The position numbers and the translations under genes were made by a program. From Acidobacteriota bacterium (GTDB lineage: Bacteria > Acidobacteriota > Vicinamibacteria > Vicinamibacterales > CAVVIG01), in contig JAOBWF010000119.1 in NCBI GenBank assembly GCA_025463215.1, positions 1,840 to 65,839 of the forward strand: 64,000 nucleotides of DNA. The letters run 5' to 3'. The notes under the pieces were generated by a model that made no database searches, was not told where the DNA came from, and saw only the letters and a program-made list of their open reading frames with translations. Below are positions 1-64,000 of the stretch, piece after piece. How positions within the stretch are numbered: the stretch's first letter is position 1; every line of letters starts with the position of its first letter.

Positions 1-90
1 TCAATTCACAATTCTGGAATTCGCAATTTACAACAACAGAGAGGCGGATTGCGCCGCTTGGTATTTGTTACCTGTCGACTGTCGCGTGTG

Positions 91-1476
91 TCACTTGCCG
101 CTCTTGTTCTTCTTCTTCCGTGCGACCCACCCGTCCAGGTTGCGCTGTTTGCCGGCGCTGACCGCGAGCGCACCGGCCGGGACGTTCTCGCGAATCGTCG
201 ATCCGCTGCCAACGTAGGCCCCCTTGCCGATCGTGACCGGCGCGATCAGCTGCGAGTCGCTGCCGACGAAGGCGCCGTCCTCGATCACCGTCTGGCTCTT
301 GCTGACGCCGTCGTAGTTGCACGTGATCGTCCCGGCGCCGATGTTGACCTTCTCGCCGATCGTCGCGTCGCCGAGATACGCCAGGTGATTCGCCTTCGAC
401 CCCGCGCCCAGGACCGTCTTTTTCAACTCGACGAAGTTGCCGACCCGCGCGTTGGCGCGGACATCCGACTCGGCGCGCAGGTGCGCGAAGGGGCCGATGC
501 AGGCATCGTCGGCGACCGTCGCGTTCATGATGACGCAGTGGTTGAGGACGATGACGCGGTCGCCGATGTGCGCGTCGCAGATGCGGGCGCCACTGTGGAT
601 CTCGCAGCCGCGGCCGATGATCGTGCGCCCTTCGAGCGACACGCCCGGGTGCAGGATCGTGTCGGCGCCGACGGTGACGCCCGTGTCCACGTACGCGGTG
701 GCCGGATCCTCGATCGTCACGCCATCCGCCATGAGCTCAGCAGTTTTCCGATCGCGGACGATTCGACTCACCGCGGCCAGCTCGACGCGGGTGTTGATGC
801 CGAGAATCTCATCCGCGTTCGAGACGGTGACGGTTTCCACAATCGCTCCCCGCTGGCGGTAGATCGCGACGAGATCGGGCAGGTAGTACTCCTTCTGCGC
901 GTTCTCCGCGGCGATGCTCCGTACGGCGTCGAACAGCCCCTCGATCGCGAACGCGTAAATCCCCGAGTTAATCTCGCGAATCTGACGTTCTTCAGGGCTG
1001 GCGTCCTTCTGCTCGACAATACGTGCAATCTGCTCGCCGGTACGGACGATCCGGCCGTACCCATGCGGATTCTCAACGATTGCGGTCACCACCGTCGCTG
1101 CCGCGCCCGCTGTTTCGTGTGTGTTGACGAGCGTTTGCAGCGTCGCCGGCGTCAGCATCGGAACATCGCCGGAGAGCAGCAGCAGCGTGCCGCTCCGCCC
1201 GGCCAGCGCCGGCTCGGTTGTCATCAGGGCGTGCGCCGTGCCTAATTGTGGCTCTTGCACCACATAGGTGAGCCCGTGATGACCAGCGAGGGCGGCGGTC
1301 AGGTCCCCGGCCTGGTGGCCGATGACGATGGTCGTGGAGCGCGGGTGAATGGTGGCGGCACAGGCGAGCACGTGCTCGATGAGCGGCTGGCCGGCGATGC
1401 GATGCAGGACTTTCGGGCGCGCCGACTTCATGCGCGTGCCTTTGCCTGCCGCGAGAATGACGAGGTGGATGTCCAT
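91..1476 (-). CDS. glmU: Bifunctional UDP-N-acetylglucosamine pyrophosphorylase / glucosamine-1-phosphate N-acetyltransferase
   Basis: 461-aa ORF. N-terminal nucleotidyltransferase motif (LAAGKGTRMKS) is followed by long hexapeptide-repeat (left-handed beta-helix) acetyltransferase region. Length and order are typical of GlmU. Confidence 0.93.
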   Translation of the reverse strand: MDIHLVILAAGKGTRMKSARPKVLHRIAGQPLIEHVLACAATIHPRSTTIVIGHQAGDLTAALAGHHGLTYVVQEPQLGTAHALMTTEPALAGRSGTLLLLSGDVPMLTPATLQTLVNTHETAGAAATVVTAIVENPHGYGRIVRTGEQIARIVEQKDASPEERQIREINSGIYAFAIEGLFDAVRSIAAENAQKEYYLPDLVAIYRQRGAIVETVTVSNADEILGINTRVELAAVSRIVRDRKTAELMADGVTIEDPATAYVDTGVTVGADTILHPGVSLEGRTIIGRGCEIHSGARICDAHIGDRVIVLNHCVIMNATVADDACIGPFAHLRAESDVRANARVGNFVELKKTVLGAGSKANHLAYLGDATIGEKVNIGAGTITCNYDGVSKSQTVIEDGAFVGSDSQLIAPVTIGKGAYVGSGSTIRENVPAGALAVSAGKQRNLDGWVARKKKNKSGK

Positions 1477-1501
1477 GTAGAGGCCGTTCCGGCCTCTTCA
1501 A

Positions 1502-2185
1502 TTATCGCGCCGAACGGGTCTTGATGGCACGTCTGGCAATCGGCCGCGAGCCTGCCGGCGCTTCGAGCGCCGCGCGAAACGCGTCATCGTCCCTCAGCGG
1601 CTCGAGATCGGGATCGTGCCGCGCGAGGGCGCGATTCTCGGGATTGAGCGCGATCGCCCGTTCGAGATGGGCGACCGCTTCGGCGTGCTCGTCGCGTTGC
1701 GCGTGCGCGACCGCCAGCATGTAGATGGCGTGATCGTTGTCGGGATCTTCGTCGCGCACCAGACGGAGATGCGCGATCGCCTGGTCGTAGTGGCCGCCGT
1801 TGATCGAGAGCGTCGCCGCGTACAGCCGCTCGTCGATCGTCTGCGGTGCCGCTTCACGCTGCGTTGCCTGACGCTGGCAGATGTTGAGGTACAGGCGCAC
1901 GCGTTCGTGCAGCTCGCGTTCTTCGGGAAACTGCCGCAGCACCGATTCGAGCAGGCTCGTCGCCTGCTGATACGAGTGGCGCTGCAGCGCCTCGAGCCCG
2001 CGCTCGTAGAGCGCGACCGCTTCGATGTAGGTGGAGCGGCGCCCGGGAGGCTGTGGGGGCGTGGCGGCTGCGGGCGCCGCCGGGCGCGACGGCTCGCCGG
2101 GCTCGACCGGTCGCGCGTGGCGATCGCCGGAGGACGGGTCGGGAGCGTTCGTCGATTGTGGAGCCGGCCGCCGTTGCTTGGCCAT
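1502..2185 (-). CDS. TPR repeat protein with Pro/Ala-rich N-terminus
   Basis: 227-aa ORF, same strand, 25 bp upstream of glmU. Recognisable tetratricopeptide-like helices (AIYMLAVAHAQRDEHAEAVAHLERAIALNPEN). No specific family recognised. Confidence 0.65.
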   Translation of the reverse strand: MAKQRRPAPQSTNAPDPSSGDRHARPVEPGEPSRPAAPAAATPPQPPGRRSTYIEAVALYERGLEALQRHSYQQATSLLESVLRQFPEERELHERVRLYLNICQRQATQREAAPQTIDERLYAATLSINGGHYDQAIAHLRLVRDEDPDNDHAIYMLAVAHAQRDEHAEAVAHLERAIALNPENRALARHDPDLEPLRDDDAFRAALEAPAGSRPIARRAIKTRSAR

Positions 2186-2298
2186 AAACGCAAGCGCGGA
2201 CGTATGTCGCGCTGGAATCGGGGAAGGTAGCAGAACGGGTCAGCGATGGTCAAGCGGGCGAGCCCTTATCCACCACCGGGTATCAAAGCATTTGGTCG

Positions 2299-3144
2299 TC
2301 AGCCAGACTTCTTGGTTTCCTCAAGGATCTCGTAGATACGATTCGGCGTGAGGCCGTGGCGTTTCGCCAATACGTTAATTGCCTTGCGACGAGTCATACC
2401 GTCAATATTGGTTATTTCACCAAATTCAGCGGAGACATTAGCGGGATCCGGTGCGTTGGTCACGATATTATTGGTCATTACACCAATATATGCGACGATG
2501 GTGTATTCACCTCGGCCCTCACCGACAGTCGACGCGACGATCGATATAGGTCCTCTGACCAACTCCTCGTGGATCTTCGTCAATTCGCGGGCGGCAACAA
2601 CCTCGCAATCTCCCACGGCGCGGTGGAACTCGTGCAGTGTCGCCTGAATCCTGTGTGGCGCTTCGAAGAACACGATTGTCCCCCGGACGGCCCGCGCACG
2701 CTCAAACCACTGTTTTCTGTTTTTTGACCTAATTGGGGGAAACCCCAAGAAACAGAAGGAGTCGGTCGGCAGGCCTGACACCGCCAGAGCCGCCAGGACC
2801 GCGCTCGGCCCGGGAATCGGCTCGACCCGCAACCCGGCGTCGATCGCGGCCCGAATCAGCAGGCCCCCCGGATCCGACACCGTCGGCGTCCCGGCGTCGG
2901 ACACCAGGGCGATGCTGTCTCCGCCCTGCAGCCGCGCGATCAGCGCCTGGGACTTCCCCGCCTCGTTGTGTTCATGCAGGCTGGTGGTCGGCGTCGCGAT
3001 GGCATGGCGCGCGAGCAGGTGCTGGGTGCGGCGCGTGTCCTCGGCGGCGATCACCGCGACCTCGCGCAGCACACGCAGCGCGCGCACCGTGATGTCTTCG
3101 AGGTTGCCGATCGGCGTGGCGACCACGAACAGCGTGCCGGGCAT
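2299..3144 (-). CDS. rsmI: 16S rRNA (cytidine1402-2'-O)-methyltransferase
   Basis: GTLFVVATPIGNLEDITVRALRVL N-terminus and overall tetrapyrrole-methylase-fold pattern of RsmI. Start placed at ATG 3144 (MPGTLF...). The track start at 3192 is a TTG that adds 16 non-conserved residues. Confidence 0.87.
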   Translation of the reverse strand: MPGTLFVVATPIGNLEDITVRALRVLREVAVIAAEDTRRTQHLLARHAIATPTTSLHEHNEAGKSQALIARLQGGDSIALVSDAGTPTVSDPGGLLIRAAIDAGLRVEPIPGPSAVLAALAVSGLPTDSFCFLGFPPIRSKNRKQWFERARAVRGTIVFFEAPHRIQATLHEFHRAVGDCEVVAARELTKIHEELVRGPISIVASTVGEGRGEYTIVAYIGVMTNNIVTNAPDPANVSAEFGEITNIDGMTRRKAINVLAKRHGLTPNRIYEILEETKKSG

Positions 3145-3229
3145 TGAAGGGGAGCGTTTATTGTACCATTGACGGATCTGTTGGTGACCCAAGCTCGTCC
3201 GGCGATGACCGGGCGCATACGTCGAAACG

Positions 3230-4888
3230 ATGATTGCTTCCGAGCCCCTGCCCCATTTCGTCGACGATCTCCTCGGCTACTTGCACGAGACGCATCCGAC
3301 GTACGCCACGCTCGACGGCGTGCACACGCATGACGATCTGCTCGAGGACGTCAGCCGCCACGGCATCGACAGCGAGGCCCACGCCCTTTCGGGCTATCTG
3401 CGGCGCCTCGACGAGATCACGCCGGACACGCTGACCGGCGTCGAACGGCTCGAGCACCGCATGCTCACCGCGCACCTGCAGTCGCGCATGTTCGAGCTCG
3501 AGGCGGTCCGCACCTGGGAGCGCAACCCGCAGTTCTATTCGGATCTGCTGGCGACCAGCCTGGCGGGTCAGACGCTGTTCGGCCACGCGCCGGCCGCCGA
3601 GCGCGCCCGCCGCGTCCTGTCCAAGCTGCGCCAGACGCCGCGCTTCATTCAGGCGGCGCGCGACAACATCAAGGACGCGCCGGGCATCTACGTCAAGGTC
3701 GGCATCGAGGCGATGCGCGGCACGCTCAAGTTCATCGACGACGATCTGCCGCGCGCCTTTGCGGACGTCGACGACCTGCACCTGCTCGGCGATCTTGCCG
3801 ACGCCCAGACCGAGGCGTCGCAATCGGTGCGCCGCTACATCGATTATCTCGAGACCGATGTCGCGCCGAAGGCGCGCGCGTCGTTCCGTCTCGGCCGCGA
3901 GAAATTCGAACAGAAGCTCCGGTTGGACGAAGGCGTGTCGCTGCCGATCGATCGCCTGCTCGCGATCGCGACGCGCGAGCTTGCCGCGACGCAGGAGCAG
4001 TTCCGCTCGCTCGCCGGCAAGACCAACGGCGGCGATCCAATCGCGGCCTGGCAGAAAACCAAGGCGCTGCACCCGGCGCCTGGGCAGCTCGTCGCCACCG
4101 GCCGTCAGCAGCTCGACGAGCTCGCGACCTTTCTCGAGCGGCAGAAGATCATCTCGCTGCCGCCGGGCGAACCGATTGCGGTCGCGCCGACGCCCGACTT
4201 CTATCGCTGGTCGTTCGCCAGCATGTGGACCGCGGGTCCGTTCGAGAGCAAGCCGAGCCGCGCCTACTACTACCTCACCGACGTCGATCCGTCGTGGGCC
4301 CCCGAGCGCCAGGACGAACACCTGCGCGACTACAACATCCCGACGCTGTGGTCGATCTCGATCCATGAGGTCTACCCCGGCCACTTCCTCCACTATCAGC
4401 ACCTGCGCAAGGTCGAGTCGAAGACGCGCAAGTCGATCATGTTCGCGCCGGCGTCGTTCATCGAAGGATGGGCGCATTATTGCGAGCAGATGATGATCGA
4501 GGCCGGCTTCGGCCGTCAGGATCCGAGCATCAGACTCGGACAGCTTGCCGAAGCGCTCGTTCGCCTCGTCCGCTTCATCGTCTGCATCAAGCTCCACGCG
4601 GAAGACATGTCGGTGGAGCAGGGCGTCCGCTATTTCCGCGACGAGGCGTTCATGGAAGAAGGCAGCGCGCGGCGCGAGGCCGAGCGCGGCGCCTTCGATC
4701 CGACTTATCTTGTCTACACGGTCGGCAAGCTGATGCTGCTCAAGCTGCGCCAGGATTACAAGGCGCAGCAAGGCAAGTCGTACTCACTGCGATCGTTTCA
4801 CGACACGCTGCTCGGCCAGGGCACCGCGCCCTTCTGGCTCCATCGTCAGCTCATGCTGGGCGACGACAACGGCGATTTGCTCGAATAG
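3230..4888 (+). CDS. DUF885 family protein (putative metallopeptidase-like)
   Basis: 552-aa ORF, divergent from rsmI. Contains HEVYPGHFLHYQH, the His-Glu-x-x-His-like signature I associate with DUF885. Confidence 0.8.
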   Translation: MIASEPLPHFVDDLLGYLHETHPTYATLDGVHTHDDLLEDVSRHGIDSEAHALSGYLRRLDEITPDTLTGVERLEHRMLTAHLQSRMFELEAVRTWERNPQFYSDLLATSLAGQTLFGHAPAAERARRVLSKLRQTPRFIQAARDNIKDAPGIYVKVGIEAMRGTLKFIDDDLPRAFADVDDLHLLGDLADAQTEASQSVRRYIDYLETDVAPKARASFRLGREKFEQKLRLDEGVSLPIDRLLAIATRELAATQEQFRSLAGKTNGGDPIAAWQKTKALHPAPGQLVATGRQQLDELATFLERQKIISLPPGEPIAVAPTPDFYRWSFASMWTAGPFESKPSRAYYYLTDVDPSWAPERQDEHLRDYNIPTLWSISIHEVYPGHFLHYQHLRKVESKTRKSIMFAPASFIEGWAHYCEQMMIEAGFGRQDPSIRLGQLAEALVRLVRFIVCIKLHAEDMSVEQGVRYFRDEAFMEEGSARREAERGAFDPTYLVYTVGKLMLLKLRQDYKAQQGKSYSLRSFHDTLLGQGTAPFWLHRQLMLGDDNGDLLE

Positions 4889-4896
4889 GTAAGGCA

Positions 4897-5295
4897 ATGC
4901 CCCTGTATGAATACGAGTGTGACGCCTGCGGTCACCGCTTCGAGAAGATTCAGAAATTTTCCGATCCGCTGGAAGACACGTGTCCGAAGTGCGGCGGTCA
5001 CGTGCACAAGCTGATGTCGTCGCCCGCGATTCAGTTCAAGGGCAGCGGCTTCTATATCACCGACTATCCGAAGGGGGACAAGGGATCAGCGCCGAAGTCC
5101 GACGGCGGCAAGTCCGACAAGGCGGCGAAGGCCGACAAGCCGGCGGCGTCGACCGAGTCTTCTTCGTCGTCTTCGAAAGCCGAGAAGAGCACGACGTCGA
5201 GCGACAGCAGCAGCTCCTCGACGACGTCGTCGTCATCGACGCCGAGCTCCACGCCCGCGGCGGCACCGTCGACGCCGAGCGGCACGAAACCGTAG
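4897..5295 (+). CDS. FmdB-family zinc-ribbon protein with Ser/Thr/Lys-rich tail
   Basis: MPLYEYECDACGHRFEKIQKFSDPLEDTCPKCGG is the classic CxxC...CxxC FmdB/zinc-ribbon N-terminus. ATG at 4897 is in frame inside track ORF 4468..5295. The low-complexity C-terminal tail is common in this family. Confidence 0.8.
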   Translation: MPLYEYECDACGHRFEKIQKFSDPLEDTCPKCGGHVHKLMSSPAIQFKGSGFYITDYPKGDKGSAPKSDGGKSDKAAKADKPAASTESSSSSSKAEKSTTSSDSSSSSTTSSSSTPSSTPAAAPSTPSGTKP

Positions 5296-5341
5296 CGCAG
5301 GGCTTCAGCCCTGACGCGCCGGTCAACCGCGAAGCGGTGCG

Positions 5342-6271
5342 CTACCGCGGCGCGGTGCGGCGATCGGCGGTCTTGAGGTAGGCGGAGAACTTGTCCGCGA
5401 GATCGGGCCGGCGCAGCGCGAAGTAGACGACCGCTTTCAGGAAACCGAGTTTGTTGCCGGTGTCGTGGCGCACGCCTTTGACTTCGACCGCGTAGATCGG
5501 TCGCGTTTTCAGCAGCTCGCGCAGGCCGTTGGTCAGCTGGATTTCGCCGGTGCGGTCGCTCTTGGTCGCGGCGAGCGCGGGGAAGATGTCGGGCGTCAGC
5601 ACGTAGCGGCCGATGATCGCGAGATCCGACGGTGCTTCTTCCTTCGGCGGCTTCTCCACCAGATCGCGGACCTGATAAATCCCGTCCCCGAGATTGGTGT
5701 TCGGCTCGATCGCGATCACGCCGTAGCTCGAGATGTCCTCGCGCGGCACGCGTTCGACCGCGAGCACCGGACCGCCGAGGCGATCGAAGACGTCGATCAG
5801 CTGCTTGATCGCCGGCGGATCGGCGTCGATCACATCGTCGCCCAGGATCACCGCGAACGGTTCGTCGCCGACCAGCTGGCGCGTGACCAGCACGGCGTGG
5901 CCGAGACCGAGCGGCTCGCCCTGGCGGACGTAGGCGAAATTGATCATGTTCGAGATCTTGCGGACCTCGGCGAGCTGATCGAGCTTGCCGCGCGCCTCGA
6001 GAAACGACTCGAGCTCGACCGAGACATCGAAGTGATCTTCGATCGCGTTCTTGCCGCGGCCGGTCACCAGCAGGATGTTGTCGATGCCGGCGGCGACCGC
6101 CTCCTCGACGCCGTACTGGATGATCGGCTTGTCGACCAGCGGCAGCATTTCCTTGGGTTGTGCTTTCGTCGCCGGCAGGAAGCGAGTACCAAGGCCAGCG
6201 GCGGGGAAGACGGCTTTTCGAACGGCAGGCACGACGGAATCGTAACGTACAATATGCGGCAGAGGTAGCAT
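5342..6271 (-). CDS. galU: UTP--glucose-1-phosphate uridylyltransferase
   Basis: [36 protein letters not shown] motif block. An AGGAGG lies 8 nt upstream of ATG 6271. An alternative GTG start at 6232 would give the more usual short N-terminus. Confidence 0.9.
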
Positions 6272-7553
6272 GCTCGACCCCTCCTACATCCGCGATCACG
6301 TCGACGAGGTGCGCACCGGGCTCCGCAATCGCGGACTCGATCCGGACAAGGCGCTCGAGGAGATCGTGACGCTCGAAACCGCGCGGCGGCGGCTGATCCC
6401 GGAGGTCGAGTCGCTCAAGCGGGCGCAGAACACCTCCGGCGACGAGATCGCCAAAGCGCGCCGCATGGGGCAGGACACCGGTGCGGTGCAGGAAGCCAAC
6501 CGCGCCCGGTCGCAGGACATCAAGCAAAAGGGATTTCAGCTCGACTCGATCGAGCATCAGCGCACGGCGGCGGTGCTCAACCTGCCGAACCTGCCGCATC
6601 CCAGCGTGCCGGTCGGCAAGACGGCGGCCGATAACGTCGAGGTCCGTCGCGTCGGCACGCCGCGCGCGTTCGACTTCACGCCGCAGGCGCATTGGGATCT
6701 CGGCCCGGCGCTCGGGATCATCGATTTCGAGCGCGGCACGAAGATCGCCGGCGCGCGGTTTACGGTGCTGAGCGGCGCCGGCGCGCGCCTGTCGCGCGCG
6801 CTGATCAACTTCATGCTCGACACCCACACGCGCGAATTCGGGTACCGCGAAGTGGAGCCGCCGTTTCTCGCCAACTCGGCGTCGCTGCAGGGCACCGGAC
6901 AGCTGCCGAAGTTCGAGCAGGATCTGTTCAAGGTCGCGGGCGACTGGGATCTCTACCTCATTCCCACGGCGGAAGTGCCGCTCACCAACCTGCACCGCGG
7001 CGAGATCCTCGACGGCCGCGAGCTGCCGATCCGCACCACCGCGTATACGCCGTGCTTCCGCAGCGAGGCGGGATCCTACGGCCAGGACGTACGCGGCCTG
7101 ATCCGCCAGCATCAGTTCGACAAGGTCGAGCTCGTGAAGCTGACGACACCGGAGCAGTCGTACGACGAGCTCGAAGCGCTGACCGCGAACGCCGAGGAGA
7201 TCCTGAAGCGGCTCGAGCTGCCTTATCGCACGATGCTGCTCTGCACCGGCGACATGGGATTTTCCGCGGCGAAGACCTATGACATCGAGGTCTGGCTGCC
7301 CAGTCAGAACACGTACCGCGAGATCTCGTCGTGCAGCAACACCGAGGCGTTCCAGGCGCGGCGCGCCAACATCAAATTCCGCCCGGCCGGCACCGGCAAG
7401 GCGGAGTTCGTGCACACGCTCAACGGGTCGGCGCTCGCGGTCGGCCGCACGCTGATCGCGATCCTCGAAAATTATCAGCAGAAGGACGGCACGGTCGTCG
7501 TCCCCCCCGCGCTGCGTCCGTACATGGACGGCCGCGAGATCATCACCAAGTAG
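6270..7553 (+). CDS. serS: Serine--tRNA ligase
   Basis: 427 aa. N-terminal coiled-coil arm ([22 protein letters not shown]...) and class II aaRS core ([40 protein letters not shown]). Confidence 0.95.
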
Positions 7554-7561
7554 AGGCGCGC

Positions 7562-8464
7562 GTGCGATTGTCCGGTTGTCTACTCAGCATCTTCGCGATT
7601 GCGGCCGGCGGCTCCGGCCAGGCGGCGGCGCGGCCGCCGGCAATGGTCTGTAAGGCGGACGCGGGATGGAACGATCCGGCGAGGCCGCGGCATGTGTTCG
7701 GCAACACGTGGTATGTCGGCACCTGCGGCATCAGCGCGCTGCTGGTCACATCGGACAAGGGGCACATCCTGATCGACGGCGCCACCAGGGAGGCGGCGCC
7801 GCAGATCGAGGCGAACATCCGCGCGCTCGGGTTCCGCATCAAGGACGTCCGGTTCATTCTCGCCACCCACGCGCATCTCGATCACGCCGGCGGCTTCGCG
7901 GCGCTGCGGCGCGCGTCCGGCGCGGTGATGGTGGCGCGCGGCGCCGACGCCGACGCGATCGAGCGCGGCCGCGGCGATCGATCGGATCCGCAGTTCACGT
8001 CGATTGACGGCTTCCCGCCGGTGGCGCACGTGCGCCGGGTCGCGGACGCGGAAACGCTAACGCTCGGGCCGCTCTCGATCACCGCGCACGCCACTCCAGG
8101 CCATACGCCCGGCAGCACGAGCTGGACGTGGGATTCGTGCGAAGGCCCGCGCTGCCTGCATATCGCCTACGTCGACAGTGTCAGCCCGATTTCGGACGAC
8201 GTGTACCGGTATACCGACGAAGCCCAGCACCCCGGCGTTGTCGAGGCATTCCGCAAGAGCATCGCCGCCGTGGCGGCGCTGCCCTGCGACGTGCTGCTGA
8301 CGCCGCATCCGTTCGTCAGCAACATGTTCGAGCGGATGGGAGCGAACGCGACGGCGCCGCTGGCCGACGCGAACGCCTGCCGTCAGTTCGCGGCACAGGC
8401 GAGTGACAAGCTCGACGAGCGGCTGACGAAAGAACGCGCCACACCCACGAGGAAAGAGCAGTGA
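7562..8464 (+). CDS. Metallo-beta-lactamase fold hydrolase, subclass B3-like, with signal peptide
   Basis: FGNTWYVGTCGISALLVTSDKGHILIDG and THAHLDHAGG (HxHxDH) motifs. GTG at 7562 gives a signal-peptide-like N-terminus (VRLSGCLLSIFAIAAGG). The upstream part of track ORF 7331..8464 overlaps serS and is rejected. Confidence 0.75.
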   Translation: MRLSGCLLSIFAIAAGGSGQAAARPPAMVCKADAGWNDPARPRHVFGNTWYVGTCGISALLVTSDKGHILIDGATREAAPQIEANIRALGFRIKDVRFILATHAHLDHAGGFAALRRASGAVMVARGADADAIERGRGDRSDPQFTSIDGFPPVAHVRRVADAETLTLGPLSITAHATPGHTPGSTSWTWDSCEGPRCLHIAYVDSVSPISDDVYRYTDEAQHPGVVEAFRKSIAAVAALPCDVLLTPHPFVSNMFERMGANATAPLADANACRQFAAQASDKLDERLTKERATPTRKEQ

Positions 8465-9969
8465 GCGACCCGAACGATCCGAACGACGTGACAGAACCGA
8501 TTGAGCCGACGGACGGGACGGTGCCGAACCAGCCCGCCGAGCCTGAAGACGACTTTGCCTCCATGTTCGAAGCGTCGACCAAGGCGAAGCGCTTCCAGAA
8601 CGGCCAGACGATCCAGGGCAGGATTGTCGCGATCGGACCCGAAGGCGCGTTTGTCGACGTCGGCGGCAAGGGCGAAGCGATGATCGAGCTCGCCGAGCTG
8701 AAAGACGAAGCGGGAAACCTCGAGGTCGCGGTCGGCGACCGCGTTCAGGCGACGGTGGTGTCGACCGTGGGCGGGCTGACGCTGTCGCGCCGCCTGGTTC
8801 GCGGCGCGGCAAATGCGCGGCAACTCGAAGCTGCCTACCGATCGAGGCTTCCTGTCGAAGGCAAGGTCGAGCGCGAGGTCAAGGGCGGATACGAGGTGCG
8901 TATCGCCGGTCAGCGCGCGTTCTGCCCGTTCTCGCAAATCGACACGATGCGGACCGAACCGGCGGCGCACATCGGCCGCGTCTACGAATTCCGCATCACC
9001 GAATTTTCGGAAGGCGGCAAGAACATCGTCGTCTCGCGGCGCGCCCTGCTCGAGGAGACCCAGCGCGCCAGCGCCGCCGAAGTGCGGCAGTCGATCGTCG
9101 CGGGTGCGGTGCTGACGGGGCGCGTCACGTCGGTGCGCGACTTCGGCGCGTTCGTCGATCTGGGCGGCAACGTCCAGGGACTGCTGCACGTGTCGGAGAT
9201 GGGATGGTCGCGGGTCGCCGACGCGGCGGCGATTCTCAAGCCGGGCGACGAGATCACCGTCAAGGTGCTGCGCGTCGACGAGGACAAGCAGAAGATCTCG
9301 CTCGGCTTGAAACAGCTGATGGCCGATCCCTGGACCGCGGCCGGCGGTACCTACGCCGTCGGTCAGGTCGTCGCTGGCCGCGTCACGCGTGTCGCCGATT
9401 TCGGCGCATTCGTCGAGCTCGAGCCCGGTGTCGAGGGGCTGGCGCATGCGTCCACGTTCGCGCCGACCGGGCGGACCGACGGCTGGACGACGCTGGTCTC
9501 CGCGGGGATGACCGGATCGTTCGAGATCCTGAGCATCGATCTCGACAAGAAGCGGATCGGCGTCGCCCTTCTTCCCGACGGCTCGGCGCGCGCCGGCGCG
9601 GCTTCATCGCCGCCGCAGATCGCGCCCGGTGCGCGTCTGATCGGCAAGGTCGAGCGTCACGAGAAGTTCGGTGTGTTCGTGTTTCTGGCGCCGGGGCGGA
9701 CCGGGCTGATCCCGATCAGCGAGACCGGGGTCGCGAGAGAAGGCGACGTCGTCAAGGCGTTTCCGGTCGGCACCGACGTCGAGGTCGTCGTGCTCGAAGT
9801 CGACCCGGCCGGGCGTCGCATTCGCCTCAGCGTCAAGGCGATCCAGGATGCGCGCGAGGCCGACGAAGTGCGCGCCTACGCCGAGCGAGAAGATGCCGCG
9901 CCGGCGCAGGGGTTTGGTTCGATCGCCGACAAGCTGCGCGGAGCGCTCAGGCCGCGCGACAAGGCCTGA
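8461..9969 (+). CDS. Multi-S1-domain RNA-binding protein (ribosomal protein S1-like)
   Basis: 502 aa with about five repeats of the S1/OB pattern (G..V.G.V..V..FGAFVDLGG..GLLHVSE). GTG start overlaps the preceding stop (GTGA). Confidence 0.8.
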   Translation: MSDPNDPNDVTEPIEPTDGTVPNQPAEPEDDFASMFEASTKAKRFQNGQTIQGRIVAIGPEGAFVDVGGKGEAMIELAELKDEAGNLEVAVGDRVQATVVSTVGGLTLSRRLVRGAANARQLEAAYRSRLPVEGKVEREVKGGYEVRIAGQRAFCPFSQIDTMRTEPAAHIGRVYEFRITEFSEGGKNIVVSRRALLEETQRASAAEVRQSIVAGAVLTGRVTSVRDFGAFVDLGGNVQGLLHVSEMGWSRVADAAAILKPGDEITVKVLRVDEDKQKISLGLKQLMADPWTAAGGTYAVGQVVAGRVTRVADFGAFVELEPGVEGLAHASTFAPTGRTDGWTTLVSAGMTGSFEILSIDLDKKRIGVALLPDGSARAGAASSPPQIAPGARLIGKVERHEKFGVFVFLAPGRTGLIPISETGVAREGDVVKAFPVGTDVEVVVLEVDPAGRRIRLSVKAIQDAREADEVRAYAEREDAAPAQGFGSIADKLRGALRPRDKA

Positions 9970-9981
9970 GCATCGGGCCGG

Positions 9982-10536
9982 TTACTTGACGAACGTCCGG
10001 CGCGAGACCGCGTCCTTGAACGACGATGACCCGGGATACCAGCGGGTGAAGTGGATGAGGACCGGCTCGCCTTTCTCGTAAGCGGCGTCGACCAGCCGCA
10101 GATCGGCGACGCTGTGCACGAAGGTCTCGTTGATCTTGGGGATGAAGTCGCCCGCCTTCAACTCCGCGCGCGCGCCAAGCGAGCCGCGCTTCACTGTCGT
10201 CACCAGAAATCCGAGATCGCCGGTCGTGCCGAGCCGATGCGCTTCGCCGTCGCGAAACGCGATCGTGAGCGTCGCCGGCTGATAGATTCCCGTCGCCGCG
10301 TCGAGGCGATACAGCGGAATTGCGACGCCGCGCGCGCCCGCATCCGCCAGCCGCTGCGGCAGCGGCGCCGGTTCAGCCAGGATGTCGCCGGGATGCAGCC
10401 CATGCCGCGCGGCGGCGGAATCAGCGGGCACCATCGTGACCCGATATCCCATCTCACCGTCGACCCAGCTGGTGGAGACGACCGTCGGTGCGTTGCAGGC
10501 CGTCAACGTTGCGAACAATAAGACGGCAAGCATCAT
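9982..10536 (-). CDS. PDZ-domain lipoprotein
   Basis: Start moved to MMLAVLLFATLTAC (lipobox LTAC). Two PDZ-like segments are present (LHPGDILAEP..., ELKAGDFIPKINE...). Confidence 0.55.
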   Translation of the reverse strand: MMLAVLLFATLTACNAPTVVSTSWVDGEMGYRVTMVPADSAAARHGLHPGDILAEPAPLPQRLADAGARGVAIPLYRLDAATGIYQPATLTIAFRDGEAHRLGTTGDLGFLVTTVKRGSLGARAELKAGDFIPKINETFVHSVADLRLVDAAYEKGEPVLIHFTRWYPGSSSFKDAVSRRTFVK

Positions 10537-10613
10537 GTGCCCGTTAGACGCACTCGCTGCGTCTGAGGTTGCGGAGGATCGAGGCAACCCGCGGGATCGC
10601 GGACTGCCTTCGT

Positions 10614-11078
10614 CTACCTGTCGGTTCGCGATTGAGGCGTGTGCACGTCGCCGATCAGCCGGAGCGTCCGCGCGTCGAGCTGACCATCGAAGTATTTGTC
10701 GATGAGGCGATGAAACACGGAGCCGGCCGGCGACACCGAGGCGAACAGCGTCGCGCAGGATTGCAGTTTCACGTTGTCCGGATCGCCGAAGATGTCCACA
10801 GCTGAAAGGCGGTCAAGGCGGACGACTGCGTCCGCGCACTGCAGCAAACGCGGCCCGAGCACGGGATGCGCGAGAAAGGCTCTGGCTTCGGCGACGCTCT
10901 TCACTGCGTATCGCTTGGAGGTAGCGCTGATGCCGAGCCCTTCGAATTGCGGGAATATGTACCACATCCAATGCGACTGCTTACGGCCGCGTCTGATCTC
11001 GGAGAGCGCCACTTCGTAGTCGTCCTCTTGAGCCCGGACGAAGCGCTCGAGGTCGTACGGATCATGTGTGGTGGACAT
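10614..11078 (-). CDS. DUF1810 family protein
   Basis: DPYDLERFVRAQEDDYEVALSEIRRGRKQSHWMWYIFPQ is the conserved DUF1810 N-terminal block. Start set at internal ATG (MSTTHDPYDL). Confidence 0.75.
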   Translation of the reverse strand: MSTTHDPYDLERFVRAQEDDYEVALSEIRRGRKQSHWMWYIFPQFEGLGISATSKRYAVKSVAEARAFLAHPVLGPRLLQCADAVVRLDRLSAVDIFGDPDNVKLQSCATLFASVSPAGSVFHRLIDKYFDGQLDARTLRLIGDVHTPQSRTDR

Positions 11079-11200
11079 TTCAAATCCCCGCAACCCAGGG
11101 CCTGTCGAGCAGTACCTTACGCTGCGAGAGGTGCACATACAATTGGGGTGACGCGTTTCATGGGTGCGCGTCATCCAGCGGTCGACGGAACCGGATTGAT

Positions 11201-12523
11201 ATGGGCCGCAACACGCAGAAGAGGAACGTCCAGAAGGCGGTGACGCACGCGATCGGTCTGCACAAGCGCGGACAGTTCGACGAGGCTGAACGCGGCTACC
11301 GCGCCGTGCTCCGCCGGCAGCCGGACCATCCCGACGCCCTGCACTTTCTCGGATTGCTGTTGCATCGGCGCGGCGACACCGCGGCCGCTGTGGATTCAGT
11401 GCGGCGCGCCACCGTGGCCGCGCCCGGTTATGCCGACGCCTTCAACAACCTCGGGAACCTGCTCAAGCTGGCGGGGCAGTTCGCGGACGCCGAAACCGCG
11501 TACCGGCAGGCCCTCAGGCTGCGTCCGGATGACGCCAATGCCCACAGCAATCTAGGTGTCGTGCTCAGGGTGCGCGGACTGCTCGCCGACTCCGAAGCCG
11601 CATTGCGGCAGGCGATCGCGATCGACGGTCGTCACGTGCCGGCGCACACCAACCTTGGTCACGTCCTCAAGCGCGCTGGGCGGATCGAGGAGGCCATCGC
11701 CTCTTATCGCGCCGCGATTGCGCTGGATCCCGACAATCCGATGGGGCCGCGTGTGCTGGGACGCGCCTATCAGGCGAATGGCGAGCCGGACAAAGCGCGC
11801 GCCGTGTTCGAGGCCTGGGTCGCGCGCGATCCAGACAACCCCATCGCACGGCACATGCTCAGCGCGTGCACGAGCGGCGCGGCGCCCGCGCGGGCGTCCG
11901 ACGCATATGTCCGCACGTTGTTCGACGAGATTGCCGGCAGCTTCGACGAGCACCTGGCGGATCTGCGCTATCGCGCCCCTCAATTGATCGGCGAGGCGTT
12001 CGCCGCTGTGTGGCCCGAGCCGGTCGGCACGCTCGATGTGCTCGACGCGGGATGCGGTACCGGATTGTGCGCCGCGTTTCTGCGCCCGCAGGCGGGGGTG
12101 CTCGTCGGGATTGATCTATCCGGCGGCATGCTGCGCCGCGCAGAGGCGTTGCACGTCTACGATCAATTGATTGAAGGGGAGCTGACCACGTTTCTCGAGG
12201 CGCATGCGGGGAGCTACGACGCGATTGTGTCGGCCGACACGCTGTGCTATTTCGGGGTTCTCGACCGTGTGTTCAAGGCGGCGGCCGGCGCGCTGCGCCC
12301 GTCCGGCCGGCTGATCTTCACTGTAGAAAAATCGGCCGCGGACGCCGAGGACGGCTTTTGCCTCCAAACCCACGGGCGCTACAACCACGACGCGTCGTAT
12401 GTCAGGCGGGAGCTCGAAGACGTCGGCCTCGCGTTGGAACGATGTCAGGAAGCCGTGTTGCGCCACGAAGCCGGCACACCCGTGCCTGGCCTGGTCGTGA
12501 CGGCAACACGGCCCGCATCCTAA
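11201..12523 (+). CDS. TPR repeat / class I SAM-dependent methyltransferase fusion
   Basis: N-terminal TPR units (AETAYRQALRLRPDDANAHSNLG...) are followed by the methyltransferase motif I VLDAGCGTGLCAAFL. Start set at ATG 11201 (MGRNTQKR). Confidence 0.75.
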   Translation: MGRNTQKRNVQKAVTHAIGLHKRGQFDEAERGYRAVLRRQPDHPDALHFLGLLLHRRGDTAAAVDSVRRATVAAPGYADAFNNLGNLLKLAGQFADAETAYRQALRLRPDDANAHSNLGVVLRVRGLLADSEAALRQAIAIDGRHVPAHTNLGHVLKRAGRIEEAIASYRAAIALDPDNPMGPRVLGRAYQANGEPDKARAVFEAWVARDPDNPIARHMLSACTSGAAPARASDAYVRTLFDEIAGSFDEHLADLRYRAPQLIGEAFAAVWPEPVGTLDVLDAGCGTGLCAAFLRPQAGVLVGIDLSGGMLRRAEALHVYDQLIEGELTTFLEAHAGSYDAIVSADTLCYFGVLDRVFKAAAGALRPSGRLIFTVEKSAADAEDGFCLQTHGRYNHDASYVRRELEDVGLALERCQEAVLRHEAGTPVPGLVVTATRPAS

Positions 12524-12541
12524 TCGACCAGCACCACGCGG

Positions 12542-13102
12542 TTACCGGCAGCTGCCGTTGGCCACGACCCATTGCACCGGCGCGTCCAGCGAACCATCCG
12601 GCTTCTGCCGGCGGTAGCTGCCGTCCATGCGCTGGAAATGCAGGGTGACGTTTTCGGTGAGCCGGTCTTCTCCGCCGGATCCGCCGGTCGAGTACGACGA
12701 GATGCTGACGTTGCTCAATGTCAGCACCAGAAATTCCTGCTGGTCCCTGCCGGGCTTGCGCAGCGTCAGCGTCGCAGTTGGAACCGTGCGCCCGGTCACC
12801 GCGTCCATGATGACGTTCGGCGTCGCCACATCGATGAACTTGGTCAGCGAAATGTCCTGAATACAATCGGGAACCACCAGGCCATTCTTGGCTCGCCGTG
12901 CCGGCGCGGTGCCGTCCGACTCGCCCCACGACCAGGCCAGGACGTCGATTTCGTCCTTGTGCTTGTCGTCGGTGGACTCGCCTTTGATGTCGCCCAACTT
13001 GAGGAACATGTCGGTCGAGGCGCTGGCGACGCCGGGACACGCCGCGAGCGCGGCGGCCAGGGACACTGTGGTTGCGAACCGCTTCAAATACGATCGTTTC
13101 AT
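12542..13102 (-). CDS. hcp: Hcp1-family (T6SS tube protein fold) protein carrying an N-terminal Sec signal peptide
   Basis: Mature region has DMFLKLGDIKGESTDDKHKDEIDVLAWSWG and STGGSGGEDRLTENVTLHF. These are near-identical to blocks I remember from canonical Hcp1. It is preceded by MKRSYLKRFATTVSLAAALAACPGVASA. AAGGAG lies 7 nt upstream of ATG 13102. Confidence 0.85.
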   Translation of the reverse strand: MKRSYLKRFATTVSLAAALAACPGVASASTDMFLKLGDIKGESTDDKHKDEIDVLAWSWGESDGTAPARRAKNGLVVPDCIQDISLTKFIDVATPNVIMDAVTGRTVPTATLTLRKPGRDQQEFLVLTLSNVSISSYSTGGSGGEDRLTENVTLHFQRMDGSYRRQKPDGSLDAPVQWVVANGSCR

Positions 13103-13226
13103 CCGGATCTCCTTAGGGGGACCATAACCCTGGTCCACATCGTGAACCGCTGTCAAGGGTCGCCTCACGGCGATTCGCGCTCACGCCGGCGCGTGAAGAG
13201 GGTCGGCGTATCTGCCGCTGCGCACG

Positions 13227-13847
13227 CTACGGTACGTCGACGAGATGTCCGGCGATCGCGACGGTCACCGATTCGGCCCCGGTGGAACCGCTGCGGAACG
13301 CGTTCACGAGACCCCTGGTGCCAGGATCGGCGTAGAACTTCATCGCCTGCGTCGCTCCTGTGTAGGTGGAGTTATTGGCGGCCGCAGGCGGGACCGCGAA
13401 GGCGGAATACAGGTTGTTCAGGCGCGTATTGACGAAAACCTGAACGCTCTGGCCGATGTCGCCCGGCCGGTACATCGAAACCGTTTCCACCACCAGCCGC
13501 TTGCCGGCCGGTACCGCAAACGACTGCGACCCATTGGTGTCGCCGTTGGCGGTTCCGCCGCTGCCGCCGTTCGCGATGTTGATGTTGACGTTCAGCGAGT
13601 ACGGTTGGTCTGACGTCCCGTCCACCACGTGCACCGGGATCGGGTTCGCCGCGCTGTTCCCGACCGTCACCGCCACGTTGCCGGTCACGTTGGCGTCGAC
13701 CGTGCCGCTCACCGGAAGGGGCGTGTTGACGACCTGCACCGCGGTCGCGACCGCGGCGTCGGCCTGTTTCGGCGCGATCGAGGAAATCGACAGTGCCAGG
13801 ATTGAAACGCCGAGGGCCGCAGCCGCGAAGTGTACGAAACGTTTCAT
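13227..13847 (-). CDS. Secreted hypothetical protein (Gly/Asn/Val-rich beta protein)
   Basis: Start at MKRFVHFAAAALGVSILALSISSIAPKQADA (clear signal peptide). ATGA overlap with the stop of the upstream PEP-CTERM gene. No family recognised. Confidence 0.6.
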   Translation of the reverse strand: MKRFVHFAAAALGVSILALSISSIAPKQADAAVATAVQVVNTPLPVSGTVDANVTGNVAVTVGNSAANPIPVHVVDGTSDQPYSLNVNINIANGGSGGTANGDTNGSQSFAVPAGKRLVVETVSMYRPGDIGQSVQVFVNTRLNNLYSAFAVPPAAANNSTYTGATQAMKFYADPGTRGLVNAFRSGSTGAESVTVAIAGHLVDVP

Positions 13848-14620
13848 GAGAGACGTGTCCTTTGTTGAGCGATGGGTTGTGGACGGGTCGCGAACCGCTT
13901 TCGTAACAGGCCGACGAGACCGGTGCCGAGACACAGCACCGTGGTCGGTTCCGGCACGGGCTGCGCATCCGGTGGCGGTGTCACAACGGCGCTGCCGTAC
14001 GTGAGATCGAGCGCCCAATTGCCAGTCCGCTCCGCGCACGGGAAGTCAGGCGCAACGGCGCAGGTCTGAAATACGTCATTGGTGAAGTCGACGAACCCGT
14101 CGGCGATCGTCGAGTAGTCGGGAGGCCCAGGGTTGATCGCCGCGGGGAAATAGTTTGCGTCCGACAGCAGCAATGTGTAGGTCCCGGCAGCGAGGCCAGG
14201 GACGAACAGGCGCGCATCGCCGCAGACGGCCTGCCCGCCGATGTCTGCCATATTCGCCGGAGGGCAGGTCCCCTCGAATCCAGGAAAATTATCGGCGCTG
14301 AACAGCGGGTTGTTGGCGGCATCCAGCACGATGGTGGCGCTCGCGCCCGTGCCGGCAAACAGTGCGATCAGCGGATCGAACCCTCCCGTGGAGATCAGGT
14401 CCCCTTGCGCGTTGACTCCGCCGCCGAAAGACCATGTCTGGATGAGGACGTCAGACGCACTCGCCAGGCTGAAAGTCGTGGTAAACGTATCGGCCGATGT
14501 CGGCAGCACGCCGGCGAGGGACACCGAGGTGGCGAATGCAGGAGCGGGTGAGAGCAACGCCGCGGTGACCGCGGTCAGCAGCCAGCGCGTGACGCCTTTG
14601 CCGAGTGACCAGGATTTCAT
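13844..14620 (-). CDS. PEP-CTERM sorting-domain protein
   Basis: Signal peptide (MKSWSLGKGVTRWLLTAVTAALLSPAPAFA). C-terminal VPEP motif plus hydrophobic helix plus basic cluster (PVPEPTTVLCLGTGLVGLLRKR). Confidence 0.75.
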   Translation of the reverse strand: MKSWSLGKGVTRWLLTAVTAALLSPAPAFATSVSLAGVLPTSADTFTTTFSLASASDVLIQTWSFGGGVNAQGDLISTGGFDPLIALFAGTGASATIVLDAANNPLFSADNFPGFEGTCPPANMADIGGQAVCGDARLFVPGLAAGTYTLLLSDANYFPAAINPGPPDYSTIADGFVDFTNDVFQTCAVAPDFPCAERTGNWALDLTYGSAVVTPPPDAQPVPEPTTVLCLGTGLVGLLRKRFATRPQPIAQQRTRLS

Positions 14621-15248
14621 ATGGGTGTCGGTCCTCAATAGCGGAACGCACCGGATAGTGCACGCGCTGTTCCGGATGCGCATGCCCGATTGCGAGGAGG
14701 TGCAATCAACACGCTTCAGAGCGGGAACGCGCGTCACGGCTCCCACATGATCGCGGACGTCGATTTGCGGTACTGCGGCGACGGTTGCGCAAGACCGTCG
14801 TGGCGGCGCCTTTATTCTTCGCGTCGCCAGTTGGGCTGGCGTGGCGAACCGTCAGGAATGCGTTGCGCTCCCATGAGCCGACGCGCGGTGAAGACGATCA
14901 GCTCCCGTAGCGCCGTTGTGCAGTCTTGGAACGACCTTCACGCATACGGTTCCTCGCGTACGTCCCTTGGTAACAGAGGCCGTTTGCTGACGGGAATTCA
15001 TGGGTACATGGGGTATGCCGTCACGGGCAAGGTCCCCGCGTGCGTGTGGGCGGTAAACTCGCGAGAAAGCGGTGTAAGTGGTTGTGTGTATTGGTGACTT
15101 ACCTCTCCGGTGGGCCATAATCGGCCTGCCAGTCGGCCGCGCCCCGATCAAAGGATCGCGGAAGATGAGCGCGGAGCCGAGTACGAATTTCCCGTCAATC
15201 AGCGCCACGGACCAGCCTCGACTGCTGTTCCATTCGCAAGGAGACCCG

Positions 15249-17516
15249 ATGTCACGCCCTTTCGTCTGCGCGCTAGTCGTCGTCTGCTGCATCGGATCCG
15301 CCGCATGCCGCAAGATCAATGACGCCGATCACGTGCGACGAGGCAATGTCTATTTCGACGAGGGCCATTTCCAGGAAGCGATCATCGAGTACCGTGCCGC
15401 CCTTCAAGGTGATCCGAAGCTGGATGTGCGGCTGAAGCTGGGTGACGCTTACCTGCGCATGAACGACGCACGGAGTGCGCTGCACGAGTACGTGCGCGCC
15501 TCGGATCTGCAGCCCAAGAACATCGACGCCCAGATGAAGGCCGGCCGGTTACTGCTGGTGGCCCAACAATTCGAGGACGCGAAAACGCGGGCGGAACGCG
15601 CCATCGCGCTCGACCCCAGGAGCGTCGACGCGCAGGTGCTCCGCGGGAACGCGCTGGCAGGATTGAAGGATTTCGATGCCGCGATGGCGGATTACCAGGA
15701 CGCCATCGCGATTGACCCGACGCAGAACGCGGCGTACACGAACATCGGCACCCTGCAGCTTGCCCAGGGAAAGCGGACCGAGGCTGAGGAGACATTCAAG
15801 AAGGCCATCGCCGCGGCGCCCAAATCGGTCGCGGCGCGTCTGGCGCTTGCAAACCTCTACTGGTCGACCGGCGAGCCGGCGGTCGCCGAATCGACGCTGA
15901 AGGCCGCGCTGCAAATCGACGCCAAAGAAGTGACGGCGAATCGCGCGCTCGGCCTTCTCTACATGGCGACAAATCGAGTCACGGAAGCCGAGCCGTACTT
16001 CCTCGCCTTGGCGCGCGCCGGCAAGAGCGATACCGCGGTGATCACGCTCGCTGACTACTACGTCCTCGCGGGGCGTGCCGACGAAGCGAAGAAGATCCTG
16101 CAGGAGCTGGCGACCCACGATTCGGCGTACGCCCAGGCCAGCGTTCGTCTCGCCAGTCTTGGTGCGGCCGAAGGCCATCGCGCGGAAGCCCTCGACCGCC
16201 TCCATCAGGTGTTGGACAAGTTTCCGAAAAACCCACCAGCGCTGCTTCTGACGGCGCGCCTGCAACTGCTCGGCGGCAAACGTGCCGAGGCGATGACGGC
16301 CGCGAGTGCGGTCATTGCCAATGACCCGAGCTCCGCGGCCGCCGCCGCCGCGTGGATGCTGACTGGCGAAATCGAAATCGCAAGCGACCGATTCGACGAA
16401 GCCATCAGGGCTTATGAACAAGTGCTGAAGAGTCAACCTCGCCCTCTCGGGGCCGACATCGCGCTCGCGAGGCTGTACTTGACCAGACGCGATTCGAGCA
16501 AGGCGATCACCTTCGCCCAGCAGGCGTTGGCGATTCACCCGAGCCATCCGGAGGCCCAGAGCCTGCTGATACGCGCTGAAATCCAGAGTGGCGATCTGAA
16601 TCGCGCGACCACTGATTTGGCGTCGCTTCACAAGGCGTTTCCAAAGTCCATTGGGGTGACGAAGCTCACCGCGCTCGTGCAAGTGGCGTCCCGGCAACCG
16701 GACGCCGCGCGGGCGTCGTATCTACGCGTCCTCCAGGCCGCGCCGAACGATGCCGAGGCCCTGACCGCGCTCACGCAACTCGAGGTCAGTGGCGGCCACG
16801 CGAACGAAGCGGCCGCTCGTCTCGACGAACGACTACAGTCGGCGCCGCCGAGTGTGGAACTGCTCGTTCTCGCCGCACGCACACACGCCGCCACGCGCGA
16901 TTTGGACGGTGCCGAGGCTCTCCTGCGAAAGGCTGTCGACCTCGATCCCGGGCGCCTCCAGGCGTATGTCCTGCTGGGAGAGCTTTACACACGGCAGAAC
17001 CGCCTCGAAGAAGCCAAGACGAAGTTCCGCGACGTGCTCGCCCGCAATCCGAAATCGGTCGGCGCCGCCACGATGATTGCGATGCTGCTTGAGCAGCAGC
17101 ATCGCCTTCCAGAGGCAGAGGAGGGCTATGAACGGGTTCTGACCATGGACTCCCACGCGGCGGTGGCCGCGAATAATCTGGCGTGGATGTATCTCGCATC
17201 GAACCGCAACCTGGAGAAGGCGCTCAGCCTGGCACAAACCGCGCTGCAGCAGCTGCCGGACGAGCCGGCCGTCAACGACACGCTGGGTTGGGTTTACTAC
17301 CGCGAGAACATGGCGTCGACGGCGATTTCGTACCTGAAAACCGCCGTGAAGAACGCGCCGAACGATCCGAGCCACCATTTCCATCTTGGAATGGCGTATG
17401 TCCAGACCGGCCACTGGGACATGGCCCGACAGTCGCTCAAGCATGCGTTGACGCTGAAGGCCGATTTTGACGGCGCGGTCGAAGCGAAGAAAGCGTTGGC
17501 TACGATCGGAGAATAG
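15249..17516 (+). CDS. TPR-repeat lipoprotein, PrsT-like (PEP-CTERM system associated type)
   Basis: 755 aa made almost entirely of TPR units. Start at ATG 15249, preceded by AAGGAG. N-terminus MSRPFVCALVVVCCIGSAAC is lipoprotein-like. The architecture resembles PrsT as I recall it. Confidence 0.7.
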   Translation: MSRPFVCALVVVCCIGSAACRKINDADHVRRGNVYFDEGHFQEAIIEYRAALQGDPKLDVRLKLGDAYLRMNDARSALHEYVRASDLQPKNIDAQMKAGRLLLVAQQFEDAKTRAERAIALDPRSVDAQVLRGNALAGLKDFDAAMADYQDAIAIDPTQNAAYTNIGTLQLAQGKRTEAEETFKKAIAAAPKSVAARLALANLYWSTGEPAVAESTLKAALQIDAKEVTANRALGLLYMATNRVTEAEPYFLALARAGKSDTAVITLADYYVLAGRADEAKKILQELATHDSAYAQASVRLASLGAAEGHRAEALDRLHQVLDKFPKNPPALLLTARLQLLGGKRAEAMTAASAVIANDPSSAAAAAAWMLTGEIEIASDRFDEAIRAYEQVLKSQPRPLGADIALARLYLTRRDSSKAITFAQQALAIHPSHPEAQSLLIRAEIQSGDLNRATTDLASLHKAFPKSIGVTKLTALVQVASRQPDAARASYLRVLQAAPNDAEALTALTQLEVSGGHANEAAARLDERLQSAPPSVELLVLAARTHAATRDLDGAEALLRKAVDLDPGRLQAYVLLGELYTRQNRLEEAKTKFRDVLARNPKSVGAATMIAMLLEQQHRLPEAEEGYERVLTMDSHAAVAANNLAWMYLASNRNLEKALSLAQTALQQLPDEPAVNDTLGWVYYRENMASTAISYLKTAVKNAPNDPSHHFHLGMAYVQTGHWDMARQSLKHALTLKADFDGAVEAKKALATIGE

Positions 17517-17793
17517 CGCACTCGGCATCGTGTCGGTGACGCACGTTGGATCTTCCTCGAGCGGCAGGGCCACGCGATGCGTGCCGACGGCCGCAATGGG
17601 TCGTCGCTCGGCGGTTGTTTTGAACACCTAAAGTCACCGCGGCGGCAGACATGCGAACGGCCCGCGGCGCGAAATGGCGGACATCGATCTGCACATCCAC
17701 GACCGCTATCAGGAATTCCCGCAGAATCTGCGGATGGCAATCGCCGGCATCTCCTTTGCTCATCTGGTCGCGTCTCGATCAAAAGGAGATCTG

Positions 17794-18387
17794 ATGCGAC
17801 ATGTGAAGAGTGCAGTTCCATTTCTGCTTGCGTTCGCTATTTTGATCGGTGCGTCGGCCAGCGCGGCCGCCCAGGAAGCGTTTATCGGTGAGATCAGGTA
17901 CGTCGCATTCAATTTCGCTCCTCGCGGGTGGGCAGAGTGCAACGGCCAGATCATGTCAATCTCGCAGAACACCGCGCTGTTCTCCCTGCTCGGCACCACC
18001 TATGGCGGCAATGGGCAAACGACGTTCGCGTTGCCGAACATGCAGGGCCGCGTCCCCATTCATGCGGGACAGGGACCAGGGTTGTCGATGTACGTTCAGG
18101 GAGAGACCGACGGTGCAGAGCACGTGACGCTGTCCGTCAGCCAGATGCCGCCCCACACCCATCCGCTGGGTGCGAGCGGCGCGGAAGCGGGCGCCATTTC
18201 ACCGAATGGCAACGTGCTCGCGGCGAAGCAGCGCGTACCGCTCTACAACCCCGGGCCGCCCGATGTCGGCATGAGCCCGTTGGCGATCGGAAACGCGGGG
18301 AGCGGCCAGCCGTTCAGCGTTCTTCAGCCTTCGCTGACGATAAAGTGCATCATCGCGCTGGAAGGCATCTTCCCGTCGCGTCCGTAA
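17794..18387 (+). CDS. Phage tail-collar domain protein (MdpB-like), secreted
   Basis: FIGEIRYVAFNFAPRGWAECNGQIMSISQNTALFSLLGTTYGGNGQTTFALPNMQGR is the tail-collar signature. Signal peptide MRHVKSAVPFLLAFAILIGASASAAAQ. AAAGGAG sits upstream of ATG 17794. Confidence 0.8.
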   Translation: MRHVKSAVPFLLAFAILIGASASAAAQEAFIGEIRYVAFNFAPRGWAECNGQIMSISQNTALFSLLGTTYGGNGQTTFALPNMQGRVPIHAGQGPGLSMYVQGETDGAEHVTLSVSQMPPHTHPLGASGAEAGAISPNGNVLAAKQRVPLYNPGPPDVGMSPLAIGNAGSGQPFSVLQPSLTIKCIIALEGIFPSRP

Positions 18388-18428
18388 GTGCGCCGGACGC
18401 GATGCAGGTGTCCCAGTTCAAGGACTCT

Positions 18429-19130
18429 ATGAAGCTTATGACGTACGTCCGAATGGTCGTGTTGTTGATCGCCGGATCGCTGTACACCACCGTCGCCAGT
18501 GCAACACCGGTCGTGTTCACGGACCGTGCCTTGTTCGATGCGGCGACTGCCGGCTTGTCCGGCCTCAACACTCTCGATTTCGACTCGCTCCCGACAGGGC
18601 CACTGGGCAACGGCCCCGTCCAGGGGATTTCGTTTGCATTCAACACCGGGGTCTTCGCACCGACGGTCATCGATGCGTTCGATACGACGTCCGGACCGAA
18701 CTCGCTCGGAACCTCTGGCGACGATACGTTTCTGGCTGGCGATTCCTTTACGATGTCATTCGCGAGCCCCACCAACGCTATCGGGTTGTATGTGATCGCC
18801 GCCACAAACCTGTTCGCGAACGATTTCACGTTGACGACCAGTAGCGGCGGCACGGCGCACAATGCGACCAATCCGGAGACGATCCTGCCGGACACCGGCA
18901 AGGTGTTTTTCTTGGGATTGTATGATCCGGCACAGGCCATGACGTCGGCGACGTTGACGAGCAACGGCGTCAACGCCGATTTCCTGTTCAACGTCGACGA
19001 TATTCGCGGTCAGTTCGATCCACCCGGGGGAACACCGACCGGGACACCTGTGCCGGAACCAGGCAGCATGATTCTGGTTGCGACCGGCTTGTGTGCGGGT
19101 CTCCGCCGCTGGCGCAACGCGCGCGGCTGA
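18429..19130 (+). CDS. PEP-CTERM sorting-domain protein
   Basis: Signal peptide (MKLMTYVRMVVLLIAGSLYTTVASA). C-terminal PVPEPGSMILVATGLCAGLRRWRN. An alternative ATG lies at 18402. Confidence 0.75.
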   Translation: MKLMTYVRMVVLLIAGSLYTTVASATPVVFTDRALFDAATAGLSGLNTLDFDSLPTGPLGNGPVQGISFAFNTGVFAPTVIDAFDTTSGPNSLGTSGDDTFLAGDSFTMSFASPTNAIGLYVIAATNLFANDFTLTTSSGGTAHNATNPETILPDTGKVFFLGLYDPAQAMTSATLTSNGVNADFLFNVDDIRGQFDPPGGTPTGTPVPEPGSMILVATGLCAGLRRWRNARG

Positions 19131-19161
19131 TGTTCTGATTCCTCATTCCTGCCTGCTCGTT

Positions 19162-19188
19162 CGACGCGGGGTATCACGCCCCGCGTCG
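19162..19188 (+). terminator. Putative intrinsic terminator hairpin
   Basis: cgacgcgggg-tatcacg-ccccgcgtcg is a perfect 10-bp GC-rich stem followed by atttgt, 31 bp after the stop of the PEP-CTERM gene. Confidence 0.45.
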
Positions 19189-19372
19189 ATTTGTCTCACC
19201 AACCAGGGGTGGCCCTAACGCGTCGGCGGCGGTGAACTTGAGAGGGTCGAGGGTCTCGACCTCCGGGAAGCACGCGTTGCGGAGCCGCTGGGCCGATTGC
19301 CTTGCCGTGCCCTGACGGACGAGATAGGACCTCCCCCGACGTGGCAGCATTCGTGCGATTCTTTCCACAGGC

Positions 19373-20656
19373 ATGACATCCGATACGCACGTCGCTCCGC
19401 CCGTCGAGACGCGCCCTTTCCGACGTTTTTTCGCGAACCTCGGACCTGGCCTCATTACCGGGGCGGCCGACGACGACCCCTCTGGCATCTCCACGTACTC
19501 CGTGGCCGGGGCGACGTTCGGCTACCTCCCATTGTGGACCGCGCTGTTTTCCTTCCCTCTGATGGCCGCGGTGCAGCTCATGTGCGCACGCCTCGGGCTC
19601 GTGACCGGGTTGGGTCTCGCCGGTGTGATTCGTCGACGGTATTCCCGCTGGGTACTATGGGGTGCGTGTGCGCTGTTGGTCATCGCGAACGTGATCAACA
19701 TCGCGGCCGATCTCGGCGGCATGGCCGACGCCACCATGATGGTGACTGGCGCGCCCGTCAGACTGCTGGTTCCCATCTTCGGCCTGCTGATTGTGCTGCT
19801 CTTGATGTGGTCGTCCTATCGGACGATCGCGCGACTCTTCAAATGGCTGACGCTCGTGCTCCTCGCCTACGTCGCCACGGCCTTCGTCGCGCGCGTTGAT
19901 TGGCGCCTCGCGCTGGCGGCGACGGTGGTACCCCGTCTCGAATGGTCGCGGGGCTTCTTCTCCGTCCTGGTCGCGATCCTCGGCACCACCATCTCCCCTT
20001 ATTTGTTTTTCTGGCAGGCCGCGCAGGAAGTCGAAGAGGAGCGGTCGATGGGTCGCAATTTGGCGCGGCGCCGAGGCGCGACCGCGGAGGAACTGAGTGC
20101 CTGTCGCACCGATGTCGTCACGGGGATGTTCGCCTCAAATGCGGTCATGTATTTCATCATCATGACCACCGCCGCGACCCTCCACGCGCATGGCCAGACC
20201 AACATCGCGACGGCCCAAGAGGCGGCCGAGGCCCTGCGCCCACTGGCGGGCGCCGGTGCGTATTGGTTGTTCACCCTCGGCCTGATTGGCACCGGGATGC
20301 TGGCGGTCCCCGTGCTCGCCGGATCCTGTGCGTATGCGATCGCCGAGGCGGCGGCCTGGCGGGGATCGCTGAATCAGCGGCCCGGCCGGGCGAAGAAGTT
20401 CTACATCGTCCTAGGGGTCGCGGTGGCGCTGGGCATCGCGCTGAACTATGCCGGCTTCAATGCGATCAAGCTGCTGTTTACGACCGCGGTGATCAATGGG
20501 GTACTCGCGCCGCCGCTCATTCTCATCGTCCTGTTGCTGACCGGCGATCGCACGGTGATGGGCGACGCGGTCAATTCGCGCCTGGTCGCATCGCTGGGCT
20601 GGCTCACGTTTGTCGTGATGGTCGTGGCGGCGTGTGGACTCGCCTTCGCGTCGTGA
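19373..20656 (+). CDS. Nramp-family divalent metal cation transporter
   Basis: 427 aa, polytopic. N-terminal GPGLITGAADDDPSGISTYSVAGA block is typical of the Nramp family. Confidence 0.85.
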   Translation: MTSDTHVAPPVETRPFRRFFANLGPGLITGAADDDPSGISTYSVAGATFGYLPLWTALFSFPLMAAVQLMCARLGLVTGLGLAGVIRRRYSRWVLWGACALLVIANVINIAADLGGMADATMMVTGAPVRLLVPIFGLLIVLLLMWSSYRTIARLFKWLTLVLLAYVATAFVARVDWRLALAATVVPRLEWSRGFFSVLVAILGTTISPYLFFWQAAQEVEEERSMGRNLARRRGATAEELSACRTDVVTGMFASNAVMYFIIMTTAATLHAHGQTNIATAQEAAEALRPLAGAGAYWLFTLGLIGTGMLAVPVLAGSCAYAIAEAAAWRGSLNQRPGRAKKFYIVLGVAVALGIALNYAGFNAIKLLFTTAVINGVLAPPLILIVLLLTGDRTVMGDAVNSRLVASLGWLTFVVMVVAACGLAFAS

Positions 20657-20705
20657 GGCCCATCGCTGCGTGGAACGACGGCGGCCGAAGGCACCCGTAG
20701 GTGAC

Positions 20706-22076
20706 ATGATTCTGTCCAGAGATTCCCTGCGTGGCGTCGCGCTGCTGCTGCTCCTGGCCGGGACCGGTCGCTCGGTGGCGGCACAGAGTCCCGAAGACCC
20801 TCCGGCTCCTGATGCCATGACGATGTTTGCCCATGCAGACGGTGGCCGCTGGTGGGTGTCCGGGCAAGTCAATCTGATCTCACAGACGCACGGCCGATTC
20901 ACGTCGCCGTATGAGGGAGATAACAGCCTGCCTGCGCGTCAGGAGCAGGCGTTGTCGCGGGTGTGGACGATATACACCGGCGTCACGCTACCGGGCCACA
21001 CGGAAGTGTTGCTCGACATCGAGAGTGCAGGCGGACGAGGCTTGGGTGATGCCTTGGGTGTCGCGGGATTCATGAACCTGGACGTGGTGAGGAATCCGAC
21101 GTTGGGTCAGGCGCCGTACATTGCGCGCGCGATGGTGCACACGACGATTCCGCTCAGCCGCGAGATGGTCAATGTGACACCTAGTGGCTTGGCGCTCGCG
21201 GCCCACGTGCCGGGCCGGCGCTTCGAAATCCGCGCCGGCAAGCTCGGCATGGCCGATTTCTTCGACGTCAACGCGGTCGGCAGCGACAGCCATCTGCAGT
21301 TCACGAATTGGACCGTGGACAACAACGGCGCGTACGACTATGCCGCCGACACTCGGGGATATACCTACGCGGCGATCGTCGAGTACGACTCGCGCCAGTG
21401 GTCCCTGCGCTTCGGCGAGGCGCTGATGCCGACGGTCGCCAATGGCATCGACATGGACTGGCACATTGGTCGTGCACGCGCCGAGAATCTAGAGCTGGAG
21501 CTACGACCGGTCACCGGACTGGCCGTCCGCTTACTGGGCTATGCGAATCACGCCAACATGGGGAACTACGACGAGGCGATTCAAGGGTTTGTGGCCGGCC
21601 GAGACCGTGCGCCAGATGTTGTGGCACACCGGGTGCCGGGTCGTCTGAAGACCGGCGCCGGGGTCAATGTCGAGTACACCTTTCCCCGTCTCGCGCGCGT
21701 GTTCGCCCGGACCGGATGGAACGAGGGGCACAACGAGTCGTTTGCGTACACAGAAGTGAATAACACGGTGCAGGCAGGCGGCGACCTGACGGGGGCGCGG
21801 TGGCGTCGGTCGCACGATCGATGGGGCATTGCGGTGGTCTCAAACGGGCTGTCGGCGCCACACCGCGAGTACCTCGCGCTGGGGGGCCAGGGGTTCTTGC
21901 TCGGAGACGGAGCCCTGACGTACGGGCGAGAGAATATCGTCGAAACGTACTACGCGGCACATCTCTGGCGAGGGCTCTCCGCATCAGGCGGGCTCCAGTA
22001 CGTCAATCACCCCGGGTATAACCGTGATCGTGGGCCGGTCCTTGTCGAAATGGTGCGGGTACACACGGAATTTTGA
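20706..22076 (+). CDS. Carbohydrate-selective porin, OprB family
   Basis: Signal peptide (MILSRDSLRGVALLLLLAGTGRSVAAQ). WWVSGQVNLISQTHGRFTSPYEGDNSL block and alternating beta-strand pattern. C-terminal aromatic residue (TEF). Confidence 0.65.
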   Translation: MILSRDSLRGVALLLLLAGTGRSVAAQSPEDPPAPDAMTMFAHADGGRWWVSGQVNLISQTHGRFTSPYEGDNSLPARQEQALSRVWTIYTGVTLPGHTEVLLDIESAGGRGLGDALGVAGFMNLDVVRNPTLGQAPYIARAMVHTTIPLSREMVNVTPSGLALAAHVPGRRFEIRAGKLGMADFFDVNAVGSDSHLQFTNWTVDNNGAYDYAADTRGYTYAAIVEYDSRQWSLRFGEALMPTVANGIDMDWHIGRARAENLELELRPVTGLAVRLLGYANHANMGNYDEAIQGFVAGRDRAPDVVAHRVPGRLKTGAGVNVEYTFPRLARVFARTGWNEGHNESFAYTEVNNTVQAGGDLTGARWRRSHDRWGIAVVSNGLSAPHREYLALGGQGFLLGDGALTYGRENIVETYYAAHLWRGLSASGGLQYVNHPGYNRDRGPVLVEMVRVHTEF

Positions 22077-22277
22077 AAGGGGCAGTCGGTGGCGCCATGG
22101 CGAAGTTGTGCGCCCGCTGACCACACGCAATCGGAACGGAGGGCCCCAATCTATCCGTGGCCGCGAAGGGATTCTGGAAGCGACCTGGATTGAGGGCGAA
22201 GCCGCTCAGGTGGTATATCAGCGGTCGATTTCGTATCTACGCCGTCATTGCGCATCGCGCTCGCGCCGACTGCGGAT

Positions 22278-23528
22278 TCACGCACCGCCGCCAGCCCCAA
22301 GGCGCTCAAGGATGTCGCTCATCAACTGGGTCGCGGCCGGCGGACTGCTATTCGCCAGCACCACGACGGTGTCGTCGCCGGCCGGTTCGAATCTGAACTC
22401 GGCGTTCACGCCAGGCGCGCCTCCGCCATTCCCGATGAAGCGGCGCGCGCCACCCATCTGTTCCCGGAGTGCGAATCCGAACTTGGGACCCGATTGCCCC
22501 GAGAAGCTGCCATTTAGCACGTACTCGGTCATGCGCTGGTCCAAAAGGCGACCTCCATGCATGGCTCGTGAGAACTTGAAGAGATCGGCAACGGTCGAGT
22601 ACCCGCCTCCCGCCGGGTTCCCCGGTTCGACGGGATTGAAGCCGAACGTCCCGCTCTGTCCACCCATCACCGGGTGTCCCTGAGCGTCGGTCGCAAAATA
22701 GCCTTTCGCGATCGTTGGGTCACGATCGCCGTTCGTGGCGAATCCACTGTGGGTCATTCCCGCGGGACGGTAGATGTGATCCAGCACGTAGGTCGCATAG
22801 CTCTGGCCCGACGCAATTTCGACCACTCGCCCGAGGACGACGTACCCGCCGTTGCTGTATTCCTGTCGTGCGCCAGGCTCGAACGACTGAGGCGCGGAGC
22901 CAACCACCATAGCCATGGCTGCAACCGACGTGGCATCGCCGAAGTCCGCGCGCATGAATGGCGCGATGCCGCTGCGATGGGTGACCAGCTGCTGAATGGT
23001 GATCTTGGCGGCTGCGTCGTGGTTCGGATAGTCGGGCATGAACTTCGCGAGCGGATCATCTAACGACAACCGACCCTGCTGAATCAACTGCGCGACGGCC
23101 ACGGCGGTGAACGTCTTATTGATCGAGCCCAGGTTAAACCGCGTCTCCGGGGTATTACGAAGACCGCTGGCGCGATCCGCCAGACCGTATGCACGCGCGA
23201 TCTGCACAGCATCGCCTCGAGCGATCAAGACGGCCCCGGAGAAGCTCGCCCCTCTCGCGTCAAGCCACGTCTTCCAATCGTCCTGCGACTGCGTCTGAGC
23301 GTCGGTTGAGGAGAGGGTCTCAGCGGTGACCAACCCCGATGCTGAAGGTCGTGATGTGGGATGACCTGAGACGAGCAGGGACGGATCATGACACACGAGC
23401 GGTGATCGGCGGACCAACCGATCCTGGCGACCGACGTCGCATTGCTCCCGATGCCAGGTCGATGCGTCAGGCGCCCCTCCTACAGCGAGAACACAGACGC
23501 TAGCGATCAGGATATGTGTGACGCTCAC
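22278..23528 (-). CDS. Serine hydrolase, beta-lactamase/transpeptidase-like (class C / PBP4* type)
   Basis: SxxK motif in FNLGSINKTFTAVAVAQL and a YSNGGY (YxN) motif. Start tentatively at GTG 23528, giving the signal-like VSVTHILIASVCVLAVGGA. The track ORF extends to 23627. Confidence 0.8.
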   Translation of the reverse strand: MSVTHILIASVCVLAVGGAPDASTWHREQCDVGRQDRLVRRSPLVCHDPSLLVSGHPTSRPSASGLVTAETLSSTDAQTQSQDDWKTWLDARGASFSGAVLIARGDAVQIARAYGLADRASGLRNTPETRFNLGSINKTFTAVAVAQLIQQGRLSLDDPLAKFMPDYPNHDAAAKITIQQLVTHRSGIAPFMRADFGDATSVAAMAMVVGSAPQSFEPGARQEYSNGGYVVLGRVVEIASGQSYATYVLDHIYRPAGMTHSGFATNGDRDPTIAKGYFATDAQGHPVMGGQSGTFGFNPVEPGNPAGGGYSTVADLFKFSRAMHGGRLLDQRMTEYVLNGSFSGQSGPKFGFALREQMGGARRFIGNGGGAPGVNAEFRFEPAGDDTVVVLANSSPPAATQLMSDILERLGAGGGA

Positions 23529-23919
23529 GGACCCTCTTTGAGAAACACACCTGGGCCGACGCGGCGGTCGACAGATTGCTTCAGTGCGGCGAGTGTATAC
23601 ATATTGGTATGCGTAATATCGCCGCAATCTCTGCTTTTACATGGTTAACAAACTATTGACCTCGGGTTAACAATTCGACCTGAGCGTCGTACGCGCCGGT
23701 GCCCGGGACACGACGCCATTGCGGTTCGTGCCCACGACGTGGGTCACACGCCTGTCGGTCTTCAGGAACACGCTGTCGAGGATGGGAGGCAGACGAATGA
23801 CCAGGCACTGGAAGAAAGCGCGATGGGCCAAGAAGAAGATCGCGGAGAAGAAGTAGCAACCGGCCGAGTCCGAAGGACGGCGCAGGCCGCTGGCGCCCGC
23901 ACCGTCCGTTGTTAGATCG

Positions 23920-24264
23920 CTAGCGTCGCCACTCGCGATCGCGCCGATCGCGGTCCCACCCTCGATCCCGATCCCAATCGCGGCGATCGTCGCGACGCGG
24001 ATCGGCCACCCACCCGTAGCGTCTATAACCGTATGCGGGGCGGACCCACCGTCCAGGGACCCATTGATGTCCATACCCAGTTCGGACGTAATAGCCTGGC
24101 TGCCAGACATATCCACGGTACGCTGGTGGGGGCGCGTACGCGACGACCGGCGGTCCGGGAATCCCAATCCGCACATCAAAGCGCGTTTCCGCATGCGCCG
24201 CCGGCGTAAGCAACATGCCGAACAGCAGCGTTACGCCGGCCAGCCGCCAATAACGTGTCCACAT
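23920..24264 (-). CDS. Small secreted Tyr/Trp/Arg-repeat protein (YxWxxGxW-type repeats)
   Basis: Signal peptide MWTRYWRLAGVTLLFGMLLTPAAHA. Then GYVWQPGYYVRTGYGHQWVPGRWVRP repeats and an RD-rich tail. Confidence 0.55.
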   Translation of the reverse strand: MWTRYWRLAGVTLLFGMLLTPAAHAETRFDVRIGIPGPPVVAYAPPPAYRGYVWQPGYYVRTGYGHQWVPGRWVRPAYGYRRYGWVADPRRDDRRDWDRDRGWDRDRRDREWRR

Positions 24265-24500
24265 GATGACCTCCTGCCTGTCCGTGGAGCGAGACGGGTG
24301 CCAACGGGGAACGAAGAAAACGCGCCCAAATCGTGAACAAAGGCTCGATCGCGGTCACGGCGATTGAGAGTGCCCCCTCCGAGGGACAGGTTCAGCTGCG
24401 GCCTTTCGGACGACTTGAAGCGTTCGTAGGGGAGCGTGACGGCTGGGCTACATTGGTCTTCTCACAGGCGAACCGTGCCACGGTCGCGGCAGCAATGACC

Positions 24501-24955
24501 TTATCGCGCCCGTCTGAAGATGTCGCGCACCACCGCGTGCCAAAACGGCTGCCCGAAGGCGTACGGGGCGAGCAGCGCGGCGGCCGCGCCGCCAGCCTTC
24601 ACGGACTAGATCCCTTGCGGCGACCAATACACGTCCGCGAGTCGAAACCAGAGGGCGAACTCATCGAGCGTGAGGCCCAGCGCCACGCCGAACACGATGG
24701 CGATTCGCAGGTGCCACCCGGTCACCCTCGTGGTGAGCGCCGCGAAGCCTGTCGCGATCAACAGCAGGATGCCCCAGAAGAGATGGTGGACGTGGAGACC
24801 GCTTTCGTGACGAGATTCCGGAACGGCCCGTGCGGGAAGAGCTCGAAATGAATGATCGCCGTGAGCACTCGCAAGTTGGCGAACGTGCTCAGGAAAGCAA
24901 CGAGCGCGCGGGTCGCCACGCGTCGGCCGAGGCTCGGTCGACTGGTCCGTAACAA
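24501..24955 (-). pseudogene. Disrupted membrane-protein gene (frameshift plus in-frame stop)
   Basis: The minus-strand reading LVAFLSTFANLRVLTAIIHFELFPHGPFRNLVTKA continues only after a -1 shift as GLHVHHLFWGILLLIATGFAALTT...LTLDEFALWFRLADVYWSPQGI. A TAG follows, then more plausible coding sequence. Confidence 0.3.
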
Positions 24956-25083
24956 CAGCCCACCAAGCTATGCGACGGTGCTCGCGGCTGTCGGCGGTTG
25001 CGATCCGCGTGATAATGTCGCGACGTGGACCGTTGGCCAGCCGTGGGATACTGCGGGCCCATCCATGCAGAGAAAAGGATCCG

Positions 25084-25485
25084 ATGAGTGCTGAACAGAT
25101 CGCCCTGGCGACCCGCTATTCCGCCGCGTGGGGGGCCCACGACCCGGATGCGATCGTGGCCCTGCACACCGAGGATACCGTCTTCCACATGCACGGCATG
25201 GCCGAGCCGGTCATTGGCGCCGCAGCTACGCGCAGGGCCATCGCGGCGCTGTTTGTTCAATGGCCGGACATTCAGTTCCAGCGTAAGACGGCGTACTTTG
25301 GCGACGGGCATATCGTGACCGAATACGTCGTGTCCGGAACTGTGGACGGGGCGCCGTTCGCGTGCGACGGTGTCGACGTGTTCCAGCTTCGCGACGGCCG
25401 CCTCGCTCGCAAGGACACCTACCTCGACACAATCACGTATCAGCGCCAACTCGGGCTCGATCCGGCCGCGACGAACGCGACGTAA
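25084..25485 (+). CDS. SnoaL-like / NTF2-fold protein
   Basis: MSAEQIALATRYSAAWGAHDPDAIVALHTEDTVFHMHG... has the typical SnoaL-like polyketide-cyclase-fold N-terminus. 133 aa. Confidence 0.75.
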   Translation: MSAEQIALATRYSAAWGAHDPDAIVALHTEDTVFHMHGMAEPVIGAAATRRAIAALFVQWPDIQFQRKTAYFGDGHIVTEYVVSGTVDGAPFACDGVDVFQLRDGRLARKDTYLDTITYQRQLGLDPAATNAT

Positions 25486-25657
25486 GCCTCACGCGCACGG
25501 CCACGTGGCCGAACCTAGCGTTCGTTAGATAACACGCGCACGTCGCCGGCGTGGGCCCCGCGGCCGCGTCGTCACGACCCGCCGACCGGGCATACCTGGG
25601 CCAACGTGATGACATGGGCGAGGCGGTTGACGGACGCTGCTGTCATCTCGACGCGGG

Positions 25658-25771
25658 CGGTACACTTGTACGTGACACCGGGCGATTCGTTCATCATAAG
25701 AAGGGGAAGACTCGCAGACTCAGGCGCGAATTCGACGCGGAGGGATGGCCAGTGGTCGATGGCGGTGGTCT
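25658..25771 (+). repeat. Partial copy of tRNA-Ser(UGA): upstream flank plus nt 1-33 (left island boundary, att-like)
   Basis: ttcgacgcgGGAGGGATGGCC-AGTGGTCGATGGCGGTGGTCT matches 39021-39063, with one base missing. Patchy similarity extends further upstream (tacacttg..gtgacac, gggcgatt, tcaggcg). Identity ends immediately before the anticodon. Confidence 0.6.
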
Positions 25772-26055
25772 GGGGGACCGCTGCACCGAGACCCCATACC
25801 GTCGAGGCGCCCGGGTGTGCCGCAACGCCGTCGGTCGTCGCCACGGTCGCCGACGTGGGGCCACGTCGCGCGGGTGTGGGGCCCTGTCCCGCCGATCGCG
25901 AAGACGACGACCCGCCGGCGTACGCCCCGCACCGCCGCCTTCGACGCTTCGCCATCACATCGCCTGCGTGCATGCATCCAGATTCGACTGGACTCGTGCC
26001 GGACACAGAGCGGTCATGTGTCGGCGGGCATGGCGCTCGCGGTGCAGGAGTTCGC

Positions 26056-26220
26056 GTGACCCCACGGATCCAGATCGTCGGCCGAGTCCCAGTGGCGCCG
26101 AGTCGTCGCGTGAGCGCCGTCGCGGCACAACAGCACGTGAGCCTGAACACATTCCTCATCCACGCGCTCACGCAGGCGGTCGCCGCCTCGCTTAAGCCGC
26201 GCGAGAAGACGGGAGCCTAA
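26056..26220 (+). CDS. Ribbon-helix-helix (HicB/Arc-type) small DNA-binding protein, start uncertain
   Basis: C-terminal RVSAVAAQQHVSLNTFLIHALTQAV fits the RHH helix-1/helix-2 pattern seen in HicB-type antitoxins. Ends 3 bp before the integrase ATG. The upstream extent is unclear. Confidence 0.35.
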   Translation: MTPRIQIVGRVPVAPSRRVSAVAAQQHVSLNTFLIHALTQAVAASLKPREKTGA

Positions 26221-26223
26221 GCA

Positions 26224-27388
26224 ATGGGCACCGTTTATCGTCGCCAGGTGCGGTTCTGCACCGCCTGCGATCGGCGCCTCGATACGACCGCCGCGCGCAT
26301 TGCTTGCATGGCGGCGAGTCATGCGGTCGAACTCCGGGATCAGGGGCCTTGGTGGATCAAGTATCAGGTCCGGGGACGGCCCGTGTGCGTCAGCAGCGGC
26401 ACCGAGAGGAAAGAGGATGCGAAAAAGCTGCTTCGTCAGCGTGAGCACCTGGTGGACTCCGGCGCGCCGGTCACGGCGCACCAGAACCGCGTCACGTTCG
26501 AGGATGCGGCCGCGGATCTCGTCAACGATTACACGGTCAATAAGCGCCGCTCGCTGCGCACGGCCAACCTCCGGATCAGTAAGCACCTGACGCCCTACTT
26601 CGCGCACCGGCGGTTGATGACGATTACCGTCGTGGACGCGCGTGCCTACACCGGGCATCGTCTCCGCGAGGGCGCGTCCAATGCTTCGGTCAATCGCGAT
26701 CTCATGCTGCTCAAGCGCATGTGTACGCTGGCCATGCAGGCGGGGAAGTTGATGGTCCGGCCGTACATCCCGCTCCTGAAGGAGCACAACGTGCGGACGG
26801 GGTTCTTCGAGCCCCAGCAGTCGGCGAGCGTGCAACGCCACCTGCCCACGCACATGCGCGGAATCGCCGCATTCGCGTTCGTGACGGGCTGGCGCACGCC
26901 GAGCGAGATCCTCCCGCTCGAATGGCGGCAGGTCGATCTGAAACAGAACGAGGTCCGGCTCGACGTCGGCGCCACGAAGAACGGTGAGGGACGTGTGTTT
27001 CCGATCACGATCGAGCTGCGGCGGATCCTCGAATCGCAACAGGAGATCGCCAAGGTCGTGAAGCGCGAGCACGGGACGATCCCGCGCCATGTGTTCTGCT
27101 ATACGAAAGGCGCGAAAGCGGGGAACAGCGTCACGGAAGGCGGCTATAACAAGGCTTGGCGGAAGGCACGCGTTGCGGCTGGCTGCCCTGGACGGATCCC
27201 GCCACGACTTTCGTCGCACCGCGGTGCGCAATCTGGTGCGGGCCGGGGTGCCGGAGCGCGTCGCGATGCAGATGACCGGACACAAGACTCGAGCGGTGTT
27301 CGAGCGCTACAACATTGTCAGCCCTGGACATCTTCGCGACGCCGCGCGACGACTTGACACTTTCGCGTCGAGCACCGCCGCGATCTAG
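26224..27388 (+). pseudogene. Tyrosine recombinase / phage-type integrase, frameshifted before the catalytic HxxR
   Basis: The N-terminal 325 aa are read in the frame starting at 26224. The C-terminal catalytic block [39 protein letters not shown] is in another frame (ORF 27089..27388). Compared with the paralog at 30231-30240, one extra base is present near 27198-27204 (atcccgccacgac vs atctcgcacgac). Confidence 0.85.
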
Positions 27389-27439
27389 GGTTGCGCCCTC
27401 AATGTGGGGGCAACGCGTCGGTCCGCCTGACGACAGGAT

Positions 27440-27691
27440 CTACGGCTCGACCCGGAACGTCTTCAGCGTGCGCCAGTGCGGCGCCTCGCCGTGGCCTTGA
27501 TCCACCGCCGCGTTGATCGGACAGTAGCCGGTGGCGACGGTGGCTAGCATGGCGGTCGCACCGGCGAAACACAGGCCCTTTAGGAGAAACCCCGGCACCA
27601 GCACCGCCGCGACGCCAGCTGCGGCCGTCACCATGAGCCGCGGCGCCCGCTCTGAGGCGGCCACATTTGGCGCCCATCTCAGCGCCCACAC
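27440..27691 (-). CDS. DUF2892 (YgaP-like) small membrane protein
   Basis: NVAASERAPRLMVTAAAGVAAVL....ATVATGYCPINAAV matches the NVG..DR..R...G......G.CP.Y pattern of DUF2892. GTG starts are possible at 27691 or 27664. Confidence 0.5.
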   Translation of the reverse strand: MWALRWAPNVAASERAPRLMVTAAAGVAAVLVPGFLLKGLCFAGATAMLATVATGYCPINAAVDQGHGEAPHWRTLKTFRVEP

Positions 27692-27768
27692 GCGGCAAGG
27701 CCGACCACATACCAGATCGCGATTACGCTGAACGGCACCCCAAGCATCCACGCGGCGATGTAACGCAT
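27679..27768 (-). CDS. Possible 29-aa hydrophobic peptide
   Basis: ATG preceded by GGAGGT at 6 nt. Encodes MRYIAAWMLGVPFSVIAIWYVVGLAACGR (one TM helix). Its stop overlaps the DUF2892 start region. Confidence 0.25.
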   Translation of the reverse strand: MRYIAAWMLGVPFSVIAIWYVVGLAACGR

Positions 27769-27924
27769 GACGACCTCCGGCGTTATCGAGGAGCAATCTC
27801 AATACGATCTAACGGCCACCCCCTGGCGTACGTACCAGAGCGCAAGCAACAGGGAAGAAAGCCCTCACCTCGAATGCGTGCAACCCAGAGCCAGGATGCG
27901 ACGGACGGCACTAGCCACAAAACA

Positions 27925-28110
27925 TCGGGTCGGATTCCGCACGACTTGCGTCGAACCGCAGACGCATGGTTGTGCGAGTGGGTTTGCCTGGACAGGTCGC
28001 GATGCAGCTGTCCAGGGATAAAACGCGCGGTTTTGAACGCTACAACCGTGAGCGCGGGAGATCTTCGGAACGCTGCGCGACGGCTCAACACCTACGCGTC
28101 TGCCGTCTGA
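27925..28110 (+). pseudogene. Integrase C-terminal remnant (second copy)
   Basis: IPHDLRRTA, then (after a frame change) VRVGLPGQVAMQLSRDKTRGFERYN and VSAGDLRNAARRLNTYA. Same C-terminal architecture as the 26224 integrase, but broken. Confidence 0.55.
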
Positions 28111-28463
28111 ACTCCGACTGTAGAAAACGGCCTCTGTTAGCACACCGGCGTCCACATCGTCGATGGCTTGCACTCTGCGATCCGTTGGCGCGGCGTCTGC
28201 GACGCCTTCCAGGCGGACCCATCGGCCACTTCACCCGCGACGTGCCCGACGGCTACATCCAGACGCTCTCGTCAGGGACGAACCGGATTTCGAATCCTGA
28301 CAGTGCCGCTTGCGACGATCGCCTGCGGTTGGTCGTGGCCGCACCCATCTCGACCGTGGCACGATTCACGGCAATGGTCGAGTTTTGGGGACGGTCCATC
28401 CGTTTCTTGATGTCGTCTAACTCAGCACGATGTATTCTTCCTCACCGAAAAGGAGCGCTGCTG

Positions 28464-29819
28464 ATGAACCGTTGCCGTCTCGCTCTGTTCTTTCCGACCG
28501 TTGCGGTTCTTGTGTGGGCTGCCGCCTGCACGAAAGACAATCCGACGACGCCCACGGCCCCTTCGTGTTCCTTCAGCATCACACCGCTGGTGACGACCAC
28601 CTTCGCAGCGGAAGGCGGCACCGGCACGATCGCGGTCACCGCCGGTTCCGGTTGCGCATGGACGGCGACGAGCGGCGCGACCTTCGTGACGATCACACAG
28701 GGCGCCAGCGGGACCAGCAACGGTTCGGTCGCGTTCACGGTCGCCGCCAATGCCGGCGCCGATCGGACCGCGATCCTGACCATCGCGGGGTCAACGGTTT
28801 CCCTCACGCAGCGCGCGGCCACTTCCACGCCCACCGGTACGCTGTCCGCGCCGACCGCTAAGGCACCGGTCGGCGGCGTCGCCGTCGACCCGGGCCGGCC
28901 GACCCTGGTCGTGAACAATGCGGCGGCCACCGGCACCGTCGGCCCCGTCACCTATCGTTTCGAAATCTCCGACACCAGCTCGTTCCCGGCCGATCCGGTC
29001 AGGACCTTCACCGTGGACGGCGTCGCGCAAGGCAGCGGCACGACCGGTTGGGTCGTCAATCACGATCTCGGCGCGAACGTGCTCTGGTACTGGCACGCAC
29101 GCGCCACCACCGGAACGGTCACCACGGCGTACTCCGCCACCGATACCTTCAACACCGGCACGTCGTGCACCTTCGCGTTGTCACCGTCGAGCGCGGCCGT
29201 CGGCCTCTCCGCTGCCACGGGCACAATTACGGTGACGACGACCAGCGCGTGCTCGTGGACGGCGACCAGCAACGACGCATTCATCACGGTCACCACCGGC
29301 GCGTCCGGTGCCGGCACCGGAACGCTCTCGTACACCGTCGCGGCCAACAGCGGCGCAGCACGGACGGGGACGCTGACGATCGCTGGGCAGACGTTCACGG
29401 TCGCGCAAGCGGGCTCTAGCTCTAGCACGGGTATCGTGGCGGCGTTCCAGTTGTTCGATCCGGGTTCGCAACAGGGAGCGACCACCGAGTGCCGCATTCG
29501 AAGCGCGAGCGGTGCGCCGACGACCTGCACACTGCAATCTACGTCGTTCACGCTCGGTACCAATGCGGTCGTGTCCTATTCGTGGAACGTGCAGTACACC
29601 TACGACACGGTGAAGACCTTCACCGGTACGAGCCCGACGCTGGCGATCACCGACGTGTGCGGCACGCTGCCGAACACGATCGCGACGACGGACGGCGCGT
29701 CTCAGCCGCTGTCGGTGAGCCTCACGGTTACCGACAACCTGGGCGCGACCGCCACCGCGATATCCGGCACCGGATCGCAGGCCCCGCTGGTGATGCGTTT
29801 CTTCGTCTGCGGCTCATAG
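28464..29819 (+). CDS. Lipoprotein with BACON-like all-beta repeat domains
   Basis: AAAGGAG upstream of ATG 28464. Lipobox (VLVWAAAC). Two units of the pattern GGTGTIAVTAGSGCAWTATSGA.FVTIT.GASGTSNGSVAFTVAANAGADRTAILTIAG, which I recognise as BACON-type. Confidence 0.7.
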   Translation: MNRCRLALFFPTVAVLVWAAACTKDNPTTPTAPSCSFSITPLVTTTFAAEGGTGTIAVTAGSGCAWTATSGATFVTITQGASGTSNGSVAFTVAANAGADRTAILTIAGSTVSLTQRAATSTPTGTLSAPTAKAPVGGVAVDPGRPTLVVNNAAATGTVGPVTYRFEISDTSSFPADPVRTFTVDGVAQGSGTTGWVVNHDLGANVLWYWHARATTGTVTTAYSATDTFNTGTSCTFALSPSSAAVGLSAATGTITVTTTSACSWTATSNDAFITVTTGASGAGTGTLSYTVAANSGAARTGTLTIAGQTFTVAQAGSSSSTGIVAAFQLFDPGSQQGATTECRIRSASGAPTTCTLQSTSFTLGTNAVVSYSWNVQYTYDTVKTFTGTSPTLAITDVCGTLPNTIATTDGASQPLSVSLTVTDNLGATATAISGTGSQAPLVMRFFVCGS

Positions 29820-29850
29820 CGGGATGACACGCGTTCGTCGCCGACGGGCT

Positions 29851-30422
29851 GCGGAGTCATGCGGTCGAACTCCGGGATCAGGGGCCTTGGTGGATCAAAG
29901 TATCAGGTCGGGGGAGGGCCGTGTGCGTCAGCAGCGGCAGCGAGAAGATGGCGGTGACCGGCGCGCCCGAGTCGACCAGGTGCTCACGTAGACGCAGCAA
30001 CTTTTTCGCGGCCTCCTGGCGAGGGACGAGTGTTTCCGATCACCATCGAGCTGCGCCGGATCCTCAACGCCCAACAGGAAATCGCCAAGGACCTGAAGCG
30101 CGAGCACGGGACGATCTCCCGCCATGTGTTCTGCTACGCGAAGGGCGCGAAGGCGGGGCAGGGCGTCACGGAAGGCGGCTATAACAAGGCTTGGCGGAAG
30201 GCACGCGTTGCGGCTGGCTGCCCTGGACGGATCTCGCACGACTTTCGTCGCACCGCGGTGCGCAATCTGGTGCGGGCCGGGGTGCCGGAGCGCGTCGCGA
30301 TGCAGATGACCGGACACAAGACCCGTGCGGTATTCGAGCGCTACAACATCGTTAGCCCCGGGGATCTGCGTGATGCCGCGCGACGACTCGATACCTTCGC
30401 GGCCAAGGCCGCGGCGATCTGA
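29851..30422 (+). pseudogene. Integrase remnant (third copy) with internal deletion and a short inverted segment
   Basis: 29851-29939 is similar to 26310-26408. 29940-30016 is the reverse complement of the homolog of about 26409-26485. 30018-30422 is similar to 26984-27388 and keeps the catalytic C-terminus in frame (ORF 30030..30422). Confidence 0.8.
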
Positions 30423-30648
30423 CACCGCCTTGCAGTCCTCACTGGCCGCCGCGTTGCTCTGTTGGGCTAGCCGTTTCCGCCATCGCTCGGCTCAACACCG
30501 CGTCAGCCAAGGGCCCCAACCATTCAGTTATTTTCGGCCACGCTTCACTCGCGATCGAAACACGGGCGCACACAGAAACACAGAAAACTAACATTCCGCA
30601 GGTCGGTTGACCTCCGCATCGAACTTCGGCGAAAGTTCACAGGCTAGG

Positions 30649-31575
30649 ATGCGCGACGATTTCACCAAGCCGACCAAGCGAAAGATCGCCGCGCGGGCGG
30701 GCCATCGATGTTCAAGGTCCGAGTGCGGCGCCGCTACAAGCGGGCCCCAACTCGATCCTGAGGGAATTTTGAACGTTGGTGTGGCCGCACACATTCACGC
30801 TGCGTCAGAGGGTGGGCCTCGATACTTAGAGGCGATGACGCCTGAAGGGCGCGGCAGTGCGGAGAACGGTGTGTGGCTGTGTCAGACGTGCGCAAAACTG
30901 GTTGATAACGACGAGGCACGGTACCCGGCAGATCTGCTCAGAGGATGGAAACAGAAGGCAGAAGAGAGCGCCCTAACATCGATCGGAAAGACGAAGCGCG
31001 CCACGAAGGCGGCGCGGAAGGAGAGCGAGATCAGGCGAAATCTCAAGATCCGCGCCAAGCTCGAAAAGGCGATGCTGCGACCGATCGCCGAACGCCGCCA
31101 GTTACGAAGCCCTAGTCCGATGGACAAGTTTCGCAGTCGCAAGATCGTTGTTCGCTCTCTCGACGACACCAGATACCCGGAAATCGATGCAAAACCACCC
31201 AGCGGAATCAGTAGCTGGCTTGTGTTTGAGCCGTACGACTTCTACCACGGCGGTCTGAGCGTCATATTGTCGATCCGCCTGGTGGTCATAGGTCCTGAGC
31301 AGAATTGGGCTTACGTCGACTACCGGCTCGATGTTCCCGAGGGAACCCCCGGGATTGCCAAGGTCTGGATGCTTGGGGACATCCCGTGGCGAAACATTCG
31401 TGAGATTGACGCCGACGGTGATCGTCACTATCGCGGTCCGCATCTCTTCTGCGCTTACGGGGACAACGGCACTCCGTACGAACGAGTTATCGCTAGTGTG
31501 ATGGGTGAGTTCTACGATTCGCCTCTCGATCCGGCGAAACAGCACCCTGACGTCATGTCGCTCGAGGACCTTTGA
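30649..31575 (+). CDS. HNH-type nuclease-like N-terminal domain protein with unassigned C-terminal domain
   Basis: RKIAARAGHRCSRSECGAATSGP...VGVAAHIHAASEGGPRYLEAMTPEGRGSAENGVWLCQTCAKLVD matches the AHI.A.S.GGPRY...N.I.LC..C...ID family pattern. The region is visibly lower in GC. ATG 30649 was chosen over TTG 30607. Confidence 0.6.
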   Translation: MRDDFTKPTKRKIAARAGHRCSRSECGAATSGPQLDPEGILNVGVAAHIHAASEGGPRYLEAMTPEGRGSAENGVWLCQTCAKLVDNDEARYPADLLRGWKQKAEESALTSIGKTKRATKAARKESEIRRNLKIRAKLEKAMLRPIAERRQLRSPSPMDKFRSRKIVVRSLDDTRYPEIDAKPPSGISSWLVFEPYDFYHGGLSVILSIRLVVIGPEQNWAYVDYRLDVPEGTPGIAKVWMLGDIPWRNIREIDADGDRHYRGPHLFCAYGDNGTPYERVIASVMGEFYDSPLDPAKQHPDVMSLEDL

Positions 31576-32404
31576 CGTGGCCAGACAAACCGGTCCGTGG
31601 CCGCGAGCGGCATGAGTCTTCGGACCCCGCGAGAATCCGACACGGGGGCCGCCCCGTCGACGACCCAAAAGCCCCGTGACTGACGGACGCGCCCGGATCC
31701 GTTTGGGCGGTCGGGTCCGCGACGTGGAACCGCTGTTGTGGAGCGAGAAGGGCGTCCTCGCGAAAGCGAAGTGGGGTGTTGAAGGTGGTGCGAGCAGGCC
31801 GCGCGCCAGAAAGAACGCGAGCGCGGGGAAAAATTAGGGACGCCGATCACTTACTGGCCCGTCACCATCGCTTTGCGACCAGCGGCGCGGTGCTTCAAGT
31901 CGGCATTGCGCTCGGCGCGGTGGCGGCGTTGACGCCGCAACGTCTCGTCTGGTTCGGATCGGGGATTCTCGGTATCGCCGGCGTCGGTGCGCGATCATCG
32001 CGCGCGCCATCGTGCTAACTAGCCGGGTAAGACGCATCGGCGTGTCATTGCCGATGCGTTCGCGTCCGCCTCTTGTCAAATGAGGCCTCCTTCATCTATA
32101 CGAGGATCACCCCTGACGGCGCGACGATTCGTACCACAATCGGTCAGCCTTCACGATCAGCACGGCACGTCCCGGAACGGGCGGTTCCCCCCGTGGGTTC
32201 AGGCGCTAACAGACGCCACTTTCTTACGAGCCGAGCAGTGGATGACACGGAAGACCATGGCCAGCATAGTCGGCTCGGCGCGTGTGGCTAAGGCCGCGTT
32301 GTGCGCTGTGAGGTTTGAATAGGAGAAGGGCGAAAATATCAGCGCTCGCAGCAGCGCGACAACGTGTCGTGGCAGGGCGCCAGCGCGTGCCGAACGAGAC
32401 TCGG

Positions 32405-33151
32405 TTAGACGGTCTCGCGACGTCGGCGATACGCGGCGGCCGCGCCGCCGAGACCGACGAGCATCAGCGTCGCCGGCTCCGGCACGGGTACTCCTGTCAT
32501 GTCCGCGGGGCTGTGCATGATCAGCAGGTCGGAGCAGCCAAAGGGTCCGCATAGATTCGCTGTCAACGTCGTGGAAACTTCGTTGAACAGCCCGATCTGG
32601 TTCGCGCCGCTGGTGCCGTTGTACGACACCGAGCGCGGGCCGGGCGACGGACTGCCCGGCAGCGGGTCGCCGTAAACTTGCGTCGCCGCACCCAGACCGT
32701 TGAGCGTTCCGTTCAGCGCAAGGTCGATAATGTCGCCGAACGACACGCCGCCAACGCTGTACCCGTCGGAATACATCCAGATCGAGCCGTTATTGATCGC
32801 GAGGACGTCGCTGACGCCGGTGTACTGACTCGCGATCGGGTTGTAGGCAGCGTCGAGCAGAAAAATGTACGCGGTGTCCCAGTGCGGCGAGTCGAACGAC
32901 GGTACGAATACAGGATCTCCGGTCACGGCATCGAAGCCGTCCTGCACAGTGCCGACGAACAGCTGGTAATTCAGGTTTTCGCTGTAGTGGCTGATGCTTC
33001 CGCCGTGACCGTCGCCTTCGCCGGCATCACACGTCGTCACGAGCGTGTTGATGTCGGTCGTGCAGCCGATGGCGAAGGGACTCGCGTGTGCAGTCGACGC
33101 GAACGTCGTGACGCAGACAGCGGCCAGGATGGGAGCAATGAACTTCGTCAT
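32405..33151 (-). CDS. PEP-CTERM sorting-domain protein
   Basis: Signal peptide MTKFIAPILAAVCVTTFASTAHA. C-terminal VPVPEPATLMLVGLGGAAAAYRRRR. Confidence 0.75.
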   Translation of the reverse strand: MTKFIAPILAAVCVTTFASTAHASPFAIGCTTDINTLVTTCDAGEGDGHGGSISHYSENLNYQLFVGTVQDGFDAVTGDPVFVPSFDSPHWDTAYIFLLDAAYNPIASQYTGVSDVLAINNGSIWMYSDGYSVGGVSFGDIIDLALNGTLNGLGAATQVYGDPLPGSPSPGPRSVSYNGTSGANQIGLFNEVSTTLTANLCGPFGCSDLLIMHSPADMTGVPVPEPATLMLVGLGGAAAAYRRRRETV

Positions 33152-33617
33152 AAGAACGGGTTAGAGCAAGTTCGTGACCGGACTGCCGCGCTGGCTAAGG
33201 TGTGCGCTCAATCACCGCAACCATTGGTGCCATAGGGGTTGTGCCACCTGTCCTAAATGGTCGTAGACTGCGGCGTCGCGAGTCGGAGAGTCGGTTCCGA
33301 CAAAAGATCGCAGGCACGCAGACTTTAGGGAGTAAGGGCGATGACTCCTGCGATCGGAGATCGCACGGTCGCGTTTGAACGACAAGCGGATAAAAGTCTG
33401 CTCTTGAAGGTTTCGAATCGCTCCCCTGTCTCTTCAAGTCTTGTACTGTCATTAGGATCTGTGGGTATCAAATATGCGAGTCACTTCTTGCCTTTCTAGG
33501 CCCCGCTAAACGATCCTCTGCGCTTCGACTTTCGCACTTCAACTCAGATCGGGATGAGGGAACGCTCGCTGGGAGCATTCCACTAGGCGTCGGTGTCGCT
33601 TCCCTAAGGATTCTGCA

Positions 33618-36600
33618 ATGAACCGATACTTGCCGGTCTGTGTTATGGCGTCGTTCGTTTTTTTGATGGCTGCGGCTGCGGCCGCGGACCAACTGACCGT
33701 CACTCTCAACACCGACACTTGGGGAGGCGTTCCCGGCAGGCAAGGAGAAGTCGGCGATCTTCGATGGACCCTGCTGGTCGCAGGGGAGGGCGACACGATT
33801 GTGTTCGACTGCGGCTCCCCCTGCCACGTCATTCTGAGGGCCCCGTTGGCCCCGATTACGCACGACGTGACGATTGACGGCGGCCCCCTCGGAACGATCA
33901 TCGACGGCGACAATGTCCATCGTGTGTTCTTCGTCGATACGGGCCACGTCGTTCTGCGCAACCTCCGAATTCAGAATGGCCGCGCAAAAGGCGGCGATGG
34001 CGGCCCCGGGCACCGTGGGAGCGGTGGAGGCGGCGGCCTCGGTGCCGGCGGCGGCCTCTTCGTCAACCAGACCGCCGCTTCGGCGACCCTCATCGACGTT
34101 TCCTTCGTGAATTGCAGCGCAGTGGGCGGCGCCGGCGGTGGTTCCATCGCTGGCAACGGGGGCGGCGGAGGGGGCGGCCTCCTATTCCCTGGTGGAGCAG
34201 GTGTGGGTGGAGCCGGTGGCGGCGGCGGCGGAATTTACGGGGCGGGCGCAGACAGCGGTCCGGGCCTCGATGCGGGGAATGGTGGCGACGGCGGTGGCGC
34301 CGGGGGCGCCCCGGGTATGGTGTGGTGCGTGTTGCAGTGTCCGATTGGCATTCCGGGCAATGCCGGATGGGCCTTTACGACGAACGCACCGGCGACGACT
34401 AGCGCGCTGTGGATTAATAACTCTCTCAATGCAATCAACGGGAGTATGAGTCAAACCATCTTCGTGTTTTCGGCTGGGAACGGCGGCTTCGGCGGCGGCG
34501 GCGGTGGCGGCGCCCCTTCAAATTTTTTCCATGATGGCCCAGCGGGAAAAGGCGGCTTTGGTGGCGGCGGTGGCGGCGGAGCTGGCGCCTTAGTGCGCGA
34601 ATTTGGAGGAGACGGCGGACCGGGCGGCGGCGGTGGTGCAGGTGGTGTGCTCGATTCTCAGAATAGCGCTGGCGAACCGGGGCTCGGCGGACTACTCGCG
34701 AATGGGGTGTACGGTGGCCGAGGCGACTTCTTGAACAACGAATCGACCGGCGGCGGCGGTGCCGCGGCTGGGCCGGCCGTGTTTGTCAATCAAGGCAGTT
34801 TGACGACGAGCAATAGTGCCTCTACGGGGAGCATCGCGCGACCTGGAGGGGGCGGTGCGACCGCTGATGCGACTCCCGTCTTCAATTACGGTGGAATGGT
34901 CAACGGCTCGACAGAGGTCGGGCCGATCGCCAGTGCCCTCTCCCTCTCAATCTCCATGCTGTCGATTCAACAATCGTTTAGTGCACCGGACATCCCGTTA
35001 GGCGGGATCACCACTTTAACCATCGCGATCACCAATCCAAATTCGTCCGAGGTGCTCTCTGACGTCTCGTTCGTCGATTATCTTCCCGCCGGCCTTACGG
35101 TGGCCACACCGGACGGGTTGACAGCGGCATGTGACGGGTTTCTTTTCCAACGAAGTTATGGCGCGTTCATCGCGGCAGGTAATGTGGTGTCCACTTCCGG
35201 AGCGCAACTGTTTCCAGGCGCGTCGTGCTTCTACTCGGTGAATGTGATCGGCACGGCCCTTGGCCGCCAGACCAACAGCATTCGTGTTGGTTTGAGGTAC
35301 GCCACTGGGGCGCCGTCGCTCGCGGCGGTCACGGTCGGCGCGCAGACGATCACATTCAACGCGGTACCCCCCATCACCTTCGATGCCGGTCCGGCGCTGC
35401 TGAGCGCAGCGGCATCATCCAATCTCCCGGTCACCTTTACGTCGATAACACCTTCGATCTGTGCCCCGGTCGGGAATACCGTCACGCTGCTGGCCGTGGG
35501 CACGTGTTCGATCACTGCGAACCAGAGTGGCGGCACGACCTACGCCGCCGCTGCGACCGTGACGCAAAGCTTCGGCATCACTGCCGGAACGCAAACGATT
35601 GCATTCGGTGCATTGCCCAATGCCGGATTCGGGTCCGGCCCGATTACGCTCACGGCAATCGCATCGTCCAACCTGCCCGTGAGCTTCTTCTCGATAACCC
35701 CAATTGTCTGCGCTGCCGGCGGAAACATCGTCACGTTGCTGAGCGTCGGCGCATGTTCGATCACCGCGACTCGCGCGGGCACCGCCAACTACGCAGCCGC
35801 AGCGAACGTGACGCAGAGTTTCCTCATCAACGCCGGAGCGCAGACGATCGCGTTCGCGCCGCTAAGTACCGCAGCGTTCGGCGCTGGGCCCGTCGCGCTG
35901 GTTGCCACCGCGTCGTCCAATCTAACCGTGACGTTCGTGTCGACTACACCCGCGATCTGTGGTGTCATCGGCGATACCGTTTCACTTGTGAATGTCGGCA
36001 CCTGTTCGATCACCGCGAGCCAAGGGGGTAGCGCGAGCTACCTGGCCGCGCAAAGCGTGGCTGGGAATCTCACGGTGAAAAGATTTGAGTACTCCCTTGT
36101 TACGACCGTGGCCGGCACGCAGGGCCAAGAAGGCACAACCGACGGGACCGCCAGCACGGCGCGGTTCTCGCTTCCCAAGGGCATCGCGGCTGACGCTGGT
36201 GGCTCCCTCTATGTCGCAGATACGTTCAACCACACGGTTCGCAAGATCACGGTTGGCGGAGTTGTGTCCACCGTTGCGGGCCTAGGCGGTGTGAGTGGTG
36301 AGGCGGACGGCACCGGTGACGCCGCGCGGTTTCTCTATCCGGCCGGTGTGGCGGTGGACCCTTCCAATAATGTCTATGTTGCCGACACCAGCAACCACAC
36401 GATCCGCAAGATCACAAGCGCTGGTGTTGTGACGACGCTCGCAGGCACCGCGTCGACGCGTGGCGCGTCAGATGGAACGGGAAGTGGCGCGCAATTCTTC
36501 TTCCCGACCGGGATCGGGCTGGACACTTCAGGGAATCTCTACGTGGGCGATCAGAACAACAACAAAGTTCGGAAGATCACCCCAGCCGGTGTCGTCTCGA

Positions 36601-38570
36601 CGTTGGCGGGTGCGGACAATCCACAGACCGCCGGCGAAGTTGTTTGGGCGGACGGCGCCGGTGGCGAGGCGCGGTTCAGGCGGCCGACGGGCGTGGCAGT
36701 GGATCTCGCTGGCACCGTGTACGTTGCCGACGAACTCAATCACGTCATCCGCAAAGTCACTAGCGCTGGCTCGGTGACCACGTTCGCCGGTGCCCATGGC
36801 AGCAGCGGCTCGGAGGACGGCGTTGGAAGTGCTGCGCGGTTCTTCCGTCCCAATGGTGTAGCCGTGGACAGCGTCGGAACGGTCTACGTCGCGGATACAA
36901 ACAACTCGACGATTCGGAAAATCACGAGCGATGGAGTGGTCACGACGCTCGCAGGAGAGGCGGGAGAGGGAGGTTTCGCGGATGGAAGCCCGCCTGCCGC
37001 ACGGTTCAGCCTTCCGACCGCGCTTGCGCTGGACGGCCTGGGCAACCTGTACGTGGCGGACACCGGCAATCAGACGATTCGCCGCATCGTGCTCGTGCCG
37101 ACCGCCCCGGCCGGCGCTGGGCCGGCCGCATCGCTCACCCCCGCGAGTCTGACGTTTGCGAGCCAGGCCCTGAATGCCGCTAGCGTCACTCAACGCATCA
37201 CGATCACGAATAGCGGCGCCGCTCCGCTGGTATTCGGTTCCATCTCAACGACGGCTGAGTTCAACCAAACCAACACGTGCGCCACACTGCCCGTCGGTGC
37301 GACCTGCACAGTGGATGTCGCATTTCGGCCAACGGCAGGCCAACTCCGAACCGGCGCATTGGTGCTTGCCACCAACGACCCTCACAGTCCAACGACGATT
37401 CCGATGAGCGGGCGCGGAGGGTTTCCAGCGTTCTCGTTCAGCCCCTCGCCACTGCTGTTTGCAAATCAACCGATCGGCACGACGAGCGGTAGTCTGCGGA
37501 TCGTGTTGACCAACAGCGGCCAAGACACGCTCAGCATCGGTTCCGTCGCGACGACCGGTCCGTTTTCACCCGTAACCGGCTGTCCGACGCTGAATCCCGC
37601 TGCAGGCTGCAATCTCGATGTGACCTTCACGCCAACGACGGCCGGCATTCAATCGGGATTGTTGATCGTCACGGACACCGGCGGTTCGCCGCACCAAGTG
37701 ACACTCACAGGATCCGGATTTGCAATCGCACCCGTCTCGACGCCGCCAGGCTCGAGCGTGCCCGTCCAGAGCGCGGGAGCGGCGATCACCTTCACAACCG
37801 TAACCGAAGGCGGTGTTACGACCGTAACGGCCCTCGGCGCTCCGACACAACTAAATCTCAGTGTCCCGGGAGGATTCGCAATCACTGGGAGCAGCTTGGC
37901 GTTCGAGATCCATACCAGCGCCGTCTTCGCGGGAAATGTCCAAGTCTGCTTCGATGCGCATGCGCTATCAAACGATGACTTCGCAGTCGCCGTGGTGCTT
38001 CATGGTGAAGGCGGCGCCCTTGTGCCGTACCCGACCACGCGATATTCGGTGACGCGGATGCTGTGTGCCGTCGTGCCGTCGCTAAGCCCGTTCGTGATCG
38101 GCACCATCGTCGACTCACGTCTCAGCCTTCCGTTCTCGAATCAACCGCCGGTCTGCTCAACAGCAACGGGCACGACGTTGCCGATGTACCCGATGGACCA
38201 CGGCCTCCGATTCGTATCTATCGCACACGTGACCGATCTCGACGGCGATCCGCTCGCCACCAGAATTATCGCGATCTGCCAAGACGAGCTCACGAACTTT
38301 GAAAACATGGCCGCTTATGCGATCGACGGGGCGGGTCTCGGCACCGCAACCGCCGCGATTCGCGCAGAGATCAGCGGTACCCGCGCAACCCCGAGCAACG
38401 GTCGCGTGTATCACATCTTCTTCAACGGTGACGATGGCAGGGGCGGGATGTGCTCCGGCGAAATAAAGATCGGGGTGCCGACATCGCCGACCGGCACAGC
38501 GATCGACGGCGGTGCCATGTACGACTCGACGAAGTCTAGCGGCGCGTGCAGGGTGCCAGGAGGACTTTAG
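33618..38570 (+). CDS. Giant secreted multidomain protein (Gly-rich beta-helix-like, Ig-like repeats, NHL propeller, choice-of-anchor-D-like domains)
   Basis: 1650 aa with a signal peptide. GGxGGxGG runs with FVN motifs. Three 81-aa repeats (Q TI.F..L....FG.GP..L.A.ASSNLPV.F.S.TP..C...GN.VTLL.VG.CSITA). Six NHL-like blades (G.A.D..GN.YVAD..N..IRKIT). Two L.F..Q..G..S......TNSG...L.I.S....G.F......C.......C...V.F.P domains. The last 330 aa or so are unassigned. Confidence 0.85.
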   Translation: MNRYLPVCVMASFVFLMAAAAAADQLTVTLNTDTWGGVPGRQGEVGDLRWTLLVAGEGDTIVFDCGSPCHVILRAPLAPITHDVTIDGGPLGTIIDGDNVHRVFFVDTGHVVLRNLRIQNGRAKGGDGGPGHRGSGGGGGLGAGGGLFVNQTAASATLIDVSFVNCSAVGGAGGGSIAGNGGGGGGGLLFPGGAGVGGAGGGGGGIYGAGADSGPGLDAGNGGDGGGAGGAPGMVWCVLQCPIGIPGNAGWAFTTNAPATTSALWINNSLNAINGSMSQTIFVFSAGNGGFGGGGGGGAPSNFFHDGPAGKGGFGGGGGGGAGALVREFGGDGGPGGGGGAGGVLDSQNSAGEPGLGGLLANGVYGGRGDFLNNESTGGGGAAAGPAVFVNQGSLTTSNSASTGSIARPGGGGATADATPVFNYGGMVNGSTEVGPIASALSLSISMLSIQQSFSAPDIPLGGITTLTIAITNPNSSEVLSDVSFVDYLPAGLTVATPDGLTAACDGFLFQRSYGAFIAAGNVVSTSGAQLFPGASCFYSVNVIGTALGRQTNSIRVGLRYATGAPSLAAVTVGAQTITFNAVPPITFDAGPALLSAAASSNLPVTFTSITPSICAPVGNTVTLLAVGTCSITANQSGGTTYAAAATVTQSFGITAGTQTIAFGALPNAGFGSGPITLTAIASSNLPVSFFSITPIVCAAGGNIVTLLSVGACSITATRAGTANYAAAANVTQSFLINAGAQTIAFAPLSTAAFGAGPVALVATASSNLTVTFVSTTPAICGVIGDTVSLVNVGTCSITASQGGSASYLAAQSVAGNLTVKRFEYSLVTTVAGTQGQEGTTDGTASTARFSLPKGIAADAGGSLYVADTFNHTVRKITVGGVVSTVAGLGGVSGEADGTGDAARFLYPAGVAVDPSNNVYVADTSNHTIRKITSAGVVTTLAGTASTRGASDGTGSGAQFFFPTGIGLDTSGNLYVGDQNNNKVRKITPAGVVSTLAGADNPQTAGEVVWADGAGGEARFRRPTGVAVDLAGTVYVADELNHVIRKVTSAGSVTTFAGAHGSSGSEDGVGSAARFFRPNGVAVDSVGTVYVADTNNSTIRKITSDGVVTTLAGEAGEGGFADGSPPAARFSLPTALALDGLGNLYVADTGNQTIRRIVLVPTAPAGAGPAASLTPASLTFASQALNAASVTQRITITNSGAAPLVFGSISTTAEFNQTNTCATLPVGATCTVDVAFRPTAGQLRTGALVLATNDPHSPTTIPMSGRGGFPAFSFSPSPLLFANQPIGTTSGSLRIVLTNSGQDTLSIGSVATTGPFSPVTGCPTLNPAAGCNLDVTFTPTTAGIQSGLLIVTDTGGSPHQVTLTGSGFAIAPVSTPPGSSVPVQSAGAAITFTTVTEGGVTTVTALGAPTQLNLSVPGGFAITGSSLAFEIHTSAVFAGNVQVCFDAHALSNDDFAVAVVLHGEGGALVPYPTTRYSVTRMLCAVVPSLSPFVIGTIVDSRLSLPFSNQPPVCSTATGTTLPMYPMDHGLRFVSIAHVTDLDGDPLATRIIAICQDELTNFENMAAYAIDGAGLGTATAAIRAEISGTRATPSNGRVYHIFFNGDDGRGGMCSGEIKIGVPTSPTGTAIDGGAMYDSTKSSGACRVPGGL
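35337..36080 (+). repeat. Three tandem 243-bp coding repeats (Ig-like domains) inside the giant gene
   Basis: Protein repeats begin GAQTITFNAVPP, GTQTIAFGALPN and GAQTIAFAPLST. Antisense ORFs in the track (35231..35536, 35540..35788, 35789..36013) mirror the periodicity. Confidence 0.7.
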
Positions 38571-38613
38571 CGGGGGGCGGGGAAACGACCGTCAGTCGGT
38601 GCGTCAGATATAT

Positions 38614-38735
38614 ATTGATCGACTCGGTCGTAATTCGAAGCATCTAATCACGCTCCTCGAAGATCTTCAGGCGCTGGGCGTGCGTTCGTGTCGCTGGCCG
38701 AGGGCATCGACGCCATGACGCCAGCCGGGCTGACC
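38614..38735 (+). pseudogene. Serine recombinase (resolvase/invertase) fragment
   Basis: IDRLGRNSKHLITLLEDLQALGVR, then (after a 1-nt gap) VSLAEGIDAMTPAG. This is the conserved central block of the resolvase catalytic domain. The N-terminus and the HTH are absent. Confidence 0.5.
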
Positions 38736-38951
38736 GCTAGCTGCAGCCAAGCGTCGCCCGCCAGTTCGGGCGCCTGATGCGTCCGTCATAGCCACGGTCG
38801 TCACGCGTTCCGGTCGGGCGCTTGCCGGCCATTGGCGGTTCGAGTGCCCGATGAACTCCTCCCGTCGCCTCAGCCTATGCGAGCGCCAAGACGACGGACC
38901 TGCGAGACGCTACAATCCGTTGTGGCGTGTGGTCCCGCGTTGTCCCGTTCG

Positions 38952-39063
38952 TTACACTTGCGGTGACACATGCCGATCGGCGGCGGCGATCGTCCACGAG
39001 TCGGGCGATTTCAGGCGAGATTTCGACGCGGAGGGATGGCCGAGTGGTCGATGGCGGTGGTCT
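38952..39063 (+). repeat. Right copy of the island-bounding repeat (tRNA-Ser upstream flank plus nt 1-34)
   Basis: Partner of 25658-25771. See that feature. Confidence 0.6.
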
Positions 39064-39119
39064 TGAAAACCACTGAACCGGAAACGGTTCCGGGGGTTCG
39101 AATCCCTCTCCCTCCGCCA
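39030..39119 (+). tRNA. tRNA-Ser (anticodon UGA)
   Basis: GGAGGGA acceptor pairs with TCCCTCC. Anticodon stem GTGGT/ACCAC with loop CTTGAAA. Long variable arm, GGTTCGAATCC T-loop, and encoded CCA. Confidence 0.9.
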
Positions 39120-39233
39120 AATGATTGGCAACAGCGTTGATTTAGCAGCGAGAGTGGACGCTGGTTAACGCTGACCATCTCGTGATTGTCCGTGTCGCTT
39201 TACGTGGTAGCAGGCCCGACAATTGCGCGAGCG

Positions 39234-39419
39234 TCAGGACGTCGATACCTTGAGCTGATCGCGCGGTTCGCGGCCGCTCATTCCAGTGTTGTAAACGGGC
39301 GTGTCCGGTTCGAATTCCTGACCGCGCGAGAGCGCGCCGACCCTGACCGGATCGAAACCGGCGTCGCGCACGAGGCCGGCGACGACGTCCATCGCGGCGC
39401 TGTCGGGGCCAGCTCGGCT
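39234..39419 (-). pseudogene. C-terminal fragment of an NADP oxidoreductase (COG2085 / F420-type dinucleotide-binding enzyme)
   Basis: AGPDSAAMDVVAGLVRDAGFDPVRVGALSRGQEFEPDTPVYN resembles the C-terminal GDD..A...V..L....GF.PVD.G.L block. The frame is closed by a stop just upstream, so only about 60 codons remain. Confidence 0.35.
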
Positions 39420-39530
39420 TCAAGGCGCGAAGGTCGCCTATTGACGCGCCGCGCGTGGAACCCCGAGCCGGTGAACTGGCGTCTAAGCATCTGCTCGTTC
39501 GTCAATCCGCATTTCGCAAGGAGCCGACCC

Positions 39531-40103
39531 ATGGCATTTCGACGCGCACTCTCCACGCTGTCGCTCGTCGCGCTCGTCTCCGTCGCCGGCGCACCGGCGC
39601 GCGCTCAGGACGTCATCAGCAAGGACGACGCCGCGCTGGTGAAGGCCTCGTTCCTGAACGATCTCGAAAACATGCGTGTCAAGTTCGTCGGGCTTGCGGA
39701 AGCCTTTCCGCAGGACAAATACACATGGCGGCCAATGGAGGGCGTCCGGTCGGTGTCCGAAGTGTTCATGCTCGCCGCGATGGAAGGCTACAGCTTCATT
39801 CCGACGTCGTTCGGCGCCAAGGCGGCCGCCCTCGGCACGCGCGAAGAGATGGGCACGCTGCGCACGCTGACCGACAAAGCGCAGGTGATCGATCACCTCA
39901 ATAAGGGATTCGCCCACGCCAAGGCGGAACTGACGGCGCTCGACCCGGCCACGCTGACCGCAAAGCGCAAGATCGTCGTTTCGCCGAACCCGGTCGCGGT
40001 CACCGACATCGCGCTCGGCATCGGCGGCGACCTGCACGAGCACCTCGGCCAGATGATCGCGTACGCGCGCGTGAACCACATCGTACCGCCGTGGAGTAAG
40101 TAG
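39531..40103 (+). CDS. DinB-family protein with signal peptide
   Basis: AAGGAG upstream of ATG 39531. Signal peptide MAFRRALSTLSLVALVSVAGAPARA. The C-terminal GGDLHEHLGQMIAYARV motif is typical of the DinB superfamily four-helix bundle. Confidence 0.8.
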   Translation: MAFRRALSTLSLVALVSVAGAPARAQDVISKDDAALVKASFLNDLENMRVKFVGLAEAFPQDKYTWRPMEGVRSVSEVFMLAAMEGYSFIPTSFGAKAAALGTREEMGTLRTLTDKAQVIDHLNKGFAHAKAELTALDPATLTAKRKIVVSPNPVAVTDIALGIGGDLHEHLGQMIAYARVNHIVPPWSK

Positions 40104-40129
40104 GAGCCGCACGGCGCGGCGGGGGCCGA

Positions 40130-40516
40130 TTACGCCGCGGTGATGTCGGTGTGTGTGAAATCTTCGCCGACGAACAGCAGCGAGTCGTTCGCGGTCGCCG
40201 CCGCCGCGTAGGCGAGACAGTCGCCGAAGTTCAGCGCCGCTTTGTGACGGCCACGGCCGAACCTGAGAAACGCGTCGGTCGCCGCGTGCCATTCCCGTTC
40301 GCCGAACGGCACGACGGTGACCCCCAATTCCTGCACCACCGCCCGAACCTCGCCGGCCGAGCCGGCCTTTCGGCGGCTAGCGAACACGATGCTGGTCTCG
40401 ACCAGCGTCGGTGCCCCGACGCGCACGCCGGGCGCCGACAGAATTCTGTCGATCAGATCGAGATGCCCGTGTTCGCCGAACATGATGGCGATCAGCGCCG
40501 ACGAATCGAGCGTCAT
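40130..40516 (-). CDS. vapC: Type II toxin VapC (PIN-domain ribonuclease)
   Basis: MTLDSSALIAI... (Asp near the N-terminus), ...FGDCLAYAAA..., ...LLFVGEDFTHTD. This is the classical PIN acidic quartet pattern. ATGA overlap with the upstream antitoxin. Confidence 0.85.
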   Translation of the reverse strand: MTLDSSALIAIMFGEHGHLDLIDRILSAPGVRVGAPTLVETSIVFASRRKAGSAGEVRAVVQELGVTVVPFGEREWHAATDAFLRFGRGRHKAALNFGDCLAYAAAATANDSLLFVGEDFTHTDITAA

Positions 40517-40782
40517 ACGCCGTCCGCGCCGAAGCCGAGGATTTCGTCTTCCTCGGCCCGCGTGAGCCGGCGGCCCCGCTCGGCGTCGGGCAGGGTGACC
40601 CACACTTTCTTCTGGAGCAATTTCAAGACGCGATCCCGCCGCTGTTCGATCGACCGCCCTTTCAAGCGCTCCTGACGTTCCTGCAGGGCGCGGCGGATCG
40701 CTTCGGTTTTGGATTCGCCGGTCATGCGGGCCACCTCGGCGGCCAGCCGCTCGACGTCCGCATTCTTGAGGTTGAGCGCCAT
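40513..40782 (-). CDS. vapB: Type II antitoxin VapB (FitA/Rv0623-like)
   Basis: MALNLKNADVERLAAEVARMTGESKTEAIRRALQERQERL is the conserved N-terminus of this antitoxin type. 89 aa. Confidence 0.75.
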   Translation of the reverse strand: MALNLKNADVERLAAEVARMTGESKTEAIRRALQERQERLKGRSIEQRRDRVLKLLQKKVWVTLPDAERGRRLTRAEEDEILGFGADGV

Positions 40783-40850
40783 GATTACACCATGGTATAT
40801 CACAAAGGGTGTAACGGTGTAAACATCGCGTTCCGGCAGACGGCCGGCGG

Positions 40851-42137
40851 TCAACGGGCGAGCAGAAGAAGACCGGCCGACACGACCGAGAGCAGCCACA
40901 GCATCACGCCGACCTCACGCGCCCGTCCTGCGACCGTGTAGAGCAGCGCATGCAGCAGAAAGCCCCACAAAATGCCCTGTGTAATGGACAGAGTGAGCGG
41001 AATCAATACGATCGTCACGAAGGCCGGCAACGCGTCTTCGATCGACGAGAAATCGATCGTCGCGACTGATTGAAACATCGCCACACCGACGAGCACGAGC
41101 ACCGGCGCGGTCGCGTACGCCGGAACGGCGGCGGCCAGCGGCGCGAGAAACAGGCAGGGCACGAAACAGAGCGCGGTGACCACCGACGCCCGCCCGGACC
41201 GTCCGCCCATGCGGATCCCGGCGATGCTCTCCACGTACGCGGTGCCTGGCGACGTCCCGGCGAGCCCCGACGTCATCGTCGCGAACGCGTCGACGATCAG
41301 CCCGCGGCGCAGGTTGAGGGGCCGGCCGTCGGCGTCGGTCAGGCCGGCGGCGGTCGCGACGCCGATGAACGTGGACAGCGAATCGAACAGATCCGTGAAG
41401 AAGATCGCGACGATCGACGGCAGCAGCGCGGGCGTCAAGGCGCCGCGGATGTCTAGCGCGAGGAACGCCGACGAGAAGTCGGGCGCACTGACGACCGCCG
41501 ACGGCCTCGTCGCGTAGCCGAGCGTCCACGCCAGCGCCGTCACGGCGGCGATCGCGGCGAGAAACGCGAGCGGGTTGCTGCGCCGGATCAGCACCGCGGC
41601 GATCACAATCCCGAGCAGCAGAAACGCGGCCCGATGATCGAGCGTGCCCATCCGCACGAGCGTGGCCGGATCGCCGACGATCAGCCCGGCATTGCGCAGG
41701 CCGATGAACGTCAGCAGCAGGCCGATCCCGGCGGCGGCGGCCTTGCGCAGCGATGGCGGGATCGCCAGTGCGATCTGCTCGCGCAGCGGCGTCATCGACA
41801 CCACCAGAAACAGCACGCCGGCCCAGAACACCATCCCGAGCGCCGTCTGCCATCGCACCTGATGCTGCAGCACGATCGTGAACGCGAAAAACGCGTTGAG
41901 CCCCATGCCCGGCGCGACCGCGAACGGCAGCCGCGCGTACAGCCCCATCAGCAGCGTCATGCTGCCGGCGATCAGCACCGTCGCGGTCAGTGCGCCGCTG
42001 AACGGCATCCCGGTGCCCGCGGTCGACAGAATCGCCGGGTTGACGACGACGATGTACGCCATGGTGAAGAAGGTGGTGACGCCACCGATCACGTCGCCGT
42101 ACAAGGCGGGCTCCCGCGGCGCAGATGGTTGAGTCAT
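40851..42137 (-). CDS. NCS2-family purine (adenine/guanine/hypoxanthine) permease
   Basis: 428 aa, polytopic. The FFTMAYIVVVNPAIL and GTSPGTAYVESIAGI blocks are typical of the AzgA/PbuG-type NCS2 branch. Confidence 0.88.
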   Translation of the reverse strand: MTQPSAPREPALYGDVIGGVTTFFTMAYIVVVNPAILSTAGTGMPFSGALTATVLIAGSMTLLMGLYARLPFAVAPGMGLNAFFAFTIVLQHQVRWQTALGMVFWAGVLFLVVSMTPLREQIALAIPPSLRKAAAAGIGLLLTFIGLRNAGLIVGDPATLVRMGTLDHRAAFLLLGIVIAAVLIRRSNPLAFLAAIAAVTALAWTLGYATRPSAVVSAPDFSSAFLALDIRGALTPALLPSIVAIFFTDLFDSLSTFIGVATAAGLTDADGRPLNLRRGLIVDAFATMTSGLAGTSPGTAYVESIAGIRMGGRSGRASVVTALCFVPCLFLAPLAAAVPAYATAPVLVLVGVAMFQSVATIDFSSIEDALPAFVTIVLIPLTLSITQGILWGFLLHALLYTVAGRAREVGVMLWLLSVVSAGLLLLAR

Positions 42138-42168
42138 CGAGGTGCGCGCATGCTACGCTGTCGCCCGC

Positions 42169-43011
42169 GTGAACACCAAACGCGCTCCGTCGCTGATCGC
42201 GGCGTTGGCTGTCACCGCCCTGCTGACCGCATGCGGCACGCCTGAACCGGCGCGCCCGGTCGTGGTGCAGGGCGCGATGGACGTCGAGACCCGCGGGCTC
42301 GCTGGGGCCATCGAGCACCCGGTCGAAGAGACGATCGGCGGCTGGACGTTCTGGCGCGGCACGATCGACGGCTACCCGGTTGTCATTTCCAAGACGCTGA
42401 AAGGGATGGCGAATGCCGCCGCGGCGACCGCGCTCGTCGCGGAGCGCTTCCATCCGGCGGCGATCATCAACCAGGGCACGGCCGGCGGCCACACGCCCGA
42501 GCTCCACGTCTTCGACATCGTACTGGGGACCGAGTCGGTGAATCTCGGATCCTTCAAGACCGGCTATCGCCCGCGCGGCGGCGGCAGCCATTACGAGGAG
42601 TGGAGTCCGCTCGACCTGATGCGCGGCGAGGGCAGCGCCGGCCAGGATCCAGCCGCGCGGACCATGCGCCGCTATGCCGGAGACGACGGGCTGCTCTCCG
42701 CGGCGCGGACCGTCCGCGATCGCTATCGCACGGGGCACGTCGTCGACGGCGTGATCGGATCGAGCGACGTCTGGAACAGCGAGATCGATCGGATCGCGCG
42801 ATTCCACGATCAATACGGCACGACCGCCGAGGAGATGGAGACCGCGTCGGCGGCGCAGATCGCGGGCCTGTTCCACATCCCGTTCCTCGGCATCCGCGTG
42901 GTGTCCAACAACATCACGAACGGCGACACCTACGACGCGAAGGTGGGCGAGGCCTGTCAGGCGTACGTGCGCGAGGTGGTGAAGGCGTACATCCGAAAGG
43001 TGAAGCGATGA
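42169..43011 (+). CDS. Nucleoside phosphorylase-fold lipoprotein (MTA/SAH nucleosidase-like)
   Basis: GTG 42169 gives MNTKRAPSLIAALAVTALLTAC (lipobox). VVVQGAMDVE...GMANAAAATALVAERFHPAAIINQGTAGG...EMETASAAQIA matches the PNP_UDP_1 / Pfs pattern. Confidence 0.7.
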   Translation: MNTKRAPSLIAALAVTALLTACGTPEPARPVVVQGAMDVETRGLAGAIEHPVEETIGGWTFWRGTIDGYPVVISKTLKGMANAAAATALVAERFHPAAIINQGTAGGHTPELHVFDIVLGTESVNLGSFKTGYRPRGGGSHYEEWSPLDLMRGEGSAGQDPAARTMRRYAGDDGLLSAARTVRDRYRTGHVVDGVIGSSDVWNSEIDRIARFHDQYGTTAEEMETASAAQIAGLFHIPFLGIRVVSNNITNGDTYDAKVGEACQAYVREVVKAYIRKVKR

Positions 43012-43841
43012 ACAGGCAGGAGGCTCAAGGTGCGACGGTGCGGGGTGCGACGGTGCGGGGTGCGAGGGTGCGGGGTGCGACGGTGCGGGGTGCAGCGAGC
43101 GTCGCCGTTGCGGTGCTGCTGAACCTGGGCGCCGCGCAGCTCCATCCGGGGGAATATGCGCCGGCCGACATCGCCTACGGCTCGCGTCTCTACGACGCCC
43201 AGTGCACCACGTGCCACGGCGCCAGCGGCGACGGCGTCGGCGGCGTCGATCTGCGCAGCGGGAAATTCAGGAACGCGGTCACGGACCAGGACCTGACGCG
43301 CGTGGTGACGACCGGCATACCCGGCACCGGGATGCAGGCGTTCAAGTTCGACGCATCGGAAATCTCGGGCATCATCGCGTTTCTGCGCAACATGAACGCG
43401 TTCGATCGCGGATCGGTCACGGTCGGCGACGCCGCGCGCGGCCGGGCGGTGTTCGACGGCAAGGGTGCCTGCGCGCGCTGTCATCGGATCGGCACGCAAG
43501 GCTCGCGCGTTGCGCCGGATCTCAGCGACATCGGCGCCATCCGCAGCGCCGGCTCCCTGCCGCGCTCGCTGATGGATCCCACCAGCCAGATGATGCCCAT
43601 CAACCGTCCGGTGCGCGCCGTCACCCGCGACGGCAAGGTCGTCAACGGCCGCCGGCTGAATGAGGACACGTATACGGTGCAGCTGATCGACGATCAGGAG
43701 AGGCTGGTCTCGCTCGCCAAGAGCGATCTCGCGGAGTTCACCATCGCCACCGTCTCGCCGATGCCGTCGTTCAGCAGCCGGCTGACGCCGGACGAAATCG
43801 CCGACGTCGTCGCCTACCTGCTGTCGCTGAAAGGACGATGA
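43008..43841 (+). CDS. Dihaem c-type cytochrome
   Basis: Two CxxCH motifs (CTTCH, CARCH). ATGA overlaps with both neighbours. The N-terminal region contains the GATVR tandem repeat. Confidence 0.8.
   Translation: MNRQEAQGATVRGATVRGARVRGATVRGAASVAVAVLLNLGAAQLHPGEYAPADIAYGSRLYDAQCTTCHGASGDGVGGVDLRSGKFRNAVTDQDLTRVVTTGIPGTGMQAFKFDASEISGIIAFLRNMNAFDRGSVTVGDAARGRAVFDGKGACARCHRIGTQGSRVAPDLSDIGAIRSAGSLPRSLMDPTSQMMPINRPVRAVTRDGKVVNGRRLNEDTYTVQLIDDQERLVSLAKSDLAEFTIATVSPMPSFSSRLTPDEIADVVAYLLSLKGR
43029..43094 (+). repeat. 15-bp tandem repeat, about 4.4 copies (ggtgcgacggtgcgg)
   Basis: Read directly: units at 43029, 43044, 43059 (one mismatch) and 43074, plus a partial unit. It encodes GATVRGATVRGARVRGATVRGA at the N-terminus of the cytochrome. 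Confidence 0.85.
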
Positions 43842-45523
43842 TCATGAAGACACGAGCCGCGGCCCTCGTTCTCGGCGTTCTGGTCGGTTGCACGTTGCAC
43901 GCCCAGGTCGGCGCCGATCGCCTCACCAACGCGGCGAAGGAAGCGCGCAACTGGCTGACCTACTCCGGCGGCTACTTCAGTCAGCGCCACAGCACGCTGA
44001 CCCAGATCACCCCCGCCAACGCGAAGACGCTCGAGCTGAAATGGATGTATCAGGCCGCCGCCGCGGGCGCCTGGCAGACCACGCCGCTGGTGGTCGACGG
44101 CGTGATGTACCTGACGCAGCGGCCCAACGATGTCGTCGCACTCGACGCGAAAAGCGGGCGCGTCTTCTGGATCTACCGGCACACGCTCGATCCGACGCAG
44201 ATCGTCTGCTGCGGCGCGAACAACCGCGGCCTCGCGATTCTCGGCGACACGCTGTTCATGGGCACGCTCGACGCGCACCTCGTCGCGATCGACGCGCGGA
44301 CCGGCCGTCTGCTGTGGAACACCAAGGTCGCCGACAGCAAAGGCGGCTACTCGGTCACGCACGCGCCGCTGGTCGTCAAGGACAAGGTGATCGTCGGCGT
44401 CGGCGGCGGCGAGTACGGCATTCGCGGCTTCGTCGCGGCGTTCGACGCGCGCAGCGGCAGAGAGGCGTGGCGGTTTTATACGATCCCGGCGCCCGACGAA
44501 CCGGGCGGCGACTCGTGGAAGGGCTGCCCGCCGAAGACCGTGGACGCCTTCTGCGATCCCGACGCGTGGAAGCACGGCGGCGGATCGGTGTGGGTCACCG
44601 GCTCCTACGATCCGGATCTGAACCTCACCTACTGGGGCGTCGGCAATGCCGGACCGGACTGGAACAACGATCAGCGCCCCGGCGACAACCTCTACACCGA
44701 TTCGGTGGTCGCACTCGACGCCGACACCGGCCGGTTGCAGTGGCACTATCAGTTCACCCCGCACGACAAGTACGACTACGACTCGGTCCAGGTGCCGGTG
44801 CTCGCCGACATCACGTGGCGCGGCGGGCCGCTCAAGGCAATGGTCTGGGCGAATCGCAACGGCAATTTCTACGTGCTCGATCGCGCGACCGGAAAATTTC
44901 TCACCGGCAGGCCGTTCGTGAAAGTGAACTGGATGGATACGTTTGACGAGCACGGCCGTCCGCACCAGACGCCGCAGCCGGCGGGGCAGCCGACGTGGCC
45001 GGGCAACCAGGGCGGCACCAACTGGTACTCGCCCTCGTACAGCCCGCACACGGGCATGTTCTATGTCTCGGCGTGGGAGGGCTACGCGACGCTGTTCGGC
45101 GGCACGCCGGTCGAATATCAGGAGGGCCGCAACTTCGGCGGCGGCGTCAACCGGCCGTTCGTTCCGATCCCCGGGGCGCCGGCGGTGCCGGGGATCCGAC
45201 GCGGCCCGATCAACAACTGGACGGAAGCGGCCGCCACCGGCGCGGTCCTCGCGCTCGACGCGGCGACCGGTGACGTGAAGTGGAAGTTCCCGATGACCGA
45301 CGTCACCGACAGCGGTATCCTGACGACCGCGTCGGACGTGCTGTTCACGGGCGGGCGCGAAGGCTATTTCCAGGCGCTCGACGCGCAGACCGGCACCCTG
45401 TTGTGGAAGGCGAGCCTCGGCGCGCAGATCGTCAGCGGACCGATTACCTACGAAGTCGATGGGAAGCAGTACGTCACCGCGATCTCCGGACTGTCGCTGT
45501 GCGTCTTCGGGCTGCGCGAGTAA
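43838..45523 (+). CDS. PQQ-dependent alcohol dehydrogenase (methanol/ethanol quinoprotein family)
   Basis: 561 aa with a signal peptide. NWLTYSGGYFSQRHS..L..I block, vicinal Cys pair (IVCCGANNRG), W-repeat propeller pattern, and TPHDKYDYDS active-site block. Confidence 0.88.
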   Translation: MIMKTRAAALVLGVLVGCTLHAQVGADRLTNAAKEARNWLTYSGGYFSQRHSTLTQITPANAKTLELKWMYQAAAAGAWQTTPLVVDGVMYLTQRPNDVVALDAKSGRVFWIYRHTLDPTQIVCCGANNRGLAILGDTLFMGTLDAHLVAIDARTGRLLWNTKVADSKGGYSVTHAPLVVKDKVIVGVGGGEYGIRGFVAAFDARSGREAWRFYTIPAPDEPGGDSWKGCPPKTVDAFCDPDAWKHGGGSVWVTGSYDPDLNLTYWGVGNAGPDWNNDQRPGDNLYTDSVVALDADTGRLQWHYQFTPHDKYDYDSVQVPVLADITWRGGPLKAMVWANRNGNFYVLDRATGKFLTGRPFVKVNWMDTFDEHGRPHQTPQPAGQPTWPGNQGGTNWYSPSYSPHTGMFYVSAWEGYATLFGGTPVEYQEGRNFGGGVNRPFVPIPGAPAVPGIRRGPINNWTEAAATGAVLALDAATGDVKWKFPMTDVTDSGILTTASDVLFTGGREGYFQALDAQTGTLLWKASLGAQIVSGPITYEVDGKQYVTAISGLSLCVFGLRE

Positions 45524-45634
45524 ACGCGGACGATGAGGCGCGATCTACTCAATTTGAGAACGAAGGGTCCAGCGTACGGCCGGGGTTCGGTCGCCGAGCC
45601 GGGCGGTACGGATCCTGAACTACAGGCGACTGCG

Positions 45635-46348
45635 ATGTTAAAAGTCGAGCTGCACACCCACACGGCCGACGATCCGGTCGATACGATTCCGTATTCGACG
45701 TGCGATTTGATCGACCGCGCCGGGGCGCTCGGGTACGACGCGGTCGCCATCACCCTCCACGAGCAACAGCTCGATCTCCGGCGCTTCATCCCGTACGCCG
45801 CCGAGCGCGGGATCGTCCTCATCCCCGGCGTCGAACGGACGATCGAAGGCCGGCACGTCCTGCTGCTGAATTTCGCCCGCGGCACAGAGGACGTGCGGAC
45901 GTTCGACGATCTCGCCCGTCTGCGGGCCAACGCGCCGGGTCTCGTGATCGCGCCCCACCCGTTCTTTCCCGCGAGCGTCTGCCTGCGCGGCGAACTGGCG
46001 CGGCACGCGGATTTGTTCGACGCGGTGGAGCGCAACGCGATGTACATCCGCGGCGTCGATTTCAATCGCGCCGCCGAACGCTTCGCGGCGCGGCACGGCA
46101 AGCCGGTGGTCGGCAACGGTGACGTCCATCGCCTTGCCCAGCTCGGTTCGACCTATTCGCTGGTGGATGCGGAGCGGGATCCCGACGCAATCTGCGCGGC
46201 GATCGCCGCCGGCCTGGTGCGCGTCGAAAGCCGTCCGCTCGCCTGGATCGACGCGGCGCGGCTGATGTCGAGCCTGTTGCTCGCCGGCCTCGTCTCGCAG
46301 CGCGTGACCGCCGCGGGCGGTGCCGCCTGCAGCCCCGGCGCGACGTAG
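45635..46348 (+). CDS. PHP-domain (polymerase/histidinol phosphatase-like) metal hydrolase
   Basis: MLKVELHTHTADDP... is the HxH motif at the N-terminus typical of the PHP fold. Start set at ATG 45635. Confidence 0.72.
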   Translation: MLKVELHTHTADDPVDTIPYSTCDLIDRAGALGYDAVAITLHEQQLDLRRFIPYAAERGIVLIPGVERTIEGRHVLLLNFARGTEDVRTFDDLARLRANAPGLVIAPHPFFPASVCLRGELARHADLFDAVERNAMYIRGVDFNRAAERFAARHGKPVVGNGDVHRLAQLGSTYSLVDAERDPDAICAAIAAGLVRVESRPLAWIDAARLMSSLLLAGLVSQRVTAAGGAACSPGAT

Positions 46349-46448
46349 TACTCAAAACGATCGCTGAGTGCGCACAGCCGTTGTCGCCTTCGACCTTGGG
46401 TAGCGCCGGGCTTTAGACCTGCCAGGCGGCAGCCCTGAACGGCTGCGC

Positions 46449-48455
46449 TCAGAACAGCCAGCCGAACGTCAGCGTATTCGCGCCGTCACGCAGGCCGTGG
46501 GCGACATCTCCGCGCAGCACGCCGGGGGTGCCCGGAATCTTGATGCGGAGGCCGACGCCGAGATCGATTTGCACCGGCGTTGCGCCTGCTGCCGCCTGCC
46601 GCGACGCGCGCGCCGCGTCGGCGAAGCCGGCGATCCCGAGACGAACAATCGACGGCCGCTCCAGCCACCGCTGGAGCTCCGCGCTCCCGAACGTCAGCGT
46701 GCGGCCGAATGCGGACGCACCGGTGAGGTCGACCACTCCGTCGCTCAATAGCGGATGCGCACGCAGCAGCGGGGCGCGGACCTGCCCCTCGCCGGCGCCC
46801 GGCCATAACGCGAACGGCGCTTCGTCGCTGACGCGCTCGATGCCCGCGGCGCCGCGCACGACCCAGCCGCGCGTATCGGGTGACGACCGCGCGAGCGCGC
46901 GCGCGCCGAGCGAGCGGAACGCGGCGCCGCCGGTCAGCGGCGCCCATTGCGTCGCGTCAACGGTCAGCGACAGGCGATCTGTGAACGCTGCGCGTTCGAG
47001 CGAGCCGCCGATCGACGCCGCCTTGCGGCCGCCGCTCCATGCGTCGAGGCCCGCCGACGCTGCGTAGCGGACGCGGCCCGAGAGCCAGTCGCCGACGGTG
47101 ACGCCGCCGTGGGTGCGCGACTCGACAATCCGCGACTCCCGCGCGCCGCCATAGGTATCCGACTGCCACGAGCCGTCGAACCGCCACACGCCGGGCAACC
47201 GCCGTACCCCTGGCGCCGCGAAACCGACGCTGACGCCCGGCCGATGACTCCACCAGCGCCAGCCCGCGGACCACACCTCTCCTTGTCCGCTGACGCCCGG
47301 GATCGCCACGTCGATCTCCTCATTCGCGACCGTCCGCGCCACGGCGCCGGCCCATTCAATCGTGCCGCGTGGCACCGCCGACAGCTCGACGACGACGACG
47401 TCGACGGTCGCGAAGCCGTCGGCCTCGGGTTTGACCGCCAGCCGTGTCGCGGCATGATCCGGCAGCGCGGCGATCCGGCGCCGCGCGCGCTCGAAGACGT
47501 CCGCGGTCAGCAGCATGTTCGGCTGGATCGCGATCACCTCGGCGACCGTCTGATAGCGCGTGTGGTGCAATCCGTCGATTCGCACCCGGTTGACCCGCGG
47601 TTTGCCGATCCGGTTCCATGCGCGCAGCGCGCCGAGGTCGTCGTCCTGCATGAACAGGCTCGAGCCGAGGACGTCGAGCGCGTACTCGTCGTGCGCGTCG
47701 TGGGTCAGCGCGTCGCGCGCCAGCGCCGCGGCATCAGCCCAGCGCTGTTCCGCGAACCGGACGCCTGCCAGCTCGCGCAGCGGACCCGCCGCCTCCGGAC
47801 ATTGCGCGCGCACCTCGTTCAACGCCGCGTCGGCGTGCGTGATGCCGCGATCCCGGATCTCCGCGAGTGCCCGGTTCAACCGCGCGTCGCAGCCACTGAC
47901 GGCGACCCTGGCCGTCGGCCCGCCCTCTGGCACGTCGACCTGTGTGGGATTTGACGGAAGCTCGGCGGAACTCGACGGGAGGGAAGGCGGAAGGATCACG
48001 AGCGACCAGAAGCCGGCGTTCTTCCAGGCACGCTCGAAGTCGGGGGCACCGATCGATCGCGATGGGCCCCATGACGGATCATGGACGACGATCGTGTCGT
48101 CGGTCGCCGCGACCACGACGACGTAGTGATAGAGCGGGCCCCGATCCGGCAGCAGCACGATCACCGGCTGCTTGTCGTTGACGCGGGCGCGCAGCGCGGC
48201 GAGCGAATCGCCGGCGCGCGCGGTGCGCCACCCTTTCGCGCCGATCGCGCGGACCAGGACGTCGTTCGCGATGCCGCCGGCGCGGCGATCGACGAGGGGC
48301 GCGAACGCCTGGGCGTCAGCGTGGGCGTCGCCCCAGTAGCGGAACACCATCGCGGCCGCCGCGCCGCCGCACAAGGCGTCGGTCTGCGGCAGGTACGGCA
48401 CGTCCATCGCCAGCGAGGCGGCGATCGACAGCACGGCGGCCAGCGTGGTGAGCAT
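46449..48455 (-). CDS. C39-like cysteine peptidase fused to TPR-like linker, POTRA domain and Omp85-type beta-barrel
   Basis: N-terminus VPYLPQTDALCGGAAAAMVFRYWG...YHYVVVVAATDDTIVVHDPSWG (C39_2-like Cys and His blocks). VNRVRIDGLHHTRYQTVAEVIAIQPNMLLTADVFERARRRIAALPDHAATRLAVKPEADGFATVDVVVVE is POTRA-like. About 300 aa of alternating beta pattern end in TFGWLF. Confidence 0.72.
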   Translation of the reverse strand: MLTTLAAVLSIAASLAMDVPYLPQTDALCGGAAAAMVFRYWGDAHADAQAFAPLVDRRAGGIANDVLVRAIGAKGWRTARAGDSLAALRARVNDKQPVIVLLPDRGPLYHYVVVVAATDDTIVVHDPSWGPSRSIGAPDFERAWKNAGFWSLVILPPSLPSSSAELPSNPTQVDVPEGGPTARVAVSGCDARLNRALAEIRDRGITHADAALNEVRAQCPEAAGPLRELAGVRFAEQRWADAAALARDALTHDAHDEYALDVLGSSLFMQDDDLGALRAWNRIGKPRVNRVRIDGLHHTRYQTVAEVIAIQPNMLLTADVFERARRRIAALPDHAATRLAVKPEADGFATVDVVVVELSAVPRGTIEWAGAVARTVANEEIDVAIPGVSGQGEVWSAGWRWWSHRPGVSVGFAAPGVRRLPGVWRFDGSWQSDTYGGARESRIVESRTHGGVTVGDWLSGRVRYAASAGLDAWSGGRKAASIGGSLERAAFTDRLSLTVDATQWAPLTGGAAFRSLGARALARSSPDTRGWVVRGAAGIERVSDEAPFALWPGAGEGQVRAPLLRAHPLLSDGVVDLTGASAFGRTLTFGSAELQRWLERPSIVRLGIAGFADAARASRQAAAGATPVQIDLGVGLRIKIPGTPGVLRGDVAHGLRDGANTLTFGWLF

Positions 48456-48481
48456 GGACTAACCGCGGCGGTAGATCGCCG

Positions 48482-48877
48482 CTATTTCACCGCGATGATC
48501 AGGATGATCACGAGCAGCAGGATGATCAGGATGGTCGTCGTCGAGATGACGACGGTCGACGCGCCGCCGACGAGCTGGTCGTTGACCTGCTGCGCCGCAT
48601 TCGCGGCCTGTGCCAGCTGGGTGCCGTTCAGGGTGTCGACCGCCGCCGCCGCACGTGAGAGGTCAAGGCCAAGCTTGGCCGCGACAGCCTGAACTTCCGA
48701 CAGTTCAAGGGCTTTGCGTACAGTTGCGCGATCCGTGTCCTGTTTCGCTGCGGCGCCGGCGACCGTCGTCGCCAGCTGGGTGGGAGAGACGACGTGCTGC
48801 TGGCCGGCGAAGGCGGAAGAAGAGGCCATCATCAACATCGCGAGCGGGAAAACGAGAAGCTTTCGGACTGACTGCAT
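48482..48877 (-). CDS. Small exported protein with C-terminal GlyGly-TM-Lys tail (PA2779-family-like)
   Basis: Signal peptide MQSVRKLLVFPLAMLMMASSSAFA. Ala/Gln-rich helical middle region. Ends ...NDQLVGGASTVVISTTTILIILLLVIILIIAVK. It lies 26 bp upstream of the peptidase gene on the same strand. Confidence 0.6.
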   Translation of the reverse strand: MQSVRKLLVFPLAMLMMASSSAFAGQQHVVSPTQLATTVAGAAAKQDTDRATVRKALELSEVQAVAAKLGLDLSRAAAAVDTLNGTQLAQAANAAQQVNDQLVGGASTVVISTTTILIILLLVIILIIAVK

Positions 48878-48994
48878 CGGAATCCTCCTGAAAAGTGGCA
48901 ACGCGACTCAACAGGAAGCAAGGGCGATACCGCACGCATCTGCGGCCGAGCTGGTTCCGGCACGGGCCTCGCAAGGACTACAGCGGAGGTTCCA

Positions 48995-49408
48995 ATGAGA
49001 TCAATCTGTGCAGCGTTCGGTCTGGCGGCGATCTGTGCGGTCGGGCTGGGTGCGCAAAGCGCCACCACGAAGTCGAAGACCAAGGTGGAAGTGAAGGACG
49101 GCAAGGAGATCACCGTCGGCGGCTGCCTCGAGCGTAACCCGGGCGGCGGTTACATGCTGACGTCCACGGCCGGCTCGATGAAGTACGCCTTGATCACCGA
49201 CGACGATCTCTCCAAGCACGTCGGTCACCGGGTCGAGGTCAAAGGTAAGGCCGCGGACCGTGGCGACGGCAAGGTGAAGATCGAGTCGACGGTCGGCAGC
49301 GGCGACGACAAGTCGAAGGCGAAGACCGAGATCAAGGGCAACGACATGTCCGGGATGCATTATCTCGGGATGAAATCGCTCAAGATGATTTCGGCTTCCT
49401 GCGTGTAG
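48995..49408 (+). CDS. Small secreted Lys/Gly/Asp-rich hypothetical protein
   Basis: Signal peptide MRSICAAFGLAAICAVGLGAQSA. 137 aa. No family recognised. Confidence 0.55.
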   Translation: MRSICAAFGLAAICAVGLGAQSATTKSKTKVEVKDGKEITVGGCLERNPGGGYMLTSTAGSMKYALITDDDLSKHVGHRVEVKGKAADRGDGKVKIESTVGSGDDKSKAKTEIKGNDMSGMHYLGMKSLKMISASCV

Positions 49409-49447
49409 GATCTCTCCAGAGGCGGGGCCGCGGCCCCGCCTCACACC

Positions 49448-50209
49448 GTGACCCCATCCGACGATCGACTCGCCCGCTGGATCGCCGCCCTCGAAGCGAC
49501 ACATTTCGCAGAGCTCACGTTCCCTGAAGTCTCACGCGCGCTGCGCGCGCTGTCGTCGACCTACGTCGAACGGCGTGAGAAGCTGGCGGACGGAGCCGCG
49601 TTGTCTGGCACCGGCAAGCGCGCCGCATTCGCGCTGTTCTACGGCCCGCTGCATCATCTTCTCGTCGCGCACATCGTCGACCAGCTGCCCGGCGCGACCT
49701 CGGATGTGCACACGATTCTCGATCTCGGCTGCGGCACGGGTGCGTCGGGCGCCGCATGGGCCGCTGCCTGCGCCAAGACGCCGCGTGTGGTCGGCATCGA
49801 TCGGCATCCGTGGACGATTGGGGAGGCCGCGGCGACCTACAAGGCGTTCGGCATTTCCGCGACGGTTCGGCGCGGCGACATCGCGACCGCGCCGCTGCCG
49901 AAGGGTCCGGCCTCCATTCTCGCGGCGTTCACGATGAACGAGCTGCCCGAGGCGTCGCGCGACGCGCTGATGGCGCGGCTGGTCGCTCGCGCTGCCGACG
50001 GCGATCGCGTGCTCATCGTCGAGCCGCTGGCCGGGTTCGTGGCGCGCTGGTGGAACCGCTGGCGCGACACCTTCGAATCAGCCGGAGGGCGCGCTGACGA
50101 ATGGCGTCTGCGGACGGAGCTGCCGCCGATCGTCGCCAAGCTCGATCGCGCCGCGGGACTGAATCATCGCGAGATCACCGGCCGATCGCTGTGGTTGGGG
50201 CACCGCTGA
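49448..50209 (+). CDS. Class I SAM-dependent methyltransferase (Rsm22-like)
   Basis: ILDLGCGTGASGAAWA motif I, with downstream motifs in the usual order. 253 aa. Confidence 0.7.
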   Translation: MTPSDDRLARWIAALEATHFAELTFPEVSRALRALSSTYVERREKLADGAALSGTGKRAAFALFYGPLHHLLVAHIVDQLPGATSDVHTILDLGCGTGASGAAWAAACAKTPRVVGIDRHPWTIGEAAATYKAFGISATVRRGDIATAPLPKGPASILAAFTMNELPEASRDALMARLVARAADGDRVLIVEPLAGFVARWWNRWRDTFESAGGRADEWRLRTELPPIVAKLDRAAGLNHREITGRSLWLGHR

Positions 50210-50229
50210 CGTCGTGCGCGCCCGCCCCT

Positions 50230-51339
50230 TCAGCGCTGCCTTGTCGCCGCCCACTGGAGCAGCTGTTTCAGCGGCCAGCAGTTGACGACGCGATCGGTCG
50301 GGACGCCGGCGAGGCGCGCGTGGGCAATGGCGGTCTGCGCGTAGCGCGGCAGCTCGCCGGTGGAATGCGCGTCGCTGTCGAGCGCGAAGAGGCAACCCGC
50401 CGCGACGGCGCGCCGCGCCAGGTCGTAATCCAGATCCTGCCGCGACGGATCGCCGTCGATCTCGATCGCGACGTTCGATCGGCGCGCCGCGTCGAACACG
50501 CGATCCCAGTCGGCGGACACACCAGGGCGCGAACCGATCATGCGGCCGCGCGGGTGCCCGAGGATGTGGACGCCGGGCGCCGATACCGCTGTGATCATTC
50601 GCACCGTCTGATCCTCGGGGGATCGCAGCACCGAGTGCGGCGCGGCAACGACGATCTCGAGCTGCGCCAGCTCGTTCGGCTCCATGTCGACCGATCCGTC
50701 GGCGCGGATGTTGGCCTCGATTCCTTTCAGCAGCCGGAACCTGCCGCGGTGCTGCTTGTTCAGTGCGTCGATCTCTTTGTGCTGCTCGGCGAGCTCCGCC
50801 ATCGACACGCCGCCGGCGATCTTCAATCCGTACGAATGATCAGTCACCGCGCAGAACGCGTATCCGAGATTGATGCCGGTTTCGACGATGTCTGCGAGGG
50901 TCTGGCTGCCATCGCTCCAGGTCGAGTGCATCTGCAGGTCGCCGCGATAGTCTTCGACGCGTGGGCCGGTCAGCGTGCTGTTGCGGAGCGCGTCGAGCAC
51001 CTGCGCCCGGCTCAGCGAATGACTGCGCAGCCCGCGCCGGCGTTCGACGTCGCTCTGCTGCCCGCTGCCGGCAACCGCGCGTTCGATCGTCGGCGACGCG
51101 CCGGTCTGCAGGACCTCGAGGATGATCCGCGTCGACGAGGGCCCGATGTTCGGAATCTTTTGCAGCGTGCCGTCCGGGTTCAGCAGCGTGTCGATCGGCT
51201 GTTCGAGCGAGAGGATCGCGGACGCCGCCCGCTTGTAGCCCCACATACTCGCCTTCGACTTCTGCACCGCGGCGAAGTCGCGCAGCAGCGCCGCGATCTG
51301 GCCGTTCGTGTCCATGCCTGAGCTCGGGCGCGCCATCAA
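50230..51339 (-). CDS. Helix-hairpin-helix plus PHP-domain protein (PolX C-terminal-like, no polymerase core)
   Basis: The N-terminus (IAALLRDFA...LQKIPNIGPSSTRIILEVLQTG) is HhH-like. The PHP block is DLQMHSTWSDGSQTLADIVE...AVTDHS. The start may be an internal Met (MDTNGQ). Confidence 0.72.
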   Translation of the reverse strand: MMARPSSGMDTNGQIAALLRDFAAVQKSKASMWGYKRAASAILSLEQPIDTLLNPDGTLQKIPNIGPSSTRIILEVLQTGASPTIERAVAGSGQQSDVERRRGLRSHSLSRAQVLDALRNSTLTGPRVEDYRGDLQMHSTWSDGSQTLADIVETGINLGYAFCAVTDHSYGLKIAGGVSMAELAEQHKEIDALNKQHRGRFRLLKGIEANIRADGSVDMEPNELAQLEIVVAAPHSVLRSPEDQTVRMITAVSAPGVHILGHPRGRMIGSRPGVSADWDRVFDAARRSNVAIEIDGDPSRQDLDYDLARRAVAAGCLFALDSDAHSTGELPRYAQTAIAHARLAGVPTDRVVNCWPLKQLLQWAATRQR

Positions 51340-51354
51340 CTAATATGATCTCCT

Positions 51355-52227
51355 GTGCCCGATCCGATCGTTGCAAACCCGCGTCCCGCGGCCACGGTCG
51401 TGGTGCTGCGCGACGGCCCAGCCGGACCGGAAGTGTTCATGGTGCGGCGCCACGAAGGCACCGCCTTCATGGGCGGCGCGCACGTGTTTCCCGGCGGCCG
51501 CGTCGATGCGGCGGATGCCGACGCCGACCCGGCGTGGTGCGACGGTATCGCGCACGCGATCGCCCAGCTCGAGCATCTGGCGGCGCCCGACGCCCTCGCC
51601 TATCACGTCGCCGCCGCGCGCGAGCTGTTCGAGGAGGCCGGTGTTCTCCTCGCGCGGCATCCGGACGGCGACTTCGTGTCGCTCGCCGCACCGGCGGATC
51701 ACGAGCGCCTCAAGGCCGATCGCGAACGGGTCCACGACGGACAGACGCGGCTGCGCCTCGTCATCGCCCGCGAAGGTCTGCGCCTGGCGCTCGACGCCCT
51801 CGTGCTGTTCGCGCACTGGGTGACGCCGCCGATCGACAGCCGTCAGTTCGACACGCGTTTCTTCATGACGCGGGTGCCGCCGCACCAGACGCCGGCGCAC
51901 GACGACACCGAGACGACCCACAGTCTGTGGGTGCGCCCGGCGGACGCGATCGCGCAGGCTGGACGTGACGAAATCATCCTGCCGCCGCCGACGTGGAGCA
52001 CGCTGCGCGAGCTCGAGCCGTTCGAGTCGGTGACAGACGCGTTGGCGTGGGCCCGGGGGCGGACGGTGATTCGCCGGATGCCGAAGGCGATCGAACAGGA
52101 CGGCCATCGCATGCTGCTCCTCCCGGGCGACCCGCTCCATCCCGATCCGGCCGGCGACGATCCGCCGGTCGAGACGCGCTTCGTGCTGATCGATCGCCGC
52201 TGGCGCGCCGAGCGTCCGCCCGCGTAG
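51355..52227 (+). CDS. NUDIX-family hydrolase
   Basis: FPGGRVD......AARELFEEAGVLL is a Nudix-box-like element with an insertion. 290 aa. Confidence 0.65.
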   Translation: MPDPIVANPRPAATVVVLRDGPAGPEVFMVRRHEGTAFMGGAHVFPGGRVDAADADADPAWCDGIAHAIAQLEHLAAPDALAYHVAAARELFEEAGVLLARHPDGDFVSLAAPADHERLKADRERVHDGQTRLRLVIAREGLRLALDALVLFAHWVTPPIDSRQFDTRFFMTRVPPHQTPAHDDTETTHSLWVRPADAIAQAGRDEIILPPPTWSTLRELEPFESVTDALAWARGRTVIRRMPKAIEQDGHRMLLLPGDPLHPDPAGDDPPVETRFVLIDRRWRAERPPA

Positions 52228-52237
52228 AATCCGCCCG

Positions 52238-53788
52238 ATGACGCGGATCGCGATCGCGCTGGCCCTCCTCCTCTCCGCAACCTCGGCGCTGGCCCAGGAA
52301 CCGGTCAACGACACAGTCGTCGCCCAAATCAAGAGCGAGGCGTTCCAGCGCTCAGCGGTGATGGACACGCTCAGCTGGCTGTCGGACGTGTACGGTCCGC
52401 GCCTGACCGGATCGCCGACGCTGCGGCAGGCGGCCGAGTGGGCCCGCGATCAGCTGACCCGCTGGGGCATGGCGAACGCCGCGCTCGAGCCGAACGGATC
52501 GACGACCCGCGGCTGGTCGATCGAGCGCTTTTCGATCGAGATGACGGCGCCGCAGTACATGCGGATCACCGGCTATCCACGTGCCTGGTCGCCGGCGCTC
52601 GCATCCCCGCTCAACGCGACGCCGATCGTCGTCGAGGTCAAATCGAAGGACGATTTCGCCAAGGTCCGCGGCAAGCTGCGCGGCGCGATCGTGATGAACG
52701 GTCGTCCGGATCCCGCCGACATCGGCTTCCAGCCAGAGGCGAAGCGCCTCAGCGACGAAGAGTTGAAGAAACAGGAAGGGCAGGTCGATCCCGCCGCATC
52801 CGGTTTTCCGAACACGCCAAAGTCCTACTGGGACGAGGAAGACGAGTTCGTGAAGGCGCTCGAGAAGCAGAAGGAGATCTACGAGTTCTTCGCGCACGAG
52901 GGGATCGCCGCGCTGGTGACGCCGAGCGCGATCGGCGAGGATGTCCGCACCGACGGGTTCTACGATCACGTCTGGCACCCCGCGTATCCCGGCTTTGTCA
53001 TCTCCCGTGAGCACTACGGCCGCCTCGTCCGCCTGCTCGATCACAAGCAGGCAGTCACGATGTCGTTGAGCCTCTCTGTGCGAATGGTCGATCGCGTCGA
53101 GGGTTTCAACGTCGTCGCCGAGATTCCCGGCAGCGACGCGGCGCTGCGCTCGGAAGTGGTGATGCTCGGCGGTCATCTCGACTCGTGGCACTCGGGCACC
53201 GGGGCGACAGACAACGGCGCCGGCTGCGCCGTCGCGCTCGAAGCGATCCGCATCCTCAAGGCGATCGGCGTCCAGCCGCGGCGGACGATTCGGGTGGCGT
53301 TGTGGACCGGCGAGGAGCAGGACTATTTCGGATCCGCCGGCTATGTCGAGCGGCATTTCGGCGCGCTCCAGACGGTCACGCTCAAGCCGGAGCACGCGAA
53401 GCTGTCGGGCTACTTCAACCTCGATAACGGCAGCGGCCGGATCCGCGGCGTCAACCTGCAGGGCAACGAAGCGGCGCGGCCGATCTTCGAAGCCTGGCTG
53501 CGGCCGTTCAATTACCTGGGCGCGACGACGCTGACGACGCTGAATACCGGCGGAACCGATCACATGCCGTTCGACGCGATCGGCTTGCCCGGTTTTCAGT
53601 TCATCCAGGATCCGCTGAACTACGAATCGAAGGTGCACCACTCCAACCTCGATCTGTACGAAGAGGCGGTGCCGGACGATCTGAAGCAGGCATCCGCCAT
53701 TCTGGCCAGCTTTGTCTATCACGCCGCGATGCGCGACGGCCTGCTGCCGCGCAAGCCGCTGCCCAAGCCGCACACGGATGGGAAATGA
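52238..53788 (+). CDS. M28-family aminopeptidase
   Basis: Signal peptide. GGHLDSWHSGTGATDNGAGCAVALEAIRIL and TGEEQDYFGS are the metal-ligand blocks of M28. Confidence 0.85.
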   Translation: MTRIAIALALLLSATSALAQEPVNDTVVAQIKSEAFQRSAVMDTLSWLSDVYGPRLTGSPTLRQAAEWARDQLTRWGMANAALEPNGSTTRGWSIERFSIEMTAPQYMRITGYPRAWSPALASPLNATPIVVEVKSKDDFAKVRGKLRGAIVMNGRPDPADIGFQPEAKRLSDEELKKQEGQVDPAASGFPNTPKSYWDEEDEFVKALEKQKEIYEFFAHEGIAALVTPSAIGEDVRTDGFYDHVWHPAYPGFVISREHYGRLVRLLDHKQAVTMSLSLSVRMVDRVEGFNVVAEIPGSDAALRSEVVMLGGHLDSWHSGTGATDNGAGCAVALEAIRILKAIGVQPRRTIRVALWTGEEQDYFGSAGYVERHFGALQTVTLKPEHAKLSGYFNLDNGSGRIRGVNLQGNEAARPIFEAWLRPFNYLGATTLTTLNTGGTDHMPFDAIGLPGFQFIQDPLNYESKVHHSNLDLYEEAVPDDLKQASAILASFVYHAAMRDGLLPRKPLPKPHTDGK

Positions 53789-55071
53789 AACACGGTGTTG
53801 CGGCGCTGGCCCTCGCCGCGGCGGCAACGATCGCCGCGACACACGCATCGGCGCAATCGCGTCCGCTGGTCGCCCCTGAGGCCGCGGCGATCTACCAGCG
53901 GCTGCTGCCGCAGATCTCGCGCATCAAGATCTTCGATCATCACGCGCACCCGGGGATCGCCGGCGACGAGGAGATCGATCCGGCGCCGGTGCCCGAAGGC
54001 GCGATGCCGCTGCGGTTGACTCCCGGCAACCCGGACTGGGCGGCTGCGAACCGGGCTCTGTGGGGCGTCACCGGCAAGGGCCGGCTGAAGTCGCTGCATC
54101 CCGGCGCGGCGTACTTCAATGCCGTGCTCGACAAGCTGGGCATCGAGACCTCGATCGCCAACCGGATCACGATGTCGGCCGACCTCGATCCGGCGCGGTT
54201 CAAGTGGGTCTTCTACATCGATCCGGTGCTGTTCCCGTTCGACACCTCTGGCCTCGCGGCGCGCAACAGCGATCAGGCGGCGTTCATGCCGAATCAGGCG
54301 AAGCTGCAGCGGCGCTTTCGCCAGCAGGCGGGACTGACCGCGGCGGCGGCGGATCTCGCCGGCTATCTCGGGTTCGTGACGCGCGTGCTCGAGGATCATC
54401 AGCGCCGGGGCGCGGTCGCGGCGAAGTTCGAGATCGCGTACTTCCGATCGTTCGTGTTCGACGATCCGCCGCGCGACAGCGTCGAGCCGATCTACGCGCG
54501 CTATCGTGACGGCGGCGTGCCGAGCGCGGCCGAATACAAGACGTTCCAGGACTTCGTCTTCCGCCACGTGCTGACCGAATGCGGACGCCTGCACCTGCCG
54601 GTGCACCTCCACAGTTCGGCGGGCGCGGGCGACTACTTCAGCATCGCCGGCGTCAACCTGCTCAACCTCGAGCCGGTGCTGCGCGATCCGCGCTACCTGT
54701 CCACGACCTTCGTCCTGATTCACGGCGGCTATCCCTTCGACCAGCAGGCGATCTTCATCGCGATGATGAAGAACGTCTGGCTCGATTCGTCCGCCACCGG
54801 CAGCTTCCTGATGTATCCGAATCAGTTCAAGGACGTGCTGAAGCGCTGGTTCGAGATCCAGCCGTCGAAGGTGACGTATGGCTCGGACGCGTTTCCGGTC
54901 GACGCCAGCATCGGCACCGAGGAGCTCTATTGGTTCGGCGTTCACAACGCGCGCACCGCCGCCGCGGCAGCGCTGGCAGAGATGATCGCGGCGCGCGAGA
55001 TCACCGAGCCGCAGGCGCTGGTCATCGCGCGCGGGTACCTGCACGACAACGCGGCCGCGTTGTATCGATGA
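53785..55071 (+). CDS. Amidohydrolase-family protein with signal peptide
   Basis: IFDHHAHPG (HxH) near the N-terminus and the TIM-barrel amidohydrolase pattern. ATGA overlap with the M28 gene. Confidence 0.72.
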   Translation: MKHGVAALALAAAATIAATHASAQSRPLVAPEAAAIYQRLLPQISRIKIFDHHAHPGIAGDEEIDPAPVPEGAMPLRLTPGNPDWAAANRALWGVTGKGRLKSLHPGAAYFNAVLDKLGIETSIANRITMSADLDPARFKWVFYIDPVLFPFDTSGLAARNSDQAAFMPNQAKLQRRFRQQAGLTAAAADLAGYLGFVTRVLEDHQRRGAVAAKFEIAYFRSFVFDDPPRDSVEPIYARYRDGGVPSAAEYKTFQDFVFRHVLTECGRLHLPVHLHSSAGAGDYFSIAGVNLLNLEPVLRDPRYLSTTFVLIHGGYPFDQQAIFIAMMKNVWLDSSATGSFLMYPNQFKDVLKRWFEIQPSKVTYGSDAFPVDASIGTEELYWFGVHNARTAAAAALAEMIAAREITEPQALVIARGYLHDNAAALYR

Positions 55072-56504
55072 CCGCCGATGTGACCCGCGAGATCGAGGCG
55101 GCGTCTCGCGCCGAAGCCCCCCGGCTCCGCCGCGTCCTCGGCTTCCGCGATCTCCTGCTCTACTACGTCGTCACCGGCTTCAGCCTGCGCTGGGTCGCGG
55201 TCGCCGCCGCGGCGGGGCCGAGTGCGCTCGTGATCTGGGCGATCGCCGCGCTTGGATTCTTCGTGCCGCTCGTGTTCTGCGTCCTCGAGCTGTCGTCGCG
55301 GTATCCGGAGGAAGGCGGCATCTACGTCTGGAGCAAGCGCGCCTTCGGCCCGTTCGCCGCTTTCATCACCGGCTGGACGTACTGGGGATCGAACCTGCCG
55401 TATCTTCCCGGCCTGCTGTATTTCGCCGCGGCCAACGCGCTCTTCATGGGCGGACCGGCGTGGCAGTCATGGTCGTCGAACAGCACCTACTTCATCGCCG
55501 TGTCGATGGCCGGCCTCGCCCTCACCGTCGCGATGAACGTGGTCGGGTTGGACGTCGGCAAATGGCTGACCAACGCCGGCGCGATCGCCGGCTGGATTCC
55601 CGCGATGCTGCTGATGGCGCTCGGCGCCGCGGCGTGGAGCCGTTTCGGATCGGCCACCCCGATCACCGCGCATGCGCTGGTTCCGAGCATGCACGTGAAG
55701 GACATCATCTTCTGGTCGACCATCGCCTTCGCGTTCGGCGGGGTCGAGAGCGGATCGACGATGGGTGAGGAGATCCAGGATGCGCGGCGGACGGTGCCGC
55801 GCGCGATTCTCGGCGCGGGTGCGGTGATCACCGTGCTCTACATCGCTGCGACGTTCGCGGTGCTGCTCGCGATGCCCAAGGAGCAGGTATCGGGGCTTGC
55901 CGGGATCATGCAGGCGATTCAGGCGATGACCGCGAAGGTCGGGATCGGCTGGCTCGCGCCGATCGTGGCCGGCCTGGTGACGCTGAACGCGCTCGGCGGC
56001 ACCTGCGGCTGGTTTGCGGCGACCGCCCGGCTGCCGTTCGTCGCGGGTCTCGATCGTTTCCTGCCGAAGGCGTTCGGCGATCTTCACCCGACGTGGCGGA
56101 CGCCGTACGTGGCGCTGCTGGTCCAGGCGGCGATCGCCGGGCTGTTCGTCTTCCTCGGCCAGGCGGGCACGTCGGTGCACGGTGCGTACGACGCGCTCGT
56201 GTCGATGGGGATCATCGCCTATTTCATTCCGTTCCTGTTCATGTTCGCCGCGATGATCGTGCTGCAGCGCGAGCCGGCCGGTCCCGACGTCATGCGCGTC
56301 CCGGGCGGCACGCCGGTCGCGATCGCGCTGGCCGCAACCGGTTTCATCGTCACCGCGGTGTCGATCGTGCTGGCGTGCATTCCGCCCGACGAGGAGCCCA
56401 ACAAGATGCTGGCGGTGGTCAAGGTGGTCGGGTCGTCGGCAATCCTGGTTGCCGCCGGCGCCGTGGTCTACCTGCTGGGCCGCCGTCGTGCGAGGTCGTC
56501 ATGA
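55068..56504 (+). CDS. APC-superfamily amino acid permease
   Basis: About 12 predicted TM segments. RDLLLYYVVTGFSLRW and EEGGIYVWSKRAFGPF blocks. ATGA overlap upstream. Start set at ATG 55068. Confidence 0.85.
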   Translation: MTADVTREIEAASRAEAPRLRRVLGFRDLLLYYVVTGFSLRWVAVAAAAGPSALVIWAIAALGFFVPLVFCVLELSSRYPEEGGIYVWSKRAFGPFAAFITGWTYWGSNLPYLPGLLYFAAANALFMGGPAWQSWSSNSTYFIAVSMAGLALTVAMNVVGLDVGKWLTNAGAIAGWIPAMLLMALGAAAWSRFGSATPITAHALVPSMHVKDIIFWSTIAFAFGGVESGSTMGEEIQDARRTVPRAILGAGAVITVLYIAATFAVLLAMPKEQVSGLAGIMQAIQAMTAKVGIGWLAPIVAGLVTLNALGGTCGWFAATARLPFVAGLDRFLPKAFGDLHPTWRTPYVALLVQAAIAGLFVFLGQAGTSVHGAYDALVSMGIIAYFIPFLFMFAAMIVLQREPAGPDVMRVPGGTPVAIALAATGFIVTAVSIVLACIPPDEEPNKMLAVVKVVGSSAILVAAGAVVYLLGRRRARSS

Positions 56505-57916
56505 AAACGCCGGTGCTGGCGCTGATGCTGACACTGACCGCGGCCGCCGGACAGCTCGCCCCAATCGTCCGGCCCGCGGCTCCCCGCACCCTTCGTCTGG
56601 ACTACTACCACACCGGCAACGCGAAGGAAGAGCGCTTCAGCGTCGATCGCGTGGTGCTCGAGCCGCTGCCGTGGCCCGGCAATCCGGCGAGGCCGGCGGA
56701 CGACACCAACCGCGGCAAATACTTCTTCGAGGTGGTGGATGCGGCGAGCGGCGCCGTGATCTATTCGCGCGGCTTCAGCTCCATTTATGGCGAGTGGGAG
56801 ACGACGGCCGAAGCGAAAGAGGCCGATCGCACGTTCTCCGAGTCGCTGCGGTTCCCGGCGCCAGGCGCGCCGGTTCGCATCGTCGTCAAGAAGCGCGATG
56901 CGAGGAATGTGTTCCGCGACGTGTGGAGCACGCGGGTGGATCCGGCCGACAAATTCGTGAGGCGCGGCGCGGAGGCAGATGCGGGCCCGCTGATCACGCT
57001 GCACGACAGCGGCGATCCGGCAAAGAAACTCGATCTGCTGATCCTCGGCGACGGCTATACCGCGCGCGAGCGCGGCAAGTTCGAGCGCGACGCCAGGCGT
57101 CTGACCGCGACGCTGCTTGCGACCTCGCCGTTCAAGGAACGGCAGCACGACATCAACATCTGGGGACTGTCGCCGGCAGCGGCGCAGTCGGGCATCTCGC
57201 GGCCGTCGCAGGGCATCTATCGGCGCTCACCGGTCGGCGCGACCTACGACGCCTTCGATTCCGAGCGTTACGTGCTCACGTTCGAGAACAGGGCGTTCCG
57301 CGATCTCGCGGCGAACGCGCCCTACGACGTCATCGAAATCCTGACCAACTCCGCGACGTATGGCGGCGGCGGCATCTACGGCCTGTATAGCACTGTCGCC
57401 GCCGACAGCGTGTGGTCGTCGTACGTTTTCGTGCACGAGTTCGGGCATCACATTGCCGGTCTCGCCGACGAGTACTACACGTCTGACGTGGCGTACCTGC
57501 CGGCAGCGGATCGCGTCGAGCCCTGGGAGCCGAACGCGACCGCGCTGCTCGATCCTGCGTCGTTGAAATGGAAGGATCTCGCCACGCCGGGCGTGGCGAT
57601 TCCGACGCCGTGGCCGAAGGACGAGTTCGAGCGCTACACGAAAGAGATCCAGGAGAAGCGCCGCGCCATCCGCGCGGCGAACCGGCCGGAGGCCGAGATG
57701 GATGCGCTCTTCCGCGACGAAGAAAAGCGCGATACCACGCTGCTCGACGAAGGACCTCATGCCGGAAAGGTCGGCGCGTTCGAAGGCGCCAACTACGAAG
57801 CGCGCGGTTTCTACCGTCCGCAGGCGGATTGCATCATGTTTACCCGCGATAACGTGCCGTTCTGCGTCGTCTGCCAGCGCGCGATCGCGCAGATCATCGA
57901 CCTCTACACGCGGTGA
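56501..57916 (+). CDS. M64-family (IgA-peptidase-like) zinc metallopeptidase
   Basis: Signal peptide. LLILGDGYTARERGKFERDARRL and VFVHEFGHHIAGLADEY (HExxH) match the M64 pattern. ATGA overlap upstream. Confidence 0.8.
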   Translation: MKTPVLALMLTLTAAAGQLAPIVRPAAPRTLRLDYYHTGNAKEERFSVDRVVLEPLPWPGNPARPADDTNRGKYFFEVVDAASGAVIYSRGFSSIYGEWETTAEAKEADRTFSESLRFPAPGAPVRIVVKKRDARNVFRDVWSTRVDPADKFVRRGAEADAGPLITLHDSGDPAKKLDLLILGDGYTARERGKFERDARRLTATLLATSPFKERQHDINIWGLSPAAAQSGISRPSQGIYRRSPVGATYDAFDSERYVLTFENRAFRDLAANAPYDVIEILTNSATYGGGGIYGLYSTVAADSVWSSYVFVHEFGHHIAGLADEYYTSDVAYLPAADRVEPWEPNATALLDPASLKWKDLATPGVAIPTPWPKDEFERYTKEIQEKRRAIRAANRPEAEMDALFRDEEKRDTTLLDEGPHAGKVGAFEGANYEARGFYRPQADCIMFTRDNVPFCVVCQRAIAQIIDLYTR

Positions 57917-58001
57917 CGGCACCCCGGGCGTCTGCTTGACTGGCCTGTGCGCATAAATCAGACTAGGCGCCCGAACGATACTCTTCAGTTGAAAGGCGCA
58001 T

Positions 58002-58433
58002 ATGCAGGACGAATTCGACAGCGGTATGGGAATTCCCGACGATGAACTGGCCGGCGAATCGGCCGCGTCCGACAGCGACGCCCTGAGCGGCGACGACGGC
58101 GACGCCGACCTCGAAGCGCCTGAAAGCGAACCGGTCGGACGCGCCTCGGGCGGTGCCCGCGCCATGGCGTCGGGCGGTGCGAAGGCGGCGGCCCCCCGCA
58201 AGGCGGCCGCGGCGAAGAAGGCGAAGCCGGCCGCGCGAAAGACCGCCAAAAAGGCGGCGAGACCTGCCCGTAAGGCAGCCAGGGCCACCAAAAAGAGCGC
58301 GCCGAAGAAGAGCGTGGCGAAGAAGTCCGGCCGCAAGGCCGCCAGCAAGCCGGTGAAGAAGGGTTCGTCCAAGAAGAAGGGCGCTGCGAAAGCGGGCGCC
58401 AAGAAGGGCAAGAAAAAGGGCGGCCGCCGCTAG
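58002..58433 (+). CDS. Histone H1-like / AlgP-like Lys-Ala-Pro-rich protein with acidic N-terminus
   Basis: The first 45 aa or so are strongly acidic (DEFDSGMGIPDDELAGESAASDSDALSGDDGDADLEAPESE). The remainder consists of KKAAKPAARK-type repeats. Confidence 0.65.
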   Translation: MQDEFDSGMGIPDDELAGESAASDSDALSGDDGDADLEAPESEPVGRASGGARAMASGGAKAAAPRKAAAAKKAKPAARKTAKKAARPARKAARATKKSAPKKSVAKKSGRKAASKPVKKGSSKKKGAAKAGAKKGKKKGGRR

Positions 58434-58464
58434 TCCACGGCGGTCGGCAAGCTGCCGGAATTAC

Positions 58465-58501
58465 AGAACGGGCCTGAAATCGATGATTTCAGGCCCGTTC
58501 T
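58465..58501. terminator. Bidirectional terminator-like hairpin between convergent genes
   Basis: agaacgggcctgaaatc-gat-gatttcaggcccgttct is a perfect 17-bp stem with a 3-nt loop. It lies between the stops at 58433 (+) and 58628 (-). Confidence 0.6.
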
Positions 58502-58627
58502 CAATCAAGTATCGGGTGCGCGCATCTTCCACCGGTCGCGCAACCGAATGCCTTCACACCGTGCATTCCACTCGATTTCGCCGACGCGCCCGGCAGCGTG
58601 AGGCATTCATCGTCGCCCGGCCGGCCG

Positions 58628-59716
58628 TCAGTACGGCTGATCGCCCTTCTCGATGCCAAAGCCGGTTGTCGGGGCGTAGACACCGTTCACCGTCGTTCCT
58701 CCGTTGTGGATCGCGGGAAACACGGGTTGCATGCTCTGCGGGAACCCGAACGTGGGCGTCGTGAGCGCGTCGAGGCGCCCGAGTTCCTCGGCCGTCAGCC
58801 TCACGTCGATCGCCTGCACGTTGTCTTCGAGCTGCGCAAGCCGCCGCGCGCCGATGATGGTCGAGGACACCCCAGGCTGCGCCTGGAGCCACGCCAGGGC
58901 AATCCGTGCCACGGTGCTGTCGTGCGCCCGGGCAATGACCTCGAGCGCATCGACGACGATGAAGGTCTTCTCGTTGTTGAGGACCGGTTCCAGGAAGGTC
59001 CCGCGGTCGGCCTTCACCTGTCCCACGGTCGCGCGCGTGTACTTGCCGCTGAGCGCTCCGCTCTTGAGCGGCGACCACGGCGTGATCCCGAGACCGAACT
59101 GGAGGGCCATGGGCACGAGCTCCTGCTCGACGCTGCGCTCGAGCAGCGAATACTCGATCTGCAGCCCGACGAACGCGGCCCAGCCGCGCAGGTGCGCGGT
59201 CATGTTCGCCTCGACGATCTTCCACGCGGGTGTATCGGAGACGCCGATGTAGCGGACCTTGCCGGCGCGGACCAGGTCCTCGAGCGCCGACATCGTTTCC
59301 TCGATCGGCGTGTGCACGTCCCAGTTGTGCAGCCAATAAAGGTCGATGTAGTCGGTCTGGAGGCGGCGCAGCGAGTTCTCGCACGAGGCGACGATGGTCT
59401 TGCGGCTCGATCCGCCGCCGTTGGGGTCTCCCGGGTAGAGGTTGCCGCTGAATTTGGTCGCGATCACGAGCCGGTCGCGCCGGGCGGCATGGCGTCCGAC
59501 ATGATCGCCGATGATCTTCTCGGAGTGGCTTTTCGTGTAGAAGTTCGCGGTGTCGATGAAGTTGCCGCCGAGCTCGACGAACCGATCGATGATCCGCTGC
59601 GACTCCTCGACGCTGGAGCCCCAGCCGAGATCTTCACCGAAGGTCATCGCACCAAGGCAGAGCGGGCTGACGCGGAGGCCGGAGCGCCCGAGCGTCACGT
59701 AGTGGTCGAGAGGCAT
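58628..59716 (-). CDS. Aldo/keto reductase
   Basis: MPLDHYVTLGRSGLRVSPLCLGAMTFG N-terminus and AKR blocks throughout. 362 aa. Confidence 0.9.
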   Translation of the reverse strand: MPLDHYVTLGRSGLRVSPLCLGAMTFGEDLGWGSSVEESQRIIDRFVELGGNFIDTANFYTKSHSEKIIGDHVGRHAARRDRLVIATKFSGNLYPGDPNGGGSSRKTIVASCENSLRRLQTDYIDLYWLHNWDVHTPIEETMSALEDLVRAGKVRYIGVSDTPAWKIVEANMTAHLRGWAAFVGLQIEYSLLERSVEQELVPMALQFGLGITPWSPLKSGALSGKYTRATVGQVKADRGTFLEPVLNNEKTFIVVDALEVIARAHDSTVARIALAWLQAQPGVSSTIIGARRLAQLEDNVQAIDVRLTAEELGRLDALTTPTFGFPQSMQPVFPAIHNGGTTVNGVYAPTTGFGIEKGDQPY

Positions 59717-59812
59717 AGATACTCCAAGATCTGCGCTATCATGTTTACAAGAGGATGTAGTTCATTTACTACACAAGTTCCATAGTAAACCATATTCACG
59801 CACCGCTGTCCA

Positions 59813-60220
59813 ATGCCGAAATCTGACCCGGCGAAGCTCTGGTCGCTGAACTACCGTTTGCTGATGTCGGTCATTTCCAGCGTCGCGCCCGACATCGCCG
59901 CGCTGGGGCTGGAGACCAAGGAGCTGTTCCTCCTCGCGGCGATCGACGAGCACCAATATCCAGCGGAGCTGGCGGCGACGCTGTGCATGCCCAAGCCGAC
60001 GGTGACCGTGAACCTCAAACGGCTCGAGGCAGCGGGATTGCTGCGGCGCGAGATCGATCCCGCAGACCTGCGGCGTCACCGTCTCTTGCTGACGCCGGAT
60101 GGACGGAAGGCAATGTCCCGCGGCTTGGCGCTGCTCTCGGACGCTTTTGGCGCGCGGCTGGGCCGCCTCAGCGACACCCAGCAGGCGTCGCTGCGGGGCC
60201 TGCTCGAAAAGCTGAACTGA
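59813..60220 (+). CDS. MarR-family transcriptional regulator
   Basis: 135 aa. Winged-helix block ELAATLCMPKPTVTVNLKRLEAAGLLRREIDPADLRRHRLLLTPDG. Divergent from the aldo/keto reductase. Confidence 0.85.
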   Translation: MPKSDPAKLWSLNYRLLMSVISSVAPDIAALGLETKELFLLAAIDEHQYPAELAATLCMPKPTVTVNLKRLEAAGLLRREIDPADLRRHRLLLTPDGRKAMSRGLALLSDAFGARLGRLSDTQQASLRGLLEKLN

Positions 60221-60313
60221 GGATCGGTCGGAATTCGTGATGTCGAGAAGACATGCTCGCCTAGAAGGCCGTCGGCTATAGGGACGAATCGGCCCCGAGA
60301 CAGCTGGACGCGA

Positions 60314-60604
60314 TTAACGCTCGTTGAAGAAGAAGCGCACGCCGAATTGCACCTCGCGGCCGGCGAGATAGTCGATCGTAGTGCCGAAGCCCGGGCCGTC
60401 CACGGCGTTCACGTTGAGCACGTTCGCGCGGTTCAACAGATTGAACACCTCGACTAGAACACTGGCGCTGTGGCGGCCGAACGGCAGCCGCTTCTCGACG
60501 CGGAGATCGACGTCCGAGTACGCCTTGATCCGGAACGCGTTCCGCGGCTGCGTCACGTCGCGCTGGTCGACCAGGCCGTCGCCGTCGCCGTCAGTGGTTC
60601 GCAT
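60314..60604 (-). pseudogene. C-terminal fragment of a TonB-dependent receptor-type beta-barrel
   Basis: SVLVEVFNLLNRANVLNVN....REVQFGVRFFF is the typical last-strands pattern. Only about 95 codons remain and there is no upstream barrel or plug. Confidence 0.45.
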
Positions 60605-60765
60605 CGTCGCGCACGCCGGTAAACATCATGTGAATCAGTTCGCCGTCGTCGGTCTCGAGCGTGACCCGCCGATCGAGCGTGAGCGCTCCGTCCTCGCGCG
60701 CGGTCACCCAGTCACCACGGCCGGCGCACCTGGCGCGGAGTGCCTCGGCGAAGGGCTGGGGCCTT
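60591..60765 (-). pseudogene. Fragment of a DUF3237-like gene
   Basis: The hand translation GRGDWVTAREDGALTLDRRVTLETDDGELIHMMFTGVR resembles the GGADW..VR.DG...LD.R.TL.TDDG..I block of DUF3237. It is truncated at both ends. Confidence 0.3.
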
Positions 60766-60830
60766 CCTCGGCAGTGACCTGCCGGATGCCGCCGGACGGA
60801 TCGCTACCGGACAACGGCGCGATGTGGCTT

Positions 60831-61649
60831 CTACAGGAACGCTAACAGGTCGGCGTTGATGGTGTCAGCATTCGTCGTGGGCATGCCGTGCGGAAAGCCT
60901 TTGTACGTGTTCAGCGTACCGTTCTTCAGCAGCTTTGCCGAGAGCGGACCCGAATCGGCATACGGCACGATCTGGTCGTCGTCGCCGTGCATGACCAGGA
61001 CCGGCACCGTGATTTTCCTGAGATCTTCAGTGAAGTCCGTTTGGGAGAATGCGACGATGCCGTCGTAGTGTGCTTTGGCGCTTCCCGCCATGCCCTGACG
61101 CCACCAGTTCAAGACCACCCCCTGAGACGGCTTCGCCCCCGGGCGGTTATAGCCGTAGAACGGCCCCGCCGGCACGTCGTAATAAAACTGGGCGCGGTTG
61201 ACCGCAACCTGCGACTGAAAGTCGTCGAACACCTTCTTCGGCAGCCCACCCGGATTGGCCGCCGTCTGCACCATCAAAGGGGGCACCGCGCTGATGAGCA
61301 CCGCTTTCGCCACGCGGCTATCTCCGTGGCGAGCCAGGTAGCGCACCACTTCGCCGCCGCCGGTCGAGTGGCCGACATGGATCGCCTCGTTGAGGTCGAG
61401 ATGCGCGGTCAGCTCCGCGAGGTCGTCGGCGTAGTGATCCATGTCATGACCGTCGCCGGTCTGGGTGGAGCGGCCGTGGCCGCGGCGGTCGTGGGCGATG
61501 ACGCGATAACCGTGTTTGAGGAAGAACATCATCTGCGCGTCCCAATCATCGGCCGACAGCGGCCAGCCGTGGCTGAACACGATGGGCTGCCCTTTGCCCC
61601 AGTCCTTGTAGAAGATCTCAACGCCGTCGTTGGTGGTGATCGAACTCAT
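60831..61649 (-). CDS. Alpha/beta hydrolase (non-haem haloperoxidase / arylesterase type)
   Basis: [39 protein letters not shown] and the nucleophile elbow VGHSTGGGE. 272 aa. Confidence 0.88.
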
Positions 61650-61849
61650 GGTGGATGTCCTTTGCTCTGAATGCAGGGGGTTTTCGTGTTGCTATGTCGT
61701 CATCGGGGTAATTGGGATCGCGTCAATCACGGATGTCGACGGCCAGATCGTAGACCGATTCAGCTGTTCAGCAGGTCGTCGCGACGGGCGCGCGGTTCAT
61801 CGCTGACGGTAACTGATGACTGCGCTATTTAAACGACGACTCGTCATCC

Positions 61850-62330
61850 ATGTCGAAGAGCCATGCCGTTGAGTCTAGGCAAGGTCGTGCACGGCACGCC
61901 GCGCCACGTACCAGAACAGCGCCGCACGGTGACCGGCATCTCGAATGGCGAGATCAACCGCGAGCTCACATCCCTCAAAGGCATGTTCAACCTGCCGATT
62001 CAGTCATGACGCGTGAACTGCGCGAACTGCTTGATCAGCAGCCCTTGATCACCGACAATTCGCAACGGCGGCTCGAGGTCGTTTGTCCGCGCGTGGTGCA
62101 TCGAGCGGGCCAGCCAGTCAGAGTTTTCGGGTCGCGTTCCGCGCGGCCTGCGCTGGAGCCGGATGTCCTGGCCGCATCTTGCACGACTTCCGCGAACCGC
62201 GGTCCGAAATCTGGTCCGCGCAGGCATTCGGAGCGCGTCGCGACGCAGATGACAGGGCACAAGACTCGGAGCGTGTTCGAGCGATACAATATCGTGAGCG
62301 CTGGCGATCTGATTGACGCCCGCCAAGCGT
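61850..62330 (+). pseudogene. Integrase remnant (fourth copy, same family), adjacent to tRNA-Ser(GCU)
   Basis: Fragments NGEINRELTSLKGMFNL, AGCPGRILHDFRE and [27 protein letters not shown] lie in different frames with deletions. Compare the 26224 integrase blocks NRDLMLLKRMCTL, GCPGRI.HDFRR and [25 protein letters not shown]. Confidence 0.6.
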
Positions 62331-62437
62331 CTCGACCCGTCGCAGGGGCAATTTCAGGGACCATTGGGCAGAACCAGACCGTCCGGTCAAAACCATGAAA
62401 TGAGCAAGTGCTTGTGCGAGAATAGTTAGCGCGACAC

Positions 62438-62531
62438 GGTGAGGTGGCCGAGTGGCCGAAGGCGGCGGTTTGCTAAACCGTTGTACGACCTTAAAGTTGT
62501 ACCCAGGGTTCGAATCCCTGCCTCACCGCCA
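62438..62531 (+). tRNA. tRNA-Ser (anticodon GCU)
   Basis: GGTGAGG acceptor pairs with CCTCACC. Anticodon stem GCGGT/ACCGT with loop TTGCTAA. Long variable arm, GGTTCGAATCC T-loop, and encoded CCA. Confidence 0.9.
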
Positions 62532-62545
62532 TTCCTTCCTGCAAA

Positions 62546-64000
62546 ATGATCCGCGTCCGCTTCGCGCCTTCTCCCACCGGGTATCTGCACGTCGGCGGTG
62601 CGCGCACCGCGTTGTTCAACTGGCTCTATGCCCGCCGCACCGGCGGCGTGTTCGTCCTGCGGATCGAAGACACCGATCTCGAGCGCTCGTCGGACGAGAT
62701 GGTCGGCGGCATTCTCGCCGGCCTGCGCTGGCTCGGGCTCGACTGGGATGAAGGGCCGGAGATCGGCGGCGCGCTCGGACCCTATTTCCAGTCGCAGCGG
62801 CTCGATCGTCATCGCGCGATGGCCGCGCGTCTCGTCGCCGAAGACCACGCCTACTACTGCTACTGCACGACCGACACCCTGAAGACGAAGCGCGAGGCGG
62901 CGGAGCAGGCCGGCGCCGCATGGCGCTACGACCGCACCTGCTGCGCGCTGACGCCCGATGACATCGCCGCCCGCGAGCGCGCCGGCACACCACGCGTCGT
63001 CCGCTTTCGCGTGCCCGAGGGCATCACGCGTTTCGACGATCTCGTGCACGGGCCGATCGAGTTCGACGGCGCCAACATCGAAGATTTCGTCCTCCTGCGA
63101 TCCGACAACCAGCCGACCTACCAGCTCTCCGTGGTGTCGGACGATGTCGAGATGAAGATCACGCATGTGGTCAGGGGGGACGATCACATCTCGAACACGC
63201 CGAAGCAGATCCTGCTGTATCGCGCGGCCGGCGCCGACGTCCCGAAGTTCGCGCACGTGCCCCTGATCCTCGGGCCCGACAAGAAGCGCCTGAGCAAACG
63301 CCACGGCGCGACGTCCGTGACGGAGTACGAGAAGCAGGGCTACCTACCGGAGGCGATGTTCAACTTTCTCGCGCTGCTCGGCTGGTCGCCAGGCAACGAC
63401 GACGAGATCTTTTCTCGCGAGGCGCTGGTCGGCGCCTTCGCGCTCGAAGGCATCAGCGGCGGCAACGCGATCTTCAATCCCGAAAAGCTGGACTGGTTCA
63501 ACCAGCAGCACATCATGCGGCTCGCACCGGACGAGCTCGCGATGCGAGTCAAGCCCTGGCTGCAAACGGCAGGGCTCTGGCACGACGACTATCTCGGCGA
63601 TCGTCGCGCCTGGTTTGTTGAGGTCCTCGAGCTGCTGCGCCCGCGCGCCAAACGGCTGGGCGACTTCGCGTCGCAAGGCGCGCTCTTCTTCGGCGATGCG
63701 ATCGAGTACGATCCCGCCGCCGTCGACAAGCATCTGCGCGGGTTCGGTATGGCTCAGCATTTCGAAGCGCTCGATGCGGCGTTCGCCGCTCTCGACACGT
63801 TCGATCCCGCCTCCACCGAAGCGGCGGTGCGCGGGCTGGCCGAGCGCGCCGGCGTCAAAGCCGGAGTCCTCATACATGCCGTACGTGTGGCGCTGACCGG
63901 AAAAACGGTAAGTCCCGGTCTGTTCGACGTGCTCTCGCTGCTCGGACGCGCGCGCGTGCGCGCACGGCTCGCCGCAGCGCAGCGCCTGCTGCTGACCTCG
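62546..64000 (+). CDS. gltX: Glutamate--tRNA ligase (3' end beyond window)
   Basis: Hand-translated open frame from ATG 62546 to the window end (not in the ORF track because no stop is reached). MIRVRFAPSPTGYLHVGGARTALFNW (HIGH), VLRIEDTDLERS, KLSKRHGATSV (KMSKS). Confidence 0.93.
   Translation, partial: MIRVRFAPSPTGYLHVGGARTALFNWLYARRTGGVFVLRIEDTDLERSSDEMVGGILAGLRWLGLDWDEGPEIGGALGPYFQSQRLDRHRAMAARLVAEDHAYYCYCTTDTLKTKREAAEQAGAAWRYDRTCCALTPDDIAARERAGTPRVVRFRVPEGITRFDDLVHGPIEFDGANIEDFVLLRSDNQPTYQLSVVSDDVEMKITHVVRGDDHISNTPKQILLYRAAGADVPKFAHVPLILGPDKKRLSKRHGATSVTEYEKQGYLPEAMFNFLALLGWSPGNDDEIFSREALVGAFALEGISGGNAIFNPEKLDWFNQQHIMRLAPDELAMRVKPWLQTAGLWHDDYLGDRRAWFVEVLELLRPRAKRLGDFASQGALFFGDAIEYDPAAVDKHLRGFGMAQHFEALDAAFAALDTFDPASTEAAVRGLAERAGVKAGVLIHAVRVALTGKTVSPGLFDVLSLLGRARVRARLAAAQRLLLTS

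What the first reader, a model, noticed from the sequence alone, without database searches (positions are those of the whole stretch)
12542..13102. Canonical Hcp1-like protein carrying a Sec (possibly lipoprotein) signal peptide, with no T6SS genes nearby
- The mature part contains DMFLKLGDIKGESTDDKHKDEIDVLAWSWG and STGGSGGEDRLTENVTLHF. From memory, I recognise these blocks as almost identical to Pseudomonas-type Hcp1.
- It is preceded by a 29-aa N-terminal extension, MKRSYLKRFATTVSLAAALAACPGVASA. This has a basic n-region, a hydrophobic core and an ASA cleavage site (alternatively a lipobox, LAAC).
- Predicted signal-peptidase cleavage would leave STDMFLK..., which is exactly where cytoplasmic Hcp proteins normally start.
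- The long form is supported by an AAGGAG located 7 nt upstream of ATG 13102. The internal Met (MFLK) has no Shine-Dalgarno sequence.
- T6SS Hcp is exported without a signal peptide through the Tss machinery. No tssA-M, vgrG, PAAR or clpV gene lies in this 64-kb window, and the neighbours are all Sec or PEP-CTERM exported proteins.
- This suggests an Hcp ring fold repurposed for a periplasmic or extracellular role independent of T6SS.
Basis: partly seen in the sequence, partly recalled or inferred. Interest (0 to 1): 0.7.

Follow-up and report, generated by a model that had tools for sequence, protein, structure and literature searches.

The report
Sec-exported, disulfide-bearing Hcp tube-protein homolog
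This gene encodes a close relative of the type VI secretion "tube" protein Hcp1 that carries a normal export signal and two cysteines found only in the exported forms, so it almost certainly works outside the cytoplasm. It belongs to a large lineage that I could not find described in the literature, and its only conserved neighbour is a TPR-methyltransferase gene that also occurs inside true type VI secretion clusters.

Summary
Window 12542-13102 (-) encodes a 186-aa protein.
- **Fold:** residues 29-177 align with P. aeruginosa Hcp1 (PA0085, E 1e-43; Pfam T6SS_HCP E 6e-30; AF2 model TM 0.81-0.90 to Hcp crystal structures).
- **Signal peptide:** residues 1-28 form a textbook Sec/signal-peptidase-I signal peptide.
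- **Conservation:** 111 full-length homologs keep the extension (-3/-1 small residues in 110/111). Cys80 and Cys185 are invariant in this clade and absent from canonical Hcps.
- **Family size:** 76 of 97 single-domain 50%-identity cluster representatives nearest the query carry a signal peptide.
- **Lipobox:** LAAC is confined to the closest subclade (20/111).
- **No T6SS nearby:** no T6SS gene is in the 64-kb window or in 20 related loci, whereas TssC lies beside 65/69 signal-less Hcp genes.
- **Unexpected partner:** the only conserved neighbour (12 of 14 informative loci, including the window, 11201-12523 +) is a cytoplasmic TPR + SAM-methyltransferase. Full-length homologs of it follow clpV in 11 canonical T6SS clusters, with one more beside an orphan canonical hcp.

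Best reading: a T6SS-derived Hcp ring protein now exported by Sec and disulfide-stapled, with a retained TPR-methyltransferase partner. Its function outside the cell is unknown. I found no description in the literature.

The parts
12542..13102 (-). Gene for the 186-aa pre-protein (signal peptide + Hcp domain), stop codon included
   Evidence: ORF list and sequence. Pfam T6SS_HCP E 5.6e-30 over residues 33-163. PDB 1y12 Hcp1 E 1.2e-43. AF2 model pLDDT 79 overall and >90 over the core, with Foldseek TM 0.81-0.90 to Hcp structures. Exact match to P0001, 'MAG: Hcp1 family ... [Acidobacteria bacterium]'.
13109..13114 (-). Shine-Dalgarno-like AAGGAG, 6 nt upstream of ATG 13102
   Evidence: Read directly from the sequence. 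No such motif lies before the internal Met32.
13019..13102 (-). Codons 1-28: Sec-type signal peptide MKRSYLKRFATTVSLAAALAACPGVASA, with predicted signal peptidase I cleavage after ASA28. A lipobox-like LAAC sits at residues 19-22.
   Evidence: Tripartite n/h/c structure conserved in 111 homologs, with the -3/-1 rule met in 110/111, twin-Arg in only 28/111 and a lipobox in only 20/111. Pairwise identity is 0.39 in this region against 0.61 in the mature part. AF2 pLDDT is <50 for residues 1-27.
12545..13018 (-). Codons 29-186: mature Hcp domain (STDMFLK...ANGSCR)
   Evidence: Aligned to PA0085 residues 5-154. 48 columns are conserved at >=80% with the same residue in both signal-peptide and canonical Hcps.
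12863..12865 (-). Codon for Cys80 (aligned to Asn52 of PA0085), at the start of strand beta3 after the extended loop
   Evidence: C in 120/120 homologs. C in 0.98 of the signal-peptide/Cys clade against 0.01 of canonical Hcps.
12548..12550 (-). Codon for Cys185, the penultimate residue, beyond the end of canonical Hcp1
   Evidence: C in 119/120 homologs. Never present in signal-less Hcps of the set.
11201..12523 (+). Convergent neighbour, 18 nt from the hcp stop: a 440-aa cytoplasmic protein with OGT-like TPR repeats plus a class I SAM-methyltransferase domain. It is the only conserved genomic partner of signal-peptide Hcps.
   Evidence: Pfam TPR families plus Methyltransf_11/25/12/23. No specific NCBIfam family. 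TPR part most similar to OGT/SPINDLY, and methyltransferase part to METTL27/class I methyltransferases. No signal peptide. Adjacent full-length homologs in L005, L006, L008-L011, L019, L088, L093, L094 and L097. Also present in 12 loci encoding signal-less Hcps: after clpV in 10 T6SS clusters, upstream of tssA in L073, and beside an orphan hcp in L054.
13227..13847 (-). Context only: upstream co-directional gene for a 206-aa protein with a signal peptide and no known family. Conserved only in same-species contigs.
   Evidence: It did not group with ORFs of any other signal-peptide-Hcp locus in the ORF clustering.
13844..14620 (-). Context only: PEP-CTERM protein of the DVUA0089 family. Its stop overlaps the next gene's start by 4 nt.
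   Evidence: Pfam PEP-CTERM 23.1 bits against a cut-off of 20.7. NCBIfam NF038127 76.3 bits against a cut-off of 29.

Best explanation
The gene encodes a pre-Hcp that the Sec pathway exports across the inner membrane. It is not polymerised in the cytoplasm on a T6SS baseplate.

**Shown by sequence and comparison**
- A canonical 28-residue Sec signal peptide with an AxA cleavage site precedes an otherwise orthodox Hcp1-type domain. Cleavage regenerates the normal Hcp1 N-terminus.
- This architecture defines a large and largely monophyletic lineage.
- Two cysteines (Cys80, Cys185) are invariant in this lineage and absent from cytoplasmic Hcps.
- No T6SS genes accompany these genes.

**Inferred**
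- After cleavage by signal peptidase I, the two cysteines are oxidised to a disulfide. The bond would tie the extra C-terminal tail to the start of strand beta3, at the base of the extended loop.
- The protein still forms Hcp-like hexameric rings, because the core is conserved. It acts in the periplasm or outside the cell as a ring-shaped scaffold or binding module.
- Its extended loop is shorter, poorer in glycine and richer in Lys/Arg than in tube Hcps. This suggests a changed ligand or interface.

**More weakly inferred**
- The adjacent cytoplasmic TPR-SAM-methyltransferase is a functional partner inherited from a T6SS ancestor. Its OGT-like TPR domain may bind pre-Hcp and methylate it, or hold it export-competent, before export.
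For: - **Fold:**
- **Start codon:** SD-like AAGGAG 6 nt upstream. Homologs begin MK[RK]... at the same position.
- **Signal-peptide statistics over 111 homologs:**
- **Cysteine pair:** Cys80 in 120/120 and Cys185 in 119/120. These are the only two positions that meet a strict clade-specific test. A C-terminal Cys accompanies a signal peptide in 164 sequences. It occurs in 0 canonical sequences, apart from truncated or borderline calls.
- **Phylogeny:** in an NJ tree, 80 of 83 signal-peptide + Cys sequences fall in one clade of 89, and canonical Hcps form a separate clade (74/76).
- **Breadth:** 76 of 97 single-domain 50%-identity representatives nearest the query carry a signal peptide.
- **Extracellular relatives:** signal-peptide Hcp domains are fused to legume-lectin, SdrD-B, TSP3 and HYR domains. 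Six-domain chains carry a Planctomycete-extracellular-type N-terminal motif; the Pfam match in P0129 scores 23.1 bits, below the 25.5 cut-off.
- **T6SS genes in neighbourhoods:** TssC/B/A/F/G/ClpV occur in 65/61/59/59/58/47 of 69 signal-less loci, and in 0 of 15 signal-peptide loci. HMM searches are negative in the window and 20 signal-peptide loci, with positive controls.
- **Cultured plasmids:** all 15 hits listed (90 records matched) align only from query residue 29.
- **Loop composition:**
- **TPR-methyltransferase partner:**
Against: - No experimental data exist on cleavage, localisation, oligomeric state or the disulfide.
- The tools returned no model coordinates, so I could not check whether Cys80 and Cys185 are close enough to bond within one subunit, rather than between subunits or between rings.
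- I could not search the rest of this genome for a T6SS.
- The conserved partner gene is also a T6SS-cluster gene, so some functional tie to T6SS biology cannot be excluded.
- In the window's own subclade, a well-formed lipobox (LAAC at residues 19-22) competes with the AxA site.
- A cytoplasmic enzyme acting on a Sec substrate is unusual, and the methylation/chaperone idea rests only on gene linkage and domain analogy.
Confidence: 0.7

Rival explanations
1. Same export, different processing. In this subclade the protein is a lipoprotein. Signal peptidase II cleaves before Cys22 (lipobox L-A-A-C), and the Hcp ring is tethered to a membrane by an 8-residue linker (CPGVASAS).
For: LAAC at residues 19-22 fits the lipobox [LVI][ASTVIL][GAS]C at the end of a 13-residue hydrophobic core. 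The motif is kept in 20 close relatives, P0001-P0027.
Against: Position 22 is Cys in only 27/120 homologs, with Ser in 50 and Pro in 22. Members of the same subclade lack it (P0015 F, P0018/P0019/P0028 S), yet all keep the downstream AxA site. A Pro at -6 followed by AxA is a normal signal peptidase I c-region. The tether would be very short for a ring.
Confidence: 0.18
2. The extension is not translated. Translation starts internally, giving a cytoplasmic canonical Hcp that serves a T6SS encoded elsewhere in the genome.
For: The mature part is 50% identical to a bona fide tube protein and keeps 48 highly conserved shared columns. The rest of the genome is unseen.
Against: The only internal Met is Met32. 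Starting there would remove the conserved (A/S)(V/T)D N-terminus, and it has no SD. The extension is in frame, with conserved signal-peptide properties, in 111 homologs. The invariant Cys pair is unexplained for a cytoplasmic protein. There are 0 T6SS genes in 21 loci, against 65/69 for canonical hcp genes.
Confidence: 0.03
3. The protein is exported but still belongs to T6SS biology. For example, it could be a periplasmic decoy or sponge that captures incoming Hcp-carried effectors, or a periplasmic accessory of a T6SS encoded elsewhere.
For: Its only conserved partner gene is also found in canonical T6SS clusters: after clpV in 10, and upstream of tssA in one. The Hcp1-type ring core is conserved. 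From general knowledge, Hcp rings bind effectors in their lumen.
Against: No T6SS genes lie in any of the signal-peptide loci. The extended loop differs in length and composition from tube Hcps. Signal-peptide Hcps are fused to adhesin-like extracellular domains in other lineages. One locus is binned with Nitrosopumilaceae archaea, which from general knowledge have no known T6SS.
Confidence: 0.07
4. The protein is exported already folded by the Tat pathway, which would suit a protein that hexamerises readily.
For: The hydrophobic core is only moderately hydrophobic (rich in T, S, G and A). 28/111 homologs have two adjacent Arg in the n-region. There is a weak NCBIfam hit to a TAT-signal model (E 0.16, 12 bits).
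Against: The window protein has KR, not RR, and no S/T-R-R-x-F-L-K motif. Twin-Arg is absent in 83/111 homologs. The NCBIfam hit is far below its cut-off of 48 bits. A conserved Cys pair fits oxidation after Sec export.
Confidence: 0.02

Closest known systems
T6SS tube protein Hcp/TssD, Hcp1 type (P. aeruginosa PA0085, PDB 1Y12; Pfam PF05638)
   Same: Same fold and about 50% sequence identity over 150 residues. Identical STGGSGGEDRLTENVTL block and the same N-terminus after processing.
   Different: It has a cleavable Sec signal peptide, an invariant Cys80/Cys185 pair with a short C-terminal extension, and a shorter, Gly-poor, basic extended loop. It has no neighbouring tss genes, and it scores below the NCBIfam TssD cut-off (26 against 58.9).
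Specialised Hcps with C-terminal effector extensions (recalled from memory, not tested here)
   Same: An Hcp domain reused as a carrier or scaffold for C-terminally fused domains. Signal-peptide relatives are fused to lectin, SdrD-B, TSP3 and HYR domains.
   Different: As I recall them, those proteins lack signal peptides, carry toxin domains and depend on the T6SS. Here the fusions are adhesin-like extracellular domains behind a signal peptide. The window protein itself has no extension beyond about 4 residues and a Cys.
Engineered Hcp1 G90C/R157C disulfide-linked nanotubes (Ballister et al., as cited in PMC11011275)
   Same: An Hcp1-type ring carrying two cysteines, one close to the C-terminus. 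Cys185 lies 4 residues after the position equivalent to R157.
   Different: The natural pair sits at different positions (N52-equivalent and the C-terminal tail). I do not know whether it links within a subunit, within a ring or between rings.
TPR-enzyme fusions that modify protein substrates (OGT/SPINDLY)
   Same: The partner protein's TPR region is most similar to OGT and SPINDLY TPR superhelices, and it is fused to a transferase domain.
   Different: The catalytic domain is a class I SAM methyltransferase, not a glycosyltransferase. The substrate is unknown, and the link to Hcp is purely genomic.
Phage and eCIS tail-tube proteins
   Same: From general knowledge, these are distant relatives of the Hcp fold that form stacked hexameric rings.
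   Different: They were not detected at sequence level here. The query is clearly of the Hcp1 family, and tail tubes assemble in the cytoplasm without signal peptides.

Membership tests
T6SS tube protein Hcp/TssD | Hcp fold and match to Pfam PF05638 | tested here: met
   104.7 bits against a cut-off of 23.5. Foldseek TM 0.81-0.90 to Hcp crystal structures.
T6SS tube protein Hcp/TssD | Passes the curated NCBIfam TssD model TIGR03344 | tested here: not met
   26 bits against a cut-off of 58.9.
T6SS tube protein Hcp/TssD | No signal peptide (made and polymerised in the cytoplasm, exported by sheath contraction) | tested here: not met
   A 28-residue Sec-type signal peptide conserved in 111 homologs.
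T6SS tube protein Hcp/TssD | Genomic association with tss core genes | tested here: not met
   No T6SS family in the 64-kb window. Counts are 0/15 signal-peptide loci against 65/69 signal-less loci with TssC. The rest of the genome was not available.
T6SS tube protein Hcp/TssD | Hexameric ring that stacks into a tube, with T6SS-dependent secretion | not testable with these tools
   Needs biochemistry, cryo-EM and genetics. Only a monomer model without coordinates was obtainable.
Sec / signal peptidase I secretory pre-protein | Basic n-region, hydrophobic h-region, small residues at -3/-1, conserved in homologs | tested here: met
   Median 3 K/R in the first 12 residues and 0.05 acidic residues per signal peptide. 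Hydropathy 2.0. Position -3 is A/V/T/S/I in 110/111 and position -1 is A/S in 110/111. SignalP itself was not available.
Bacterial lipoprotein (signal peptidase II) | Lipobox with an invariant Cys at +1, conserved across the family | tested here: inconclusive
   The lipobox LAAC is present in the window protein and 19 close relatives, but Cys22 occurs in only 27/120 homologs overall.
Tat substrate | Twin-arginine motif S/T-R-R-x-F-L-K | tested here: not met
   The window has KR...KR and no RR. RR is present in 28/111 homologs. The TAT model hit is 12.3 bits against a cut-off of 48.45.
PEP-CTERM / exosortase substrate | C-terminal PEP motif, transmembrane helix and basic tail | tested here: not met
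   The C-terminus is ...VVANGSCR, with no PEP-CTERM hit. The neighbours at 13844-14620, 17928-19130 and 32405-33151 do carry the motif.

The most novel reading that the evidence does not exclude
Signal-peptide Hcps are the subunits of a previously unrecognised, Sec-dependent, sheath-less extracellular or periplasmic assembly descended from the T6SS. The assemblies would be rings or disulfide-stapled tubes or fibres built outside the cytoplasm. A dedicated cytoplasmic TPR-methyltransferase would modify or chaperone the subunit before export. Single-chain six-domain versions and lectin-tipped versions in Planctomycetota and Verrucomicrobiota would belong to the same system.
Probability: 0.15. 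Interest if true: 0.9.

Novelty: new variant of a known kind. Interest (0 to 1): 0.68.

Why it matters
- **Annotation.** Hcp is treated as the hallmark T6SS substrate precisely because it lacks a signal peptide, and an hcp gene in a genome is routinely read as evidence of a T6SS. Here a large lineage of Hcp1-type proteins has switched to the general secretory pathway. It covers at least 76 of the 97 nearest single-domain 50%-identity clusters. By MAG labels it spans Acidobacteriota, Betaproteobacteria, Geobacterales, Verrucomicrobiota, Kiritimatiellota, Planctomycetota and possibly Nitrosopumilaceae. Public sources name these proteins 'Hcp1 family type VI secretion system effector' or 'type VI secretion system secreted protein Hcp', which would mislead T6SS censuses.
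- **Biology.** This is a clear natural case of a phage-tail-like tube subunit moved to another compartment. A clade-specific cysteine pair marks the switch.
- **A second lead.** The TPR-SAM-methyltransferase is genetically coupled to Hcp both inside and outside T6SS clusters. This gives a testable handle on a possible post-translational modification or chaperoning of Hcp.
- **Protein engineering.** The six-domain single-chain Hcps are natural covalent versions of the Hcp ring, which is already used as a nanoscaffold.

Tried and rejected
- **Literature.** Ten full-text searches on Hcp with signal peptide, Sec, PEP-CTERM, orphan Hcp, T6SS-independent, Planctomycetes and clpV + methyltransferase found no description of signal-peptide Hcps or of the TPR-methyltransferase. 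PMC3482391 mentions only Hcp1 fusions to toxins. The library lacks most subscription journals, so this is not proof of novelty.
- **Disulfide geometry.** The AF2 job returns no coordinates, and /data holds no model files. Intra- versus inter-subunit bonding is therefore undecided.
- **Six-domain protein.** AF2 on P0128 without an alignment gave pLDDT 30 and pTM 0.25, which is uninformative.
- **Promoter/terminator scan of 12300-13400.** Nothing above the shuffled expectation.
- **Are the nearest canonical Hcps enriched for T6SS clusters with the TPR-methyltransferase?** Ranks 3-6 carry it, but the Mann-Whitney p is 0.09, so I make no claim.
- **Metagenome DNA-pattern scan.** The second returned only 3 loci, one of them informative.
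- **Codon-position test on the signal-peptide region against L097.** 15/10/6 differences at positions 3/1/2. This is weak, and the mature part was out of register because of an indel.
- **PEP-CTERM linkage.** It is seen only in the window's own species and weakly in L005, and is not conserved across loci. I rejected it as a defining partner.
- **eCIS genes next to the module in L006/L007.** One species only, so I treated this as coincidence.
Full report
**1. What is in the window**

Window 12542-13102 on the minus strand holds an ATG-initiated ORF of 186 codons.
- **Start codon.** AAGGAG lies at 13109-13114, 6 nt before the ATG. A longer GTG-initiated version (to 13168) is not supported, because homologs start MK[RK]S... 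at the ATG.
- **Hcp domain.** Residues 33-163 match Pfam T6SS_HCP (E 5.6e-30, 104.7 bits, cut-off 23.5). Residues 29-177 align with P. aeruginosa Hcp1 PA0085 (PDB 1y12, E 1.2e-43), and the block STGGSGGEDRLTENVTL is identical.
- **Structure.** An AlphaFold2 model built on 77 homologs has pLDDT >90 over most of the core and <50 for residues 1-27. Its best PDB matches are Hcp structures: 1y12 with target-normalised TM 0.81-0.83, and 8yun with 0.90.
- **NCBIfam.** The curated TssD model TIGR03344 is not passed (26 bits against 58.9).
- **Corrections.** The extension is 28 residues rather than 29, and the SD spacer is 6 nt.

**2. The extension is a real signal peptide**

A search of 5.8 billion proteins found the identical protein, named 'MAG: Hcp1 family ... 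[Acidobacteria bacterium]'. Among the best 120 relatives (100% down to about 50% identity), almost all are 177-203 aa and cover the query from residue 1.

Across the 111 full-length relatives:

| Feature | Value |
|---|---|
| Signal peptide length | median 27 (range 25-45) |
| K/R in first 12 residues | median 3 |
| Acidic residues per signal peptide | 0.05 |
| Best 10-residue hydropathy | median 2.0 |
| Position -3 is A/V/T/S/I | 110/111 |
| Position -1 is A/S | 110/111 |
| Pairwise identity, signal peptide vs mature part | 0.39 vs 0.61 |

- Conserved physico-chemical properties combined with low sequence identity are what a signal peptide should show.
- Cleavage after A28 leaves (A/S)(V/T)DMF.... 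This is the N-terminus of PA0085 Hcp1 after loss of Met1 (alignment).
- Twin-arginine occurs in only 28/111 and not in the window protein, so Tat export is unlikely.
- The lipobox-like LAAC (residues 19-22) is found in only 20/111 sequences, all in the closest subclade. Position 22 is Ser or Pro in most of the family. Signal peptidase I processing is therefore the family rule. Lipoprotein processing remains a minority possibility for this particular protein.

**3. A cysteine pair marks the exported lineage**

- Cys80 is aligned to Asn52 of PA0085, at the start of the strand that follows the extended loop. It is present in 120/120 relatives.
- Cys185 is the penultimate residue, on a short tail beyond the end of canonical Hcp1. 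It is present in 119/120, and the exception is a frameshifted fragment.
- I compared 164 signal-peptide/Cys sequences, 37 signal-peptide sequences without the Cys pair, and 82 canonical sequences. These two positions are the only strictly clade-specific invariants. Forty-eight columns are conserved at >=80% with the same residue in both exported and canonical Hcps.
- No canonical (MAVDMF-starting) Hcp in the set has the C-terminal Cys.
- The extended loop is shorter in the exported clade (median 16 against 18 residues). Its Gly fraction is lower (0.14 against 0.32) and its Lys+Arg fraction higher (0.16 against 0.07).
- An invariant Cys pair that appears only together with a signal peptide is what one expects of a protein that folds in an oxidising compartment. 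I could not check whether the bond is geometrically possible within one subunit, because no coordinates are returned.

**4. How large the lineage is**

An exhaustive HMMER search of 1.84 billion 50%-identity representatives gave 7444 hits at E <= 1e-3.
- Of the 97 single-domain proteins among the best 150, 76 carry a signal peptide (46 with the C-terminal Cys, 30 without) and 21 do not.
- In a neighbour-joining tree of 212 mature domains, 80 of 83 signal-peptide + Cys sequences fall in one clade of 89. Canonical Hcps form another clade (74 of 76). Signal-peptide sequences without the Cys pair lie between them.
- In GTDB species genomes, signal-peptide versions occur in MAGs labelled Acidobacteriota, Rhodocyclaceae, Burkholderiales, Actinomycetota, Verrucomicrobiales and Pontiella (Kiritimatiellota). 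They also occur in the isolate Geomesophilobacter sediminis (Geobacteraceae) and on a 33.6%-GC contig binned with Nitrosopumilaceae archaea. MAG labels may be wrong for short contigs.
- A tblastn search of 72,556 plasmids of cultured bacteria matched 90 records. All 15 listed hits align only from query residue 29, that is, signal-less Hcps.

**5. No T6SS genes nearby, with a positive control**

- Pfam scans of about 50 window ORFs found housekeeping genes, a PEP-CTERM/PrsT region, an integrase, peptidases and similar, but no T6SS family.
- I clustered all ORFs of 84 loci: 15 encoding signal-peptide Hcps and 69 encoding canonical Hcps. The clusters identified by Pfam were counted per locus:

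| T6SS gene | Canonical loci (of 69) | Signal-peptide loci (of 15) |
|---|---|---|
| TssC | 65 | 0 |
| TssB | 61 | 0 |
| TssA | 59 | 0 |
| TssF | 59 | 0 |
| TssG | 58 | 0 |
| ClpV | 47 | 0 |
| TssL | 18 | 0 |
| VgrG | 17 | 0 |

- Profile HMMs of 14 such clusters gave no hit (E <= 1e-3) in six-frame translations of the window or of 20 signal-peptide loci. Three control loci hit at 1e-90 or better for TssB, TssC, TssF, TssG and ClpV.
- I could not examine the rest of the source genome.

**6. The unexpected partner gene**

The only gene family shared by signal-peptide Hcp neighbourhoods is the convergent neighbour at 11201-12523 (+). It is a 440-aa protein with TPR repeats followed by a class I SAM-methyltransferase domain, and it has no signal peptide.
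- **Adjacency.** Full-length homologs (40-74% identical) lie directly next to the signal-peptide hcp in L005, L006, L008, L009, L010, L011, L019, L088/89, L093, L094/95 and L097. With the window, that is 12 of 14 loci with informative flanks. The orientation is convergent, co-directional or upstream, and the wider contexts are otherwise unrelated. L004 and L090 lack it, and L012 and L020 are cut off at the contig end.
- **Presence in T6SS clusters.** Equally similar full-length homologs (40-49%) sit in 12 of the 69 canonical loci. In ten of them the order is tssA-tssB-tssC-hcp-...-tssF-tssG-clpV-[TPR-methyltransferase]. In five of these (L015, L017, L018, L055, L016) the gap after clpV is 8-227 nt. 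In L073 the gene lies upstream of tssA. In L054 it follows an orphan, signal-less hcp with no other tss gene nearby.
- **Similarity.** The TPR part is most similar to the substrate-binding TPR superhelices of OGT and SPINDLY, and the catalytic part to METTL27-like methyltransferases. No NCBIfam model names the protein, and I found no paper on it.
- **Conclusion.** The hcp/TPR-methyltransferase pair is an evolutionary module that predates the acquisition of the signal peptide. Its maintenance in variable orientations argues for a functional link. Binding and methylation of Hcp, or holding it export-competent, is an inference from the architecture only.

**7. Other relatives that point outside the cell**

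- In Verrucomicrobiales, Pontiella and the Nitrosopumilaceae-binned contig, signal-peptide hcp genes come in tandem. The second copy is fused to SdrD-B + legume lectin (L070), to TSP3 + MopE + HYR (L045), or weakly to TSP3 (L026; 22.7 bits, below the 25 cut-off). These are typical extracellular adhesion modules.
- Twenty-three 50%-identity clusters encode exactly six tandem Hcp domains in one chain, with linkers of about 15-25 residues. Thirteen of them have an N-terminal E.LE.R.LL motif. Its Pfam match in P0129 (Planctomycete extracellular, PF07595) scores 23.1 bits, below the 25.5 cut-off. Six is the subunit number of the Hcp ring, so these are probably covalent pseudo-hexamers. A single-sequence AF2 run failed.

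**8. Interpretation**

- **Shown:** an Hcp1-type domain behind a conserved Sec signal peptide, a clade-specific Cys pair, no T6SS genes nearby, and a conserved TPR-methyltransferase neighbour of T6SS ancestry.
- **Inferred:** Sec export, signal peptidase I cleavage at 28|29, disulfide formation, ring formation outside the cytoplasm, and a role not involving sheath-driven firing.
- **Speculative:** the ligand or assembly state outside the cell, and the action of the methyltransferase on Hcp.
- **Rivals:** lipoprotein processing (0.18), an exported protein that still serves T6SS biology, such as an effector decoy (0.07), internal start giving a cytoplasmic Hcp (0.03), and Tat export (0.02).

**9. 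Novelty and score**

The fold and family are known. The switch of compartment, the Cys pair, the size of the lineage and the methyltransferase partner appear undescribed in the searchable literature. Public sources label these proteins as T6SS Hcp proteins. I rate it a new variant of a known kind, with interest 0.68.

Noticed in passing
Not in window; proteins P0121-P0129, P0131-P0133, P0135, P0137-P0139, P0141, P0144, P0149, P0164, P0169, P0208, P0220: Twenty-three 50%-identity clusters encode exactly six tandem Hcp domains in one 1000-2200-aa chain, with linkers of about 15-25 aa. Thirteen have an N-terminal E.LE.R.LL motif resembling the Planctomycete extracellular motif (the Pfam hit in P0129 is below its cut-off). 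These are probably covalent single-chain Hcp rings. AF2 without an alignment failed.
   Followed up: partly
L070:10605-13541, L045:2846-5146, L026:1230-2267, L044:10537-11472: Signal-peptide Hcp genes occur as tandem pairs. The second copy has a C-terminal extension: SdrD-B + legume lectin (L070), TSP3 + MopE + HYR (L045), or a weak TSP3 hit below its cut-off (L026). No Pfam domain was found in the L044 extension.
   Followed up: partly
L015:17649-19010, L016:18359-19810, L017:17537-18874, L018:16821-18176, L034:18723-20024, L052:18789-20120, L055:18230-19558, L060:17322-20121, L063:18779-20155, L073:5218-6618, L082:18572-19939: A roughly 440-aa TPR + SAM-methyltransferase is an apparently undescribed accessory gene of canonical T6SS clusters in several phyla. 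It follows clpV in ten loci (within 8-227 nt in five of them), lies upstream of tssA in L073, and is duplicated in L060.
   Followed up: partly
L054:9992-11961: An orphan pair of a canonical, signal-less hcp and the TPR-methyltransferase, with no other tss gene within 10 kb. It may be an intermediate between the T6SS-embedded and signal-peptide forms.
   Followed up: no
L006:5329-13599 and L007:7045-12173: In one Acidobacteriota MAG, the signal-peptide hcp/TPR-methyltransferase module lies next to genes with eCIS_core (PF13699) and Tail_P2_I baseplate domains, i.e. a contractile-injection-like cluster. Seen in one species only.
   Followed up: no
L045 (5.2-kb contig binned as Nitrosopumilaceae archaeon, GC 33.6%): Two signal-peptide Hcp genes sit on a low-GC contig assigned to an ammonia-oxidising archaeon. 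If the binning is right, this is an Hcp-family protein in Archaea.
   Followed up: partly
window 13844-19130 and 32405-33151: An exosortase-type region: PEP-CTERM proteins at 13844-14620 (-), 17928-19130 (+) and 32405-33151 (-), and a PrsT TPR protein at 15078-17516 (+) that just passes TIGR02917 (318.7 against 312.2 bits). A Phage Tail Collar domain ORF at 17674-18387 (+) overlaps the 17928 ORF.
   Followed up: partly
window 26224-27357, 33618-38570, 40130-40603, 46449-48455: A phage-type integrase, a 1650-aa NHL-repeat/Ig-like protein, a PIN-domain protein and a 668-aa protein with an N-terminal C39-like peptidase domain. tRNA genes lie at 39030-39119, 44365-44459 and 62438-62531, the middle one inside the PQQ-dehydrogenase ORF and possibly spurious.
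   Followed up: no
L016:10580-11101, L052:10509-10997, L055:10514-11002, L082:10514-11002 and others: Many canonical T6SS loci carry a second, divergent Hcp-like gene (about 25-36% identity, starting M..GDMFLK) directly after hcp.
   Followed up: no

Follow-up and report, generated by a model that had tools for sequence, protein, structure and literature searches.

The tRNA-Ser(UGA) gene described here poses a question: how did a copy of its own 5′ half come to lie 13,292 bp upstream of it (start to start), on the same strand and the same contig? The window, meaning the whole stretch of 64,000 nucleotides that was analyzed, comes from a metagenome-assembled genome (MAG; 5.8 Mb, 7% contamination) of an Acidobacteriota bacterium. 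We consider it likely that integrative elements have stacked up here, entering the anticodon arm of tRNA-Ser(UGA) by site-specific recombination and with reversed polarity, and that positions 25772-39063 are their innermost layer. The features of the locus are collected in Table 1.

Table 1. Features at and around the tRNA-Ser(UGA) locus, in window coordinates
Feature	Position	Strand	Basis and remarks
serS, seryl-tRNA synthetase	6270-7553	+	ancestral upstream neighbor of tRNA-Ser(UGA) and anchor for the original site
Older variable or inserted DNA, serS to orphan	7554-25640		composition, comparative search
Left P-arm module, flank of orphan	25641-25738	+	direct-repeat motif at 25660-25678; profile HMM and alignment
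Orphan 5′ half of tRNA-Ser(UGA), nt 1-34 minus G13	25739-25771	+	left-hand side of putative attL
P′ arm, integrase adjacent	25772-26223	+	begins GGGGGACCGCTGCAC; ends in weak HicB-like small ORF (stop 26220) abutting the integrase
int1, tyrosine integrase pseudogene	26224-27388	+	+1 frameshift (extra C) near 27203, just before HxxR motif
Integrase C-terminal stub	27928-28101	+	tblastn, 48% identity over 60 aa; blastn match to G017 integrase remnants
BACON-repeat protein, cargo	27966-29819	+	PF13004, E 2e-9; true start probably further downstream
int2, second integrase copy	29854-30422	+	~90% identical to int1
HNH-type nuclease-like protein, cargo	30607-31575	+	PHROG matches, E 1e-23; phrog_740 HNH endonuclease, 2e-8; no Pfam match
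PEP-CTERM protein, cargo	32405-33151	-	PF07589, E 8e-8
1650-aa NHL-repeat/Ig-like secreted protein, cargo	33618-38570	+	PF01436, E 1e-40, and other families
Right P-arm module	38888-39029	+	motif 38952-38969, -10-like box near -27, conserved ATTTCGACGCG block
Intact tRNA-Ser(UGA)	39030-39119	+	ARAGORN; Rfam tRNA, 57.8 bits; single copy in assembly
Native right flank	39186-40899		DinB-family gene (+), vapBC pair (-)
PIN (vapBC toxin side)	40130-40603	-	Pfam
Rv0623-like antitoxin	40513-40899	-	Pfam

When aligned, the two copies are identical at 33 of the 34 positions of tRNA nucleotides 1 to 34, the exception being G13, which is absent from the left one. At nucleotide 34 the similarity of the left copy to tRNA-Ser(UGA) stops; 11 of 17 positions match at nucleotides 35 to 51 (GGGGGACCGCTGCACCG versus TGAAAACCACTGAACCG), and the 14 matches out of 53 at nucleotides 52 to 90 amount to no similarity. 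ARAGORN called no tRNA at 25.7 kb, and the Rfam tRNA model scored the right copy only. The 20-nt core occurs exactly twice within the window, against 0.01 occurrences expected. Beginning at nucleotide 1 and lying upstream on the plus strand, as does the tRNA, the orphan has the configuration used as a filter by Islander, a 5′ end fragment upstream of the tDNA (wording of PMC4383910). No 3′ fragment of tRNA-Ser(UGA), by which a canonical island would be recognized, occurs in the window or the genome. In the intact gene, nucleotides 1 to 34 would be element derived and the remainder chromosomal. If the anticodon loop had been the strand-exchange overlap, attL and attR would have to agree there; the orphan has TGGGGGA at these positions, where TTGAAAA is expected from the tRNA, and this mismatch implies a crossover within nucleotides 1 to 34 or a more complex history. 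tRNA-Pro(GGG) was considered as a source of TGGGGGA, but while its loop agrees, its stems do not.

What the site looked like before any insertion can be read from relatives. In 12 genomes of the order, one of them G016 from the same family, serS and tRNA-Ser(UGA) are 30 to 250 nt apart, compared with 31.5 kb in the window and 13 to 146 kb in seven other genomes (G000, G011, G013, G018, G021, G023, and G029), on the same strand throughout the latter and in the window. Judging from these spacings, the adjacency is ancestral across the order, and the gene pair therefore provides a clean comparative anchor. At least 10 orphan 5′ copies were found in eight related genomes, each with tRNA identity to about nucleotides 32 to 42 followed by sharp divergence, and the clearest of them break directly after the anticodon loop. 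Those of G011 lie within the serS-tRNA gap, and in G014 the orphan and serS share a strand, the orphan being 15.6 kb downstream. Metagenomes yielded five further orphan-bearing contigs. In metagenome contig L101, whose SerRS shares 84% amino acid identity with that encoded in the window, serS is followed after 40 nt by an orphan of nucleotides 1 to 42, a DarT/macro pair (DarTG), and an integrase stub; its gene order reads as a snapshot of the first insertion. Arrays of different genomes had no cargo in common, and an empty allele of exactly this island was found neither by a DNA search of the genus nor by an exact-match metagenome scan of the left junction, which returned no matches.

The upstream flanks of the two copies are also related. 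Over about 100 nt, 53 of 101 positions match, mostly in two colinear blocks: one of 17 matches in 19 immediately before the tRNA and one formed by an 18- to 19-nt motif (GTACACTTGTACGTGACAC versus TTACACTTGCGGTGACAC) at -79 and -78, the pattern of which occurs at these two sites only in the whole 5.8-Mb assembly. By local alignment, the flank similarity by itself is marginal, being reached by 6 of 2000 shuffles. When a profile HMM was built for the upstream module and 5′ half from 15 copies, the window's two among them, it matched 25641-25777 over profile positions 13 to 149 with an E value of 1e-26. The module consists of a 50-nt direct-repeat motif and a -10-like box; the repeated motif is a direct repeat and not an attC-like imperfect palindrome. 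Neither flank has a sigma-70 consensus, no Rfam family matches the motif or the orphan, and arm-type repeats common to the P′ arm and P arm of the window were not convincingly found. We rejected the motif as a general promoter or regulatory site, given that its genome-wide occurrence is essentially confined to these loci. Homology to G008 (87% over 305 nt) ends at 38888, the first position of the right module.

Among the relatives, the P-arm module precedes the displaced tRNAs of G007, G009, G010, G014, G018, and G019 and, weakly, that of G023; it was not found before those of G013, G021, and G029. It is absent from the serS-adjacent native flanks examined (G016, G025, and L101). Since the module is missing beside serS and present at most displaced tRNAs, it most likely arrived with the elements, and the right P arm, supplied with the newest of them, would presumably be the promoter region of the live tRNA. 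All this agrees with much of the sequence-only reading, which had described a copy of the tRNA 5′ part short of one D-arm base, a collapse of similarity before the anticodon, patchy similarity of the flanks, and a mirror image of the usual arrangement, with the island 5′ of the intact gene and the orphan a 5′ fragment with its promoter-side flank. Its suggestion that the functional tRNA uses an element-supplied 5′ half and upstream region is most likely correct as well.

The DNA to the right of the junction belongs to an element as well. In the P′ arm, GGTGGTCTGGGGGACCGCTGCAC is identical in metagenome contig L109 and present as the variant GGTCTGGGGAACCAC in L108, and both contigs have an intact HicB-like/integrase pair about 450 nt further downstream. 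The conservation of the sequence right of the junction upstream of such intact pairs in soil metagenomes identifies it as element DNA. The HicB match of the window's own small ORF (E 0.037) is under the Pfam cut-off. The adjacent int1 starts from an ATG of its own (26224, 453 nt to the right of the junction) and reads to the C terminus except for the frameshift; its read-through product matches PF00589 positions 19 to 168 of 172 (E 5e-18) and the PHROG 1 integrase (E 3e-45). In int2, the first 30 codons are missing, 505 bp have been deleted internally, and a segment of 65 bp is inverted. Within the interval there are thus three tyrosine integrase copies, none of them intact, and with the orphan damaged too, the island is probably fixed. 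Remnants of the int1 family follow the orphan in G017 and L101, and a sister of int1 in G102 lies upstream of tRNA-Ser(UGA) and is codirectional with it. Upstream of that sister no 5′ orphan was found, only a weak 3′-like piece downstream, and none was present within the sequence covered at the integrase-then-tRNA loci of tRNA-Leu(CAA) and tRNA-Lys(UUU). It seems reasonable to suppose that int1's integrase family catalyzed the insertion.

We imagine the following course of events. The attachment site of the element would carry a promoter-bearing P arm and, where a 3′ part is usual, tRNA nucleotides 1 to about 34-42, so that on integration the element would have the resident 5′ half on one side and the chromosomal 3′ half on the other. 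The body of the tRNA would thereby gain the 5′ half and promoter of the element, while the old 5′ half and its flank would be left upstream as an orphan. Repeated insertions of this kind would have shifted the tRNA the 31.5 kb from its ancestral neighbor serS. Here, the last recognizable junction is at tRNA nucleotide 34, with what would be the P arm and 5′ half of an older element on its left (25641-25771) and, from 25772, the integrase-proximal arm of a HicB-like/tyrosine integrase element on its right; the attP-type junction predicted by this model is the right P arm and 5′ half joined to GGGGGACCGC. The order of insertions that we infer has the left copy predate the element to its right. 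Because that copy bears an element-type upstream module, it is more likely to have been left behind by an earlier element than to be the original chromosomal copy.

A displaced 5′ fragment has precedents. The arrangement, which recurs in related soil acidobacteria, is already documented as a minority type: 159 of 3919 islands in Islander, or about 4%, carry a 5′ fragment (PMC4383910), and for reversed target orientation PMC6563490 cites Zhao and Williams (2002, J Bacteriol 184:859). The sequence-only reading was correct in calling the arrangement uncommon, but it is less unusual than was implied. Like other reversed tDNA islands, the locus combines an intact tRNA with a cognate 5′ fragment upstream in direct orientation, tyrosine integrase genes inside the interval, and a crossover in the anticodon arm, and here too the element must supply the promoter and 5′ part. 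Unlike them, it has a composite interval in which every integrase is a pseudogene or a stub; its site has been reused, with serS and the tRNA now separated by 31.5 kb (by as much as 146 kb in relatives); and its upstream module, which contains the 50-nt direct-repeat motif, is conserved as a unit common to a bacterial family. For archaeal pTN3-like integrases, attB is the 5′ half of a tRNA gene (Cossu 2017, as reported in PMC8371274), and, as described there, the recombinant tRNA is expressed from element-supplied sequence, as may be the case here. In that account, however, the integrase gene of pTN3- and SSV-type systems contains attP and is split when the element integrates, whereas int1 is unfused and starts 453 nt past the junction; pTN3-like hosts are archaeal and the host here is bacterial.

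Closer to hand, L079 (Vicinamibacterales) has a canonical anticodon-loop island in tRNA-Cys(GCA) with an integrase of the same family (46 to 49% identity), and int1 nests in the same clade as the L079-type integrases in our tree. The 3′ fragment of L079 begins at nucleotide 31, which places its crossover in the anticodon arm, as here, and the cores of tRNA-Cys(GCA) and tRNA-Ser(UGA) are alike (GGTCTnnnAAAACC). The polarity is nevertheless opposite: in L079-type members the fragment left downstream is a 3′ one, and the native promoter is retained. Accretion of integrative elements at a reused att site is known from tandem arrays (the "tandems" of Islander), and PMC6563490 cites work on the reuse of such arrays. 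The locus resembles tandem arrays and cis-mobilizable remnants in having several layers, in containing internal att remnants, and in having lost integrase genes, but accretion here is on the 5′ side, with each layer bringing a new tRNA promoter.

Other origins of the two copies have to be considered. Given the patchy flank similarity and the 11 of 17 matches past nucleotide 34, the left copy might be a decayed tandem tRNA-Ser paralog, as the sequence-only reading had allowed, or the product of a local duplication or rearrangement, in either case with no site-specific recombination. We find this extremely improbable and have rejected the paralog: similarity falls from 33 of 34 to none within a few bases, and a decaying gene does not keep one half untouched; at least 15 independent copies, taken from many genomes, show this break as well; the bases past nucleotide 34 are conserved element sequence; and neither ARAGORN nor Rfam detects a tRNA there. 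A more serious alternative is that the P-arm/5′-half module is itself a portable recombination-and-restoration cassette, independent of the local integrases or mobilized in trans, with most segments captured one by one, in integron-like fashion, by a recombinase encoded elsewhere; the integrases in the window would then be bystanders or one of several drivers. No PF00589 integrase was found in the serS-tRNA gaps of eight relatives, which suggests that most stacked segments are integrase-less. P′ arm homology between genomes ends after 140 to 200 nt, just past a second motif copy, with unrelated cargo beyond, and the additional copies of the motif inside arrays are always on the tRNA strand, both as a cassette would have it. 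Even so, we think this explanation unlikely. The integrase remnants of the window, G017, and L101 are of one family, codirectional, and to the right of the orphan, and intact members of the family retain the same core upstream of the HicB-like gene and integrase. Furthermore, fixed islands commonly lose their integrase genes, and no alternative recombinase was identified.

It is also conceivable that the two copies do not delimit one integration at all, the left one being a relic 5′ half derived from the integrase element's own attP and traveling with the HicB-like gene and integrase. Five metagenome contigs (L108 to L112) speak for this possibility, all of them having the motif, a truncated 5′-half-like sequence, and the core 300 to 450 nt upstream of the HicB-like/integrase pair. 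In four (L109 to L112), the site with the truncated 5′ half lies between the integrase module and a block of mobile-type genes further upstream, primase-type or, in L109, an HTH_17 gene and a large unannotated protein; these genes directly abut the site in L109, L111, and L112. The truncation is the same in L109 and L110, and the loss of G13 is common to L108 and the window. Rather than a displaced target half, a 5′-half-like sequence of this kind could be an attP relic that travels with the integrase module, and one would then expect a free or circular contig of the family to have intact nucleotides 1 to 34 joined directly to TGGGGGACCGC. Tandem arrays, however, give the same picture, with the right end of the previous element (primase block, P arm, 5′ half) abutting the next one, and the truncated copies could not restore a tRNA and are therefore poor candidates for a working attP. 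Moreover, the 5′ half in the window is near complete, and a full P arm and 5′ half stand at the far end, as the attL/attR model requires. We regard the relic explanation as quite improbable and continue to favor insertion of an element into the tRNA anticodon arm.

One can envision a broader picture, in which the 5′ side of serine tRNA genes in the Vicinamibacterales is a platform for gene accretion: a restoration cassette (50-nt motif, promoter, and tRNA nucleotides 1 to 34/42) would stack mostly integrase-less segments between serS and the tRNA, mobilized in trans by the HicB-like/integrase family, with orphans as harmless landing pads. In this general form the proposal is doubtful, but if true, mobile-element DNA has taken the place of the promoter of an essential single-copy tRNA throughout an entire bacterial family. 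tRNA-Ser(UGA) is present once in the assembly and is thus probably essential, and the locus suggests that, in many members of one acidobacterial family, a single-copy tRNA has mobile-element DNA as its working upstream region. For 5′-side targeting, it points to an integrase family as a candidate, one in which the HicB-like partner and the core are conserved. Pipelines that expect a 3′ fragment beside an integrase can miss tRNA islands of reversed polarity.

The extent of the inserted DNA also differs from that first proposed. A single 13.3-kb element had been suggested, with an empty site in which a SnoaL-like gene is followed directly by tRNA-Ser and DinB. The 13.3-kb segment, with its three broken integrases, is not one clean element but lies innermost in inserted DNA that totals about 31.5 kb, and the empty site was mispredicted, the ancestral neighbor being serS. 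The SnoaL/beta-lactamase region is itself nonconserved and compositionally atypical. Between serS and the orphan are genes for metallo-beta-lactamase-like, Hcp-like, and PEP-CTERM proteins, a TPR lipoprotein, a beta-lactamase, and SnoaL. No att remnant survives in this older DNA, and the profile HMM found no further P-arm or 5′-half relic in it. The part at 22.1 to 25.7 kb has no counterpart in the genus, and a DNA search of the genus with 20.6 to 25.7 kb gave orthologs of the ORF at 20634-22076 only, on contigs unrelated to tRNA-Ser. Conserved core synteny in relatives had been named as evidence against an island; the island genes are absent from the relatives' loci. For annotation, some 31 kb upstream of the tRNA, not just 13 kb, is best regarded as accessory DNA, including large secreted NHL, BACON, PEP-CTERM, and Hcp-like genes.

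On the right, the truncated oxidoreductase proposed at 39234-39419 has no Pfam support, while the vapBC pair proposed there is confirmed. A DinB ortholog is present in G008, with synteny kept on the 3′ side only. Tetranucleotide composition ranks in the 94th percentile or higher between about 12 and 39 kb and is genome typical again at 39 kb, immediately after the tRNA.

The feature at tRNA-Ser(UGA) is real. The sequence-only reading had described a duplicated tRNA 5′ half at 25739-25771, with similarity in its upstream flank and loss of identity before the anticodon, and this was borne out both by formal alignment (see the table) and by a profile that combined the upstream module with the 5′ half and matched 25641-25777 (E 1e-26). 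The upstream identity falls into two colinear blocks, 17/19 immediately 5′ of the tRNA and an 18- to 19-nt motif at -79 and -78; a 20-nt core occurs twice in the window versus 0.01 expected. Neither ARAGORN nor Rfam recognises a tRNA at the left copy near 25.7 kb. The polarity, with the island 5′ of the intact gene and a 5′ fragment as the orphan, had been read correctly. The break before the anticodon is a real junction, with bases beyond nt 34 recurring as conserved element DNA in metagenome locus L109 and, as a variant, in L108.

Features of the tRNA-Ser(UGA) region in the window, with serS-to-tRNA distances in the window genome (G000) and relatives
Feature	Position	Detail
Intact tRNA-Ser(UGA), right copy	39030-39119	ARAGORN
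Left vs right copy, tRNA nt 1-34		33/34, G13 missing (alignment)
Left vs right copy, tRNA nt 35-51		11/17 (alignment)
Left vs right copy, tRNA nt 52-90		14/53 (alignment)
Left vs right copy, 100 nt upstream of tRNA		53/101 (alignment)
50-nt motif	38932-38970; 25641-25680	also several positions in L025, L030, L031
int1, tyrosine integrase	start 26224	453 nt right of break; extra C near 27203 shifts frame directly 5′ of HxxR motif
Second integrase copy	29854-30422	~90% identical; lacks first 30 codons; 505-bp deletion; 65-bp inverted piece
Third integrase copy	27928-28101	C-terminal stub
Cargo genes		BACON-repeat protein, HNH-like protein, PEP-CTERM protein, 1650-aa NHL/Ig protein
serS to tRNA, 30-250 nt		G016 (same family), G025, G026, G027, G028, G030, G033, G034, G035, G038, G039, G040
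serS to tRNA, 1-2.3 kb		G031, G032, G037
serS to tRNA, 13-146 kb, same strand		G000 31.5, G011 29, G021 18.7, G029 13.4, G018 85, G013 94, G023 146

When the right copy was searched against 40 relatives, many extra copies were found that hold only the upstream flank and tRNA nt 1 to ~45 (G002, G004, G009, G010, G011, G012, G014, and G017). In ten aligned orphans, tRNA identity is kept to about nt 32-42 and then diverges abruptly; several are 34/34 identical over nt 1-34, and the clearest stop directly after the anticodon loop (GGTGGTCTTGAAAA...). The sequences past the break form conserved groups common to different genomes, with homology spanning only 140-200 nt, and G011 carries two orphans and the intact gene within one array. 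The left copy might have been a decayed paralog, but the recurrence of orphans with the same abrupt break rules this out and points to site-specific recombination within the anticodon arm.

When metagenomes were scanned for one of the junction types, contig L101 was recovered. In it, a seryl-tRNA synthetase gene is followed after 40 nt by an orphan of nt 1-42, then by a DarT/macro-domain pair and, where the contig ends, an integrase stub; its SerRS is 84% identical to the window serS product (6270-7553). Combining serS positions with the tRNA positions from the relatives search gave the distances in the table. The G011 orphans fall within the serS-tRNA gap, and the G014 orphan shares the strand of serS and is 15.6 kb downstream of it. 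Only 3′ of the tRNA is synteny with relatives kept (DinB in G008; the 42.6-44.9 kb segment in G002 and G010), and composition is atypical from ~12 kb to 39 kb, becoming genome-typical again exactly at the tRNA. The expanded gap, the one-sided synteny, and the composition together place the inserted DNA on the 5′ side of the tRNA, where it amounts here to ~31.5 kb. Thus, the proposal of inserted DNA 5′ of the tRNA holds, but the 13.3-kb island is, by serS distance, only its innermost layer.

That innermost layer is a decayed composite, since its three integrase copies are damaged and no att remnant was found between these three units. Read through its frameshift, int1 covers positions 19-168 of 172 of PF00589. 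No integrase was found in the serS-tRNA gaps of eight relatives, and so most layers are integrase-less.

The upstream module appears to be element-borne. The motif and the conserved GAATTCAGGC...ATTTCGACGCG blocks are absent from the native serS-adjoining flanks (G016, G025, and L101); a flank profile built from genus sequences matches displaced-tRNA flanks in G007, G009, G010, G014, G018, G019, and, weakly, G023, with no match at serS-adjacent tRNAs. In G013, G021, and G029, the tRNA is displaced, yet the flanks are different. The extended motif, CGTCCCG-N5-GTCCCGATCG-TTACAC-N4-GGTGACACA, is genome-wide nearly confined to these tRNA-Ser/orphan regions, with every occurrence on the tRNA strand. 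Each tRNA copy has one at about -98 to -60, and each orphan is followed by one after 45-470 nt; in G000 it occurs at the left and right copies only. The 50-nt motif, restricted in each genome to the region upstream of tRNA-Ser(UGA), consists of two direct-repeat pairs with a period of ~11-12 nt (GTCCCG-N5-GTCCCG, then TTACAC-N5/6-GTGACAC) and might serve as an arm-type site for an integrase, as an operator, or as an upstream element of a promoter. Because the module is present there too, the left copy is probably the leftover of an earlier element rather than the original chromosomal half. No sigma-70 consensus is detectable in the supplied module; given that tRNA-Ser(UGA) is single-copy in the assembly, we infer that this module must drive its expression.

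Integrase homologs occur in 51/118 genomes of the bacterial family, most of them arranged canonically at tRNA-Cys, Phe, Pro, Gly, Lys, or Leu; one, L079 (Vicinamibacterales MAG), shows a classical 3′ fragment that begins at nt 31. Several others, at tRNA-Ser(GCU), Leu(CAA), Lys(UUU), and Ser(UGA), are upstream of the tRNA and co-directional with it. The tree pairs int1 with its sister (100/99), the G102 integrase found 957 nt upstream of tRNA-Ser(UGA), and nests the two in a mostly tRNA-Cys clade. Soil metagenomes hold >100 intact homologs (~385 aa, 62-89% identity), with a small HicB-like gene immediately 5′ of the integrase in every fetched context except L110; its window counterpart is weak and ends at 26220. 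In L108 and L109, the motif, a truncated stretch resembling the P arm and 5′ half, and the core lie ~450 nt upstream of the integrase. The L109 core GGTGGTCTGGGGGACCGCTGCAC (L109:9497-9519) is identical to window 25764-25786, and L108 has the variant GGTCTGGGGAACCAC; this shared core shows that the sequence beyond nt 34, odd TGGGGGA “loop” included, is conserved element DNA rather than a product of decay. Since the orphan and the live tRNA differ at loop positions, strand exchange for this element type would have to fall within nt 1-34. Of note, in this core (GGTGGTC-TGGGGGA-CCGC), the anticodon stem of tRNA-Ser(UGA) is joined to a loop identical to that of this genome's tRNA-Pro(GGG), CTGGGGG; real tRNA-Pro stems differ.

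In L109, L111, and L112, the homologous site immediately follows mobile-type genes of the same strand (primase-type in the latter two); in L110, primase-type genes are also upstream, with a reverse-strand gene in between. The 5′ half is truncated in all four, identically in L109 and L110. This layout would result from tandem arrays of a single element family, and equally from an attP relic travelling with the integrase.

Islands at the 5′ part of a tRNA gene are an uncommon yet established type. Islander treats a 5′ fragment upstream as a valid configuration, with 159 such islands versus 3760 with 3′ fragments (PMC4383910). Reviews (PMC6563490; PMC8371274) refer to Zhao and Williams 2002 for the bacterial case and to pTN3-like elements for the archaeal one, and describe the recombinant tRNA as then expressed from element sequence. 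The defining features of the 5′-fragment class are present here, as read from sequence alone, and the locus thus belongs to an already known minority class; it is not of the pTN3/SSV type, because the integrase there is split and that of the window is not. What is gained is serS as a comparative anchor, evidence that, within one bacterial family, many members now use a mobile upstream module at tRNA-Ser(UGA), and an integrase/HicB-like family as a candidate for experiments.

Several other loci deserve mention. In eight metagenome loci from another taxon (L087, L092, L096, L097, L099, L102, L105, and L106; SerRS ~50-60% identical), serS is found 1.1-2 kb 5′ of a tRNA-Ser(UGA) whose 5′ half is identical, whose anticodon-stem arm reads ACCGC, and whose variable arm differs; this indicates a serS/tRNA-Ser linkage reaching well beyond Vicinamibacterales. 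In L101 (JGI25382J43887_10008138, 1753-2000; same sequence in L090), whose cargo is DarTG-like, the element begins with GCCATCGGCCATCCCTCC directly 3′ of the native orphan. Because that sequence repeats tRNA nt 1-14 and 21-26 in inverted orientation, the orphan could fold into a long hairpin, which might act as a terminator or stabiliser. The L032 orphan (G009:C224, ~2082-2155(-)) joins tRNA-Ser nt 1-42 directly to a 3′ acceptor end, CCTCTCCCTCCGCCA; it is an internally deleted tRNA, perhaps a join of 5′-type and 3′-type att remnants. In the closest relative (L029, G008:C499), the DinB ortholog does not adjoin tRNA-Ser(UGA) but is found 7.6 kb downstream of it, suggesting an additional insertion 3′ of the tRNA.

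G000 has a second reversed case, a tRNA-Ser(GGA) orphan of nt 1-41 (100% identity; C222:11210-11250(-), L085) that breaks directly after the anticodon loop, with a partly similar upstream flank and metabolic neighbours (SDR, F420 oxidoreductase, aldo-keto reductase, and AraC). The intact gene is on another contig (C110:1961-2050(-), L086), with a canonical integrase on its 3′ side (L086:1079-1945). In the window, tRNA-Ser(GCU) (62438-62531) is preceded, at a distance of 40 nt and in the same direction, by an integrase C-terminal remnant (61850-62398; piecewise identity to int1 ~40-83%); in G069 and G046, full-length relatives precede the same tRNA by 79 nt. Here, too, the polarity may be reversed; no 5′ orphan turned up. 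The 95-nt tRNA-Ala(GGC) that ARAGORN calls at 44365-44459 is probably spurious; contig C346 carries a 67-nt look-alike. Canonical 3′ orphans of tRNA-Glu(UUC) (nt 33-76), tRNA-Arg(UCU) (nt 33-77, twice), and tRNA-Thr(CGU) (nt 28-76) are also found in G000 (contigs C380, C128, C216, and C55), and therefore islands of ordinary and reversed polarity coexist in one genome.

Follow-up and report, generated by a model that had tools for sequence, protein, structure and literature searches.

A predicted fusion of a C39 peptidase to an Omp85-type barrel is an undescribed form of the PA2778/PA2779 gene pair

In a 64,000-nucleotide stretch of DNA from a soil acidobacterium (referred to here as the window) we find a C39 peptidase-Omp85 fusion encoded next to a small partner protein. 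This arrangement is a version, not described before, of the PA2778/PA2779 gene pair, which is widespread and whose members are curated as families. The fused form would give the peptidase a second, independent way of being anchored in the outer membrane, and it shows that peptidase active site and partner Gly-Gly remain invariant together across deep divergence.

Both open reading frames lie on the minus strand with a spacer of 26 nt, as initially annotated (Table 1). Inspection of this spacer revealed no terminator-like site, and the start of the large gene is fixed by an in-frame TAG two codons upstream. The hundreds of homologues found (709 for the large protein, 986 for the small one) indicate that both are real genes and not chance open reading frames. 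Full-length homologues of the large protein are 36-100% identical, while nearly all of the small-protein homologues have 131 residues; relatives are encoded in at least 283 species genomes, and the fused form is carried mostly by Vicinamibacterales/Acidobacteriota MAGs. The two genes are adjacent and on the same strand in 77 of the 77 loci that are informative (flank present), with the small gene upstream in 72 and downstream in 5, so that the co-conservation on which the initial annotation depended is observed throughout. Each locus holds one small gene and no other tail-bearing open reading frame nearby. Among the 80 loci examined we found no third conserved neighbour gene, the best candidate being present in 21 of them and reflecting local synteny.

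Table 1. Features of the two genes, given as positions in the window.
Feature	Position	Strand	Basis or remark
Shine-Dalgarno AGGAGG	48884..48889	(-)	6 nt upstream of the ATG (at 48877) of the small gene; read from sequence
Small partner gene	48482..48877	(-)	131 aa; predicted divergent PA2779/DUF6627-type; open reading frame and profile comparison
Sec signal peptide, small protein aa 1-24 (...SSSAFA/GQQH)	48806..48877	(-)	Basic n-region, hydrophobic core, AxA site; conserved in homologue alignment
Helical ectodomain, small protein aa 25-103	48569..48805	(-)	Position counts, 78 homologues; secondary structure from low-confidence AF2 model
Gly104-Gly105, proposed cleavage site	48563..48568	(-)	GG in 78/78 small proteins; aligned to canonical PA2779 GG (hhalign)
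C-terminal hydrophobic tail, small protein aa 106-131, ASTVVISTTTILIILLLVIILIIAVK	48485..48562	(-)	Presumed membrane anchor
Large gene	46449..48455	(-)	668 aa: signal peptide, C39, linker, TPR, POTRA, Omp85 barrel
Signal-peptide-like N-terminus, large protein aa 1-16, MLTTLAAVLSIAASLA then MD	48408..48455	(-)	Sequence; without lipobox and without basic n-region in this copy
C39 double-glycine-type cysteine peptidase domain, aa 17-157	47985..48407	(-)	Pfam matches above cut-off; ComA alignment
Active-site codons	Gln24 48384-48386; Cys29 48369-48371; His110 48126-48128; Asp126 48078-48080	(-)	ComA alignment
Variable Pro/Ser-rich disordered linker, aa 158-186	47898..47984	(-)	pLDDT below 50; column conservation 0.17
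TPR-like helical domain, aa 187-283	47607..47897	(-)	Six helices in model; PDB TPR matches
Single POTRA domain, aa 284-357	47385..47606	(-)	Model topology; weak Pfam match
Omp85-type beta-barrel, aa 358-668	46452..47384	(-)	AF2 strands and Foldseek
Most conserved barrel segment, aa 543-573	46737..46829	(-)	P547 W551 G553 G557 R560 L563 L564 R565 A566 H567 G573; 75 homologues

The large protein exceeds the Pfam cut-offs of both Peptidase_C39_2 (PF13529, 34.4 bits against 24) and Peptidase_C39 (PF03412, 31.1 bits against 22), and a C39 match is present in 36 of 36 diverse homologues. Alignment with the peptidase domain of ComA (8hf6, E 9e-7) puts Q24, C29, H110 and D126 on ComA Q11, C17, H96 and D112, and all four residues are invariant in 75/75 homologues. 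Family-model score and aligned residues (catalytic Cys and His, oxyanion Gln and orienting Asp) agree on C39 membership, and the active site is intact. The catalytic histidine had been assigned wrongly in the initial annotation: it is H110 (in LYHYVVV) and not H125 of VVHDPSWG. It is D126 of this latter motif that aligns with the catalytic Asp of ComA.

In the AlphaFold2 model of the large protein (pLDDT 74) the C39 domain (24-155) is followed by a disordered linker (160-185), TPR-like helices (188-281), a POTRA domain (287-355, beta-alpha-alpha-beta-beta) and 15-16 strands at 380-667, within the region (370-668) where a barrel had been anticipated. Together with Pfam and Foldseek, the model supports the proposed domain order of C39, TPR, one POTRA and Omp85 barrel. 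The linker counts 15-50 residues and is present in all 75 homologues. Pfam TPR_14 is matched by 32 of the 36 diverse homologues. Cys189 and Cys219 of the TPR domain are kept in 71/75; such a conserved pair fits an oxidising compartment and, with the Sec-type signals on both proteins (classic ones in many large-protein homologues), argues for their co-localisation.

For the POTRA domain of this copy the Pfam model (PF07244) gives an E of 0.13, with matches in 8 of 36 homologues (best E 7.5e-4), and a POTRA-barrel profile compared to E. coli BamA with hhalign was aligned to POTRA5 alone, and weakly (E 0.18). Similarly, Pfam Omp85 (PF01103) is detected in 8 of 36 homologues (best E 9.9e-6) and not in the barrel of this copy, for which NCBIfam also yields no match over aa 283-668; the barrel was likewise missed by HMM searches of PDB and NCBIfam. 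With Foldseek, on the other hand, every one of the 50 best PDB matches is BamA, TamA or FhaC (best E 1e-10, probability 1.0), FhaC ranking below the other two. Model and Foldseek results together correspond to the Omp85 architecture, in which a POTRA domain precedes a barrel of the 16-stranded type. The barrel is accordingly predicted to be Omp85-type by structure and, in some homologues, by sequence. This retains one half of the Omp85/TpsB label given initially: a TpsB (type Vb) protein is not indicated, as there is one POTRA where TpsB proteins have two, no ShlB or POTRA_2 match and a 131-aa partner without TPS match (Pfam, NCBIfam). The model places the most conserved barrel segment in a long loop between strands; the segment includes an invariant R565-A566-H567, and an F611-x-D613 motif comes further on (75 homologues). 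We infer that this segment may correspond to loop L6 of Omp85 proteins, LRAH standing where they have VRGF/Y.

For the small protein, the homologue alignment bears out the annotated Sec signal (Table 1). Its ectodomain is conserved along the whole length. The AF2 model (pLDDT 46) was too poor for a fold search. The last ectodomain helix (about aa 85-103) is hydrophobic at -4, -8, -11, -15 and -18 relative to the proposed cut site (78 homologues), with Leu at -4 in 68/78. Hydrophobic positions at helical spacing before the Gly-Gly are shared with double-glycine leaders, although the classical leader pattern (-4, -7, -12, -15) differs, and no GG-leader family is among the Pfam and NCBIfam matches of the small protein. 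After the Gly-Gly, all 78 homologues counted have 22-27 residues: an S/T-TTT motif, an I/L/V run and a last residue that varies (K in 29, D in 23, N in 8). Given this variability, the tail is best described as Gly-Gly, a hydrophobic helix and one variable residue rather than a tripartite signal of the classic kind, which ends in a basic cluster; of the tripartite tail first proposed, the Gly-Gly and the helix hold while the basic end does not.

Profile comparison relates both proteins to the canonical families. With hhalign, the small protein aligns with canonical PA2779, Gly-Gly on Gly-Gly (probability 96.5%, E 1e-9), and the C39-TPR part of the large protein with canonical PA2778 (probability 97.3%). 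The small protein remains just below the cut-off of PA2779_fam (NF033919, 38.3 bits against 40) and has no match to DUF6627 (PF20332, cut-off 27 bits), while partners of other fused peptidases reach 44.3, 41.9 and 41.3 bits on the former and 28.0 bits on the latter. It shows the complete PA2779 layout of signal peptide, helical body, Gly-Gly and hydrophobic C-terminal tail. On the PA2778 family model (NF033920, cut-off 150 bits) the large protein obtains 52.3 bits and ten diverse homologues 23-66, all below cut-off, even though in six homologues the match covers profile positions 3-250 of 255, with C39 then TPR in the same order. An adjacent PA2779-family gene is present at all informative loci, but the ~300-aa lipoprotein layout of PA2778 is absent: a lipobox-like motif is found in only 3/188 fused-family proteins, and POTRA and barrel add ~385 aa. 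We therefore regard both proteins, as judged from these profiles, as divergent PA2778/PA2779 (Pfam DUF6627) members. The family names derive from P. aeruginosa locus tags, and NCBI names a close homologue of the small protein (P0240) 'PA2779 family protein'. Function is listed as unknown in both Pfam and NCBIfam, and in the literature searched we found no experimental test of it.

We further compared canonical loci of Azoarcus sp. KH32C pAZKH, Eleftheria terrae, Azoarcus olearius and Ramlibacter solisilvae. As in the fused form, the peptidase gene follows immediately after the small gene in the same orientation, C39 precedes TPR, and the small protein has a signal peptide, helical body, invariant GG, Thr-rich stretch and hydrophobic C-terminal tail. 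PAGG and LRSG in the canonical sequences are, however, L[AV]GG and HDP in the fused family. Canonical PA2778 proteins have ~310 aa, with an N-terminal lipobox in 61/65 and without POTRA or barrel; this agrees with the initial annotation, which described the PA2778/PA2779 families without a POTRA/barrel fusion. With this lipobox and with Asp never at +2, they are predicted to be outer-membrane lipoproteins, so that fused and canonical forms would both have their C39-TPR module attached to this membrane. No Omp85 gene was found within 7-8 kb at any of the four loci. The fusion may thus simply swap the canonical N-terminal lipid anchor for a C-terminal barrel, and since the canonical relatives manage without it, the barrel cannot be needed for the core reaction.

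Our preferred reading, to which we give a little less than an even chance, is that the two genes make up a self-contained envelope module of the PA2778/PA2779 type, in which an outer-membrane-tethered, periplasm-facing peptidase would cut its partner after Gly-Gly and free the ectodomain. Both proteins would be exported by Sec. After removal of its signal peptide, the small protein would be anchored by its C-terminal hydrophobic helix with an ~80-residue helical ectodomain in the periplasm. The peptidase, lacking an N-terminal lipoprotein anchor, would be held in the outer membrane by its POTRA and barrel, presumably at the inner face, the same site as predicted for the canonical relatives from the +2 residue after the lipid-modified Cys. 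The ectodomain would dock on the TPR domain (possibly also on the POTRA), and the C39 domain, on its flexible leash of 15-50 residues, would cut after Gly104-Gly105, just before the hydrophobic helix. This would leave a free ectodomain with a new Gly C-terminus, which the barrel may also pass outward. In favour of cleavage after Gly-Gly we count the invariant Gly-Gly, the intact active site of the peptidase, the strict pairing, the Sec signals on both proteins and the PA2778/PA2779 homology. Against it counts that the Gly-Gly lies a few residues from a helix expected in the inner membrane, whereas the peptidase is placed at the outer membrane, with the periplasm in between. The reading predicts a Cys29-dependent loss of 26 C-terminal residues and, if true, would mean that a C-terminal anchor is removed by a soluble-domain cysteine peptidase and not by a membrane-embedded sortase-like enzyme. 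At position -3 of the small protein, A or V correlates strongly with peptidase residues 129-130 (RA or WG; 29 and 21 of 74), but phylogeny confounds this and we give the correlation no weight.

The one-to-one pairing and the absence of another tail-bearing reading frame nearby would equally fit a dedicated partner that is not a substrate. The small protein might be a membrane-anchored regulator, inhibitor or pseudo-substrate of the C39-TPR module, the true substrates being other envelope proteins that are trimmed or quality-checked. An ectodomain conserved throughout is more than a mere leader needs, and in a P. aeruginosa TraDIS study PA2778 is a candidate toxin for which a small downstream coding sequence appeared protective (10.1101/733030). 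We nonetheless consider this unlikely: the invariant Gly-Gly, the Leu at -4 and the fixed distance from the tail look like a cleavage site, and no other candidate substrate was identified. The same study is the source of a type VI secretion reading, in which the pair would be toxin and immunity protein, as tentatively listed for PA2778, named there as a candidate and not followed up (10.1101/733030). We rejected this as extremely improbable, given the Sec signals on both proteins and the anchoring of the peptidase (predicted integral outer-membrane protein here, lipoprotein in the canonical relatives).

Several known systems can be compared with the fused form. ComA, PCAT1 and LahT-type peptidases share the C39 fold, the Gln/Cys/His/Asp active site, fusion to a membrane translocator and Gly-Gly specificity after an amphipathic helix, to which the Gly-Gly of the small protein may be likened. 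In peptidase-containing ABC transporters, however, the peptidase faces the cytoplasm as part of an inner-membrane exporter and removes a short N-terminal leader from cargo C-terminal to the Gly-Gly. Here it would be Sec-exported and fused to an outer-membrane barrel, and the Gly-Gly is near the C-terminus with only a hydrophobic tail after it. A precedent for a peptidase-barrel mechanism is FapD, a periplasmic C39 peptidase required for secretion of the Pseudomonas functional amyloid through the outer-membrane barrel FapF (PMC5557850). FapD is Sec-exported like the large protein, which has a weak NCBIfam FapD match (E 0.0044), but FapD and FapF are separate proteins of a six-gene operon and FapF is a trimeric 12-stranded barrel, not Omp85. 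Beyond the preferred reading, an Omp85 translocon with a built-in double-glycine peptidase might take a single dedicated cargo via TPR/POTRA, release it from an inner-membrane anchor by cutting at Gly-Gly and export the ~80-residue fragment through the barrel. A full POTRA, a barrel of the 16-strand type and a conserved loop exceed the needs of a simple anchor and count against a barrel that only anchors; canonical systems without barrel or nearby Omp85 gene count against a barrel role in the core reaction, and we hold export of this kind to be rather unlikely. If true, an energy-independent channel of the outer membrane would have taken over the logic of peptidase-containing ABC exporters. 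This would amount to a new type V-like secretion subtype and to an eleventh subfamily of Omp85 proteins (a C39-TPR fusion is absent from the ten subfamilies of a 2014 survey, PMC4104836).

The order of enzyme, linker, single POTRA and BamA/TamA-like barrel in one chain is also that of the type Vd proteins PlpD and FplA (PMC4104836). By analogy, the C39 domain could be a passenger threaded through its own barrel and displayed at the surface, with the linker in the pore and extracellular peptides as targets. No homologue lacks the disordered linker, which has at least 15 residues, and Cys29 is the only cysteine of the C39 domain, so that no disulfide would hinder passage. Type Vd proteins differ in having a patatin-like lipase passenger, no TPR or dedicated small partner, and demonstrated export; the N-terminal domain here is C39-TPR and not patatin (Pfam). 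Surface display seems distinctly improbable, because the TPR domain is joined directly to the POTRA, with ~5 residues in between, and would have to remain in the periplasm, so that the two halves of the conserved C39-TPR module would end up on opposite sides of the membrane; the partner with which the peptidase is strictly co-conserved is predicted to be periplasmic or in the inner membrane, and the canonical relatives are lipoproteins without translocator.

The small protein resembles substrates of the GlyGly-CTERM/rhombosortase, PEP-CTERM/exosortase and LPXTG/sortase systems, in which a short motif precedes a hydrophobic C-terminal helix and the gene occurs with a dedicated enzyme (PMC3237569, PMC6219818). 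Those enzymes are membrane-embedded and serve many substrates ending in a basic cluster, in contrast to the soluble C39 domain, the single candidate substrate encoded beside each enzyme and a final residue that may be K, D, N or another here. Membership of GlyGly-CTERM/rhombosortase is not indicated either, in view of the missing basic cluster, the one candidate substrate per locus and a C39 instead of a rhomboid enzyme. As in sortases and related sorting systems (PMC3237569, PMC6219818), a Cys peptidase acting at a C-terminal anchor might form a thioester at Gly105 and pass the ectodomain to an envelope acceptor (peptidoglycan, lipid or outer-membrane component) instead of releasing it. In P. 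stutzeri a PA2779-family gene is, like those of OmpA and flagellin, among the strong constitutive promoter candidates (PMC10155442), which points to a component present in the envelope in large amounts. Such transfer is nevertheless hypothetical and very doubtful, and C39 enzymes are not known to catalyse transpeptidation.

Finally, stand-alone relatives were difficult to recover with the fused form as query. In a C39-TPR profile search of 1.84 billion representatives the best 150 matches listed were all of the fused family, and tblastn of the C39-TPR region of this window against plasmids gave no matches. With the C39 domain alone as query (E up to 10), the only matches were a spurious one within a copper-resistance locus of Cupriavidus and a C39 protein of Deinococcus that is unrelated, both of which were rejected. 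Matches of 250-460 aa were likewise rejected as stand-alone forms, since two of the three sequences read have frameshift-looking Arg/Pro-rich tails and the third ends in the middle of the POTRA region; some matches of this size are on short contigs or have no contig record. The canonical loci surfaced only with a more canonical-like homologue (L037) as query, and for one canonical peptidase 4933 relatives were found.

The gene pair represents a new architecture within the catalogued, uncharacterised PA2778/PA2779 system rather than something categorically new. The two families named in the initial annotation are indeed the best NCBIfam matches: the large 668-aa protein scores 52.3 bits on C39_PA2778_fam (cut-off 150), and its 131-aa partner 38.3 bits on PA2779_fam (cut-off 40). 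The PA2778 model covers the C39 and TPR parts (profile positions 3-250 of 255 in six diverse homologues), residues 283-668 have no match in NCBIfam, and the partners of other fused peptidases, i.e. those with both C39-TPR and a POTRA-Omp85 barrel, score 32-44 bits on PA2779_fam, some of them above the cut-off.

Pfam lists the small-protein family as DUF6627, 'unknown function', and in the literature we found neither a functional study of PA2778, PA2779 or DUF6627 nor a paper on a C39-Omp85 fusion. A 2014 survey of the Omp85/TpsB superfamily distinguishes ten subfamilies, including patatin, WD40 and 'metallo' fusions, and the words 'peptidase', 'TPR' and 'Acidobacteria' are absent from its text (PMC4104836). 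In source databases the fused protein is named 'hypothetical protein', 'predicted double-glycine peptidase' or similar ('C39 family peptidase' for one truncated relative); the copy studied here, from an Acidobacteria MAG, matches NCBI 'hypothetical protein JWL71_1505' at 100% identity. A TraDIS preprint tentatively lists PA2778 as part of a T6SS toxin-immunity pair (10.1101/733030), a function that, with Sec signals and anchoring in the membrane, we consider extremely improbable.

Both same-strand open reading frames of the initial annotation were found (see the table). The small gene has AGGAGG 6 nt ahead of its ATG, the start of the large gene is set by an in-frame TAG two codons upstream, and no terminator-like site was seen in the spacer between them. 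The flanking genes (PHP-domain protein, DUF5818 protein, methyltransferase) lie on the opposite strand and are unrelated to the pair.

Features of the gene pair, its surroundings in the window and the domains of the large protein
Feature	Position	Strand	Basis or remark
Small gene, 131 aa	48482-48877	minus	ORF
Large gene, 668 aa	46449-48455	minus	ORF, 26 nt after small gene
C39 domain	aa 24-155		AlphaFold2 model
Disordered linker	aa 160-185		AlphaFold2 model
Six TPR-like helices	aa 188-281		AlphaFold2 model
POTRA, beta-alpha-alpha-beta-beta	aa 287-355		AlphaFold2 model
Barrel, 15-16 strands	aa 380-667		AlphaFold2 model
Secreted 137-aa DUF5818-domain protein	48995-49408	plus	Divergent, starts 117 nt from small gene
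Methyltransferase gene	49448-50209		Next outward beyond DUF5818 gene
Cytochrome c-like gene, CTTCHG motif	about 43008-43841	plus	Upstream of PQQ dehydrogenase gene
PQQ-dependent dehydrogenase gene	43838-45523		Slightly overlapped by cytochrome c-like gene

Residues 18-146 of the large protein match Pfam Peptidase_C39_2 and Peptidase_C39, both above their cut-offs, and a profile of 49 homologues aligns the region to the ComA peptidase domain 8hf6 (E 9e-7). Gln24, Cys29, His110 and Asp126 fall on ComA Gln11, Cys17, His96 and Asp112, and each is invariant in 75/75 homologues (36-100% identity). The active site thus aligns with C39 models as had been proposed, with one correction concerning the motif VVHDPSWG: its histidine, H125, initially taken as catalytic, aligns with a ComA alanine though it is invariant. 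By this alignment LYHYVVV supplies the predicted catalytic histidine, H110, and HDP supplies the third active-site residue with its Asp.

The AlphaFold2 model of the large protein (49-sequence alignment, pLDDT 74) bears out the order of C39, TPR-like helices, one POTRA and barrel that had been read from the sequence. All of the model's 50 best Foldseek matches among PDB entries are to Omp85 proteins, with BamA and TamA ranking first (E 1e-10, probability 1.0) and FhaC appearing from rank 40. By sequence, the barrel of the window copy has no Pfam Omp85 match and no PDB HMM match, and hhalign places the POTRA weakly on BamA POTRA5; among 36 diverse homologues, Pfam Omp85 is matched by 8 (best E 9.9e-6), POTRA likewise by 8 (best E 7.5e-4) and TPR_14 by 32. 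Together, the model and the weak matches in relatives indicate that the predicted barrel is of Omp85 type. Its most conserved part is a long loop (residues 543-573, with invariant R565-A566-H567), followed by F611-x-D613; we infer that these may correspond to the L6 and strand motifs of Omp85 proteins. The linker measures 15-50 residues in every homologue, and Cys189 and Cys219 of the TPR region are kept in 71/75. A type Vd-like autotransporter, showing its C39 domain on the cell surface, appears improbable, its TPR being fused straight onto the POTRA and its partner being a periplasmic protein.

Proteobacterial beta-barrel signals are expected to end in a terminal aromatic residue. At the C-terminus of the large protein (window 46452-46475) this residue is not conserved, the last position being Arg in 37/75 and aromatic in 17/75; Trp at -3 from this end is kept in 68/75.

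The canonical system was compared at four loci (Azoarcus sp. KH32C, Eleftheria terrae, Azoarcus olearius and Ramlibacter solisilvae). In all four a ~120-aa PA2779/DUF6627 gene immediately precedes a C39-TPR gene of ~310 aa, in line with the initial annotation, which knew of no POTRA/barrel fusion in the PA2778 family, and no Omp85 or POTRA gene was found within 7-8 kb of the pair. When fused and canonical forms were compared profile to profile, the C39-TPR regions matched at 97.3% probability, their Gln, Cys and His lining up, and the small proteins at 96.5%, GG falling on GG. At three of the four loci the canonical small protein has an end like ...MPAGGNLTTTEWILIVLIAILVAIAL; that of Eleftheria has a longer tail with basic residues at its end. 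Among the 65 canonical peptidases whose N-terminus is intact, 61 carry a lipobox and none has Asp at +2; a lipobox-like motif, at best by chance, is present in only 3/188 fused proteins. Under the +2 rule for lipoprotein sorting known from Proteobacteria, the canonical enzymes would therefore be outer-membrane lipoproteins. The fused family is therefore predicted to hold C39-TPR at the same membrane, the N-terminal lipid anchor being swapped for a C-terminal POTRA-Omp85 barrel.

Rhombosortases process GlyGly-CTERM tails; at one locus only (Azoarcus sp. KH32C pAZKH, L084 11150-11815) the canonical pair is followed, ~3.3 kb further downstream, by a gene for a rhomboid-family intramembrane serine protease.

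With a single genome scanned for each species, at least 283 genomes were found to encode a relative of the large protein. The best 80 of these loci are full-length (36-75% identity) and nearly all come from Vicinamibacterales or other Acidobacteriota MAGs, with a few labelled Eisenbacteria, Krumholzibacteriota or Gemmatimonadota. The small-protein profile is matched in 77/80 loci, and in the remaining three the contig stops at the large gene. The expected co-conservation is thus seen wherever the flank is present: the small gene adjoins the large one in all 77, immediately upstream in 72 and immediately downstream in 5; the two share a strand in every case, with one small gene per locus (counted at the loci). 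No third conserved neighbour gene was found around the 80 loci.

Split or frameshifted copies occur at loci L011, L019, L040, L074 and L079 and as proteins P0280, P0312 and P0326; among them is a 367-aa form on 21 contigs, one of 1.56 Mb. These are probably assembly errors or pseudogenes, not a natural stand-alone C39-TPR form. Three MAGs carrying this diderm outer-membrane pair (L025, L036, L038) are titled Bifidobacterium or Bifidobacteriaceae, an implausible assignment which points to mislabelled bins.

The small protein consists of a signal peptide (...SSSAFA|GQQH), a helical body, QLVGG and then ASTVVISTTTILIILLLVIILIIAVK. Regarding the tripartite tail described initially, GG and the hydrophobic segment hold: GG occurs in 78/78 homologues and is followed by 22-27 residues. 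The last residue varies (K 29, D 23, N 8, others 18), and the 'basic residue' is therefore no conserved feature. Counting back from the proposed cut after Gly104-Gly105, Leu is found at -4 in 68/78, and hydrophobic residues repeat at -8, -11, -15 and -18. An AlphaFold2 model of poor quality (pLDDT 46) shows a helix at 85-103 ending at GG, coil at 104-112 and a second helix at 113-130. In P. stutzeri DSM4166, PSTAA_2481 ('PA2779 family protein') was listed as a strong constitutive promoter candidate alongside OmpA, flagellin and cold-shock genes (PMC10155442), which suggests that the small protein is abundant.

The most economical reading, favoured tentatively at a little short of an even chance, combines cleavage of the partner with outer-membrane tethering of the peptidase. 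The C39 domain would face the periplasm on a flexible leash, the TPR (perhaps also the POTRA) would hold the small-protein ectodomain, and a cut after Gly105 would free a ~80-residue fragment from its hydrophobic anchor. In favour of this reading, the active site and GG are jointly invariant, a leader-like helix precedes GG, the pairing is strictly one to one, and both proteins carry export signals. A precedent is FapD: secretion through the FapF barrel requires this C39 peptidase of the periplasm (PMC5557850). True export of the freed fragment, as part of the cleavage-plus-tethering reading, is rather unlikely. Canonical systems work without a barrel, so that of the fused form could be a mere anchor, but the POTRA, the full barrel and the conserved loop suggest that it does more. 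Geometry is a problem for cleavage: GG lies beside a helix that should sit in the inner membrane, whereas the enzyme would hang from the outer membrane. It is unlikely that the small protein is instead a regulator or pseudo-substrate, with the real substrates elsewhere, and quite improbable that the cut ectodomain is transferred, sortase-like, onto an envelope acceptor.

Position -3 of the small protein pairs with residues 129-130 of the large protein (window codons 48066-48071): Ala occurs with Arg-Ala after HDP at 29 loci, and Val with Trp-Gly at 21. This is possibly enzyme-substrate covariation, though both states also track the main clades.

GC content over the large gene (window 46001-48000) is 71.7%, the highest of the 2-kb bins, the other bins of the window ranging from 60 to 69%. 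In 14/80 loci a methyltransferase gene like this next-outward one of the window is again present upstream, on the opposite strand. In the N-terminal region of the cytochrome c-like gene product a GATVRGA heptad is repeated (QGATVRGATVRGARVRGATVRGA).
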